Part shown: positions 1-64,000 of the stretch, one piece after another
Numbering within the stretch: the first letter of the stretch is position 1
Layout of the letters: the number at the start of each line of letters is the position of its first letter
Assembly: GCF_006345805.1 (NCBI RefSeq)
Contig: NC_042999.1
Coordinates: 96,410,001-96,474,000 of the forward strand
Direction of reading: 5' to 3'
From: Octopus sinensis
Lineage: Eukaryota
Length of the DNA stretch: 64,000 bases
Notes under the pieces: model-generated
What the model was told of the DNA's origin: nothing
The model's database searches: none
Seen by the model: only the letters and a program-made list of their open reading frames with translations
Program-made: the position numbers and the translations under genes

Positions 1-1400
1 TAGTTGTCAGCTCTGCTCAAGTTGTACTATGTATAGTATACAATCAGCTGAATGATAAGGTCCAACCTATCGATCCATCTTCCCAGCTACAGCATAATTT
101 CGCATATCTGAGGACCATACTGCACTATTCGTCTCGCATTGATGTATAGTATAGGATTCATTGTGATAGGTTGAAAATATTGTACACTCTCCATTGACGA
201 TCTTGTAGATCCGCAGAATTAGATGACTGCTACACTGGAGGCGGACAAGCTGAACTCAGAATGAAGCATTGCTGTTCCTCTACAATTAGTATGTTTGTGG
301 TCTGCATCCCAGCGCTGTGTTCGAGTACCAGTGATATTATTGCTTCTGTATTTGTTCTTTATGCTTTGGGCTGAGTGAGAGAGAGTTTTTAGGCTGATGC
401 CAAGGTAGTATTAATAGGTGTTGCATACGTGGCTGTATGTTAGGACGTAGATTTTTCATCTAATGACAAAGATTGCGCTGACTGAAACTCACTGCCATGC
501 AAACTAAGCTCATCGCATGTCCACATGGCTTTTCATACTTAGTTTGTCGTGTATTTTTCTAAGTGGTGTGTGTACTTGTCATGATGTGTAGAGAGACGTT
601 TGTGCATTTTACAGATCAATAAGAGAAGACTAAAGCCTTAGATAGATATGGTATAATCTACGATGAATCCAATGTATTCTTTTGATACCATAGTTGTTAT
701 TCCTTTCGGTTGACCAATTATGATACACAACATTGTTCTATGTATGTCTATGCTGTTTCTTTTTTCTTTACTATACTTACTATGTGTATTTGCTATAGAA
801 TTATGATTTCACTCATCTCCTAGGTTCTGGGCATTTGACAGTGCTGACGCGAAAAGTTGACAGTTGTTGGTGAGTACCGTGATCCTTCAGCCTTAGGTAT
901 TTAGGATTTCGACAAGTAAAAGTTATTTTTAGTTTAGATTTTTCATTGGGTATCTATCAAAGTCAAGGCCCAAATGCGAAATCGGAGATTGCTATAAGAA
1001 GTTAATGTCGTTTTGCCTCCTGTATATCTAGTATATCTAGTGTGTTATGAAGCGTATGAAGGAATTGCATGTTAGCCCTAGTATTTTTGTCTTTTGTATA
1101 AAAGGTATGTTTGTGTTACTGAATGTGACGGTTGGTTATATTTGATAGTCTCTGATAATACCTGTATGATGAAATTGTATTTGGTAGATGTAATTCTAAG
1201 AGTCAGTTTTGTAAATCATTTATGTAGTTGTGAGAAGAATGGTAGAATATGAGTGAGATGACATCTATGTATAACGCTGTCTGTAATAAGTTATTACTTT
1301 TCTGATGTCTGCATGAAAAAAAGGGTCATGTTCCGTGATAATCGTATTTCTCTTCCGTTTTTTTTCTTTTAGTGGTTGATATTCGAGGAATGTCTAAGAA
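1..1400 (-). mobile_element. Highly decayed non-LTR retrotransposon (possibly I/Nimb/Ingi group)
   Basis: Frameshifted minus-strand fragments resemble an APE endonuclease N-terminus (QL-INDLQN...ETIKYNQPSHS, ~1250-1050) and ORF2 C-terminal motifs (YVLTYS...PWHQP, NTAL-GC-QTTNI, ~460-250), in the expected order. Recognised by eye only. Confidence 0.35.
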
Positions 1401-1564
1401 CTTTTGCTTAGGGTAACAGAATGGGTATATTAATTGAAGGTGCTACTGTGAGTTTGGATGTGATATCACTGTTGTTGAAGATGATGCTAATTACTGTTTG
1501 CAGTATTTTTCTATTTGTTAATACAAATATATTCCAGTTGTTTTGTTTTTCTATTTCATTATTA

Positions 1565-1597
<33 letters not shown>

Positions 1598-1601
1598 TTG
1601 T

Positions 1602-1639
<38 letters not shown>

Positions 1640-1668
1640 TAGTAGTAGTAGTAGTAGTAGTAGTAGTA
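1565..1668. repeat. (TTG)n-(TAG)n compound microsatellite
   Basis: Directly visible; source of the poly-L/V ORF 1421..1642. Confidence 0.95.
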
Positions 1669-1956
1669 AAAGCTCTACCACTTTCTAAACTGCAAAATTG
1701 AATTGTGCATTGAAGAATGTCTTTGTACACTGTGCATCGTGAATGTCTCCTTCTCGATTAGTTCATTTTGACAGACATTGACCTCTCTTTGTTTTCCTTG
1801 TCAATGACTTTTCTTATCACTGATAAAGTAAATCTTGGAGCCACATCACCATTTAGTAGTTTTATAAATTAAATTGTTAATGCCGATTCTTATCTTAGTT
1901 TTTGTTGTTTGTTACAAACACTTCCCCCACCACTTTTTTTAATCTATCCTTCGGGG

Positions 1957-1996
<40 letters not shown>

Positions 1997-2409
1997 CGTT
2001 TCCAATATTGGAGAAACTCTCGAAATTGTTTCGCCACCAACGTGATCTATTCACTTCAATTGGATAGAGGTTATGTGGCATACTTTCAGAACTATTTTGA
2101 TGTAGTCTTTGTAGGTTTTTTTCAGCCTATCATGAAAAGCTGATCAACAGCAACTTCGCCGTGCAGAAATTATTCTTGGTACCCTAACTTCAAGTATTCT
2201 GATGTCTTAATCACTAAAACTATAATTCCAAAATGAATACCTCATCACTATTGGTATTCACTCTTATATAATGAAGTCAAATCAAGTCATGATATTTTGA
2301 AAGCATTTAATTTGTACATTTTGTCAAATTTCCCGTCCGTTAAGTTTTCATCTAGTTTGCTTTGCTTTCGTCTAACTTCTCTTGTTGTATTTTTTCTGTT
2401 CAACCCTTG

Positions 2410-2412
<3 letters not shown>

Positions 2413-2443
<31 letters not shown>

Positions 2444-2511
2444 ATATATATATTATATATATATATTATATATATATATATATAATATATATATATTATA
2501 TATATATATAT

Positions 2512-2543
<32 letters not shown>
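2413..2543. repeat. (TA)n microsatellite
   Basis: Directly visible. Confidence 0.97.
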
Positions 2544-2546
<3 letters not shown>

Positions 2547-3574
2547 GGTGGGGGGATGTATAGGACAGTGAAGTTACAATTTTGTATGAAGCCGGGACGT
2601 CCTCGCAGTCGAGCCAAATTTTTCAACAATCTTTTAAGTAATTTCATTCATACAAATCCTCTACGTTAACGTATTGTAGCTGCCACACTCCAGATAACAT
2701 TAAATGCTAGTCTGCTGAAATTGCTTTTGGCTTGTAAATTTTAGAAAACAGTTGCTGAATTGGAACCAGATTTGCTGTCCCTAGGACAAAACAAAAATAT
2801 TTCCTTGTGATACTAAAAAATGACTATATGAAATAAGTTTCACTATGAGTCATTTTCAACAACATCCAGATAAAATCCTCAAAGTATGCTCCCTCCACCC
2901 TCTGTGTTTGTGTTTGGGCTGAAAGTCTTAGAAATTCCTGCAGGTTCGTGGATCACCGGTTGTATTTGTAGTATTTGTTTTATATTTCCCCTTAAGATAA
3001 TCGTGTTGTCATAATAATTGTAAACGAAATACCAATGTCACAACAATATGATTAATGTTGATGACTAATATTTTATATAGAAGAAAATGCTGATGAGAAC
3101 TCGAGCCAATGAGTGACCCAACTTCTGTATGCGGAAGCTCAAATTGTTAGAAATAGCAGCTAAATATTTCTCAAAACAGACCACACCAGCTTGAAAAAAT
3201 GAATAAATAAATAAAATAATAAAAAGCAAGCAGAGAGAAAAGGAGAAAAAATTGAAATTTTGCTAATATAGTTTCATATATACGAAAAGTCACAGGGGTT
3301 CTGGTAACAGCCCCTTTGATCATGTCTGTTTGATCATGATTGACGTAGAGCTTAAACTGCAACAACACTTACAAAGTGATGACTAGCTCATGGTTTGTTG
3401 TGTTCATGTGTATGTGCATGTGTACATTTGGTGCCAATGCAGTAATGACTGCTGTTATTGCTGTGAGCTGCATAACATCGCATTGCTGAAATAAATATGA
3501 AGCAAGCGTGAAAATATGTAAACAATGGCTGAGATGAAGAAGAGAAAGTGAGTGAGAGTGAGGGGTGAGTTACT

Positions 3575-3900
3575 GTTGCCTAGCCTCAGGTCAACCCTAA
3601 TTGAAGAGACATGTGATCATCCATGAAATTCGGCTATTATTTTAGCAGGTTAAACGACCATGGAAAGGCTTCCTTTTGCAGTTGGTAGCAGCTGTTATCT
3701 AGCCCTAGGACAACCCTAATCAAGCAGACCTATGATCAAAAGTATACCAGCAATAACTATCTCATCTTTTCTCTATTTGCAAAGAATCCAGGGCCATATT
3801 TTTCAACTTGCTCTTTTCTAAGACAGTGAAATATATTTAATAGAGATTTGTCTGCTATTTCTAGCAGGTTGGTCGAGCACGTTGAGGTTCCTTCGTTGGC
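3575..3900 (-). mobile_element. Abundant short interspersed repeat (here called family C), two partial copies
   Basis: Contains gcagacctatgatcaaa and gctatttctagcagg, which recur (as reverse complements) at about 16920, 19750, 22870, 23640, 24440, 47860 and 50190, and in this same orientation at about 4150, 4800, 20330 and 44470. Confidence 0.7.
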
Positions 3901-5080
3901 TTGTCGTGGTGGGATGGTATTCACCACTATACTAATTATAAACACTAGTGATTACTAGTAGTAATGATTACTAAAACAATCAGTGATGATGGATAATGTG
4001 GCTGCCACATTGGTAGTTATTGTGGTGATTGTAATGACAGCTCGGTGAGGTCTAATAGTGATTGATGAGTGACATGTTGAAAGTTGATTGATGATGGTCA
4101 GAAGAGTTGTGCTGGGCGTAAAACTAATTGTAATGACAGTAGTGATAATAGTTTTACAGGATGTTGTTGTTTATACCCAAACCTATGATCAAAGGCTCAC
4201 CAACGTGACAATCATGATTTGTGGTATCGCTCTTTATTAAAGGCTATGGTGTGAAGGAAAATTAGCTGCTCTTTTTGGTCGAACACCACGAAGAGGTGGT
4301 TCTCTTGTAAGTTCGTTGGCGGACTTATTGTTATTCTTATTTTTGCTTTTGCACTATTTCAGTTCTAACTGAGCAGACCAATAAGGATTTCAGATTTTGG
4401 TACAGGGGAGGGTGGAGTCAATTACTTTGACCCGAGTACTTGACTGGTACTAGTCTTATCAACCCCGAAATATATTGAAAGGCAAAGTCGATCTCAGTAG
4501 TATTTGAATTCAAAACATGTAAACGAACGAAATGTGGCTAAGCATTTTGTCCGGCGTGCTAACGATTCTGCCACCCTACCGCATTGAGCAAACCCATAAT
4601 GAAAAGTGCTTCCTCCGTAACCATCTCACCATTCCTTTTATAGCTAACACTAAATTTTGTATATCTAGGATTTTATAAATGTATATTATATGATATATGT
4701 GTGCCCCCCCCCAACACACACACACTCACGCACGCACACACACACACACACAATAACGTGTCCTTCTTTTTTAAGACGTAGAGTGTGGTGTGAGGGGATT
4801 TTACTGTGAGTTCAAGCAGGTCGAACCTCTCTCGTTTGGCGCGTTGTTGATGATGATGATGTTGTAACTAATGCTTCGTCCGAGATCAGTTCTTAGTGAT
4901 CAGGTCTATAGTCTAAAACGTTCCAACTGTGACTATTCTGGGAATAATATATACGAAATAAAATAGTCCCAGACATTATCTGGGACCATATTATTTCGTT
5001 CATTTCATAAGTTGGATAGTGTGAGATTTAAATGAAGTTTGTTGTTATTTCTTGATGGTTGGGCTCATTATATCAGGTCA

Positions 5081-5433
5081 GGCTTGATTGATAATAACAA
5101 TTTAAGGCACTCCATCCGTGACCATTGCATCTTATCACCAACTACGTTATGCAGTATGGTCTTTCTGTTGTTAATGATGGCTTAAGTATTGATAATAACA
5201 AGGCTTGATAGTTAAAAACAATTTAAGGCAATCCATCCGTGACCATTGCATCTTATCACCAACTACCTTATGCAGTACGGTCTTTCTGTTGTTAATGATG
5301 GCTTAAGTATTGATAATAACAAGGCTTGATTGATTATAACAACTTAAGGCACTCCATCCGTGACCATTGCATCTTATCACCAACTACGTTATGCAGTACG
5401 GTCTTTCTGTTGTCGATGATGGCTTAAGTATTG
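5081..5433. repeat. Tandem repeat, 121-bp unit, about 2.9 copies
   Basis: The unit ggcttgattgataataacaatttaaggcactccatccgtgaccattgc...ggcttaagtatt starts at 5081, 5202 and 5323 with only a few substitutions. Confidence 0.92.
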
Positions 5434-5615
5434 TTGGTGCTGTTTAGCTCCAGGGTAGCCTTAATTAAAGACTTTCCAGTCGTGATCCTCCTGTTTATTT
5501 ATCTAGAACTATATATTATGTAACGTATCGTGCTAATGTCGTCGTCAGTGTTTCTTGATAGTGTTTACTGACGATGGCAGTGTGACAGTAGCAGAAAATG
5601 CTAGGCTGGCGACAA

Positions 5616-5830
5616 AGCGGCGGCGGCGGTGGTGGTGGTGGTGGTGGTGGTGGTGGCGGCGGCGGCGGCGGCTGCGATGGCGGTGGTGGTGGTGGTGGTG
5701 GTGGTTGTGGTGGTGGTGGTGGTGGTGGTGGTAGTGGTGGTGGTGATGGTGGTGGTGGTGGTGGTGATGGTGGCGGCGGCGGCGGCGGTGGTGGTGGCGG
5801 TGGTGGTGGCGGTGGTGGTGGCGTTGGTGG
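5616..5830. repeat. (GGT/GGC)n trinucleotide repeat
   Basis: Directly visible; source of the poly-Gly/poly-Val ORFs. Confidence 0.95.
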
Positions 5831-6161
5831 TTATATGTTGATTAGAGTGATGCTGATAGTGCTGACGTGGTAGTGTTGGTGGTGATGATGTTGGTGGTGG
5901 TGGTCTGGGTATGCTGTTAGTAGTAGGCGGGTGGATATCATTGGAATGTCAGGGATTAAGTGCAGATCAAAATATCAGGATCAGTATCTATTATTCCTTT
6001 TCCTTCTAATTTAGAATATTCCAAGATGGAATGTGTGGAGCGGGGTGGTGAAGGTGGTGGTAGTAGTGGTGATAGTTTTGAAGAGTGTGATGTTGGTTTA
6101 TATTTCTGGAAAGGGTAAATGCGCACAAATACAGACATTTAGACACAGAAAAAAAACTGAT

Positions 6162-6349
6162 GGGTAGGTAGGTAGGTAGGTAGGTAGGTAGGTAGGTAGG
6201 TAGGTATGTAAATAGGTAGGTAGGTAGGTAGTTAAGTCTGTTGATGGATAGGTGGATAGATGGATAGTTAGATAGATGGATGGATAGGTAGCTGGATGGA
6301 TAGATAGGCAGATAGATGGATAGTTAGATAGATAGACAGACAGACAGAC

Positions 6350-6389
<40 letters not shown>

Positions 6390-6465
6390 GGATAGATAGA
6401 TAGACAGACAGACAGACAGGCAGATAGATAGATAGATAGACACACAGACAGACAGACAGACAGAC

Positions 6466-6517
<52 letters not shown>

Positions 6518-6586
6518 GATGGATGGATGGATAGATAGATAGATAGATAAATAAACAGAAAGATAGATAGATAGATAGATAGATAG

Positions 6587-6627
<41 letters not shown>

Positions 6628-6670
6628 GATGGATGGATGGATAGATAGATAGATAGATAGATAAATAAAC

Positions 6671-6750
<80 letters not shown>

Positions 6751-6770
6751 GGATAGATAGATAGACAGAC

Positions 6771-6820
<50 letters not shown>
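6162..6820. repeat. (GGTA)n/(GATA)n/(GACA)n compound tetranucleotide array with an internal duplicated block
   Basis: Directly visible. The block gatgatggatggatgg...ataaataaacagaaag occurs twice (about 6515 and 6625). Confidence 0.95.
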
Positions 6821-7338
6821 ACATGTGGGAAGACAAGCTAGCAGATGGAAGGTAAGTGGACGGACGGACGGACGGACGAATAAATGAAGAGGCATACTTT
6901 TTCTTCACAATGAAAATATCAACTCCTTCTATCAGTTGTAGGTAGGGATGGAAGCAGAAGAAAGCAGACAAACCGATAGACAATGATACACAGGTAGTCA
7001 GAAACACAGAGGGTGAGAGAGAAGCGAGAAAAGAATGATTCGTCGTGTGGTGTGGGGTAATTTTAGCCGCTATCATACAACTCTTGTCTCCTACTCACTT
7101 TTTTTTTTTCTCTCTACCCCTCTCTCCCTAAATCTCAAGTATTCCCAAAGGATTAAGGGAAATGAAAGCAAGAGCCAACAGAGCATTTGCAGGTGTTCTG
7201 ATGCTACCTCAGTCCACCCTCCGTTAGCATTCCACCCACCAACATAATTACCATCTACCCTCCCTCTGTCTATTTTAATATCACTGTCTAGTTCTCTTCC
7301 TATCTTTCGCTATCACTCCTTCGCTACCAATACGTTCT

Positions 7339-7375
<37 letters not shown>

Positions 7376-7554
7376 CTTCACTCCTCCCACCTCTTTATTC
7401 GGCCTCTCCTCTTTCCTCACATCTCCAACACTCCCTTCCTCCTTCTGTCCTAGTCTATCTCATCAATAGACAAGTCTGGTTGTTACGGTAAAAAAGGTGG
7501 TTTGTTGTGACATAATGTTGAGTAGTGGGAGGTTATTAGTGACATTCTATAAAT

Positions 7555-7610
<56 letters not shown>

Positions 7611-8639
7611 GTTTGCGTGCGTGTGTGTGCATGTGTTTGTGTGTATGTGTGCGTGTGTGTGTGTGTACGTGTATTCATGTATATATATATCTATTTATGT
7701 ATGTATACACACATGTGCGTGATTCTATATATGTGTGTATATCTCCACACACATACACACACACACATATATATATATACACACGTGTATGTGTGTGTGT
7801 GTGTGGCAGTCCAGTGATCTCAAGTTCATTGCAAGATAGTGATGACTCATCTACTCAGACAGCGTGTGCAGTAAAATATACATACATATACATTCGCACA
7901 AACAGACGTGCACACACACACACATACACACAGACATGCATACACACACTTGCTCACACAAACATTTGTGTTTGATGCTAAAAACAATATAACATAGCAT
8001 CAAACGTTGTTGTGAAGATAGTTTGAATTCTTAGTGGATATTTCACCGCAGCAGCACTGATCACAGTGTATTGAAATTATGTATACGTACACACATAGAC
8101 ATTGACAAACACACGCATGAGTTCGCACACGACCACGTTCCACAAGAAACGTACATGATTACAAATATACATAGACACACATATAAACCTGTGTACATAC
8201 AATGGGAAACGTATCTAAATTTATGCATGTAATCATCTTAAGCAAATTGCTTTCACCAACAGATTCGCGCGTGCACATAAAGCAATTGCATTAAATTTAC
8301 CCTTTTCAGAGAATCGCGCGAAGAATGGTTCAATGTGCACCTGCGTCACTATCAATAACACTCCTCAGATGAAATTTTAAAACAGGTTTTCTCTCTCCAC
8401 CACTCAGCACAAGGCCATAACAACACGACACTACACAACATATTCTCTCGTTTTCTCACAAGGACACATAGTTACACACACATACACACACACACACACA
8501 CATAAAGAGTCACACACTCAAACATAGACATTATCCCACACTCAGACATAGGCATTACATACAACACACACACACGAATATAAACTAGCCAACAAACACA
8601 AGCAACAGAAAATTACAAATAATACTTCAACACACAATA

Positions 8640-9600
8640 CTCCATAATATATACAATCAGCACAACACTGGTGACATCACAACCACACTTTATCAGCGGC
8701 AGTTGTAGTAGAACATAGCTTAGACAACACGTTGAAACAATGCCACTTCGACAATACACATGTCACAACAATAACACGTTATGTAGGAAAAAATATCAAC
8801 GTTTTACATGATAGCACATGACAGGACATACAACAAATCGTGACAACAAAATAACTCAATACATTATGACAACACAGCAACAAATCGTGGTAACACAATC
8901 ACAGTTGAGAGCGCAGCAAAATAACACGATCTGCATATGACAACGTAGCAACACAACACAAACACAACGTGGCAACATAAAGTAGCGGCAAAACTTGATA
9001 ACACAACATCACCGGTAGTCACTCGAATGACAACCAAATCTCTCTCAAATCCGCTTTACTGTTTTGACAGACTGGATTATGTAGCCAGGTAACAGTATAG
9101 GAAAATGGTTGTGTTGGTCATGGCTGGAATGTATTTTGTTATATATCTACATCTGCTTAGTTGATAAAACAAAGCAACTGTCAACATCGCGACATGTCAA
9201 CACAGCAACATAACACGGTAAAACAACACACTTCAACACAACACATGTCTATACTGCATGCCCATGGCAATATAGCATCACAACACACAGCAACACAGCA
9301 CATAACGTAGCAGCATAACAACACACTAATACAACATATCACATCACAATACAACACACAGCAACACAACACGCAGCAACACAAATAACTACATTGCAGA
9401 ACAATACATATCAATACAGCAAGAAAACATGTCAACACCACAGTAAATGACAACCTAGGAACACAATGCATAACCGGACAATACAACCCATGACTACACA
9501 GTACATTGAAAGTATTAAAAACAGTGACGCGACACACTTCATTACAGTAGCACAAGAAACATATGATTCAGTAATACAACCAAGATAACTCAGCCAAGTT
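8640..9600. repeat. Degenerate ACA/ACAAC-rich low-complexity tract
   Basis: Recurrent caacac/cagcaacac/acataac motifs; source of the Cys-rich minus-strand ORFs. Confidence 0.7.
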
Positions 9601-10220
9601 CTCTCTGATAACAACCTGTGTTTATTTTGTTTACATAAAATTGAGCTAAGGGAAACAACTCAATCACTTTAATTAAACATGGCGATTACTGTTATCAACG
9701 AACCTCATTTTTCAATCTAGTATTTACTACGTCAGTCAGTTTTTACTGCAACTGTTATATAATGACCATGGCAATGAAAGGCAGAATCCAGCAGTATTTA
9801 TCTTTATAAGAATTAGTGAACCAACGATAGAAACTTCTATGGTGCGACTCAAATGCTAGAAATATCAGCCAGATTTTCTTCGAAGCAAGCATTACCATCT
9901 CAAAGACGGAAGTACATATACTCTCTGGAAAATAAGATGAGTGAAATGTTTGCTCGAGCAGGGCTGACATGTGTAGGACGAGGGGAAGGTAAACGACGAC
10001 AATAAATACTATAGAATATAAGCAATTATGTTTACCACATCAAAAACTAGTGTTTGCTATTTTAAGCACAAGTGTTTACTACATCGAAACCAGATTAGTG
10101 TTTCTTACAGCAAATAATATTTATTCACACAGCAACCAGTGCTAATACAGAAAGATAACAGTTGTGCGCGCGCGCGCGCGTGTGTGTGCGTGAGAGGGAG
10201 AGAGAGTGTGTGTGTGTGTA

Positions 10221-10278
<58 letters not shown>

Positions 10279-11774
10279 GGTGTTCATTGTGATTGACTCA
10301 GTAAAGAACCAGTGTTGGCTCTGGTAATGATCGTTGTTCCTTACCTGGATCGAGCAACTAAAAACCAAAGCACCGTAGACGAGTAAATTTCGTCCTAACC
10401 ATGTTCTTTCTTTAAATCTCGTTCAAAACAGAGTTTTCCTTCCACAGGATGAGAAAAATCGATAAAGTCTACATACTGATCATAGTTCATTAAATTAAAT
10501 ATGTTCTCTCTGACAAAAGGAATCTTTTATTAATAATAATGTAATCGACCAGCGTGAAAAAGAAAACCTGTAACTATCAAGAGGGCTGAAGATCGACAAC
10601 AACTGATTGGAAGTGCCCATGACCATTCACAGACCCTCTGGTACCAGTGGGCGGAAGGAAGGTATCCTCAAAAGAGAAACTTGGCCCGAATGCTTTGCAA
10701 GAGAGTCAACTCCGCTAAAGGCATCCAACGTAGCAGGTGATGGTGTTAAATTTGGCAACGGATTAAGTCTATCACCCAAATAGGCCACAATGAGATTTGA
10801 ACTCAGAATGCAAAGAGCCGGAACAAACACCTCAAGGCACCCAGTCCGACATTCTTACAGTCGCCCTGGATTAGTATGTTTTGGTTGATTTCAAAAAAGT
10901 GAAAAACAAAGTTGGCTTTGACAGGGCTTGAACTCAAAGTGCCAAGTGTCAGAACATTCTATCTAACGCTCTAACAACTCTGCCAAATCACCGCCATAAT
11001 TAAAATCGCTTACGGTCAGAGTTCAAATACCATCAAAGTTATTAAAATTAGTATCACAAACTGCGGATTGTTGGGTGGACTGAATGGACTGATAAATTTG
11101 CATTATTTTTGTATAAATAACGAAGGAGCATCTATAGGATAACTTTGACCTGCTATCACTAACCAACAAATTTCCCTAAGATCACATCCTACCGTCTTCA
11201 AGATGGAAGGCCACAGCAGACAATGCAATACTAAAAAAGTCGGAGAGGGGCGACGGAATGTGTTTTGAAGACAACTTTGATCATAAAATCTGTTCAGTCA
11301 AAGATTAAACATGTTCAATATGAGGAATCATTATCACACTCCTTAAAGACAGTGAGCTGACAGAATCGTTGGAATCGGAAAAAAAAAAAACACCTTGCGA
11401 CAATCGTTCCGCTTATTCAAATCCTGCCGGTGGACGATCTGATCGACTAATTCTCTTCCCTATAAAACCACTGTGCTAGTGCTTAAATCAAAAACTATTG
11501 TAATGTTATATAATTTGAAGGATAGTGTTCAAACCAAAACCATGTGTCTACATCAAATAATAATACTTTTACAACCACCACCACTACACCATGCTTATTA
11601 ATATGTTGCAATCCTACCCCTTCCTATATACCTCCAGCGTATACTCTGATTAATTCCTCAGTTTGGAATGCGATATGTCAGAGGCCGAGAGAGGAAGGAT
11701 GTTCTGCTTAATTGGGCGAGCACTTGATCTCCCACATTCACGGCTTTACACTTACAATACTCCCACACTCTCTC

Positions 11775-11825
<51 letters not shown>

Positions 11826-12076
11826 TGGGCGCGCGATTACATAACCGCACTCTCCAATTTCACTCTCGTACACGCAAGTACACACACACACACACTCGCG
11901 CGCGCGCACACACACATACACACACATGGTGAAAGATGTGAAAGTTAGGGTCAAATGCCAAATGTTCACACAAGGTTTGTTTACATAGGAATGCAATGTA
12001 GGTTGCTCTGTGTTGGCGCATACACACAGATACAGACAAAGACGCACATATACACAAACATTGATTATATATATAT

Positions 12077-12119
<43 letters not shown>

Positions 12120-12390
12120 TTTACATGCGAACACACACACGGACACACTCACATTCATCATTCATAGATGCAAGTATTTACACGCAGAAGTGTTTACATC
12201 TAGCGTAAATCCATGCACAAGATAGAAAAGATGTAAGCTCGCACGCAGATATAGATTAGAAGGAAGGAGGCAGACAGACGTAACCAAAGAGGTTTACCTA
12301 AGTTTGAGTGAAGCAGACAACACATGTCTGTTGATGCCAAACTGTATAAACAAAATACTTCTTATTTCAATATATATATATATATATATA

Positions 12391-12758
12391 GGCGGAGATG
12401 TGTATGTGGGGCAAGAAGCTTGTTTCCCAACCACATGGTTCCGAGCTCTGTCTCACTGGGTGGCACATTGGGCAAGTGTCCTCTACTATAGTCTCGAGTC
12501 GACCAAAGCTTTGTCAGTGGATTTGGTAGACGGAAACTGAAAGAAGCCCGTCGAATAAATATATTTGTGTGTGTGTTTGTCTCCCTCGCCATCGCTTGAC
12601 AATCAATGCTGGTGTGTTTACGTTCCTGTAACCTAGCAATTCAGCAAAATGGACCAATAAAAATAAGTCCTAGGATCGATTTGTTTGACTAAAGGCGGTG
12701 CTCCAGTATGACCTCAGTCAAATGACTAAAACAAGTAAAGGAATAAAAGAAAAGAATA
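12391..12758 (+). mobile_element. tRNA-derived SINE (family B), near full length
   Basis: tRNA-like head (ggcggagatgtgtatgtggggcaagaagc...ggttccgagctctgtctc), core ggatttggtagacggaaactgaaagaagcccgtcg and tail aaggcggtgctccagtatg...aaacaagtaaaggaataaaag. Matching copies lie elsewhere in the window. Confidence 0.85.
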
Positions 12759-12811
12759 GTGGAGAATAGACACACAAAAACATATATTCATACATACATA
12801 CACATACATAT

Positions 12812-13020
12812 AAGGCGACCTGTCAGAATGGTTAGCTCTCCGGACAAAATGCTCAGCGGCATTTCGTCTGCCTTTAGGGTCTGAGTTCGAAATCCGCCGA
12901 TGTCGGCTTTGCCTTTCAATATTTTCGGGGTCGATAAAATAAGCACCAGTTAAACAATGGAGTTAGTGTAATCAACTTAACCTCTCTCTCAAATACCCGG
13001 CCTTGTGTCAAAATTTTGAA
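12812..13020 (+). mobile_element. tRNA-derived SINE (family A)
   Basis: aaggcg...cagaatggttagc...ctgagttcgaaatccgccga...gcctttca...ttcggggtcgataaaataag, with A/B-box-like motifs. Many copies occur in the window. Confidence 0.82.
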
Positions 13021-13052
13021 CACACACACACGCACATACACACACACACACA

Positions 13053-13093
<41 letters not shown>

Positions 13094-14076
13094 CTTTTAC
13101 TTGTTTCAATTATAAGACTTCGGCCATACTGGGGTACCATCTTGAAGAATTTTTAGTCAAATGAATTGACCCCAATATTTTTTTCATATTAAAGCCTGGT
13201 ACTTATTCTATATCGAATTCTTATACCGAACTGCTATGTTATGAGGACGTAAACAAACCAACACCGGTTGTCAAGTAGTGTGGGTGGGGACAGATACAAA
13301 ACACCCCCTACACACACACACACAAATGGTCACCCTTCGCTTGCAAAGACGACCAGTTTGACCCTTTCTTTAGCACCCCTTCCCTACGATAAAACTGCCG
13401 AAGTGATGCTATTTCATTGTCACAGAGACATGATTACCCGACAGTGGGTGGGGCATCGAAAGGTTTGCCGCCTGCTTATGGTTTGAACAAATTCGAGTCC
13501 CAACTTGCGTCGAACATCGATTATAATAATGAGATGTGGGGTGCACTGTATATTTAGCTTCGTTCGGGTTGCTGAAATGTTCCTGACTTTAAGGATCTCA
13601 CGAAAGGTTTAATCGGATGCCCAACCTTCCGAGTTCTCTTATAGGGCTTAGAAAACTGAAGGACCGCTGCAATAAGTGTGTGACTCTGAGAGGGGAATAT
13701 GTTGAATAAAGTCATAATTAACTAATCCTCCTTTACTTTATCCAGAGCCAGGAACTTTTCAGTACCCCCTCGTGTGTGTGTATGTGTGTGTGTGCATTCC
13801 ACAAGTCACCTTTGAGACAAAAGAAGACACCCCGACCCCGGATGCGATCCTAGATAAGGGTTAAGCAGACCACTGGGACTAAACATCAATAATTATACAT
13901 ATATACACTAAATTATTTCAATCAGTGAAATAATTTACACAAACACATGTACACCGTTGTCTGGAAATGCATTCACCTTTTCTCCGTCTCTTCTCTATCC
14001 TTGTTTTGTAGGTGCGTGTACCAGTATGTCGGCGTATGAAACATAAACACACAAATGCACACACACACACACACAC

Positions 14077-14120
<44 letters not shown>

Positions 14121-14530
14121 CACTTTCACTCTCTCTCCAGCTCTCTCATACGATATATCTGTGAGAGAGTGAAGGGGGACTGTGGGTAGATGGAAAAACT
14201 CAAAAATGAATGAGAGAGACTATAAAGAAAGAGAAAAACTCAAGTAAAAAGAAACAGGTAAAATATTGATATGTAAACACAAACAGAAATAGAGGTAAAA
14301 AGATAGGTTGGTTGATAACAAAAAAAAAAAAAAATGGCAGATAAATAAATACCCCCACCACACACAGAGAATTTGTTGGCGGCGAGAGAGCTGAAGTGAG
14401 CCTAAGAAACGAAGCAAGCGTGCGCGCACGAGCATTGACACACGCGTGGGAGCGTTTAAATGCTTTCACGCACGAATGTGTCACTTTATCAGCCAACAAC
14501 TTCGCGTTCCTGCGCGCGAGCGCGTGCATT

Positions 14531-14580
<50 letters not shown>

Positions 14581-14772
14581 AAAGTGGGACGAAGATGACG
14601 AGTCAGTGAGCAAATCAGTGATGTGTGAATGCTTATGCATATATCAGTGGTAGCAGGTGTGTGCATGTATTTATGTCTGTGTGTGTGTATGCATGCGTAT
14701 TATGTATTTACCTATATATGTGTGTGTGTGTGTGTTTGTGTGTATATGTATGAATAAATATGTATGTGTGTG

Positions 14773-14815
<43 letters not shown>

Positions 14816-14975
14816 GCTACATGTGTGCGTGTGCATAATACATTTTACATGCAGACTACATAATTATTTTATATATGTATTTACGTATACTTATTGATGG
14901 GGTGCGAAAACTGAATGGGGTGGAGTATCTATTTATTTGTCTCTATGCATGTATTTGTTTAGGTAAGCAGGTACA

Positions 14976-15014
<39 letters not shown>

Positions 15015-15279
15015 GTGTGTGTGTGTGTGTATGTGCGTGTGTGTGTGAGCGTGTGAGTGCGAGTGTGTCTACATATGTTCGAGTATGTTTGTGTAGTGAA
15101 CAGGTAGTGGCTTAAGCAGACATTATCTGCTCCTTTATCACCCAAAATCGTTGTTTAGGACCTATTTGTCTTGATTGTGTATGCCAGACAAACTATTTTT
15201 GTACGTATTGAGGAAGGGTAAAAAAAAAGAAAAGAAAAGAAAATAGTGTGGGTGTGAAAAAGAGAACGATATATATATA

Positions 15280-15327
<48 letters not shown>

Positions 15328-16292
15328 CATCTCGGGAGAGAGATAATTGGTGTGATAAAAGAAACTGAATGTCAAGCGATAATAGTGACTGTATGAAAGA
15401 GAATACGACAGCAAAGATAAACTGAAAGAAAGAGAGAGGGACAATATTAAGAAGAAAAAGAAAAAGAGTGAAAGAGACAGTAGTGTTATAGGAAGAAGTC
15501 TACGTCGCTTGGACTATTCTACCCACAAGGTACCTAAATTCAAGGCTATTATCAACCAAAAGTTTTATCATCAAGCTAAGCTCTCTGTCTCTGTTTCTGT
15601 CTGTCTGTCTTTCTCTCTGCCTCTGTCTTTCTCTTTCTCGCTTTCCCAGACACACACACACACACACACTGCATTTGTTACCCCACATTTAAACAATTCC
15701 TCCTCTCCTCCACCCTATCATTATTCGACCACTGACTCATTAGTTACTCAACCACGATCACCATCCCCACCTCCACCACTTCCCGAAATTTTATCTGCCC
15801 CATATTGAGGAGCAGATCGTTCCAATCTACCAATTACTTGGACCTTTGCCAGATATATGCAGATTATCCCTGGCAACAAACCTGCCTCGCTCGAACACTC
15901 CCTCTCCCAATGAAACGGACATAATCCTTTTCAGTTTGTTCCCCTTCTCCCTACCTTTTTGACAAATGCCAGGAGGACAGTGAGAAACCACAACAGAATT
16001 CACTAGAGGCCTTAACGGCGCATGTTAAAAAGCCAAAAATAATAATAGTTTCTGATTTAGGGGCAAGGACATCAATTTTTGAAAGAGAGGGGTTCGTCGA
16101 TACTATCGACCTCAATACCTGACAGGTACTTTATTTTATTGACTCCAGAAGGATGAAAGACAAGCTGGCTTCAGTGGTGTTTGAACAAATGCCGATCCTG
16201 CCAATCCGCCACATTAATAATAACTTCTTTATTTTCTCCACCTGCAGCCAATCGTCTTACCTTTCTAACCAACTTAGTCTCTGTCTCTGATT

Positions 16293-16330
<38 letters not shown>

Positions 16331-17261
16331 TCTACTGCTGAAGTCACCATCTTCATTACTTGTCGTACCTATGATTTCACTAACGCCATTAACAAATCCC
16401 TTCCACCCCATCCTATTTAAATTCCACTCAATTACTGCATAATTATGTATCGAATATGAGTCGATATTGAATCGTCTGGACCGGAACTATCAGCCGTAGA
16501 AGTCGGCAGTTCGTAGCCTAGGACTGATGCTGCACTTGTCCTTTGTCATTTTCCTTGATTATCAACTTTCCAGTGGCTAACCACTCAAAATTAAGTATCG
16601 ACTTAGACGAACCCGCAAATCTCCGAACTATCCATCAAGGGAGTCAATAGTTCGAATCCTACGACCAATGCTGCACTAAGTTCAAACTCAATACCTTTAA
16701 TTAGCTCGTTAGGTACTAAAGAAGGAAGTGGTGTACCGATGTAAGTCGTGGGAATACTGTAAAGCTGCCAAGTGTTTCACTATCTTCTACTTCAGAATTC
16801 GAGAACTATTACCACCAATCTAGAGTGAATTCGAAACTGAATAATATCCTTCAAACCAGAAACTTCATGAAATCTCAGCGTCTTCAATTACCCTTATGGG
16901 GGGGGGGACTTGATCTACTAAGAATGGCAGTCAAACCGCATTCAAATTGCACTTTACCGTCTTAAAAGCGGAAGAAGATATTGGATAGTGTAGCTTAGTC
17001 TAGTATTGAGTACACAATATTTCCCGCCAAAGAAGAGATAGTTATGGCTAGACTGACCGGGCGCTAAGCAACAACACTTTGTATGAGTTCCAAACATTGA
17101 ATTAAAAAATGTTTTTTTTATTCTATTTCTATTTAAAGAAAATCGTGAAGAAGTGCTATTAGCTAGTATTGCTAGAAATAAGGCCCAATACTAACGAATC
17201 CAGAAGCAAGACAGTGTTGTGAAAAATTTTCAGTATTATCATTATCATCAACGTAGACATA

Positions 17262-17750
17262 AGCGGCGCGTTGGCGGAATTGTTAGCGCATCGCGCAAAA
17301 TGTTAATGCCATTTCTCCCTGCTTTATACATTCTGAGTTCAAATATTGCCAAATTTCGACTTTGCTTGCTATAAAATACTAATCAAATACTGGGGATCGA
17401 TGCAATTGTCTATCCCACTTCTGTTTAAAATGCTGACCTTCTGCAAAAATTTGACAGTTATTATTAATAACGATAAAGGCAGCGCGCTGGCAGAATAGTT
17501 ATTACACCAGACAAAATACTTCGCAGCATTTTTCTCATTTCTTTTCGTTTTGAGTTCAAAATTCGCTGAGGTCGACTTTGCCTTTCATCCCTTCGGGGTT
17601 GATAAAATAAGTACTAGCCGAGTACTGGCCTTGTTGCCAAAATCTGAAACATTTATAGGGCGGCGAGGTGACATAACCGCTAGAGCGTCGGACACAATGC
17701 TTAGCGACATTTGTTCCGGCTCTTGTGCCAAAATTTGAAACATTTATAAA
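17262..17750 (+). mobile_element. Three head-to-tail family A SINE copies (one truncated)
   Basis: Heads at about 17262, 17476 and 17658; shared gagttcaaa...gaggtcgactttgcctttcatcc core. Confidence 0.8.
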
Positions 17751-18879
17751 CACAGACACAAGACTGCTAGATTTAATCGAATCCAGTACTTGATCTCAAC
17801 TTTCAACTGGTATGGACACCCAAATTGGACCTCTTCGTAATATACATAACATTGCTACAATATTATCAATGAATGCTGCTTTCATTGATATATATATTTT
17901 ACAACCGACTTTCACACGCACGCACACGCACACACACGACTATACTACCTCTTTTAGTATAGAATTATGGTTTCTGTATTAACAGGCCTCAGTACAGAAA
18001 TATATATATCTGAGAGCCTCTTCAGACTGCGGTGCTTATTTCACTGGCCTAGGAAGGAGGAAAGGCAAAATTGACAAAAACATTTAGACAGTTATTTCTA
18101 AACGTTTGTACAGTATAAGGCTAAATAAATTTAATGCATTTAACAATACTAAAGCTTTTAAATAGATTTAGGATACTGAAATATTATAGTTGTGTACACT
18201 TAATTAAGCAAATACATATGAGCAAAGGCGCTCTAGTTATGACCATCATGTCTTTTATGTCATTCATTGTTTCAGTTTGTCTTTCAGTTATAAGATTCGT
18301 GAGAGATTTAGCTGTTATCTCTACCAGGCCTAGAAACCACGTAGACATCGCCCCCTCCCTGTTACCTGTAACTCCTTATAAAAGTTTTTTTAAACCTGCA
18401 TCTTTCCCCATGTGCTGCAACATCTACAACTGACTCTATATTTTGGGAGTGCTGCTTTCATATATAGAATGTCACTCATGCCTTGGTCACAGCTATAGAA
18501 TCAAACACAACAAGGAAGGGAAAAAATCTTTTGCAATTATCGAAATCTTTATTCTCAACATCAATGTACTGTCTACTTCTCAACCACTTCTACTGGAGTA
18601 TACTGAACGCTGTAAACTAAGTCTTAAGCATATCTGTTACACCTATCCTTCTCATCAATCACATCCAATTTTTTTCCTCAAACCAACAGTAAGAGAAACT
18701 TGGTGAGTTTTTGTTTGTTTGTGTGTAAAAAACATTCACCAGAAAGTCTCACAAAAATTGAAAACATATGCCTTTTTTAAAAAAGCCATGCAGATTGTGA
18801 GGATCTAAGCTGTAGCTTGCTTAGTTTAGACCTAAATCAGGCATTAACCCTAAACCTTACATAAAGGATCATTTCCCAA

Positions 18880-19340
18880 TTGAACTATTTCTACTTCCTA
18901 CATGCTTCAACAATGTCCTAATCTTCACATCGATTCCACTTGGTACACCACCGTTCTAGAAAAGATTTTCTCTCGACTACCACCCTCGACAGCGTCCTTC
19001 CAGAGTCAGTAAGAAGGCCTCTTATTGGCAGCTAAATGTTCCTCAATTCACGTCTTACCATCTTTAAAAAGCACAAGTTAAATAATACGACCTTAGATTC
19101 CCAGCACACAGTAAAAGAAAACGCGATGTTAATGGTTGGCCTGCCTTTAATCATAAGTTTGCGCAATCGGGATTGACCTGGGGTTAAACAAAGTCGACTA
19201 CAGCAACAGTGTATTCTTGCTCCCATACAGTAAGAATGGACCGAGTGAGAAGAGGAATTGGAAAGTGTTGGTTAGGGTGAGTGGAAGTACACATAAGGTG
19301 GAGGTCGCTGTTCCTTAGCCTTAATTTAACCTTTATTGAA
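18880..19340 (-). mobile_element. Possible very decayed L1/Tx1-like ORF2 C-terminal fragment
   Basis: Stop-riddled translation with a weak Zn-knuckle-like segment (TLCVLPLTLTNTFQFLF) followed by VFFYCVLGI...IEEHLAANKR; weak resemblance only. Confidence 0.22.
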
Positions 19341-20149
19341 AAATCTATAATCGTATGCATTTCTATCATGGTCATCCCGTCTTTTCAAAAGTATTTATAT
19401 CTATTTTACTGAAAATATCTTTTAGTCTCTTATTTATTACTGTAGTGTAATTTTAGGGTGATTTGACTGCTATATCTAGCAGACTAAACTACCACATAGA
19501 TTTTCTTGTTGGTTTTGTTGCCCTTGAAAATATACATATTTGGGATGTTGCTATATCAAATGATGCACAGTTAATTACAATAGCAGCAGTGGCAACAGAA
19601 ACAGTAACAACAACAACAACAGCAGCATAGCCGCTATAACCATAACAACAACAAAAACAATTACTGTAACAAAAAAAACTAACAGCAACAAACAAACTGG
19701 CCACGCTCAACGAGTGACACCTCAGTGTAGTTACCTTACATGCTTGAAATAAGAACTAGACTCCCTCAAAATTACACCATAGTGCTTTAAAAAAAAAGGA
19801 CACAGTAAATGTTGTCGTCACATTGAAAAAATAAAAGACGGGATAGCCACAAATAGAATGTCCTTGATCATAGGTATGTTCGATTAGGGATGATTTGGGA
19901 CTAAACACTAAGCACAAGGCCGGCAATTTTTGATGGAAGGGTGTAATGCGATGCCAACGGCCCCAGTACCGATTTTACTTTTTATTAATTTCTACTTATT
20001 TATTCACCCCAAAAGGATGAAAGACAAAGTTTGATCTCAGCAGGAATTGAACTCTGAATCTGAAAAGCGGAAATAAATACCAGAAAGTAATGTTTTGTGA
20101 TGCCTTAAAGATTCTGACAATGCATCGCCCTTACCGCAAGAAAAACAAT

Positions 20150-21650
20150 TTCTACAAAATAAAAACATCTGTAATAGAAATATCCGTAACTCCAACAACA
20201 CCAGACTACAATGCAACACCCACGAGCAACACTGGCAACAACATTTGTGACGATAGCAACAACAATAGTACTAGTCATAACAACGGCAGCAGTCACAACA
20301 GTAAGTTTCAACAATAGCTGTCACAATTAGAAGTTGTTTAGCCCCCAAGTCAGCCTTCATCAAATAGACTTGTGGTCAAAGGCATTCTAATTACGACCAT
20401 CTCGTCGTTTTGTGTATATAAGATTAATTGTTCAACGTGTCCTTTTTTTTATTAAGACTGTAGGGTTTGGCTTAGGTGAGATTTTGTTGTTGTTTCTAGC
20501 TGATCGTGCAGCCATATAAAGACTCCCGCTTTGTCTCAACATCAGTCACAACAAAAGATGTTTCAAGTCATAATAATAACAACAGTCGCCTTCACAGCAA
20601 TAGCCATCACAATAACAATAGCACTCACACATATACACAATGACAGAGTAGCTATATGAACGTTAGCAACAATAACAACTACACCAGCTACTACAGGGGA
20701 AACACGAACAGCAACAGCAGCAATATAAGCGGTAACAACATCAACAACAGCATTGATAACAGTAACAACTATAGTAGCAACAAAAATAGCAGCCACAATA
20801 GCAACAACAAAAACGATAATAACAAAAAACTACTACAATAGCAACCATAACAGCGGACATGAATTTTGTAACAATTACAGTAGCAACAACAATAGCTGTC
20901 ATAGTAGCAACAACAGCAGTAGTAGTAACATGGACGATTGTAACAGCTAAAATAGTAAAATAAACAGCAGCAAAGACGGTAATTACAAAAACCTACTACA
21001 GTCTCAACAATAACAACAATAACTGCAATAGTTGTGACAATTACAGCAGCTAGATAAACAACAGTGAAAAATAAGAAAAGCTACTGCGGTTGCAACATGA
21101 ACGGTAGCAACAACAACAGTAGCAATGCGAGCGGTAGTAACAACAGTAAAACAAGTAACAACAGCTATAATAGCAACAATAATAAGTAACAAGAACAACT
21201 CCTACTACAACTAAAGCAAAGTAAACGGTAGCAACAAAAACATTGGCTGCTACAGTAGCGACAAGCATCATAGCTACTACTGTCGCAACGTGAGCGGTAA
21301 CAACAAGAACAACTACTACAACAAAGGTAACAACAACTACAAAAACAGAAACAACAGCAGTTGTTGCGTTACAGTAGTAACATACAACAGTAACAAAAGC
21401 AACAATGACAGTGATACGAACAGTTACTATATAACAACATACGCGGTAGTAACAATGACAACAACACAGTTACTACTGTAGCAACAACGGCAACGTAAAC
21501 AATATCAACAACAACAGTTCCTACATCAGCTACAATTGCTGCTACAGTTGTAGAAACAATAACAACACTTACAATAATAGTGAGCGTAGCAACAACATCA
21601 TCATAACCAACAAGAACAATGAAAACAAACAATTTCAGCAGCAATAATGA
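20150..21650. repeat. (AAC/AGC/AAT/AGT)-rich low-complexity region with an embedded family C repeat (about 20330-20530)
   Basis: Directly visible; source of the Asn/Ser-rich and Val/Ala-rich spurious ORFs. Confidence 0.88.
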
Positions 21651-21799
21651 ATTGTAGCATAGGCACTAAGTCAAAGATTAAGGAGGGATGCAGGGGTGTT
21701 TTTTTACTGTCAAAGGCCCTTGAAGCATAAACAGCATTTCGAAGAAGATTCGTTCGAGTGTCTTAGCCGTAGACTCTTGTTGGAAGAAACCCTGACAGA

Positions 21800-22200
21800 T
21801 GCTACAGCATGAATTAATTATATCGAACCGTGTACTTATTTTATCGACGTCCCCGGAAGGCTAAAATGCAAAGTCAACCTCGGTGGAATTTGAACTCAGA
21901 ACGTGTTTCAAATACGACAATGCATTTTTAATAAAGTTAAATTACCAGAAGGCAATTTATCCGATGCTCTACCGATTCAGATACTTCGCACCGATTTGAT
22001 CAATGACAACTACAATTGTTTTTAATCTAGACACAGGTAACAAATATGGGTGAAGGGAACAGTCGATTACATCGACCCCGGAAGCATGGAAGGTAAAGTT
22101 GACCTTGGCGGCTTTTGAATTCAGAATCTTAGGAGCCGGAACAAATAGCTCAAGACATTTTGTTCGACATTCCAACGATCCTGCCAATTCACCATAGCAA
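21800..22200 (-). mobile_element. Two family A SINE copies, reverse orientation
   Basis: gcaaagtcaacctcggtggaatttgaactcagaacg and ggtaaagttgaccttggcggcttttgaattcagaa are reverse complements of the family A core. Confidence 0.75.
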
Positions 22201-22369
22201 TAATAAAATCATAATAGCAATTCTAAAGTGTTTAGGAAGAGTGGGGGTAAGGAGAGGGAATAAGTTTCCTAAATGCTATTAAGTACTTATAACTGTTTCG
22301 GCTGGGAATCGAAACCCAGTGCACTTCTCGCCGTACATTTATCCCGTTACTACTGCATTATGGCAGTCA

Positions 22370-22424
22370 CCGTAACAACAACAATATCACTACCGCTACC
22401 ACCGCCGTCAACAACAAAAAGTCA

Positions 22425-22457
<33 letters not shown>

Positions 22458-22840
22458 ACCCCACAACCATCTACTATAACTACTAGCATAGTTATCGTCG
22501 TCATCAATATCAACCCGCCAACTTCATTGTCATCTCCCTCTGTCATTATCATCACCTCTACCTGCATCATAATCACCACTACCACTACCACTATAACCAC
22601 CATCGTCGTCATCATCACCAGCGTCACCACCATCACCATCGAAAACAACAATAACAACACCAACACCATCCTTGCCACTCCTTTCGTCAACAATCGTAAC
22701 AATTATACTAGAATCACAACCGTTACTACCACCAACATCCCCACACCTATCACCATCAATACCGGTATTCCTACAACCATCAACTTTAACGTCATCATCA
22801 CAATCACCACCACCACCACCACCACCACCACCACGATAAG
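22370..22840. repeat. (CAT/CAC/AAC)n low-complexity tract
   Basis: Directly visible; source of the poly-Thr/Ile ORFs. Confidence 0.88.
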
Positions 22841-24206
22841 GAAAACTGTAAGTGGCTTCTCGATGCGCTAGAAATAGCAGTCATGTCTATTTCAAATCGC
22901 ACTCTACCGTCTTAAATTAATAGAAAGGACGCATTAATTAATGCCTAGACACCGCTAACATGACGGGATGGTCAGAGGTGGACTGTTCAGGACAATAGCC
23001 TTACTCGATGAGGTCTGACCTGGTATTAAACAAAAACAACTAATTATAAATGATTTCTTTTATTTACTACAAGGGCATCAGATGAGGTTCAAGGCTAGGA
23101 ATTCGGAGAATAGTCGATTATATCGACTTCAGCACTAGACTGGTACTTATTTTTATCGACTCGGGAGAGATGAGTTGCCCCCAGCGTGATTTGAATTCAG
23201 GACGTCAAGAACAAGAAAAAGAAAACACAGACTTTATCTTTGCCCAATGCTCTAACATTTCTGCTTATGCACCACCCTAAATAGCAGCTAATTATATGTT
23301 ATACAGAGGAAAATTAATGAGATTGTGTGATGCTTATTTATGCAGGGTTTTTTGGGTTTTTTTTCGATAATTGTTGTGATTAGAAATATAAGGTATTACT
23401 TCGACAAGGGGCTGAAAGTGGCACAAAAGCACGGTGACAGTAATAAACAAGGAATAATGTCAAATGACCGCACAACAGTGATAACAATAACAACAGAGGT
23501 AATGATCGAACTCTTTACAACTGTAACGAGTGACAAGAAACCACGCATATAACTATGATAAACAACAACACCAATAACCATAACAACAGTAGTAACGAAA
23601 ACAACAACAGTGTTAACTACGAATAATAGTCATAACTAAGCATAACAAATATTATTTCTAAGAGAGCGGAGAATTCCAAACGTGGTCAATAGACGTGCTA
23701 GATATACCAGGCAAATCTCTTTCGTCTTTACTTGAATAGGTAAAAAAAGAAACTATAGATAATTTTGTATTAGATGCTCACTAAAAGGCTGGATGATCAA
23801 GGCTGGCATGTCTTTGATCCTACGTTTACTCTATCATTGTTGACCTAGTGATGAACTGCAGCAACAACTATTTCTACAACTATTACAACAACAACAACAA
23901 CAAAATACACGAGCCAACGGGGGATTTCCTATGCGTTCGCTCGAGCTGCTAGAAACAGCAACCAAAAACCTCCATAAAATCACAATAGAAATGCAAAAAG
24001 GTAAAAGGGAAGAACATAGTGTATCGTGAACTTTATTATCCTGTGTCTGAATAAAGACGGGAAGGTCACGACTGGAAGGTTTTGATTATATGTCTGCTAT
24101 ATATCAAGGCTATCCTGAAAACAAATACTACATTCATAAGAGCGATAACAATAATAGCAACATTATCAACATCAATAGCAACGATTGCAACTAAACAACA
24201 ACAACA

Positions 24207-24290
<84 letters not shown>

Positions 24291-25639
24291 AATATATTCA
24301 TAAGCACAATAACGATATAATACAACAATATTTACAACAAAATAACTATTACAACAGGAGCAACAACAACGAAAACTATTTAACAATAGACAACAGAGAA
24401 ACACAGCAATCATAACAACGACGACAGTGATAGATACGACAGCATCTATAGCTAGGGGTGATCATGGCTGGCGTGTCTTTTACTACAGACCGGTTTCGGT
24501 CAGGACTAACCTCAGGCCAACCAATAACAGCCACGACAACAAACTCAACATCATTCACAACAATAACAACGGCAACTACAACTACATCGGTAATTACGCG
24601 CCAAAGAAGGGGGGAGTTGCTATGCGATGGCTCGACCTGCTGGAAATAGCAGCAATTTCTCTTTCGCGTCGCACCTGCCCGTGTAGACGTCGATATCTCT
24701 TAAAAGCCAAGATGGTCAATAGCTAAACTGCCTCTGTTAAAATGTTGACCTTGGACTAAACTACATCAATAATGACCAGAACAACAACTGCAATTTAAAG
24801 AATGTGAGGTTGCGACAAGGAAAGCGAAAATTGAGAACTCAGGGAAAGTTTGAAAACCTTTATTTAAATAATAGATTGACATGTTTAAATAATAGATTGA
24901 CATATTTAATTAATGGAATGACATAATAATAAATGTTTAGCATTCAATGTAATAGATGTATTATTTTCCTGTGATATCGAAATGTAATGACTGTGTATGT
25001 TTATGGCAATATCATCCCTAACTGTAATGCATTTCTTAGTATCCCTATGAGTAAGACTAGTATTGTTATACCTAAAGGTACTTTCTAAGTTATCTTTTCA
25101 ATGTTTCCAATGAAGGTTGCATCAACGGGGATGCTTGATGTGAAAAGTCTCAACTAACAACAGGCTCGTTATCTCCGAAAACAAACTTTTCAAGTTAACA
25201 CATATGTTATACATGCATATATAACCATTTTCAAGCGCGCGCGCACACACACACACGCACGCATATGCACACACACGGACATACACACTCATACATGCGT
25301 ACGCAATCTTGTATTGGCTGAGACTACTACAAGGCAAGCCTTATGAAACGGTGGAGCAGAGGTTGGCATCGTACTGGGGCCCAGGAATTTTTTAAGATGT
25401 CAGAAAATGCTTGCATATATATATGATATTAGCATTCTCAGAAGGGAAGACCCAACGAACATCACAGCCACCACCACCGGCATAACTACCCGAAAGAAAC
25501 ATTGTACTCTCTGATAAGATTCTCTCAGATACCCTGGCTATAAACAGTAACTCAAGGACGTAGAATTTGGTGGCAAAGCACTTCCCAAAAGTTTGGCTTG
25601 TGCCCTGGTACGAAACTCCACATTTCTGAGCTCTGAGTT

Positions 25640-25657
25640 ATATATATATATATATAT

Positions 25658-25698
<41 letters not shown>

Positions 25699-25706
25699 TA
25701 TATATA

Positions 25707-25738
<32 letters not shown>

Positions 25739-25739
25739 C

Positions 25740-25812
<73 letters not shown>

Positions 25813-25813
25813 T

Positions 25814-25847
<34 letters not shown>

Positions 25848-25930
25848 GCATATTTATGTGTATATAATATAATATATATATACTTATATACATACATATA
25901 TGTACATACCCACACGCATATGTATATATA
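25640..25930. repeat. (TA)n-rich array
   Basis: Directly visible. Confidence 0.95.
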
Positions 25931-25939
25931 TACATGCAT

Positions 25940-26145
25940 ACATGGGTAGAGGACGTCAAAAGAAAAAAAAGAAAAAAACGTGAACAAAACGAGAAAAGAG
26001 AACGAGAAAAACAAAAACATGGAAAACGAACCCCCTTTCGAATAACGAAAGAAACAAATAGAGAAACGAGACAGGCAACATAAAAAAACATTCCCTTCAT
26101 CAGTTGTCCCCTGGTTTATCTACTCCGCGTTTCGAACGTGTATAT
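25940..26145 (-). mobile_element. Non-autonomous repeat, possibly Penelope-like (PLE)-derived
   Basis: Minus strand ttcgaaacgcggagtagataaaccaggggacaactgatgaagggaatg...gttgcctgtctcgtttctc. It resembles 52535-52600 (gacaactgttgaggagttatc...gtcctgtacttttctc) and carries the CTGATGA and GAAAC motifs seen at PLE termini. Confidence 0.45.
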
Positions 26146-26249
26146 ATATATATACGTGTGCGTGGTGTGCGTGCTTGTGTACTAGGGTTAATTTGTTCGA
26201 CTAAATATTTCAAGGCAGTGCCCCAACATGGCCACAGTCTAATGTCTAA

Positions 26250-26271
26250 AAAATATATATATATGTATGTA

Positions 26272-26311
<40 letters not shown>

Positions 26312-26397
26312 TGTACATATATCTATATATGTATATATATATATATGTATGTGTGCATATATATATGTATATATATATGTATACATGTATATATATA

Positions 26398-26446
<49 letters not shown>

Positions 26447-26518
26447 TATATACATGTGTATATGGAAGTATATTTATTTATACATATATATATGTATATG
26501 TGTATATATATATATGAA

Positions 26519-26568
<50 letters not shown>

Positions 26569-26679
26569 ATATGTATGCATGTATAATATATATTGTATAT
26601 ATATATATATAATATATATATATATGTATATATGCATGTATAATATAATGTATATATATATATATTAATATATATATAT

Positions 26680-26731
<52 letters not shown>
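26250..26731. repeat. Long (TA)n/(TATG)n array immediately downstream of the insulin-like exon
   Basis: Directly visible. Confidence 0.95.
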
Positions 26732-26732
<1 letters not shown>

Positions 26733-26852
26733 TGAGTTAGATTTAACATTTATTTTAATAGAGGATTCCTATTTCCCTTTCCTTTTTCTTCTCTTTTCGG
26801 AAATCCCTGAAAATTGTCACAGAAAAAAAGAGCATCGAATATAGAAGTAAAG

Positions 26853-26858
26853 ACTTAC
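26853..26858 (-). promoter_or_regulatory. 5' splice donor of the phase-1 C-peptide intron
   Basis: Minus strand AAT TAT G|GTAAGT is a consensus donor. The read-through ORF beyond it (GKSLLLYSMLFF...) has no insulin similarity. Confidence 0.88.
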
Positions 26859-27087
26859 CATAATTTCTTCTTTGCCTTGGTCCATCGGAATATCCGCCAG
26901 GACTACAAATAAGTCGCAAAAAGTTCGGTATTTTGTCGCCACAGTAACCACCTGACGCGGCACCCTGACGGATTGTTTCTTCATTACAGGTGTGCTCTAA
27001 ACCGGCTATGACCAGCTGCCAGTTGAGTAGGCTGATAAGGAGAGCCAAAAGCATTGTCCATGTCGTACACATGTTGCAGGATTTCAT
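26859..27087 (-). CDS. Insulin-like peptide (molluscan insulin/MIP type), coding exon: signal peptide + B chain + start of C peptide (partial CDS, ends at a phase-1 donor)
   Basis: Translation: MKSCNMCTTWTMLLALLISLLNWQLVIA-GLEHTCNEETIRQGAASGGYCGDKIPNFLRLICSPGGYSDGPRQRR-NY. It has a hydrophobic signal peptide, the canonical B-chain CG-x10-C, an extra N-terminal Cys (EHTCN, like Aplysia insulin EHSCN) and an RQRR furin site. Acceptor tttcctttttgtgctcgtttttcAG| gives exon start 27095; donor TATG|GTAAGT gives exon end 26859. Confidence 0.93.
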
Positions 27088-27095
27088 TGAACCGG

Positions 27096-27125
27096 CTGAA
27101 AAACGAGCACAAAAAGGAAAGATTT
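27096..27125 (-). promoter_or_regulatory. 3' splice acceptor (polypyrimidine tract + CAG) of a 5'-UTR intron of the insulin-like gene
   Basis: Minus strand aatctttcctttttgtgctcgtttttcag|CCGGTTCAATG; the ATG follows 8 nt into the exon. A 5'-UTR intron is typical of insulin genes. Confidence 0.7.
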
Positions 27126-27238
27126 TCGTAGCCATAGATCTTTATAAAACGCGCCGGCGGCGAGTGCAAAGCGAGGTTCGTTGGCCTCAGCCAACCACAC
27201 ACGCGCGCGCATGCATCTCGCCCATTCCTCTTTCTCTC

Positions 27239-27289
<51 letters not shown>

Positions 27290-27329
27290 ACTAACTCTTT
27301 CTTTCCCTCTGTGTATGTGTGTGTGTATG

Positions 27330-27376
<47 letters not shown>

Positions 27377-27381
27377 TAATT

Positions 27382-27437
<56 letters not shown>

Positions 27438-27459
27438 TATATATTATATATTATATATG

Positions 27460-27492
<33 letters not shown>

Positions 27493-27698
27493 CATATCAC
27501 TCCACCCTCAATGTCGATCTCTGTCTAACTGTCAGGAACCCTCCTTGTCCCTCTTCATTTTCTGCAGTTCTACCTATCATCCTCTCTAACACTCCCACTC
27601 TGGGCTCGTCTTCTAATTTTTATTTCTCTCTCTTGCTTTCTCTCATTCTCTCAATCCTTGTGTCTCGTTCCTTTCCTACCCCCAATCTCTTGCTCACC

Positions 27699-27739
<41 letters not shown>

Positions 27740-28716
27740 TTTCACACATACTCTCCCTCTCTCTAATTCTTTCGCTATATCTTTCCCTCAATGTCTATCT
27801 CTATCTCTCTTTCATACACACACACACACACACAAACACAAACACACACACATGCTCCATGAATCTCCTCCCCTGTCCTTCAACATATTCAGTTCCCCTC
27901 TTTCACTGTTTTTACTTCCCTTACTGCATCATCATTTCCGTTAGCTCTCATCATCCTCTCACTCTCCCCACCCACTTCTCTTTGTCCGTCATCACTTTTA
28001 CTTTCTCTACCACGTACGCAAACACACACAAACATTTATACATAACATTATACGAGCATACATATACATATATATTATGATTGATAGATACCTATATATA
28101 CATATAAACATATATACGTAAAAGCATACGTTCATATCTAGCTATATGTGTGTGTTTATGTAAATATATAACTAAATATTTATATGTACATATACGTGTG
28201 TATATATACGCGCGCCTACACACACACACATATATATATATATATACACACACACTCACACACACACACACACACACACCACATATGTATAGACATGCAT
28301 GCATGTATGTATGTATGTATGTAGTATGTATGTATGTATGTATGTATGTATGTATGTATGTATACACGCACACATGTCGATACAGATAAATGCATGTATA
28401 TATATGCATTTAATACACATAAATATCTATATATATATATATATATATATATATTCCCTTTTTTGTATCATCTGTCTAGATGTTTTGCGTTCTTGTCCCA
28501 TTTTTTGTATTCTTTCTATATATATATATATATAATATATATATATTATATATATACATATATGCGTAAGTAGACATGCACAGATCGATCGATAGATAGA
28601 TATATCAGTATACATACGTAATTATATGCGCATATGTACAAACATATATACATAAATATGTGTGTATATGTGTGTGTGTGTGGGAGTATGTAAGCATGTG
28701 GTTATATCATTCTATA

Positions 28717-28773
<57 letters not shown>

Positions 28774-28984
28774 AACAAAAAAGTTATATCATTCTATATT
28801 ATATATATATAAACAAATATATGTACATAAACAAAAAAGTTGTACATATCTATGTGTGTGTATCTAAACACTGATATAAATAAGTGCGTGCGCACACAAT
28901 TACGCGCGCGCGCAGGAAAACGCATTCACGCGCGCGAAGAAATGGACCAAGTTTGAAACAAGTTGATACTTTTAAATATTTAAA

Positions 28985-29470
28985 GATCATCTATGCCAGA
29001 TAGGAAAAGCATCAAATAAATTAAGTTATAGACTGACCAGGTCAAAAGCTCCTTATAGCAAGAGACTAAACAAATATTGTCAAATAAGTGTTAGCAGTCC
29101 TAATGTGGTACATATGGCCTATCTTTGCGTTAGGTATGACCCAGAACATAAACAACCAAGTGCAAAACTTATCAATGCTGCAGGGGTATTGTTTCAAAGA
29201 AGAATACCGAAGGTATCTTATGCAAACACTGAGGTCCATAAAGAAGCAAAGACCACTAGAAAGTTTCTGAAAAACGTAAGGAGATGCTAGGTTCTGTTTA
29301 TTGGCTCCTTATACGAAAAGAAAAAAAAAATATGAGTTGGAGACAACTCGAAAATTAGAAGGGAAAACCCAAAGAAGTCACAGAGAGAGCGGGGAATGAG
29401 GGGGAGGAGAAGATATTCGATGGCCTTAACAGCTGGCTTCAGAAAAAGCAGCCCAACAGTGTACTAAGTT
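28985..29470 (+). mobile_element. RTE-type LINE, decayed ORF2 C-terminal fragment
   Basis: Translation QIGKASNKL...RRIPKVSYANTEVHKEAKTTRKFLKNVR...GRREKIFDGLNSWL matches the RTE post-RT pattern (RIGKAS...RRIL.I.W...NTEVL...GKR.RGR.R). Confidence 0.65.
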
Positions 29471-30162
29471 GTGTGCGAGAGGGAAGGACATGGAACTCCA
29501 CGATTGCCGACGCCAGTAGGCATCGTGTATAAAGAGGAAGATGAAGTTACCGATATACATAAATACACACACAGACATATAAACATGTGTATATATAAAA
29601 CTATGCCCAGATTACGTGTGTGTCAGTGAATCCGTGTGACTGTTCACACACATACACATATGCATTATATATATATTCATCACACACGTACACAACACAC
29701 GCACACACACACATATACACACATACACAGACATATACAGACACATATACATACATGTGTAAGGGCATACACACACGTACATAAATACATGCATACATGT
29801 ATAAACGTGTGTGTGTGTGTGTGTGTAGGGCAGCTATGGAAGCAGTAATAAAAATGAGCATTTGAGTGTGCGTTTGTGTGTGTACACACACACACATACA
29901 TACAGAACACGCACAGACCGGCAACCAGCAGACACTCATATAAAGAATTTATTGATATATTTATACATATGGATCGGTATACATATATTTACACATAAAT
30001 ACATACATATAGATGTTTATACATATATACATACACGCACGTATAAATACACACACACGCACACACACACACACACTCTCTCTCTCTCTCTCTTTATAAA
30101 TATACATATATTCATATGCAAATATATATACATATATATTCATATGCATATATATATATATG

Positions 30163-30201
<39 letters not shown>

Positions 30202-30277
30202 TACATTCATATATATATATATATACACAAACACGCAGATATTAAACATATACTGTATGTGTATGTATGCATGTATT

Positions 30278-30324
<47 letters not shown>

Positions 30325-30453
30325 GTGTAGGTGTGTGTGTGTGCGTTTATATATTATATAGTTGATATATTTATGACGTATATTCATCATATATATATAT
30401 ACACACAATATGCATGTTACAAATAGATTTCATGTATATATGTGTGTGTTCAT

Positions 30454-30679
30454 TTATTCTTTTACTTGTTTCAGTCATTTGACTGCGTCCATGCTGGAGC
30501 ACCGCCTTTAGTCGAACAAATCGACCCCAGGACTTATTCTTTGTTAGCTTGGTACTTATTCCATCGGTCTCTTTTGCCAAACCGCTAGCTTACGGGGACG
30601 AAAACACACCAACACCGGTTGTCAAGCGATATTGGGTGGGTGGGGGACAAACACACACACGCACACAAAGACACACACA

Positions 30680-30715
<36 letters not shown>

Positions 30716-30840
30716 TACGCATATATACGACGGGCTTCTTTCAGTTTCCGTCTTCTAAATCCACTCACAAGGCTTTGGTCGGTCCGAGGGTATAGTAGAA
30801 AACACTTACCCAAGGTGCCACGTAGTAGGACTGAACCCAT
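30454..30840 (-). mobile_element. Family B SINE, reverse orientation, with internal (CA)n expansion
   Basis: tcttttacttgtttcagtcatttgactgcgtccatgctggagcaccgcc...gacgggcttctttcagtttccgtc...ccaaggtgccacg is the reverse complement of 12391-12758. Confidence 0.85.
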
Positions 30841-31642
30841 GTGTATATTTCTCCTATGTATTTCATATACAAATTTTGTATATACACTAAATATATGTTA
30901 CATATATTTTTACAAATTATATATAAATCCTATACTTATATCACACACTATGCAAATATAGAGAAGCACCCACATACACGTGTTTTATACACACACGAAC
31001 ACTAACAAACACACACACTCTAACACACACAGATACTCGCATAAAACGTACACCCGCGCAAACCTACACACACACGCGCACATACATATTAAATGTTAAA
31101 TGAAAGTGTTTATCTTAATGCAAATTAAAGTATAACAACATAAAATTCAGAGTAGGGACATACAGTACAGAGAATAAAACCAGCTTCAGTGAGTGGCTGA
31201 TTATGCCGTCAGGCGAAATTTAAAACCAGTCTTATATGCAATATATATTACCACTATATTCATATGTACATATATATATATGTGGGGTGGGTGCTTGCCT
31301 GTGTGTGTATGTGTGTAAACAGACACACACTTATTGCTTTACATATTCAGAATATACCAATTTTATTCTTTTTCTTAAGTTTTTCAGTAGGTACAGGTTG
31401 TGTGGCACCAGCCTTGTCGCAATCAACCCCGAAAATGAATTTCGTAACTGTTATTATCAAGCTGATGTCTGGAACACATCATGAAACCCCCATGGAAAAA
31501 AATTGCTACACACACACACACGCACACACACATACAAACATACATATGTATATAAGTATAAGTACATATAATGCATAATTAAATATATGTATATACCTAT
31601 ATAAGCATACAATACATGATTATATATGTATATACATATTAT

Positions 31643-31692
<50 letters not shown>

Positions 31693-31745
31693 GTATATAC
31701 ATATATATAATTATGTATTGTATGCTTATATAATGTAGTATAATA

Positions 31746-31969
31746 CGAGGTGTCGATGAAGTTATAAAGTGTTACTCAGGATCTCAACTATGCACCTATT
31801 ACATCCTATAGCAGAAACAGCTGTAAGTGTTAGAGTTCATAAGATAATCTTTTATTCCAATGCTATTTCATTTTCTGATAGATATATGTATAATCACATA
31901 TATAGATGTATGTGGGTGAGTGTATATATATATATATATAATGACACCTTATAACTTCATCGACACCTC

Positions 31970-31970
<1 letters not shown>
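31746..31970. mobile_element. Mariner-type MITE (about 225 bp) with 30-bp terminal inverted repeats
   Basis: Left TA|CGAGGTGTCGATGAAGTTATAAAGTGTTA versus right end (reverse complement) TT|CGAGGTGTCGATGAAGTTATAAGGTGTCA. TA-CGAGG termini are typical of mariner elements. Confidence 0.75.
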
Positions 31971-32022
<52 letters not shown>

Positions 32023-32043
32023 ATATATATATAATATATATAT

Positions 32044-32250
32044 TGTAAAATTGAAGAAATTGGAGTCATCAAGAAGGAGTACGGTTGGACAGTTATTTTT
32101 TCAATCACTTCAATTGTTTGTACACAATGTAGTTCTCCAAAAATACCTGAACTTTTGCAGAATTACGTTGTGTGGAGACAATTGTAGTGATTAAATAATA
32201 ACTGTCCAACCGTATTCTTTCTTATTAACTCCTATTTCTTCAATTTTACA
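32044..32250. repeat. 207-nt near-perfect palindrome (fold-back)
   Basis: Arms 32044-32142 and 32153-32250 pair almost throughout, with a loop of about 10 nt (atacctgaac). Confidence 0.9.
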
Positions 32251-32382
32251 TTCACACACAACGAATGCCCAAACAGAAATTTGGAAGTATATAATGATAG
32301 TACCGGATAGTATTGGGTAATTCTGAGAGTGGACGAGCTTTATACTGTACTCTGCCACATACCTTACAGAATGTATCATAAC

Positions 32383-32422
<40 letters not shown>

Positions 32423-32462
32423 GTGTGTGTGTGTGTATGTGTATCTATAATTTCTTCAATTT

Positions 32463-32494
<32 letters not shown>

Positions 32495-32602
32495 AAGAAA
32501 AATAAATTCACGAGATATTTTGATCAAATCCACTACAAATGTTTCGAGTCATCCAGCATCTTTATCTCACAGGTATGATACTGTACTATCAGTTGTCTTG
32601 CA

Positions 32603-32658
<56 letters not shown>

Positions 32659-33472
32659 GACATACGTGTGTGTGCAGAATTTTCCCCTACTTTTCTTCTC
32701 AAATAAGTCCAATATGCTAAAAGTGACCAAAGCTTGAATTGAACCGAAACTCTAAGTTTCAGTACAAACAAATTCAATGATCTCCCATTTCATTCGCACG
32801 CTCATACACATTCATATAATCTCATAAGCACATACATGGACACAACAATGTTTCTGAAGTAGATTATATATTTAGTTTTAGTTCATCTGCAATTGGTACA
32901 GCATACTAGAAACAGGTTGACTTTCTGCATAAATTGGCCTTTCTGCTTTTAAAATATTAGGAAACACAAACTTTGAAATGCTGATTATCTGGTATTATTA
33001 GTTTGTTTGAGCGCACAATGCATTTTCCGTCCTCATTGCAATCTATGCCCCAGAAACTTACTAATATCCGACAATACACTTCGACTTCGAATTATTGACG
33101 AAGGCAGAAGTACCTCCATAAGATGCTCCGCATGAGATGCACCGTTTTGAAGGAACTGAGACGAAAAGTGACTGAAGCGGTTCAAACAATGAGTAAAAAT
33201 ACCCTTCGTTTATCCACTTAGAATATAGTTTAGGTGTCTTGGTATAATGCTTTAGAGGTAGACTGGCTAAGAGGCCTATTTTCTCAACAACATCATGTAC
33301 ATCCTACCGAAGAGAGTGACAAGGCCCAAAATATATAAGTAATATATATTTTTAACTGAACGCCACGCATCCATTTCCAAGTAATTATATATATATATTA
33401 TATATATATTATATATATATATATGTGTTTGGTGGTGTGTGTGTGTGTGTGTGTGTGCGTGTGTGTGTGTGC

Positions 33473-33520
<48 letters not shown>

Positions 33521-33644
33521 CTACTGCTTGAAGCTTACAAACTTCTTACACTTCGGATCTTATGATCGTATTCACACACACACATACTCACATACACACA
33601 CAGATGTATGTATATATAGCGGGAGAGAAAGAGAGCGAGAGAGG

Positions 33645-33680
<36 letters not shown>

Positions 33681-34186
33681 AGGTAGATAGGTAGATAAAT
33701 ATTTATATATGGACACCTGTATACATGTTATATATTTTCTTATGATTGTAAAATCTGTCAAGAAATGAACCAATATTCAATGAATAATCCAAATGCTACA
33801 ATGAAACCTTTTATCGAAGCGGTTTTAAGAAAAATATCTATAATATCTATAATATTGATCCTACAAGTATAACTAAGAAGCTCAATAGTAGAAGAAATAT
33901 CTCATAGTACAGTACACGGTGTAACATAGAAGTACATAATGTCTTAACTAAATTTTTCTTTACTTTGTTTACAACATTCTGATAAAGTATATTCATAAGC
34001 CTTGCAGCTAAGCAATTTCAGTTCCACACATTTCTCTAGAAAGATCGCAAAATGACCTGTTGCTTAATTTGCTAGTTATTAAAGTATTTAATACGTCACA
34101 GACCCTAAGACAGTATGTCACGGTTAAACTTATTCAAACAACAAAATTGACATTGAGATGTATTAATATATACGCAGATAGACAAA

Positions 34187-34269
<83 letters not shown>

Positions 34270-34559
34270 ACATACATACATATCACTTTATCAAAACTTA
34301 AATGCGTGTGTGCGAGTGAATAACACAATATATTTTGTTATGTTGTTCACTATTGTCACTCACGGAGCATGCTTCACTAACAGTCATTGGTTGTCCATGT
34401 AGCTTTGAACTGGTCAACCTTTGTAAGCTTTTAATCCAATTACAACTGCTATAAAGCATGTAGAATAGGATAATATAAGGAGGAAGCAATGAAGGAATTA
34501 TTAATGAATTTATAAAGTAAATTGCTATTTGGAAAGGGAGACCAGTTTCAGGAGGAAAA

Positions 34560-34702
<143 letters not shown>

Positions 34703-34899
34703 GTTTCTTTATTAGCCACACAGGGCCGAATACAGAGGGAAGAAAATACAATGTAGAGCTTTTCTTTTTCGAAGATAGAAAAAAAAGGAGAAAAATAATA
34801 TTCTGATCGAAAGGGATCGTGAGAAAAAGAAGAAAAAAAACGATCAAAAGGGATCGTGTATCACAGAAATATTTAAAAAGTGTTAAGAGCAAGATTAGG

Positions 34900-34987
34900 T
34901 TTATCATTGGAAAGAAAAGCCTACGGAAAAGACCATGGTAACTTCAGGCAAGGAGGGAGCAAACACATGAGAGCAAAGAGCTCTCTC

Positions 34988-35018
<31 letters not shown>

Positions 35019-35640
35019 TCGATTCGCAGGATCATGCTTAAAGTAGTTTCGTCACTCGTACGTACCATCTTTGCTACATTCACCCACCTTTTATTGAAAA
35101 TTTCACGAAACAAAACTTGCCTCTCTATTCTCACCTTCCTTTTCAAGTGGTACTTGAAAAAGCTGAGCGATTTGCCAAAGGGATAAGTGCTTGCCTCTAA
35201 ACCTTTCGCTCGAGTCCCCCACACACATTCTTTCACCATGGCCTCCAGTACGATGAAGACTGCCTTGCCTTCCCGGTTAAGAGAAGGTGGCGGAGCAATT
35301 TTCGCATTTTCACGATAGACTCGGCCAACAGACAGACTCGTCCCACACTTGACAGCAGTCGTTCGGCGTAAGCCCACTGGTCCGAAATGGTTGGATACTG
35401 CACGAGTGCGCGCAGAACGGTTTCGTCGCTCTGACCGCATCTCAGGCAAGTCGGTCCGGTGTGTCTCGAACTGTGCCTGTAGAGCTTATTCCGAAAGAGT
35501 AATAATGCCTCTCGATAGCACTGCCAGGGATCCTGGCGATTGTCCATAGGTCCCGGCCAACAGGTCCTGTTGAGTTCAAGCACCGCCACCAAACAACCTC
35601 CAAACCATCTATCTCTATTTCGGAGTGTAAGTCCAATTAA
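34900..35640 (-). mobile_element. Tx1/L1-clade LINE 3' fragment (Zn-knuckle and C-terminus), frameshifted
   Basis: CYREALLLFRNKLYRH...TCLRCGQSDETVLRALVQYP...VGRVCLLAESIVK, then in a second frame SLNREGKAVFIVLEAMVKECVWGTRAKG...FFKYHLKRKVRIER...FNKRWV. This is the CxxC-x8-H-x4-C-type ORF2 C-terminus. Confidence 0.8.
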
Positions 35641-36864
35641 TTTGAGCGTTTTCTATATTGAGCATCTCTGGATCTCATTTGTTGACATGTCTGTGTGTGT
35701 GTGGTGTGTGTGTGTGTGTGTGTGTGTGTGTTGTGTATGAGAGAGAGAGAGAGAAAATTATACAAAAACTGGTCCCCTTTTCTGAATAACAATTGCGAAT
35801 TTCTCTGCCTGTGTCTGCTTGGTTTCCTGGCCTTTAGACTCAGTTCTTTGGGATCAATCCTCAGAAATGGCATATATATAGAATCAGGATAAACCCCAGG
35901 AGTTTTGTAACACCTTTACTTCTTACATCCAATAATGTGCGAATTAAGAAGTATAGAAAGCAAACAAGCTGAATATTGGTTGGAGAATTATAGTTAACCT
36001 ATTTAGGACATAAATGATAGACAATAAGAATATTAAAAGTTTTGGCGGGCGGGGTGAATTTTGGAATTTATTAACTTTTTCATATGCGTCAACATGTTGG
36101 TTTTAGATATTATGCTTTTGAGTAGTAATTTTGTTATTAGCCAAATCATTTCTCTTCAGACGAAATCCATGGAACTTTAAGTGATAGCCAGTCTCGTCAT
36201 ATTGAGTAAATTCTCCAAGAGGAAAAAGTTCTTTTATATTATGAGCCAACTTAATCTTCAAATTATTTTTAAAGGTCAAATTCGCGAGCAGTAAAAAAAT
36301 ATATTTAATATTTTGCAAAGACGTTTAGTAAAAAGTTGTACAAGTCATGTCAAGATAGAAAGGAAGCCAGACAAGAGCGAAATTGACAAGATGTGATATA
36401 TTGGGGAGAAAAAGTTAAAAGCTAGAATTAAACCTAGGGCTTACAGGAAAAAATGGAGTGGGGGGAGGGAAGGTTGAAAGAAGTTTGGCTCGAAATAGTC
36501 GGGTGAAGTTTTAGACAATTACTAAAATTCGGCAGGACCAACGTTCACGATTGGGCAAAGTTTTAACTTGAAAATTTACGCATGTTAAATTTTATGCAAA
36601 TATAAAATTATTGATGCTCTCTTATATTCTCCTTTTTCTGCGATCTTACTTTAGAGTGAAGTCCCAACAACTCTCCACAGTTGCTAGGCTAAAATCTGCC
36701 CGGAGGGCGTTCTTTTTTGTTAGTACATTACATACATAATATATGCATATCACACGCACTTGCGCATAAACCTTAGTACACATAGTCGGAAGTGAACATA
36801 TCTGTGATTACACAAAGGAAAGAAGGGAAAAGAGAAACAGGGAGAGGGATATATATATAGTGAG

Positions 36865-36931
<67 letters not shown>

Positions 36932-37902
36932 CGCGCTGACAGACACAGACGCACGTGCATAGAACAATTACACACATACGTGCGCGCGCGCGTAAATATG
37001 GATTTAAGCGAACACAGAGAAATACCAGAAGCGAATATAATTGAAAAGTGTTATCTAAACACGAAGGAATTCACCTCGTATATCTCGTTCTTCGGAATCT
37101 GGTAAACATTGTTAGCAGAAGAATTTCCAACTCTACCTACCTTGCGAAACAAAAAAAAAAAAAAAAAAAAATTGCGCCTTTGAGGTCAGTAGGTTCAAAG
37201 ACAAAATAATTATAATCCCAGACGGTCACCATCGAGAAGAAAAAAGTAAACGATGAAATATTTGACTCGCTTCTGATCATTGCTATACGTTAAGTCCATC
37301 ATAAGATGTTTCTCAGATAAACAGATAACCATTTCTCGATGACCTATAGGTGTAGTCATACTATAAAGATTGTATCTCATAATCCAACCCTTACCTCTGA
37401 TGATGGATGCTCAGGAAGAAACATTACAACGGTCTCAATGAATACGCCACGCAACACTGATGATGCAGAAGCGATATCTATAGGTGCAAAGCACAGTGCC
37501 GACCTAGACTGCTACATCAGTTTAATGGACGGTCATTCAAGGAAAGGTTTTTAGATCACACCTATTGTTTCATATAATCGAGGCGACGGATCTAGCTAAC
37601 GATGTCTAGCAACAGAAAAGCACAACATAGCTGTAAAATCGTTGGCAAAACAAACTATTTCCGTTCATTAATCTGTCTCATTTTTTAATATTTTCTTTCT
37701 TTCCCTTGAATAGACACATAAACATACCGAACGATCGAAAAACCGAATTTTGATAGAGTTCAGCGAAAGAGCAAAGAGAAATAAGCAAGAGTATATATGA
37801 GACGAAATCATGATCTCGCAAATTCCATATTTTTTCTTATAAAAGTCGGCTTTCTCACGTTCTATATTATGACCCAAAACCACACACACTCACACACACA
37901 AC

Positions 37903-37952
<50 letters not shown>

Positions 37953-38125
37953 TGCACAAATCCTGTTCTTAATATTTTTATTAACAAAGTAAAATACAAT
38001 GATTGACAATTATACTACCTAGATAAACAGACGCTTTAACAATTTTTGTTGATTCTCCCTCGTTTTGGTATTATACCCTAATTATTAAAGTGTAATGATT
38101 TATTTATTGCAATTTGAACGTCATT

Positions 38126-38183
<58 letters not shown>

Positions 38184-38310
38184 ATGATCTGGTTCTTGAC
38201 TGATGACTGAGGGCTTCGAATGTCCCGTCCTGTGGTTCTGTCTTGTTCGCTCTGTGGTGTTTCATGTTCTTGTCCATGTCTGTAATTATTTTTACTGTTT
38301 ACCTATATAT

Positions 38311-38381
<71 letters not shown>

Positions 38382-39603
38382 TGTATGTATCAGCTCAATT
38401 TAGGTATGAACCTTGTAGTTTGTTTTATAAACCTCGTCAACGGATAATTGACTATCAGACACAGTTTCACAATGAAAGTAGATCGTATTAATGAAGTGAC
38501 GTTCGGAAACTCATGGATATCTCTAGAGTATATATAAAACAATGTGAAAACAGGAGAAGAGCAAATACACTTCGTGACATAGTACTAAAATTATTTCATC
38601 TTTATTTTACCAGTAGATAATTGACGAAATATTATGATATAATAAATACATTATATTCATTATATAGCATCTGCATTATTTCAGCAAGATTGGTAAATAA
38701 AAACTCCTGAGGTATGAGCACAGAGTGTTCACTAAATTAAAGCATGTTCCACAGAATATATGCTTCACCACATTCGAAAAATATAAACAAACTCCTCTAG
38801 ATTCGGCAAGTATCTGCTAGTAAAGGAAAGATGAAACAATAAAACCTTTCCTCAATCCAGTCTCTCCTGTTTACGCATGGCTTTACACACACACATGTGC
38901 GCACACTCAGGATTCGTTATAATTTGGGTATTTCAACGTGTGGGACTGCAAGAATGGTCGGGTACTAGGCTTGCAATGTTCAGTTGTTGTTAGCAGGCAG
39001 AATTCTGAAAGTATGCGCGTGCATGTCTGCATTTCGAGCCAAGTATTAGTACCTGCCTAACTTTGATTAAAATCATGTGAAGATAGCGCATTTTAGTCAT
39101 GATATAAAGTAAGTATTCATCAATAAAATGTTACTGAAACAGCTGTGTGAACTTTAAACTCCAGGTTTGTGTGTGTGTGTGTGTGTGTGTGTAGGTCGAA
39201 GAATAACCGAGAAATTGAACATCTATTATTCAAGGAACTAATTATACTCACATTATGTCCAAACATTCTTCAATTTGTATTGACCCATTATCTGAACAAC
39301 TTTCAAAATACCGTTTGAGCTTCAAACAAACACATAGATGAACATATGCGACGTAAATACTTTAATATGATTGAATTAGTTTATGCAGCCATATTGCAAA
39401 TTGTTATCATTTGAACCCAATACACTTATTAACACTTATAACACGTATTACCCTACCATTTTTGTTCATAATTATTTTTGCCGCTGTTATTTCTGGCTAA
39501 CAATTGAAGAGTATTTTGTTTACATAATACCCGATTGTAGTAATTTTAATTATTTCCTCCTAATTCTTTTTCTGTGAACCTAATGGCTCATACATACATA
39601 CAT

Positions 39604-39671
<68 letters not shown>

Positions 39672-39747
39672 TAATTATCTTGTTAGCCTATAAACGTCGG
39701 AGTTATAATTTTCATGACACTTGATATACATTTATATATAGATACAT

Positions 39748-40980
39748 AAGCTGTTCATGGAGCAAGTGATACCCAGGCCAACCAGGGGCAACAACATATT
39801 GGACCTGTGCTTCACAAATAATGTGGACCTTATCCATAATGTGAAGGTGACATCAACGTCACTCTCGGATCACAACATTGTTGAACTATGTGTGGTTTTG
39901 CGTCAACTATTGGTATCTACCCTATCATGAGGACTCAAGCCTTATCCAACCTGAATTCCCATAAGGCAAAATGGGAATCGATCTGCAAAAAGATCCATCA
40001 ACGAAACTAGTCCAACATTCTTTGTATGCAAGACATTGATTTGAAACTCAGCCAGTTTATGTTAACTGTGCAAGCTATTTGCACAAAACACATCCCAGAA
40101 AGAAAGGCCAGCACACTGTTAAACACGATTCCCACGGACAGAAAATGCTAATGAGACGCAGATCAAAGATCTCAAACGGCTGAATAGGCAACTGAAGGGT
40201 AGAGTGAAGTCTATCTTAACACCGACGCTCCTACAACGGGAAAGAGCAGGGCTGTGGAAAGCATAAAAACAAATCCCAATGCTTTCTATAAATTCGCAAA
40301 GGAAACTACAATATAAAATAGGACTATTGTTCCAAGGGAATAGCTCACTGACGGCGGACCCAGGAAGGATAAGTGGAATATTCAGTGAACAATTTAAAAG
40401 TGTCTTCACTTTCCACCTTGGACACATGCAGATTAAAAATCCGGCTGAATTCCTTGATATTGCAGCTCTAAAAAAGGAGGAAACAGATGTAACAGCGGCC
40501 ATAGATGAAATGAGCTCATGCTCCGCCACTGGTTCTGATGACTTCTCAGCTATTCTCCTAAAGCCATGTAAGTAGGCTTTAGCGAAACCACTTCAGATAC
40601 TTTGTATTGTACCAAAGGTACCATCCAATCCATCAAAATTCAGGACCAGGTACTGCAATAGTCTACGGTTAAAAGCCCACAGCTCTTCAATGCCCTGCCA
40701 CAAAAATTGATTTGCATAAGGTGGAAGTAGATGTCTTCAAAAAGGAACTAGACATCGTTCTCTCCCCAATACCGGATGAACCAACAGCCCGACATGAGGT
40801 ACAACGAGGGCAGCGGAATCAAACTCCCTTACACACCAAATTTACCAACAACTAGGACAAAGGCAGATACAGGAGTGGCGATGTGAAACACCCAGACTGA
40901 GGAAGTCAGAAAGACCATGGTGGTGCTCCAGCATGACTGTGTCCGTATAGCTGAAACGAGTAAAGGAGTAAAAGAGTATA
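39748..40980 (+). mobile_element. CR1-type LINE, 5'-truncated and internally deleted (endonuclease end + linker + ORF2 C-terminus/3' tail)
   Basis: LFMEQVIPRPTRGNNILDLCFTNNVDLIHNVKVTSTSLSDHNIVEL is an APE C-terminus. It continues ...FSEQFKSVFT...AIDEMSSCSATGSDDFSAILLKPCK*ALAKPLQIL and jumps at about 40602 to ...SKFRTRYCNSL...QLFNALP...VDVFKKELD...IPDEP...AAESNSL. Confidence 0.85.
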
Positions 40981-41431
40981 TATAATATATATATATATAC
41001 AGGTATGTATGTATGTATCTCTGTAAGTATACATGAAGATAACTAGCTGATAGTGACTCTTTCTTTGACTTCTGTAGTCAACATATTCATTGCCTTTTAG
41101 CTATAATCTTTGTTACGGCGTCTATTTTTCAAGTCTAACACTAAGCAAAAAAGCCATGTAACTAGAAACCATTACACAAGATGTGTTCACATAATGTTTT
41201 TCTAATTTCTGAAAATTATGAAAGCCAACTATTCCGTCTTCAGAAAGGAAGGCTTAAGGAATATCCTTCATAAAGGATATTAGTAGTCATCAGTTCCATC
41301 GTCAAAGAGTCATTCTCTCCTCGACGATGAAACTGGTAATTACAAATACCTTGTACTAAGAATATTCGTGATTCTACATATGTACAAATAGTGTGTATGT
41401 AGTGTGTACAATCAGTGTATATATATATATA

Positions 41432-41572
41432 TAAGGTTGTCCTAAAAGTTCATAGAAAGTCTTGGAAAATAATGGTCTTTATTTTGAGGAATAATTTTTG
41501 TTGTTTTTGTTAGTACTTGGCAAGTAAAAATTCAATTTTCGCAAGTGCTTACAAACTTTTGGGACAACCTAA
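41432..41572. mobile_element. Mariner-derived MITE (about 140 bp)
   Basis: TIRs TAAGGTTGTCCTAAAAGTT (41432-41450) and AACTTTTGGGACAACCTAA (41554-41572), flanked by TA. They resemble the Hsmar1/MADE1-type TTAGGTTGGTGCAAAAG terminus. Confidence 0.8.
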
Positions 41573-42439
41573 TATATCGTTAACTAATCGAAACAAGTTG
41601 TATAGACATATATAGTATATATGCATAATATGAAATATGAAGTATAACTTTTTGCATGTGCCACGCTTTCGTTAGCTATTTTGCTGCTCATGTAGTCCAT
41701 CACAAACATACCAACCAGCACCGTCCTTACAGTCGTCGCCCAGCGGAACAACATTGTACATGCACAGTTTCGATTATCTGTAGCTACCCGTAGATTTACT
41801 GGCGGTTGGTGTAACAGTATTTATAAAACAGGAGATGGAATATGTAATAGACTTTATTGGGTACAACACATTGTTTCGACCCGTTCTTGGTCTCTTCATG
41901 TACATGAATAGAAAGTCTCACTTGAGATTTTTTGAGTTGGCTTACGTACCGCTATATGTCCATCAAATTCGAGAATGAGTAAAATAAGAGAAAAATAATT
42001 GAAACTCAAAAATTCAAATATGAACGTGGAGATTATACCTTCTGGATTAGAGAAAATGACGTAATCAGCTTTCGCTGTTGTAACTTTTAGGAGAAAGAAA
42101 AGGAAGTAGAAATTGAAAGGAAGATAATAGTTAGACGAAACATTTTTTTTGTTCATGCTTAGACGCATATATACAAACATAAAGGTGTACATATACGCAC
42201 ATATACATACGCGCTCACATGCGCACATCCAAGTATATGGGCATATATACATACAACTAGATACACGCGCATACGCACACGTATGGACGAATATATACTT
42301 ATATATGTATAGTAACTCGTATACGCAGGGACACACGTGTATATGTACATAAATATACGTACATAGCGTATATATTTGTATCTTTATATGCTTCTTGCGT
42401 ATAAATATACATAACTATGTACGTACTTGGCGCGAGAGA

Positions 42440-43010
42440 CCTAAGCTTTGGAAAGAATAAATCATATCAAAAACCTAGCATGGAGTTTGGCATGGTATTC
42501 ACCAAGTACCTGCAGCATTAAAGGCAGAAAACATAGGCAACAATTGAGGTCATCAACCACATTACGGTCAAGTGGTAAAGAAATTTTTCTAAATATTATC
42601 TTCTTATAATGCATGATACGGTGGCCAGAACAGTTTGAAGCAAGGTAAGGCAAAAGTAAGTACCAACAAACGAAGTGAGCCCGAAAGCTCAAAAGAATAT
42701 ATAGGTGGAACTTAAAAATTAAAACAGCCACAAAGTTAAACAAGCGACCATATATTGTTGTATGGGATTACAAAGAAAAAAATATGCCCTGTTGTGGAAT
42801 CAACAGCTCTCTGGGTACCAATGTGGTCAGTGCAAGTGAAAGAAAAGGTTTATAGTAACTTGATAAGGACTATGCAAATCCAGTACTAAAGGTACGCCTT
42901 CATTTTTATGCTTATTATTATTTGAGGAACAGGGTATGTACCAACCTGCCTGCGGCAAAGTATGGCGGAACTGGGGCTCTTGAGGAAAGAAAGCAGCTCC
43001 TTCATTTATA
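42440..43010 (+). mobile_element. Restriction-like endonuclease (RLE) non-LTR retrotransposon 3' fragment (R4/NeSL/CRE-type), decayed
   Basis: IEVINHITVKW*RNFSKYYLLIMHDTVART is a Zn-knuckle remnant plus an RHD-like motif. It is followed by RWNLKIKTATKLNKRPYIVVWDYKEK (RPD motif) and ...IRTMQIQY...FIFMLIII...GYVP. Confidence 0.62.
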
Positions 43011-43184
43011 TGCTACAAATGACCACGATATTTGACGCCATAAAAATCTTCAAGACCTTCTTAAAGTTTTAAGTATGGTGAAGAAAACAAACAAGACGCT
43101 TTCCATCATAACTTTGCTACCAAGAAAGATGGCCGATCAAAATCAACTCTAAATTAAAAAGCGGAAAGGAACACACATACACAC

Positions 43185-43226
<42 letters not shown>

Positions 43227-43571
43227 TGTACATATATACATACATGTGTATAAATATACTCATACACCTCACTAAATGTATATACATCTGCATATATCAA
43301 CAAAATGCACATATATAGATACACATATTTGAAAATAATTATAGTAATTAATGATGTAGATGTGTATTTATACATGTATATTTATACAGACGTTTATAAT
43401 TATACTCCTAGATAACTGATACAAATATGCAAAGTATATCTACATAATTATAAACATGTATGCCTATAGATATATATATACACACACACGCAGACACGCA
43501 TACATGCATACATACATACATACATACATACATACATACATACATACATACATACATACACACACACACAT

Positions 43572-43618
<47 letters not shown>

Positions 43619-44070
43619 TATTATACACTCCCACGAACGTTATATTTATATTTAGAGATCTTGGTATAGATACAAATATGGCTGCAAATAGATAGCTTTG
43701 AATGTATAGGACAGATAATTAATTTTTGGAATATACGCATATTAATTAGACACAATTTTGAGTGGAACTCACATCCCAATATAGACTTCTCTATATAGAC
43801 CCGTAAACAAAAGTACGATCAGATTAACATATAAATACAGTACCACCCACAAGTACGCATACCAGCACATCCTCCATCCATGCATCGATCATCCATTATT
43901 ACACATGTTCATATAATAAATTCATCAGTATACATATCCATCCATCTATCCATGTCCCCTCTTTGCAACAATGCTCATTTATATGTAGGTGTCTATGTGT
44001 GATGTAAATCCGTTTGATTCATTTATATACGACTGTGTACTTATGTCTATGTTACACACACATATGGCCG

Positions 44071-44145
<75 letters not shown>

Positions 44146-46914
44146 CGTATTCATATTTGAATGGATGGCAGCATAGATTGTAACGTAATGAACCAAGTTC
44201 GTGTGTTACGCTTTAAACAACCTTCACTTTAAAACGAAATTGAAGACATAATTGCATCCTTTAGCATAATGAAATAACATTATAGAAATCTATAAATTTA
44301 TGTAACAAACCAGAAATAAGAAGATTCCTCCTAGTTTGTATAACCTTTCGGTAATTGTTATTTTTTGAGGTAAGAATAAGCTAACATTTCAGAAAAAAAG
44401 TAATTTTGTCATTGTATGATAATTTTATTTCTACAGTTTAAATATATCTACAAGGTAATAAATGTCTATAACTATAGAGTGGTCTTGTTTAATTCGAGAT
44501 GAACTCTAATCAAGCCAACCTATGATCAAAGGTATTCTAACCGTGATCGCCCCATCTACCACTCCAAAGAAAATGAAATAAAACCATATTTGATAACGTG
44601 GCTTCATCATTTTTGATCATTTTTGATCATATTTTTGCTCGATTAAACTAATCCGGAGTTAAACAATAGCAACAACATCATAACAAGCAAAGTGCTTGTT
44701 TGGGGGAGATTAAGTTGCTATTTTCAATGTGTCATTCGATCACATATAGGCTTTGTCCATTGGCTGCAGTTTGGTAACAATTTTATATCTATTAGGTGAT
44801 TTTTGGCAAAGTTAATGAAAATGACGTTTCACGCCTGTCTTTGATCTATACTGGATGTTGACCAGTTGATGAGTATTTTTGCTATTGTTTTGTCTCTATG
44901 AACATTGATGAAATATATTGGTTTTAACGCCTGACACTTGCAATGTCTTCATATGTTTGCAGAGGTGATAGGAAACATTTTATTTTAGTTTAATCTACGA
45001 CACCTAACAACGCATAAATACTTGAAAGCAAATTTACAGAGGTAATTTTATTTAATGGCAATATAAAGAGGAAGGATAGCTCTCATATCCTTTTTCTCGG
45101 GCCCTTAAGAGGAAGGGAAGATGTTTTCTTCAAAGAGAAGACACGTGCGACATTCTTGCAACAGTGCTTGCAAGAGAGTGTTAACCACTAAAAGCACCGA
45201 AGGTTTAGTTGCTGGTTCTCAGTATAGATGTAAGGGACAATTCCGTAGCCCTTGTTACCAGAACATGATATTGAAAATAATTGTCAATGATGCACAGATG
45301 AAATGGATTGAATCATATATATATATCTTAAAAGATTCAGATTTTTATATATCGATTTGTTGGTGATTAGTTATATTGATTCCTGTGGGAAAATGAATGG
45401 GTCTTCTGACGTTCATATATTTGATAAGGGCTATTGTACATTGGAAGTATAGTGAAAATCGACTCAACGGAAGTACACTTTTTCACACATTCTCATTAAT
45501 ATATGTAATTATTCTTATTCTTTCTTTTCCAGTTTATTTCCATATGAAACTTAAACTGTATACATCACTAGTAAGAGTTGCTTTTATACATGGAAGAATC
45601 ATGGCATATAAATCAAAACTAAAGCTAATTGTTTTGGATACTTTGAAAATAAAGTATTACAAAGGAGCTTGGAAATAAAATGACGGATTTTTGTGAGAAA
45701 TGTAAGTGATCCGAGATATAACGTAGCATTATATATAGACTAGGAAATACTGAAGAGTAGATGGTTATGGGTAAGTCACATACTTCGTCCCTTGAAAACC
45801 AGCAAATAAATCAAACAGTATATGGACAGGCCAAGTTATCCCCTTAGTCACTTTGGGTGAGAGCAATGCTGAGAGAAGAAGGGAAACAGAAGATAAGAAG
45901 CACTTTAGTACTGGGGTATATTTCTACTAAATTACTGTTATATTACTGTTTAAACAATATTGATGATATAATTGTGCTTATACTTGTAATAATAATGGTG
46001 TGCCAGTGTTAGAAACCATTATTATTATTTAAAATAATCTAAATCAATGTTTCAAATACGTATTTTTATCTTCAGTAAGATGTCTAACTCATGACAACAT
46101 TTTTGCACTTTTTTGCTATTAGAAATTTGATGAATGAATGTGCACACAGCTGTTGTTCTTTTTCTAATCTTGCACTTATGATTAAAACGGGATGGGGGGC
46201 GAAAAAGTGTTACTTTTAATTCATTCATTCATTTATTCAATAACTTTCTAATTTTTTAATTTGAAAGAAAATTGCATCTAATAATTTTTCGATTATATTA
46301 TTATTCATAAGGAATTACAACAAAAGCAAAAGGCCATAAATTTAGGAAGCAGGAGCAGTTGATCATTTTGGCACTAGCACTTCAATGGTACTTTATTTTA
46401 TCGATCTAGGAAGAATAAAATTCGAACATGACGGAGTTTGAGTGCAGAGTATACACAGTGGGAACAAATACCACAAGACATTTTATCCGACTCTCTGTCG
46501 ATTCTGCCAATCTAGCTTCGATTTCGGATAAAGGAACATGGGTGATGGGAAATGTCAGTTAAATCGGCCATACACGACTTCCTTGATATTTATTTCATTG
46601 ATCCTGGAAGGGTGAGTGATAAGATCGAGCAAGACGGGGTTTGAACTCAGAACGTAAAATGAACTAAATATATTTTGTTGCATCTTGGGAGGATCATTGC
46701 GCCAGTAATAGAAGAACATCTTCTTCAACACAAGTGTTCAGATCAAAATTATTGCAAACCAAATATAAAAACGAGATATTCTAAGCTAAATATATACTGT
46801 TGAGCATTATTTATGCCCAGCGCACAACCGATTCTGCCAGCCAACTCCACAAGCTCATTCCACTCCACTTTGTGACATGTGGCAACAAATACATTAAAAT
46901 GCATCTCCGTAACA

Positions 46915-47850
<936 letters not shown>

Positions 47851-48556
47851 GCTTACAGGTCGAGTCAACGAGAAAACCTCTACGTGATCGTTGTATCTGC
47901 TAGAAATAGTAATCACATTTCTCTAAAATCACAACGTTTATAAGTTAAGAAACACTGATTAATGTTGTCAAAGGTACACTGAGCCTGGAGAAGGTGGAGA
48001 TAGTCGAGGTTGAGCGCTTTTGATTAGAAAAGTCTATTTGAACAGGGCCTGTTTGAGATAAGCGATAATAATTACGCGTAAAAATCAGCGAATACTTTTC
48101 ATAAGTTTCTCATTGCGCACACAAACACGCAACACAAATAAATACATACGAACTCGAGCACAGGTCTATGCATGCACACATAAATACATAAATCTATGCA
48201 TGCGCACATAAATAAAGAGGTAGACACGGATCCGTACATACTGCTTGATAAAGAAAAAGACGTATACGTTTACAGACAGAATCAGCTTTACACAATGCAC
48301 AACCAATTCACTTCCAATTGCACGTTAACACACACACACACGCACACATACACACAAACACACAAAGAGAAATACACACAAACAAACAGGTATACGTGTG
48401 TCAACGCGTTGGACAGTGCGTAAACACACCGTCACACAAACACACACGTGTCCACCACTGATAGATCCAAAACAGCCAGACAGAAACAAATTCGTAGTAT
48501 CACCACCTGTCTTTCGCACACACACCATCCCACCACACACAGACATAATCACACAG

Positions 48557-48589
<33 letters not shown>

Positions 48590-49334
48590 GCAAGCACATA
48601 CACAATCAAACATGTGTGTGTGTTCGCGTGCGTGCGTGCGTGCGTGTTTGTGTTTATATACATTTGTAATCATAGAAGTAATATATGCGTTTGTATGTAT
48701 ATGTGCATAAGCATATGAAGACATACACAAACGCACACGCACCCTCACGCACACAAAGACACACACACCCACCCATACATATATATACATAATTAATCAG
48801 ACAGTTACGCACTCACATACGTATACATGTATAGCCACGCTTAAGCATATCCCAAAACACTTAGCTAGATACACACGTGCACACATCAGACATAAACATA
48901 ACTGATTGTCATAGACCACACGCCCACAATCAACATAAAGCAGCGGCGTTTTACTCGTACGTTAACAATAAACGCATACACTAAAACACACACACACACA
49001 CACTTCACCAGATACATGTACAAGTGTATATGTTCCTGCGTACGTAATGAGACTGACGCATACCTTCATATAAGCATAGACAATAAACACGCACATACAA
49101 CAATAGACACACGCACACAAACTTTAATTCATTCGTATACATATATACTGTGGATTGCAGATTCGTTGAAGCGTTGGATTAAAAATGCCTTGAAGCGTTT
49201 TCCCGATTTAATACGTCTCTTTCTAAGTTCAAATCCCGGAGTGGTCAATTTTTGCCTTTTTATTATTTCGGAGTCGATGAAATAAAGCAGGTGTCGATGG
49301 TACAGACTAAATCCTCCCCTCAAAACTATGCCTT

Positions 49335-49455
49335 TTTTTCTTCTTCTTCTTCTTCTTCTTCTTTCTTCTTCTTCTTCTTCTTCTTCTTCTTCTTCTTCTT
49401 CTCTTCTTCTTCTTCTTCTCATTATTATCATCATCATCATTATTATTATTATAAT
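49335..49455. repeat. (CTT)n-(CAT)n-(ATT)n compound trinucleotide repeat
   Basis: Directly visible. Confidence 0.95.
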
Positions 49456-49617
49456 GTCTAGCGGGTTTTCGTCTGTCTTCGTGTTCTGAGTTCAAATTCC
49501 GCCGAGGTCGACTTTGCCTTTCATCCATCCGGGGCCGATAAATTAAGTGCCAGTGTAACAATGGGGTCGATGTAATTGACTCATGCCCTCCCCCAAATGG
49601 CTACCCTTGTGGCAAAT

Positions 49618-49675
<58 letters not shown>

Positions 49676-50110
49676 GGCGGCGAGATGACAGAATCGTTAA
49701 AACCCCAGTCAAGACGCTTAGTGGCATTAGGTTCGTCCTAATGTTCTGAGTTCAATTTTCACCGTGGTCGACTTTACCTTTCATCCTTTCGGAGTCGATA
49801 CAATAAATACCAGTCAAGTACAAGGCCTATTTAATCGACTACCCACTTCCCCAAAATTTCAGGTCTTGTGTTTTCAATAAAAGGGATCATTATTATTTTT
49901 AAGGTTGCGAACTGGCAGATTCGTTACTGCGCCGGACAAAATGCTTAGCGGGATTTCTTCCGTTTTTACGTTCTGATTTCAAATTCCGCCGAGATCGACT
50001 TTCCTTTTCATCCCGTCGGGGTCGATAAAGTAAGTACCAGTGGAGCACTGGCTGATGTCGTCTGCTAGCCCTCTCCTGCCAAAACTTTCAGCCTTTGCGC
50101 ATCTAGTAAA
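49455..50110 (+). mobile_element. Three tandem family A SINE copies separated by (ATT)n
   Basis: Cores gttctgagttcaaattccgccgaggtcgactttgcctttcatcc at about 49483, 49743 and 49970; heads aaggcggcgag at 49674 and aaggttgcgaactggcag at 49901. Confidence 0.85.
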
Positions 50111-50126
50111 ATGAAGTTTTTAAAAA

Positions 50127-50161
<35 letters not shown>

Positions 50162-51699
50162 TCCTACGGTACAAAACTAAATACAAGTCAACAAGCGAAC
50201 TTCTATGTAATTGTTCAAATTGCTAGAAACAGCAGCCAAATTCTCCGTAAAAAAGCAACCCGGCGTCTGAGTAAAGGTTACTCTGAATAATGTGGTTTCG
50301 TGTTCCCTTCATACAGGAATAAGACGGTACTGTCACAGCTACAAAACCAGGGCTGAGTTGGGAACTCAACGACCTCAACAAGATAAATGGACAGACACTC
50401 ACGGGAGCACGCACATGGCGCTATGCATACATACGCATTGTCTCAGCACAGAAGCAGCCTCTCTCTCCTCCACTCTCTCCCCTTCTCTCTCCCCCTCTCT
50501 CTCTCTCTCTGTCACTCCCTCTACATACACTTACACAGATAATGTCACAAACGGAGACAGTTAACACGCCCCGTGACACTTCAACTTTGATTTCCTTCAG
50601 ATGATAAGCGCGTCGATTCACTCTTAATCTCTCTACCCACCCATGCTCTGAGTCAACCTTAGCCTTCTCTCCTCTCTTAGAGAATCTTCCTTCATATCGC
50701 CAGACATTCCCATCTCAATTCAGCCCCATCACTCTTTATATGTTTTCTCAGGAGCATACACAAGCAGACAAAACGAGTACACACATGGAGAGTGAGAGGG
50801 TGAGAGAGAAAGAGAGAGAGAGAGGGAGGGAGGGGAGCTCTCAATACTCACACGCATACATAGACAAACTACGCGTATATAGAAATACGCAACTAGTACA
50901 TACATGCATATACATATATACATACATACATACATACATACTACATACATACATACATCATACATACATACATACAAACATACATATATACATACACGCG
51001 CACACACACACACATATATATATATGCGCACACATGTGTATACATATATGAATACATACATGCATACACACAGACAAACACACACACGCATATATATATA
51101 TATATCAAAAGGATATGTAATAATACTATTCCACAGCCATACCAACAATCCAACATACCTCCATCATCAGCTGCCCCACGGATATCATTATGGTTTCGAC
51201 ACCTGGGCAGTACCATTCAATCTGGCGGTGTCAACAGCACTAAAATAAGTGTTATTTGGGAACAAACAATCCAAAGGAACCACAGCTTTCAAACATATCT
51301 ACCCTATGTACAACCGTATCGATAAATAAATTCAATAAGTATATTACAACCACTCCTAAATACGTAACTAAACAGCGACAACTCTATCAAGTCATACACA
51401 AATTATAATCCCTACCGTCATCCGTAGTGTAATATAAACGTAAAAGCTTAATAGTCACATTATTTCAATCAATCAATATATAGGCAGGATTAAATACTAA
51501 CTTCAATAAAACTACAACAAAGAGACATATAAACCAATGTACATTGTATTGGTATTAATAGTAAACAGCAATAACTAAATTATATGCTAAATTGCGATCA
51601 ATTTTTAAGTCCATATAAATAATAGTCCCACCGGTCTTCCATAGATACTACTATAATGAAAGTTGAAGCCAAAAGAAAGCACGATTAAAATTAATTTAA

Positions 51700-52370
51700 C
51701 TAATATTTTTATGAGTGAAATACATTATTTCATCATTAAAAAGTTAATAATAAAACACTGCATACTCATTGCCTAGAGTTCATCTTCAGTTCAACCCTTA
51801 ATCGTTGCGCCCCACACATAATAAAGGGGTTGCAGACTGGGGAGTTAGGTAGCCAGGTGTTAGGAGTGATGTGGTTGCAGAAATTGCCTGACAGCCATGA
51901 CTGGGTTCCCCTGATTGTGCGGCATGGTGCAGAGTCCTGTTGCCAGAAATAAGGTCTTCTAGCAACCACCCTCTTGACCCAGGGCAGCGCTACCTCTTCC
52001 AAGCACTTGATGTAGGTCTCAGTGTTGAGTCTGAGGCTGTGTGGAAAGATGAATGGAGGCATAACGTCGCTGTCACTAGTGATCACTCCAAACACCATGA
52101 TGTTGACAGGATGTTTGATTTTTATAACTCTCGGTACATGTCCACAGATTGCACTGTCTTCATATTGACACCCGAACACTCTGACATGTTCGTATTGGAG
52201 CTTCCGGCGCGAATGGCAAATAATACAGCATGTCGATTCCAACTTTCTGGCAGAGTAAATTGCGTCACGGTGCTGTTTTTCTTATAGACGGTGCCCAACG
52301 GTCCCAAGTATACTGTGTAGTTGACAAAATGAATGCGCGAAATTAAAAATATAGAATGGCAACAATTTAC
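51700..52370 (-). mobile_element. Tc1/mariner transposon remnant, DD37D (maT)-like transposase pseudogene fragment
   Basis: KHPVNIMVFGVITSDSDVMPPFIFPHSLRLNTETYIKCLEEVALPWVKRVVARRPYFWQQDSAPCRT...WLPNSPVCNP. There are 36 residues from the QDSAP Asp to NP, then a frameshift where the LD of the third catalytic Asp would lie. Confidence 0.85.
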
Positions 52371-52417
52371 TCTTTGCTCTCTCTCTCTCTTGCTCTCTCT
52401 CTCTCTTGCTCTCTCTT

Positions 52418-52463
<46 letters not shown>

Positions 52464-52519
52464 ATATAAATATATATACACACACACATTCATATATACA
52501 TATATACAGATCTAGCAGG

Positions 52520-52728
52520 AAATAGGAGTAATGAACAGTCCGACAACTGTTGAGGAGTTATCTTCTTTCGGTATTTTGTCCTGTACTTTTCTCTCGTGTG
52601 TTTATGTATTATTCACTCGGTGGTGATGTCCTTTAGACAATGTATATTTTTTATTCTATTTAGTTATAACTGAACGCCACTCAGCCTTCACCACAATAGG
52701 TTCTTACGTCTATATACATACATGCATT

Positions 52729-52779
<51 letters not shown>

Positions 52780-52990
52780 TGTGTGTGTGTGACCGCGTGT
52801 GTACCGTTGGCGATTTTTTTCCTCCGTCTTCCCTTTTCTGGATCTTTCCTTTTCCTATGTTTCTGACGAAGAGCTCCGCTCGAAACGTAATCCACTCCTT
52901 CTACTCCCCTTCCTTCCTGAGCGTCCAATAATACTATATTTGTTCCGCGTCCTCGCGTTGTTGTTTTCTCTTTGGGTTTTCATGTTTGAT
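52520..52990 (+). mobile_element. Non-autonomous PLE-like repeat carrying a hammerhead-like core at 52863-52889
   Basis: ttctgacgaagagctccgctcgaaacgta = CUGACGA-A-GAGC(UCC)GCUC-GAAA-CGUA. The flanks resemble 25940-26145. Confidence 0.5.
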
Positions 52991-53009
52991 TAACTTTATA
53001 TATATATAT

Positions 53010-53052
<43 letters not shown>

Positions 53053-53095
53053 TATATATATAATATGATATGTATATATTATTATATATATATAT

Positions 53096-53158
<63 letters not shown>

Positions 53159-53268
53159 CGCGCGCATATACATATGCAGCTATATAACATATATACCTAG
53201 TTTATGTATAGATATATATGTACGTATGTACGTATGTATGTATGTATGAATGTATGTATGAATGTATG

Positions 53269-53300
<32 letters not shown>

Positions 53301-53449
53301 CAGACATACACTCACATACTTCGGAATGTGTTTTACATGATAACATTAAACAAATGCAACAATAATTTGGCACCTACAACTGTTTGATAACATTATCCGA
53401 AACCATAGCAAGCAGCTTCACAACTTACATAATCTCCAGACACATACAT

Positions 53450-53865
53450 ACAAAGAACACATGCATACACACATACACAAACACACTCATACTTACACAC
53501 ACGCACACGCACAGACATAAAAACACGCACAGACAATACACATATACACATGCACAAATACACACACACACACTTACACACATACAAATACACACACAAC
53601 ATACACATACATGCACACACACACATACTCGTATTAAAACTTTCGATTCGCTCACCGCCTCTTTTCCTCTCATTATGTCGCTTAAACATGCATACACACA
53701 CACACACACTCACATACACAAGCACAAACACGCACACACACACACACACACATGTGCACGCACGCAACTCTCCCACACTTTCATTCTCAACCTGTTTCTG
53801 ATTTCCCTCCCATCTAACTAATTCTCTGTCTGCCCATTCACTCTGTCATCTATCTACCTCTCTTT

Positions 53866-53921
<56 letters not shown>

Positions 53922-54110
53922 AAACATACACCAACACATACACACACACACACACATACACACACATACATACACACACACACATACACACACACATAAA
54001 TACACACACAGAGACACACACACACACAACACACACTCACACACATACATACACACACACACACGCACGCACAAACACAAACACAAACACACACACACAC
54101 ACATCTGTCT
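53450..54110. repeat. Degenerate (CA)n-rich arrays
   Basis: Directly visible. Confidence 0.92.
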
Positions 54111-54800
54111 AGCAGACGCTATTGCAGTCTGTGTGTTGGATTTGTTTTGTCTACACCTCTATCACGTTACTTTCTTTTTTACCCCTCTCTCTCGCCTCTC
54201 TCTCTCTCTTTCTCTCTCTCTCGGTCGCTTGCGCTCTGTATGTATATGTATATGTATGTATGGATGGATGGATAGATGAAATTTGGAAAGATACTTCTAT
54301 GTCTGTTTATCTTGTTCTATAGTCCACTGTCTGCCTTTCACCATTTACCCACCCCCGCACCTCCTCTCCTCCCTTACCTTTCGTCACTAACAACCAAGTC
54401 TGTAAATGAAGCAGTTAATATTTCGTGCCCCGAAGTAACTCCTGGTTTGTTGTTATTTACACAATTTACACAAATGTACTGAATTGTTTGTCAGTATCAC
54501 ACACACACACACACAATCCCCGCCTCTTTCACTCTGTCTATCAGTCTATCTGTATCTGTCTCTGTCTCTCTTCTTCTCTCTCTCTATCCGTATGTCAGTG
54601 TGTGAGTGTGTAATTATATAAAAGGGCAGTGGAATTACGTAATCAACTCCATTGGCTTACAGCTGTTTCTGCCGTTAGATGCAGTGCACTTTAGAACCTC
54701 GGAGAAAGCCATAACGTGATGCACAGGCATTGAGCTCTATATGCACTGCCTCTGGAGAGTGAACTAATGTACAGCACATATATTTGATCACTATAAACAA

Positions 54801-54867
54801 ATCATTTGTGTGTAGGTCGTTCGGCAAGAATCTCAACACTTCTTGCCGAAGGACCTGCACAAATGAT
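54801..54867 (+). other. 67-nt stem-loop, pre-miRNA-like geometry
   Basis: Arms atcatttgtgtgtaggtcgttcggcaagaa and ttcttgccgaaggacctgcacaaatgat: about 27 bp, one G:U, one mismatch, a 2-nt bulge and a 9-nt loop. Confidence 0.5.
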
Positions 54868-54892
54868 ATACACACACACACACACAACGGAC

Positions 54893-55391
54893 ACTTTAAC
54901 TCTTTTATATACTCTTTAACTCTTTTACTTGTTTTAATCATTTTACTGTAGTCATGCTGGAGCACGGCTTTGAAAATTTTTTTAGTCGAACAAATCAAAC
55001 CCAGGACTTATTTTTTAAGCCTAGTACTTATTCTTTCGATCTCTTTTGCCGAACCTGTAAATTACAGAGACGTGAACACACCAACACCGTTTGACAAGCG
55101 GTGATGGGGCGGGGACAAATACAGACACAAAGACACACACGCAAGACTATATAGATATATATGGATATACATATATATTTATATATGTAACTGAAAGAAG
55201 CCCGTCGTGTGTATGTATGGATATATATATATATACATGACGGGATTCTTTCAGCTTCCGTCTACCAAATCTGCTCACAAGGTACTAGTCGGCCTGAGGC
55301 TACAGTAGAAGACGCTTGCCCAAAGTACCGCGCAGTGGAACTGAGCCCTGGTTGAGAAGCAAGCTTCTTACAACACAGCCGAGCCTGCGTC
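54893..55391 (-). mobile_element. Family B SINE, reverse orientation, full length
   Basis: From the tail (ctcttttacttgttttaatcattttactgtagtcatgctggagcacggc) to the head (cacagccgagcctgcg). The internal ctgaaagaagcccgtcg motif appears duplicated and inverted around a (TA)n tract. Confidence 0.82.
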
Positions 55392-55454
55392 TTGAAAAAT
55401 ATGAAAAATATGAACTAACTCACTAGGTTCTACACACCACACACACAACACACA

Positions 55455-55514
<60 letters not shown>

Positions 55515-55530
55515 ACACACACACACATAT

Positions 55531-56125
55531 GCCAGCTGGCACAACTGGATGATTAAGAAGTTCGCTTTGCGACCATAGGATTTCGGGATCGATCTTACCT
55601 ACAGTGTGGCAACTTTGGCAAGTGTAGTTATGATAAACTCCGTCAACCCACAATCCAAGCATCGTGTAGACCGTTTAGAAGACTGTCGAGTGGGTTGCAC
55701 CAGCGATTGAAAAGTCATGCCTACACACTCACCGTGTCACGTTGATTCTACATCAAAATTGTATTAAAAGTATGCATGGCAAGAGAATATTCAACCATAT
55801 TGCAACGAGTAGATTGTCCATTTGATTACAAAACCTAGGTACTCATGCTACCTTGGAGAAGTGTATTCTATTATAGTCCCGGGCCAACTAAAGTCTTTGA
55901 GTGGATTTGTTAGACGGAAACTAGAAGAAACCCGTTGTGTATGTGTGCGTGTGTTTATTCCTCACGACAGATTGTATAAGTCTCTATAACTTAGTGGTTT
56001 GTTCCAAGAGTTCGATAGAATGAGAACCAGGCTTTAGAAAAATAAATACTTGGATTGATTCGTTCGACTAAATCCTTTCAGCTAAGTGCCCCAGTATCAC
56101 CGCAGTCAAATGGCTGAAACAACTA
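55531..56125 (+). mobile_element. Family B SINE, decayed and interrupted
   Basis: Head-like gccagctggcacaactggatgattaagaag, core gtggatttgttagacggaaactagaagaaacccgttg and tail gccccagtatcaccgcagtcaaatggctgaaacaac. Confidence 0.65.
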
Positions 56126-56758
56126 GGAGATAAATGTTATAATTACAACATACATACATACATACATACATACATACATACATACATACATACATACATA
56201 CTTACATACATACATACATACATACATGCATGCATACATACATACATACATACATACATACATACATACATACATACATACATGCGTTCTCAAATAAAGA
56301 GGAACAACAAATTTCAACCAAATACTTGATGTACAAAAAGGGCAGACGTGCGGGGAAAACTCCAAAATGTCATAATCGATGCAGATTTTGTGGAGTTAAC
56401 ATCCACATCATAATCAGTTGTCCAAAAATATTGTCGTAGTATTGTCTACCGATCAGACATGATGTTGTAGCCAGGACACTATTTTAGTATACATGAGCAT
56501 GTATAGATATGCAAGTACATACATGAGAATACAAACATAAAGCAAAACATATAAAGCTGCAATTGTACTGGCTCCAAATATTTCACATATACACATGCAA
56601 AAAATACCCTGCTGATGTTGTTGAAATTCCAATGAAGGAACTAGGTTAGAAACCGACTCTTCCTCTATTGAAATAAAACTAAATAATGACATATCTACAT
56701 ACCCCCCCACACACACACTCTCTCTCTCTTTCTCTCTCTTTCTCTCTCTTTCTCTCTT

Positions 56759-56793
<35 letters not shown>

Positions 56794-57499
56794 AGAACAG
56801 CTTCTCTTTTCTATATGTATAGAAAATATAAATGTGTAGTTTTATAATTTTTATCAAGGTTTTATACCCATATTTTCATTGGGATTTTTTGCATTGTATT
56901 GGGAATAGTAAAGTTCCTGAAAACTCTCATCAATGTTTCCAATCCTTCGCGGTATTATTTTCTGGATAAAGTGATTTGGGAGTATGACACAAGATGACGT
57001 CAAGAAATTAGAGGCAAACAACTCCATATAAAAAAAATTATCAATACAATGACTGAAGTTCTCAATTTAAATATAACTAAATAACAAAAAAAACATCATG
57101 TCCGTTTAGAGCAAAGATAGAAATAAATGTCTGTACTAACGTAGAAAAAGAGCAAATGCTTACACAGATATAAAATGTCAGTAATGACATCCCTACTTTT
57201 AATAGCATTTAGATACGCCTCCACAACCGAAGAACTCAATGATATAATCCCCAGAACAAAATAAACACTTATCAACAACATGTAATCTAACAAGCCATAG
57301 AACGACGCCAGCACAAATACAACGCAACAAATACACCAAACACCGCAGACATAAAAAATACCCAAAGTATATATCACTTGCTTTATATGAACTAAATGTT
57401 TATAACTACAATCTAGATTCAGTATTTGGAGTTGGAAACAGTCTAAATAAATTCTTTAATTTCCACCTCTTTTATAGTATCAACGTATTCTGAGATCTT

Positions 57500-58100
57500 C
57501 CGTCTTTTGCACACCCACTGAACGAGAGTCTCGTTTACTGTCACCAAGAGGAACATTTTCTATAAGAATTCCATTGTTTATATGATTGATAGCGTAATGT
57601 GTATATGCAATGATCTCATCTCAAAACAACGTGGCCTGATATTTCCTTTGAAAAGTATGGTAGCCCTCACTTTTCCTATCTCTCAAAACTTCAATTTTGA
57701 ACTAACAAAATTAATTGCATTCATACTGAGCAAAACATTATTTCTTTCGCATATTCAGAAAAAATGGTACAATCAATATAAACTGATCGATATCATTAAT
57801 GACTAAAACTTTCCAAAATTTCATTGATGGTCAACCAAAAGTTTTTAGTTTGAGATTATATTCCCTTCAGTATAGTTAATTCAAATTCATCCAGCATTCT
57901 ATACGAATCCACCCAGAAGTTCTGAGATAATACTCTTATATGACTACCAATATAAACATGCATCTTAATATTAAAATTACTGAATTACTTATTGATCATT
58001 TTTGTATTGCTTTAGGAGACTTTCGTGAATTCTTGCAGTGACTCTATAACTTCGTTTACAATTATTTCAGAGCCGTATTGAAAATTCACAATTCATATTT
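57500..58100 (-). mobile_element. Possible decayed hAT-family transposase C-terminus
   Basis: Stop-riddled fragments KNFWLTINE...VPFF*ICER...SMNAINFVSSKLK...NIRPR loosely fit the hAT dimerisation-domain pattern (FW...P.L...CER.FS.M..IK). Confidence 0.25.
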
Positions 58101-59871
58101 GGTCCAAAAACAACGACGTGAAAAGTAACCAAGAATCGAAATTATTGCTTTGTACTCACTCGGTTGGTTGAATAATTGTACATGTCACAAATTGAATTCA
58201 GTGCCGTGTCTTAACTTAAATAGTTAAACAGTATCTATTTCCACAAGATTTTTAATGCATTCTGCGTTTAATACATTTACAATAAATTAACAAGGGCTTT
58301 TCAAGTCGATAGTTTCTCTAATTTATTCTCTAAAAAGTTTTAGACTTCTACATCTACTAGTCTACATTCCGATAATTTCCTTCGTGATTTTCTCATCGTT
58401 ACTTCGGTGAGCACATTGAAGTCTATGCTTCGCAGATTAGATCATATGAAATAGCGAAAAATGTCCAGAAGTACGTCCTCCAATTTACAATATTATTTGT
58501 CAATGACTAATGTTGTTCGTTTTCTTTTCGTCGCACAATTACTTCATCTTATTTTTTCGATGATCACTATATTAAATATATTTGACAAAACCCAATGCAT
58601 TTATATAGTTGATCTCAATCGGAATCGATAACAGCCACATTTTACGATTTGAATGATTTCCTCCCTACCCAACAGGGATTATTAATGTTCATAATTTCAT
58701 TCTTTCACCGAGAAGGTCAAAATATAATTAAATGATAGTTAAAAAAAGAGAAACTCCAGATGCAGTTTCGAATGCGGTATAACAAAGAAACTAGTAGCAT
58801 TAAGAGTTAGGAGTGCGAGTAGTGATACTGACACAGTCAAATATACGAAACCTGCTCGCTGACTTTACTCAGCAGGAGCTTACTATCTCTTCGCAGTACT
58901 CGCACCTAGCTTCAAGAAACTAGATGAGATTAAAAGATGAATATTTTAACAAGTGTTAGAATATTTGTAGCTGAGTGTAAACCGAACAACGATATTATTT
59001 TTGTACTAAGATGACATCAAACCAACACGTTCTTGTCTTTTACGGCGGGGGTGGGCTTTTTGTTGAAATTGCGAGTACATCAATTGTCAAGTTGTTGGGT
59101 GGTCTGAGACCTACCCCTGACACATCCTCACAATAACTGCCTATAGTAGTTACCCAACCGATCAAGCTGGCATCATTATGACCTAAAAGCTTAATCCAAA
59201 TTGTTCATGGGTCAGTTTTGCTGCTGTGATTTCAATGTCAAGGAAGTAAGAGCTAGGGTAGGGGACTTGTTGCTGTTAACTAACTGTAAATGTCACACTG
59301 ACAGGATTTGTTTCGGCAGAGTTGATAACTGTTAAAACAGAAAGCTCTCAGGCATCCTGAATGTAAAGGGATGAGACAGAGTGAATGCTTAAAAAATATA
59401 GCATCTGACTAAATTGATAAAGTGAGACTGTACTTGTGAAAGATTATCAGTTACTGCTAGTTAAATTAAGCTATGACAGAGTCAATAAATTTTATTAAGA
59501 ATAGATCACAGTAGAATTGGGTTTAGACTTGGTGGACCCTAGACTATGTAAAATTTGAAAATTCTTTGCTAAAAATATATACTAGGTATTGCAAAAATGG
59601 AAAACATAAATGTCCTTTAAGTTATTCTGAGGTCTCTGCGGATTGTGGGATCATAAGATTCTGCTTCTTTAGCGCAAAACTAAATTAGGCATTGCATCAC
59701 ATCAACGGTACTAATTTGTGTACTTTTCGATTTATTACTGGACTATTTACCAATACAGTCAGTAGCAGCTCATAAAACTTATAGAACTGAAAGACTTTGA
59801 CGAATCTTTTCCCAGCAACTATAGGAAATGTTTTATCGATACACGCATATACGTTTGTTAATGTGTATATA

Positions 59872-59911
<40 letters not shown>

Positions 59912-61272
59912 GTTATGTATGTATGTATGTATGTATGTATGTATGTATGTATGTATGTATGTATGCATGTATGTATGTATGTATGTATGTATGTATATAT
60001 GTATGTGTGTATGCGCGCGTCCGCACCTGTGTGTATGTGTGTTCGTTTAATCCTTTAGGATTAAGTAAGTTAAGTATCATCCCGTGCTGGTGGGTTGCCT
60101 GTATTTACAAAGCGTCAAACAGGACGCCTTGCTGTATTTGTTTCGTTTTAAGTGTAGATATCACTTGGATATAAAAACCGATTACATTTCTGTCAGTGAC
60201 TGCAACCGATAGATATTATCAAGAATTGCAAACCTTTGGGGAACATAACTCTTTTTGACATGATCAGAAACTTCCCTGCGATGCGTTGCAATGCTAATTT
60301 CTTTTGTTATGATTGCGAACTATTCTTACCTATAATTTATATAAGTATAACTATCATTTTCTGTACGTTGACTTCCGTTGCCATATTTGAGGTTAATTTC
60401 GGTTATCAGTATTCTTATAAAATCTTTTACAAAACAAATCGATCGTATTTATGCCTTTGATGTTTCGACTGCTTCGTATGTCAAACGGTTTCTACTGCAT
60501 GGAAATTATATTTATTTTTTCTTTGAATATGACATTTTATGAAAGCATTGTCTCAAGATTTATGATGAAAGCATTATATCTCTACAAATATCTGGAGGAG
60601 ATATAGAATTTATATGCATGTATTTCAATGTAGCTTCGCTTCATTTTCAAGTGTCATCGTTCTATTTCTACCTATATATCATTATAATATTCTGCTAAAC
60701 CTGATATATTTTCTCTTTTACTGATCTGTATGCTAATTGCTTTTCATAAAAGAAGTATCTTTATCACGTCTGTAAAGTGTTTCTACCTATAATTTCTATG
60801 ACAACTTATTATTGAAAAAGTTGATTTTGATCTGAGTACTCTTCTAAAGTTTTCCCCACAGCAAACCGAGGGTTTGTTTGTATGTATGTATGTATGTATG
60901 TATGTATGTATGTATGTATGTATGTATGTATGTATGTATGTATGTATGTTTGTATGTTTGTATGTATGTATGTAAGCATTAATTATGTTTGTCATTATCC
61001 AGCTTGATTTCAAGATTTCTTGCCTATAGAGAAAGAGCAAGTTTCTAACTTAGACCTAAGGTTCATTTAATGGAATTTTGTATGTATGTATGCATATGTG
61101 CAGATTTGTATGTTTTGCTTTATGTATTCTCATGCAAACAGTTGCATGTCTAGACATGCTCATATGTGTATGTATGCATGTATGTACGTATATATGCATG
61201 TATATATGTATGTTTGCGTGTGTGTGTGTGTGTTTGTGTGTTTGTGTGTGCGTGTGTGTGTGTGTTTATTTG

Positions 61273-61375
<103 letters not shown>

Positions 61376-61739
61376 ATAGATATGTGTGTGAATGCACACA
61401 TATATAGTGCATGACCCTGTGGTTTGGGCACTGGACAAACAATTACAAATCCGATTTGTCCTTAAGTAAAGAACTGTTATTTCGCGATTTCCCAGTCTAC
61501 TTAGCTGCAAATAGTACCAACTGAGTGCTGGTGTAACACTTTCTTCATACTGCTCTCACATTTTGGATGAAGGGAGGGGAGGCCTAGAGGGTAACTAAGT
61601 CTGCACATGACTATATGGGTACCGAAAGAAAAATAATAATTAGCAGTAGCCCAATTACATATTATACCAAATCATACTGCCTTCTGTGGTTTATTGTATT
61701 ATTGTGTGTTGCGTCTATTGTATATGTGTGCATACATAG

Positions 61740-61808
61740 ATGATTATATTTGTGTGTGCATTATATATATATATATATGTACATATATATATCTATGTAT
61801 ATATATAC

Positions 61809-61857
<49 letters not shown>

Positions 61858-61884
61858 TACATATATACGTATATATATACGTAT

Positions 61885-61964
<80 letters not shown>

Positions 61965-62289
61965 TATGTATATATATATATATATTATATATATATATAT
62001 ATAAACATATGTATATAAATGTATACATATATATGTATGTATATAGTGCACACTTGCATGCATAAATACATGCACACACACACACATGTATATAGTATTA
62101 CTAGGGTATTCAGTAGATATGAATATATCTATGTGTATGTTTCTGTCTACACACATGCGTACACGTACACTTTAATACACATATATACGTGTGCACATAC
62201 ACATAGAAGTAGATACATGTGTGACTATCTATATTTGTATGTATATTTATACGTATGTTTATATTTGCTTAAATATTCATGTCTATGTG

Positions 62290-62334
<45 letters not shown>

Positions 62335-62340
62335 ATATGC
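61740..62340. repeat. (TA)n/(TG)n compound array
   Basis: Directly visible. Confidence 0.95.
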
Positions 62341-64000
62341 ATAATTTCACATCCCTCACTTACATACAAACGCATGCACACATACACACACACTCCGCCA
62401 ATCCTTGACATGTATCAAAAGATCTCGCTTCACCACTTTCTGTTTCTTTTACTTTTACAGTGAATGACATTGACTCATGTTTCGATATTTACAATAGTGC
62501 ATCTTCTGTCCCTCAACGACCTTCTTTTACTTTTATCTCTTGCTTTTCGTCTTCACCATTTCTTTCGCATTGTTTTCGTACGTTTTTAATGTCCTCCTTG
62601 TTTTTTTTCATAGTTTAGTTTTTCTGTGTAACTTATCTCTGTCATGCCCTCTCCTCTATTCTCTTTATGGCAATAAATGTAAAATATTAACGATGCTATT
62701 TCTATCTCTTCATTTTCTTCTTCTCCTTTATCTTCTTTTTCTTTCTCCCTTTCTTTTTATCTTTTAGGAGGAAAGACAGTGCCCATGTCCTTCTACAGGG
62801 CTTCGGTGACTGGTTGATGGAGGGAGGAAGGTATCCTCAAACTGGAGACTGTTAAAGGCACACAAGGTGCAGTACTTCCCATTCTGTTATTTAAATCGAC
62901 CGGCTTGCCTACATCCGTCTTTTTCATTCATTTTGACCAACCATAGTGGATTTTAACTCCCGATTATAATACAAATGTCTAAAACAGACAACCATAGCCT
63001 TGCAATCAGACGCCGCAGTTTTCAATGAATTTCCCTTAACTACATTTAGCATCCCGAGGTTACTTTCTGTTATTGCTTAAAATTGATTGATTTTTATGTT
63101 AGCTTTCAGAGGTGATATCCAGTGTTCCCGTGAAACTTGCTTGATGAGAGAAGAGTGCTACTACACCGCTGACTTGCTCTTACTAAACAGCATAGATTCA
63201 AATTTGTCAGCAATCTCCTTTTAACGTAGAGAATAGCAATGTTACCATCTCAACTATTTTTTTTTAGTGTCAGATAGAATATTATTGTTAATAAATGGTC
63301 TAATTGTTTAATAATAATGTATTACAGGATGATTACGAGCTGTCATGTAGTAAACTGAAGTTACTATATGCCCGTGTCATTCGTGATATGTAGCTATCAA
63401 TAAGAGTTCATTTAGATTTACCTGGTGTCATGGGCTTAAAGTGAGGTAGAGAGTCCGTCAGTTTATTTCTTTCAGGTGCAATGAATCCAAGAAGAGAACA
63501 TTAGTAGATGTGTATGTCAGAAGTACGATTGACCAGGTGCAAATTCATTATATAACTGATTTACGAAAGGAATGTTGCTAGTGAGCAGAAAAAGAGAGGG
63601 ACTGACAACTGAGCACTCTTTGCTTCTTACTGTTGATATCTACGTTATTTATGGTGATGCACCAGAATATTTACCTGAGTTGACGATGTAAATACCTTAG
63701 CGTGTCAAATGTTCAATGAAACATCAGCTGGTCAGTGGATCATAAAATGTTCAGTGAACAAAAAGCGCAAAATGGATCATAAACTCGTCAGTGGATTATA
63801 AACTCTTCTAAGGACCATAAAGTCACCACTGACTCAAGAAGTAAAAAATTTAATCTGAATAAAAGTTTGATTTGTTATTATTTTTCCATGAAATGACCTT
63901 GGCTTCTTGTAATGTCAGGCTTCAACAGGCTGAAATTTTCTCTCCGAACTACCCGAGTTAAACTTCCGCCGATATTGGAATGTCTCTCCAAATTAAGTTC

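What the first reader, a model, noticed from the sequence alone, without database searches (positions are those of the whole stretch)
26859..27095. Cephalopod insulin-like peptide exon with a three-Cys molluscan B chain, furin site and conserved intron positions
Seen: signal peptide, GLEHTCNEETIRQGAASGGYCGDKIPNFLRLICSPGGY, RQRR, a strong acceptor 8 nt before the ATG and a phase-1 GTAAGT donor just inside the C peptide. Established: Lymnaea MIPs and Aplysia insulin carry an extra B-chain Cys forming a fourth disulfide, and insulin genes have a 5'-UTR intron plus a phase-1 C-peptide intron. Inference: this is a secreted neuroendocrine hormone gene. The supplied 126-aa ORF is a chimera of intron and exon sequence, so naive annotation would get both ends wrong.
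Basis: partly seen in the sequence, partly recalled or inferred. Interest (0 to 1): 0.78.

Follow-up and report, generated by a model that had tools for sequence, protein, structure and literature searches.

The report
Octopus insulin-like hormone gene, B-chain exon
This is a real exon of an octopus insulin-like hormone gene that encodes the secretion signal and the B chain. The gene is already annotated in octopus genomes and its cuttlefish counterpart has been studied, so it is a correct but ordinary finding.

Summary
On the minus strand, window 27095..26859 is an exon bounded by a CAG acceptor and a phase-1 GTAAGT donor. It encodes a signal peptide, a three-Cys B chain (C-x14-CG-x10-C) and RQRR.

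Its 76 codons are 100% identical to the RefSeq Octopus sinensis proteins XP_036357072.1 and XP_029634273.1 ("con-Ins Im1" isoforms X1/X2, Pfam Insulin). They are 86% identical to an Argonauta hians orthologue and about 60% to the cloned cuttlefish insulin-like peptide.

The A-chain exon is not in the window. The O. sinensis coding span is 101.7 kb, which places that exon about 38 kb beyond the left edge. The coding tip of isoform X1's first exon (ATGACACCAG|GTAAAT) lies at 63431..63422, so intron 1 is 36.3 kb.

One correction concerns the 5' side. The ~130 nt upstream of the acceptor include TTTTATAAA and an in-frame ATG at 27135. They differ from Argonauta at only 3 of 129 positions, fewer than in the coding sequence. 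A cuttlefish mRNA reads straight through the homologous stretch and starts translation at the equivalent ATG. This stretch is therefore probably an ancestral proximal promoter or first-exon region, not plain intron.

The gene is already known, so interest is low.

The parts
26859..27095 (-). Exon 2, the main 5' coding exon of the insulin-like peptide gene. [quoted passage not shown]
   Evidence: Sequence read. The peptide is 100% identical to residues 7-82 of XP_036357072.1 and 86% identical to the Argonauta protein. Conservation with Argonauta collapses within about 10 nt after the donor.
27004..27087 (-). Signal peptide coding region (MKSCNMCTTWTMLLALLISLLNWQLVIA). The ATG at 27087 is the start codon of RefSeq isoform X2.
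   Evidence: Hydropathy and the -3/-1 rule. The SjILP paper places cleavage before GLEH in cuttlefish. P0009 starts at MKSC.
26878..27003 (-). B chain, GLEHTCNEETIRQGAASGGYCGDKIPNFLRLICSPGGYSDGP, with three Cys (C-x14-CG-x10-C).
   Evidence: Alignment A3. GLEHTC, Q-G, CG, P and the last Cys are invariant across cephalopods and two gastropod insulins. The Cys spacing equals SjILP Cys48/63/75.
26866..26877 (-). RQRR, a furin/prohormone-convertase type cleavage site at the B chain / C peptide junction.
   Evidence: Read from the sequence. RQRR is conserved in Sepia and Sepiella, and only ERR is present in Argonauta. Cleavage itself is inferred.
26853..26858 (-). GTAAGT donor of intron 2, phase 1, inside the C peptide. 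Intron 2 runs from 26858 off the left end of the window.
   Evidence: The next residue in the RefSeq protein is Val (G|TN). Argonauta has the same phase-1 junction. The O. sinensis CDS span of 101,724 nt puts the stop codon near window coordinate -38,292.
27096..63421 (-). Intron 1 of isoform X1 (36,326 nt), from donor GTAAAT at 63421 to acceptor CAG at 27096.
   Evidence: Splicing 63431-63422 to 27095 reproduces MTPAGSMKSC... exactly.
63422..63431 (-). Coding tip of exon 1 of isoform X1, ATGACACCAG, followed by GTAAAT. The 5' UTR probably extends to about 63520, and a TATATAA lies at 63554-63548.
   Evidence: This is the only match in the window to ATGACNCCNGGT (0.06 expected by chance), and it is on the right strand and side. 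The spliced translation equals XP_036357072.1 residues 1-82. The TSS and the role of the TATA motif are inferred. The region is not conserved in Argonauta.
27096..27232 (-). Highly conserved block directly upstream of the acceptor. It contains TTTTATAAA (TATAAA at 27146-27141) and an in-frame ATG at 27135-27133 (MATKIFPFCARFSAGS-). It is probably an ancestral proximal promoter, 5'UTR or alternative first-exon sequence.
   Evidence: Only 3 of the 129 nt upstream of the acceptor differ from Argonauta, against 19 of 228 in the CDS. The cuttlefish mRNA contig L002 contains the homologous stretch as exon, with GTTTTATAA and the ATG conserved and no AG at the octopus acceptor position. There is no RNA-structure signal (z = -0.09).

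Best explanation
Window 27095..26859 (minus strand) is the main 5' coding exon of the Octopus orthologue of the molluscan-type insulin-related peptide gene. RefSeq annotates it in O. sinensis as 'con-Ins Im1' isoforms X1/X2, and it is the orthologue of cuttlefish SjILP.

The exon encodes the signal peptide, a three-Cys B chain, an RQRR convertase site and the first residues of the C peptide. It is spliced in phase 1 to an A-chain exon (…KR|DRNWSGIVCECCYNTCTIEELLDYC…). That exon lies about 65 kb downstream, outside the window.

Inferred pathway: the prepropeptide enters the secretory pathway and the signal peptide is removed before GLEH. Four disulfides form, namely the three canonical ones plus the extra B-chain Cys to the extra A-chain Cys. 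The C peptide is excised at RQRR and KR, giving a two-chain hormone that presumably acts on the insulin-receptor-type tyrosine kinase.

On the 5' side the exon accepts a distal first exon at 63431..63422 (isoform X1). It also keeps a strongly conserved proximal block that is exonic in cuttlefish and probably serves as a proximal promoter or alternative first exon in octopods.
For: Shown:
- Exon anatomy.
- 100% identity over 76 residues to XP_036357072.1 and XP_029634273.1, and to O. vulgaris CAI9719717.1.
- phmmer E = 1.8e-39 to the Argonauta protein in a library of 1.8 billion proteins.
- Pfam Insulin 34.7 bits against a cut-off of 23 for that orthologue, and precomputed PF00049 for all cephalopod hits.
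- The Argonauta locus has the same three-exon structure with two phase-1 junctions and a 92.5-kb intron 2.
- Exon 1 of isoform X1 was found in the window, and its splice product reproduces the RefSeq N-terminus.
- The Cys spacing is identical to SjILP, which has eight Cys and four disulfides.
- Canonical insulin genes have introns upstream of the signal peptide and within the C peptide (PMC5062327). The C-domain intron is phase 1 (PMC11863921).
- Conservation of the proximal block and read-through in a cuttlefish mRNA.

Inferred: the processing steps, the disulfide map, the receptor, and use of the proximal block in octopus.
Against: - The exon alone gives no Pfam, PDB or word-index hit, so family membership rests on full-length orthologues.
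- The A-chain exon is not in the window and could not be inspected for this genome.
- No octopus transcript data were reachable. Splice usage therefore rests on other groups' gene models.
- The AlphaFold model was unusable (pLDDT 39).
- 11 of the 14 codons that differ between Octopus and Argonauta are non-synonymous. This is looser constraint than expected for a core hormone, though the counts are small.
Confidence: 0.95

Rival explanations
1. The exon is also, or ancestrally, a FIRST exon. Under this reading, transcription starts at a proximal promoter just upstream. The start could be about 30 nt after the conserved TTTTATAAA, giving the MKSC… protein. Or it could lie further upstream, as in cuttlefish, giving MATKIFPFCARFSAGSMKSC…. 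The CAG 'acceptor' would then be an octopod addition that lets distal, lineage-specific 5' exons splice in. This complements the best explanation rather than excluding it.
For: - The 129 nt upstream of the acceptor differ from Argonauta at 3 positions, against 19 of 228 in the CDS. Unique sequence stays alignable at about 80% for roughly 1 kb upstream, while intron 2 becomes unalignable within about 10-20 nt.
- The cuttlefish mRNA L002 (spliced across the C-peptide intron) contains the homologous block, GTTTTATAA and the start ATG. It has CTG where octopus has the acceptor CAG.
- The cuttlefish N-terminus MVLSFVLFCISCSAS aligns without large gaps to MATKIF[P/L]FCARFSAGS.
- The distal first exons differ completely between O. 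sinensis (36 kb away), O. vulgaris (CDS span 182 kb) and Argonauta (1.8 kb away, next to a SINE copy).
Against: - All three octopod gene models splice at the acceptor, and none starts with MATK….
- TATAAA sits only 6 nt before the 27135 ATG. A TATA-driven start and use of that ATG are therefore mutually exclusive.
- Only two substitutions lie in the putative extra coding stretch, so there is no codon-level signal.
- No octopus transcript was seen.
Confidence: 0.4
2. An orphan or pseudogenised B-chain exon: a dead remnant with no A chain attached.
For: There is no CC-x3-C-x8-C motif anywhere in the 64-kb window outside low-complexity repeats. tblastn with the A-chain exon finds nothing.
Against: - The ORF is intact and 100% identical to RefSeq proteins that include the A chain.
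- The CDS spans of 101.7 kb in O. sinensis and 94.8 kb in Argonauta explain the missing exon.
- Both splice sites are intact and conserved.
Confidence: 0.02
3. A weaponised (venom or salivary) insulin rather than an endogenous hormone, as the RefSeq name 'con-Ins Im1' might suggest.
For: - The RefSeq name.
- A fairly high share of non-synonymous changes between Octopus and Argonauta in this exon. Conus hormone insulins evolve slowly and venom insulins evolve fast (PMC5062327).
Against: - The name is an automatic transfer from the nearest curated entry.
- The nearest Conus cluster representative is itself labelled 'hormone insulin-related peptide'.
- The cuttlefish orthologue is expressed in ordinary tissues, mainly ovary, and its knock-down lowers vitellogenin transcripts.
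- The B-chain core is invariant from cuttlefish to gastropods.
Confidence: 0.02
4. A chance open reading frame with a fortuitous Cys pattern in repeat-rich DNA.
For: The window holds many long spurious ORFs made by microsatellites.
Against: There were 0 occurrences in 200 simulated windows. Orthologues exist with E = 1.8e-39. Conservation is confined to the exon and its upstream block.
Confidence: 0.005

Closest known systems
Octopus sinensis 'con-Ins Im1' isoforms X1 (XP_036357072.1) and X2 (XP_029634273.1 / XP_036357074.1); Octopus vulgaris CAI9719717.1
   Same: The window's 76 codons, and the 82 codons after adding exon 1, are identical to these proteins. The splice sites are the same. This is the same gene.
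   Different: Nothing in the coding sequence. These annotations do not describe the conserved proximal block. The O. vulgaris model adds a 53-residue N-terminus from an exon outside the window.
Cuttlefish insulin-like peptide (Sepiella japonica SjILP, QHI00145.1; Sepia latimanus QHI00148.1), PMC9221753
   Same: An orthologue, about 60% identical. It has the same AGLEHTCNEETIRQG start of the B chain, the same Cys spacing, RQRR, KR before the A chain, an A chain of C-x-CC-x3-C-x8-C, and a C-terminal KDP… tail.
   Different: The cuttlefish mRNA starts translation 15 codons upstream of MKS, at the homologue of window ATG 27135, and is not spliced at the octopus acceptor position. The octopod models splice in distal exons instead.
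Gastropod molluscan insulin-related peptides (MIP type), e.g. Charonia tritonis insulin-like 2B and the Conus nerve-ring 'hormone insulin-related peptide'; Lymnaea MIPs (from general knowledge)
   Same: Eight Cys, the [AG]G[LY]EHTC B-chain start, the CG…P…C helix, a GI[TV]CECCYN A chain, and dibasic processing sites. Identity is about 40-48%.
   Different: The gastropod proteins end at …YCN, whereas the cephalopod proteins carry a 13-residue tail after the last Cys. The C peptides are not alignable.
Vertebrate insulin gene (INS)
   Same: A three-exon plan: one intron just upstream of the signal peptide and a phase-1 intron in the C peptide. The B-chain core is CG-x10-C with Leu/Ile/Val at the helix positions (general knowledge).
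   Different: Six Cys rather than eight, and introns of about 0.2-0.8 kb (general knowledge) rather than about 36 and 65 kb.

Membership tests
Insulin/IGF/relaxin superfamily (Pfam PF00049) | Profile match above the curated threshold | tested here: met
   The exon alone gives no hit. The full-length Argonauta orthologue scores 34.7 bits against a cut-off of 23. PF00049 is precomputed for the O. sinensis protein, which is 100% identical over the exon.
Insulin/IGF/relaxin superfamily (Pfam PF00049) | B-chain motif C-G-x10-C with a hydrophobic helix core | tested here: met
   CGDKIPNFLRLIC at residues 49-61.
Insulin/IGF/relaxin superfamily (Pfam PF00049) | A-chain motif CC-x3-C-x8-C | tested here: met
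   It is not in the window. It is present in the same gene's RefSeq protein (CECCYNTCTIEELLDYC) and in the Argonauta genome at L001 104587-104781.
Insulin/IGF/relaxin superfamily (Pfam PF00049) | N-terminal signal peptide and basic cleavage sites flanking a C peptide | tested here: met
   Hydrophobic core and V-x-A cleavage motif, by heuristic only since no SignalP was available. RQRR lies in the window, and KR precedes the A chain in the RefSeq protein.
Insulin/IGF/relaxin superfamily (Pfam PF00049) | Phase-1 intron in the C-domain coding region | tested here: met
   The donor follows 76 codons plus 1 nt. The Argonauta junctions are G|GTAAGT … cag|GA. The rule is stated in PMC11863921.
Insulin/IGF/relaxin superfamily (Pfam PF00049) | Insulin fold (three helices held by disulfides) | tested here: inconclusive
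   AlphaFold2 on a 5-sequence alignment gave mean pLDDT 39 and pTM 0.23. No fold search was run on it.
Molluscan insulin-related peptides (eight-Cys type) | An extra Cys N-terminal in the B chain, paired with an extra Cys in the A chain (C-x-CC-x3-C-x8-C) | tested here: met
   The window has B-chain Cys at 34/49/61, the same spacing as SjILP 48/63/75. The A chain of the RefSeq protein is C-E-CC-YNT-C-x8-C. The signature is quoted in PMC9221753. The disulfide itself is not shown.
Dilp7-type insulin-like peptides | [quoted passage not shown] | tested here: not met
   [quoted passage not shown] The criterion comes from PMC11863921. This gene is therefore not Dilp7-type.
Cone-snail venom insulins (Con-Ins) | Venom-gland expression and the venom-class signal sequence | not testable with these tools
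Only the RefSeq name points this way. The nearest Conus cluster representative is labelled as the hormone form.
Insulin-receptor (tyrosine kinase) ligands | Binding and activation of the insulin-like peptide receptor | not testable with these tools
   A cuttlefish ILP receptor is described in the literature (PMC9654127, listed). No binding data exist for this peptide.

The most novel reading that the evidence does not exclude
The octopod insulin-like peptide gene may run on two kinds of promoter. One is an ancient proximal promoter or first exon, the near-invariant 130-nt block with TTTTATAAA and the MATK… ATG, shared with cuttlefish across the octopod-decapodiform split. The others are young, lineage-specific distal first exons 2 to more than 100 kb away that splice into a CAG acceptor created within that old exon. 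The two classes could give tissue-specific expression (for example nervous system versus gonad) and slightly different pre-peptide N-termini.
Probability: 0.35. Interest if true: 0.3.

Novelty: already known. Interest (0 to 1): 0.15.

Why it matters
The gene is the likely main insulin-type hormone of octopuses. The role of insulin signalling in octopus is still described as unknown (bioRxiv 10.1101/340984), although an insulin-binding protein changes in the optic gland during maternal decline.

The practical value here lies in annotation.
- The gene spans about 100 kb with only about 460 nt of coding sequence.
- The early O. bimaculoides protein set holds only a 90-residue product covering the A-chain exon.
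- A prokaryote-style ORF call gets the 3' end wrong.

The conserved proximal block is a ready candidate for the gene's core regulatory element. None of this changes what is known about insulin-family biology.

Tried and rejected
**Searches with the exon peptide alone.** All found nothing, because half an insulin is too short and too diverged.
- Pfam.
- The word-indexed protein search, which also missed the 100% identical RefSeq protein.
- PDB phmmer.
- Literature search for the peptide strings.

**Looking for the A chain in the window.** Regex scans and tblastn gave only hits in Cys-rich low-complexity translations. These were rejected.

**Structure.** The AlphaFold2 model on 5 sequences had pLDDT 39 and was discarded, so no fold search was run.

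**The conserved block as a structured RNA.**
- The folding z-score was -0.09.
- Rfam gave only sub-threshold miRNA-family hits in TA/TG microsatellites, which are artefacts.

**Octopus transcripts and the window's own genome record.** Neither was found.
- Isoform X2 and the 126-aa ORF are not on record.
- The constructed 163-aa read-through protein may not be looked up, and no such protein appeared in the last homology search.
- The O. sinensis and O. vulgaris loci exceed 100 kb, so no DNA was returned.
- The O. bimaculoides partial protein is not on record.

**Other checks.**
- Pfam on transposon-like ORFs elsewhere in the window found nothing significant.
- A literature search for the Lymnaea MIP gene structure gave nothing usable. 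That point rests on PMC5062327 and general knowledge.

**Handling of P0003.** The third hit of the representative search (P0003) turned out to be a Conus hormone-type insulin that shares a 90% cluster with a named venom insulin. After learning this I did not fetch other members of that cluster, and I do not reproduce its sequence.

Full report
**1. What is in the sequence**

The feature lies on the minus strand.
- A 25-nt pyrimidine-rich tract ends in CAG at 27098-27096.
- The exon begins at 27095 and an ATG follows 8 nt later, at 27087.
- 76 codons and one extra base follow, up to G|GTAAGT. The last exon base is 26859 and the donor is at 26858-26853.
- The product is MKSCNMCTTWTMLLALLISLLNWQLVIA / GLEHTCNEETIRQGAASGGYCGDKIPNFLRLICSPGGYSDGP / RQRR / NY.
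- The hydrophobic core TMLLALLISLL and a V-x-A motif fit a signal peptide cleaved before GLEH. The cuttlefish paper reports the same cleavage point.
- The three Cys are spaced C-x14-C-x11-C, and the second is followed by Gly.

This composite pattern occurs once in the window and never in 200 simulated windows. The exon and the 137 nt upstream of it form a 47-53% GC island between (TA)n and (GA)n microsatellites.

**2. Identification**

The exon alone hit nothing in Pfam, the PDB or the word-indexed protein search. The exhaustive phmmer search found three relatives:
- a 150-aa protein, 86% identical over all 76 residues (E = 1.8e-39);
- two gastropod insulins at 48% and 39% identity.

Searching again with the first hit gave the following:
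- Argonauta hians 'con-Ins Im1-like'.
- Octopus sinensis 'con-Ins Im1' isoform X1 (XP_036357072.1, 153 aa).
- Octopus sinensis isoform X2 (XP_029634273.1 / XP_036357074.1, 147 aa).
- Octopus vulgaris CAI9719717.1 (203 aa).
- The Sepia latimanus and Sepiella japonica insulin-like peptides (161 aa).
- A 90-aa O. bimaculoides fragment that contains only the A-chain exon.
- A 129-aa O. bimaculoides paralogue.

All carry Pfam Insulin. The Argonauta protein scores 34.7 bits against a cut-off of 23.

The window's 76 residues are identical to the O. sinensis and O. vulgaris proteins, so the window comes from one of these or a very close relative. The name 'con-Ins' is an automatic transfer. The nearest Conus cluster representative is labelled as the hormone insulin, not the venom insulin.

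**3. Gene structure**

After …RRNY the RefSeq protein continues VSPYASRGLRHRSS…KR DRNWSGIVCECCYNTCTIEELLDYCKDPRDFRARVQQS.
- The Val fits the split codon G|TN, which confirms a phase-1 junction at 26859.
- No A-chain motif or tblastn hit exists in the window.
- The O. sinensis coding span is 101,724 nt.

Isoform X1 starts MTP-AGS-MKSC. The pattern ATGACNCCNGGT occurs once in the window (63431-63420, minus strand), with 0.06 matches expected by chance. Joining 63431-63422 to 27095-26859 reproduces residues 1-82 of XP_036357072.1 exactly.

From these facts:
- Intron 1 is 36,326 nt.
- The stop codon should lie about 38.3 kb beyond the left edge of the window.
- Intron 2 is about 65 kb.

A TATATAA sits 117 nt upstream of that first ATG. 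Its role is inferred.

The Argonauta locus (L001) has the same plan:
- exon 1 ATGCTCAATCACACACAAACAG|GTAAGG;
- exon 2, 1.8 kb downstream;
- exon 3, 92.5 kb further on, entered at cag|GA;
- both junctions in phase 1.

This matches the canonical insulin gene plan. One intron lies just upstream of the signal peptide and one lies in the C peptide (PMC5062327), and the C-peptide intron is phase 1 (PMC11863921). [quoted passage not shown]

**4. The 5' side is not plain intron**

*Octopus against Argonauta (alignment):*
- 19 of 228 coding positions differ.
- Only 3 of the 129 positions upstream of the acceptor differ. This block includes GCATGCGCGCGCGTGTGTGGTTGG, TTTTATAAAG and an in-frame ATG at 27135 (MATKIF[P/L]FCARFSAGS).
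- Unique sequence stays alignable at about 80% to roughly 1 kb upstream.
- Downstream of the donor, 8 of the first 20 bases and 25 of the first 40 differ.
- Apart from short dispersed repeats, this is the only homology between the window and the 115-kb Argonauta locus.

*Cuttlefish mRNA.* An RNA-seq contig from a cuttlefish (L002, SRR19578111) encodes the complete 161-aa precursor, so it is spliced across the C-peptide intron. It contains the homologue of the block as 5' UTR. GTTTTATAA lies just before its start codon, and that start codon aligns with window ATG 27135. It has CTG where octopods have the acceptor CAG.

*Distal first exons.* They are unrelated in the three octopod models.
- O. 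sinensis: 36 kb away.
- O. vulgaris: the CDS span is 182 kb, and its N-terminal exon is not in the window.
- Argonauta: 1.8 kb away, next to a SINE copy.

*Reading.* The block is probably an ancestral proximal promoter, 5'UTR or first-exon region, and octopods added an acceptor and distal exons to it. Whether octopus still transcribes from it cannot be told here.
- No octopus transcript was reachable.
- No protein starting MATK… is on record.
- The block shows no RNA-structure signal.

**5. Function**

By homology the product is a secreted two-chain hormone with eight Cys. The SjILP paper assigns four disulfides, including the extra B-to-A bridge. It reports highest expression in ovary and lower vitellogenin transcripts after RNAi.

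For octopus, the following are inferred rather than shown:
- processing at RQRR and KR;
- the disulfide map;
- the receptor;
- the expressing tissue.

Eleven of the 14 codons that differ between Octopus and Argonauta are replacements. They cluster in the B-chain tail and the junction with the C peptide. The numbers are too small to claim unusual selection.

**6. Verdict**

The gene is already annotated in RefSeq and its cuttlefish orthologue has been cloned and studied, so novelty is nil and interest is low.

Three refinements come out of this work:
- The A-chain exon lies outside the window.
- The distal exon 1 of isoform X1 is inside the window, at 63431-63422.
- The sequence upstream of the acceptor is a strongly conserved, probably regulatory or ancestrally exonic block rather than ordinary intron.

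Noticed in passing
window 30728-30822 (+), 12457-12555 (-), 55239-55334 (+), 55852-55935 (-); L001 71819-71913 and at least 7 other sites, including 9831-9962: A dispersed SINE-like repeat of about 95-110 nt (…ACGACGGGCTTCTTTCAGTTTCCGTCTACCAAATCCACTCACAAGGCTTTGGTCGGCCCGAGGCTATAGTAGAA…). It is shared by the window and the Argonauta locus at 73-89% identity. One Argonauta copy ends about 40 nt before that species' annotated first exon.
   Followed up: partly
window 51769-52281 (-), 34907-35652 (-), 40122-40592 (both strands): Long non-repetitive open frames that look by eye like decayed transposase or reverse-transcriptase fragments. Pfam gave no significant hit (best E = 0.12), so their nature is unconfirmed.
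   Followed up: partly
window 27233-27480 and 26500-26735, and throughout: Very dense (TA)n, (GA/CT)n and (CA/TG)n microsatellites flank the exon directly. They generate many spurious long ORFs and sub-threshold Rfam hits to mir-297, mir-3149, mir-466 and similar families.
   Followed up: yes
window 26860-27087 versus L001 11832-12059: Octopus and Argonauta differ at 14 codons in this exon, of which 11 are replacements. The replacements are concentrated at residues 56-75 (B-chain tail, RQRR becoming VERR). Residues 6-17 and 19-30 are identical even at silent sites.
   Followed up: partly
P0007 (O. bimaculoides A0A0L8GK08, 90 aa) and P0012 (O. bimaculoides paralogue, 129 aa): The O. bimaculoides protein set holds only the A-chain exon of this gene, fused to a spurious N-terminus. 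A second insulin-like gene, 44% identical, also exists in that species.
   Followed up: no
window 27500-27662 and 27921-28075 (minus strand) versus L001 11248-11420 and 9134-9288: Islands of unique sequence 0.4-1 kb upstream of the exon are conserved between Octopus and Argonauta, for example CGAGCCCAGAGTGGGAGTGTT and GATCGACATTGAGGGTGGAGT. They are possible distal promoter elements.
   Followed up: partly
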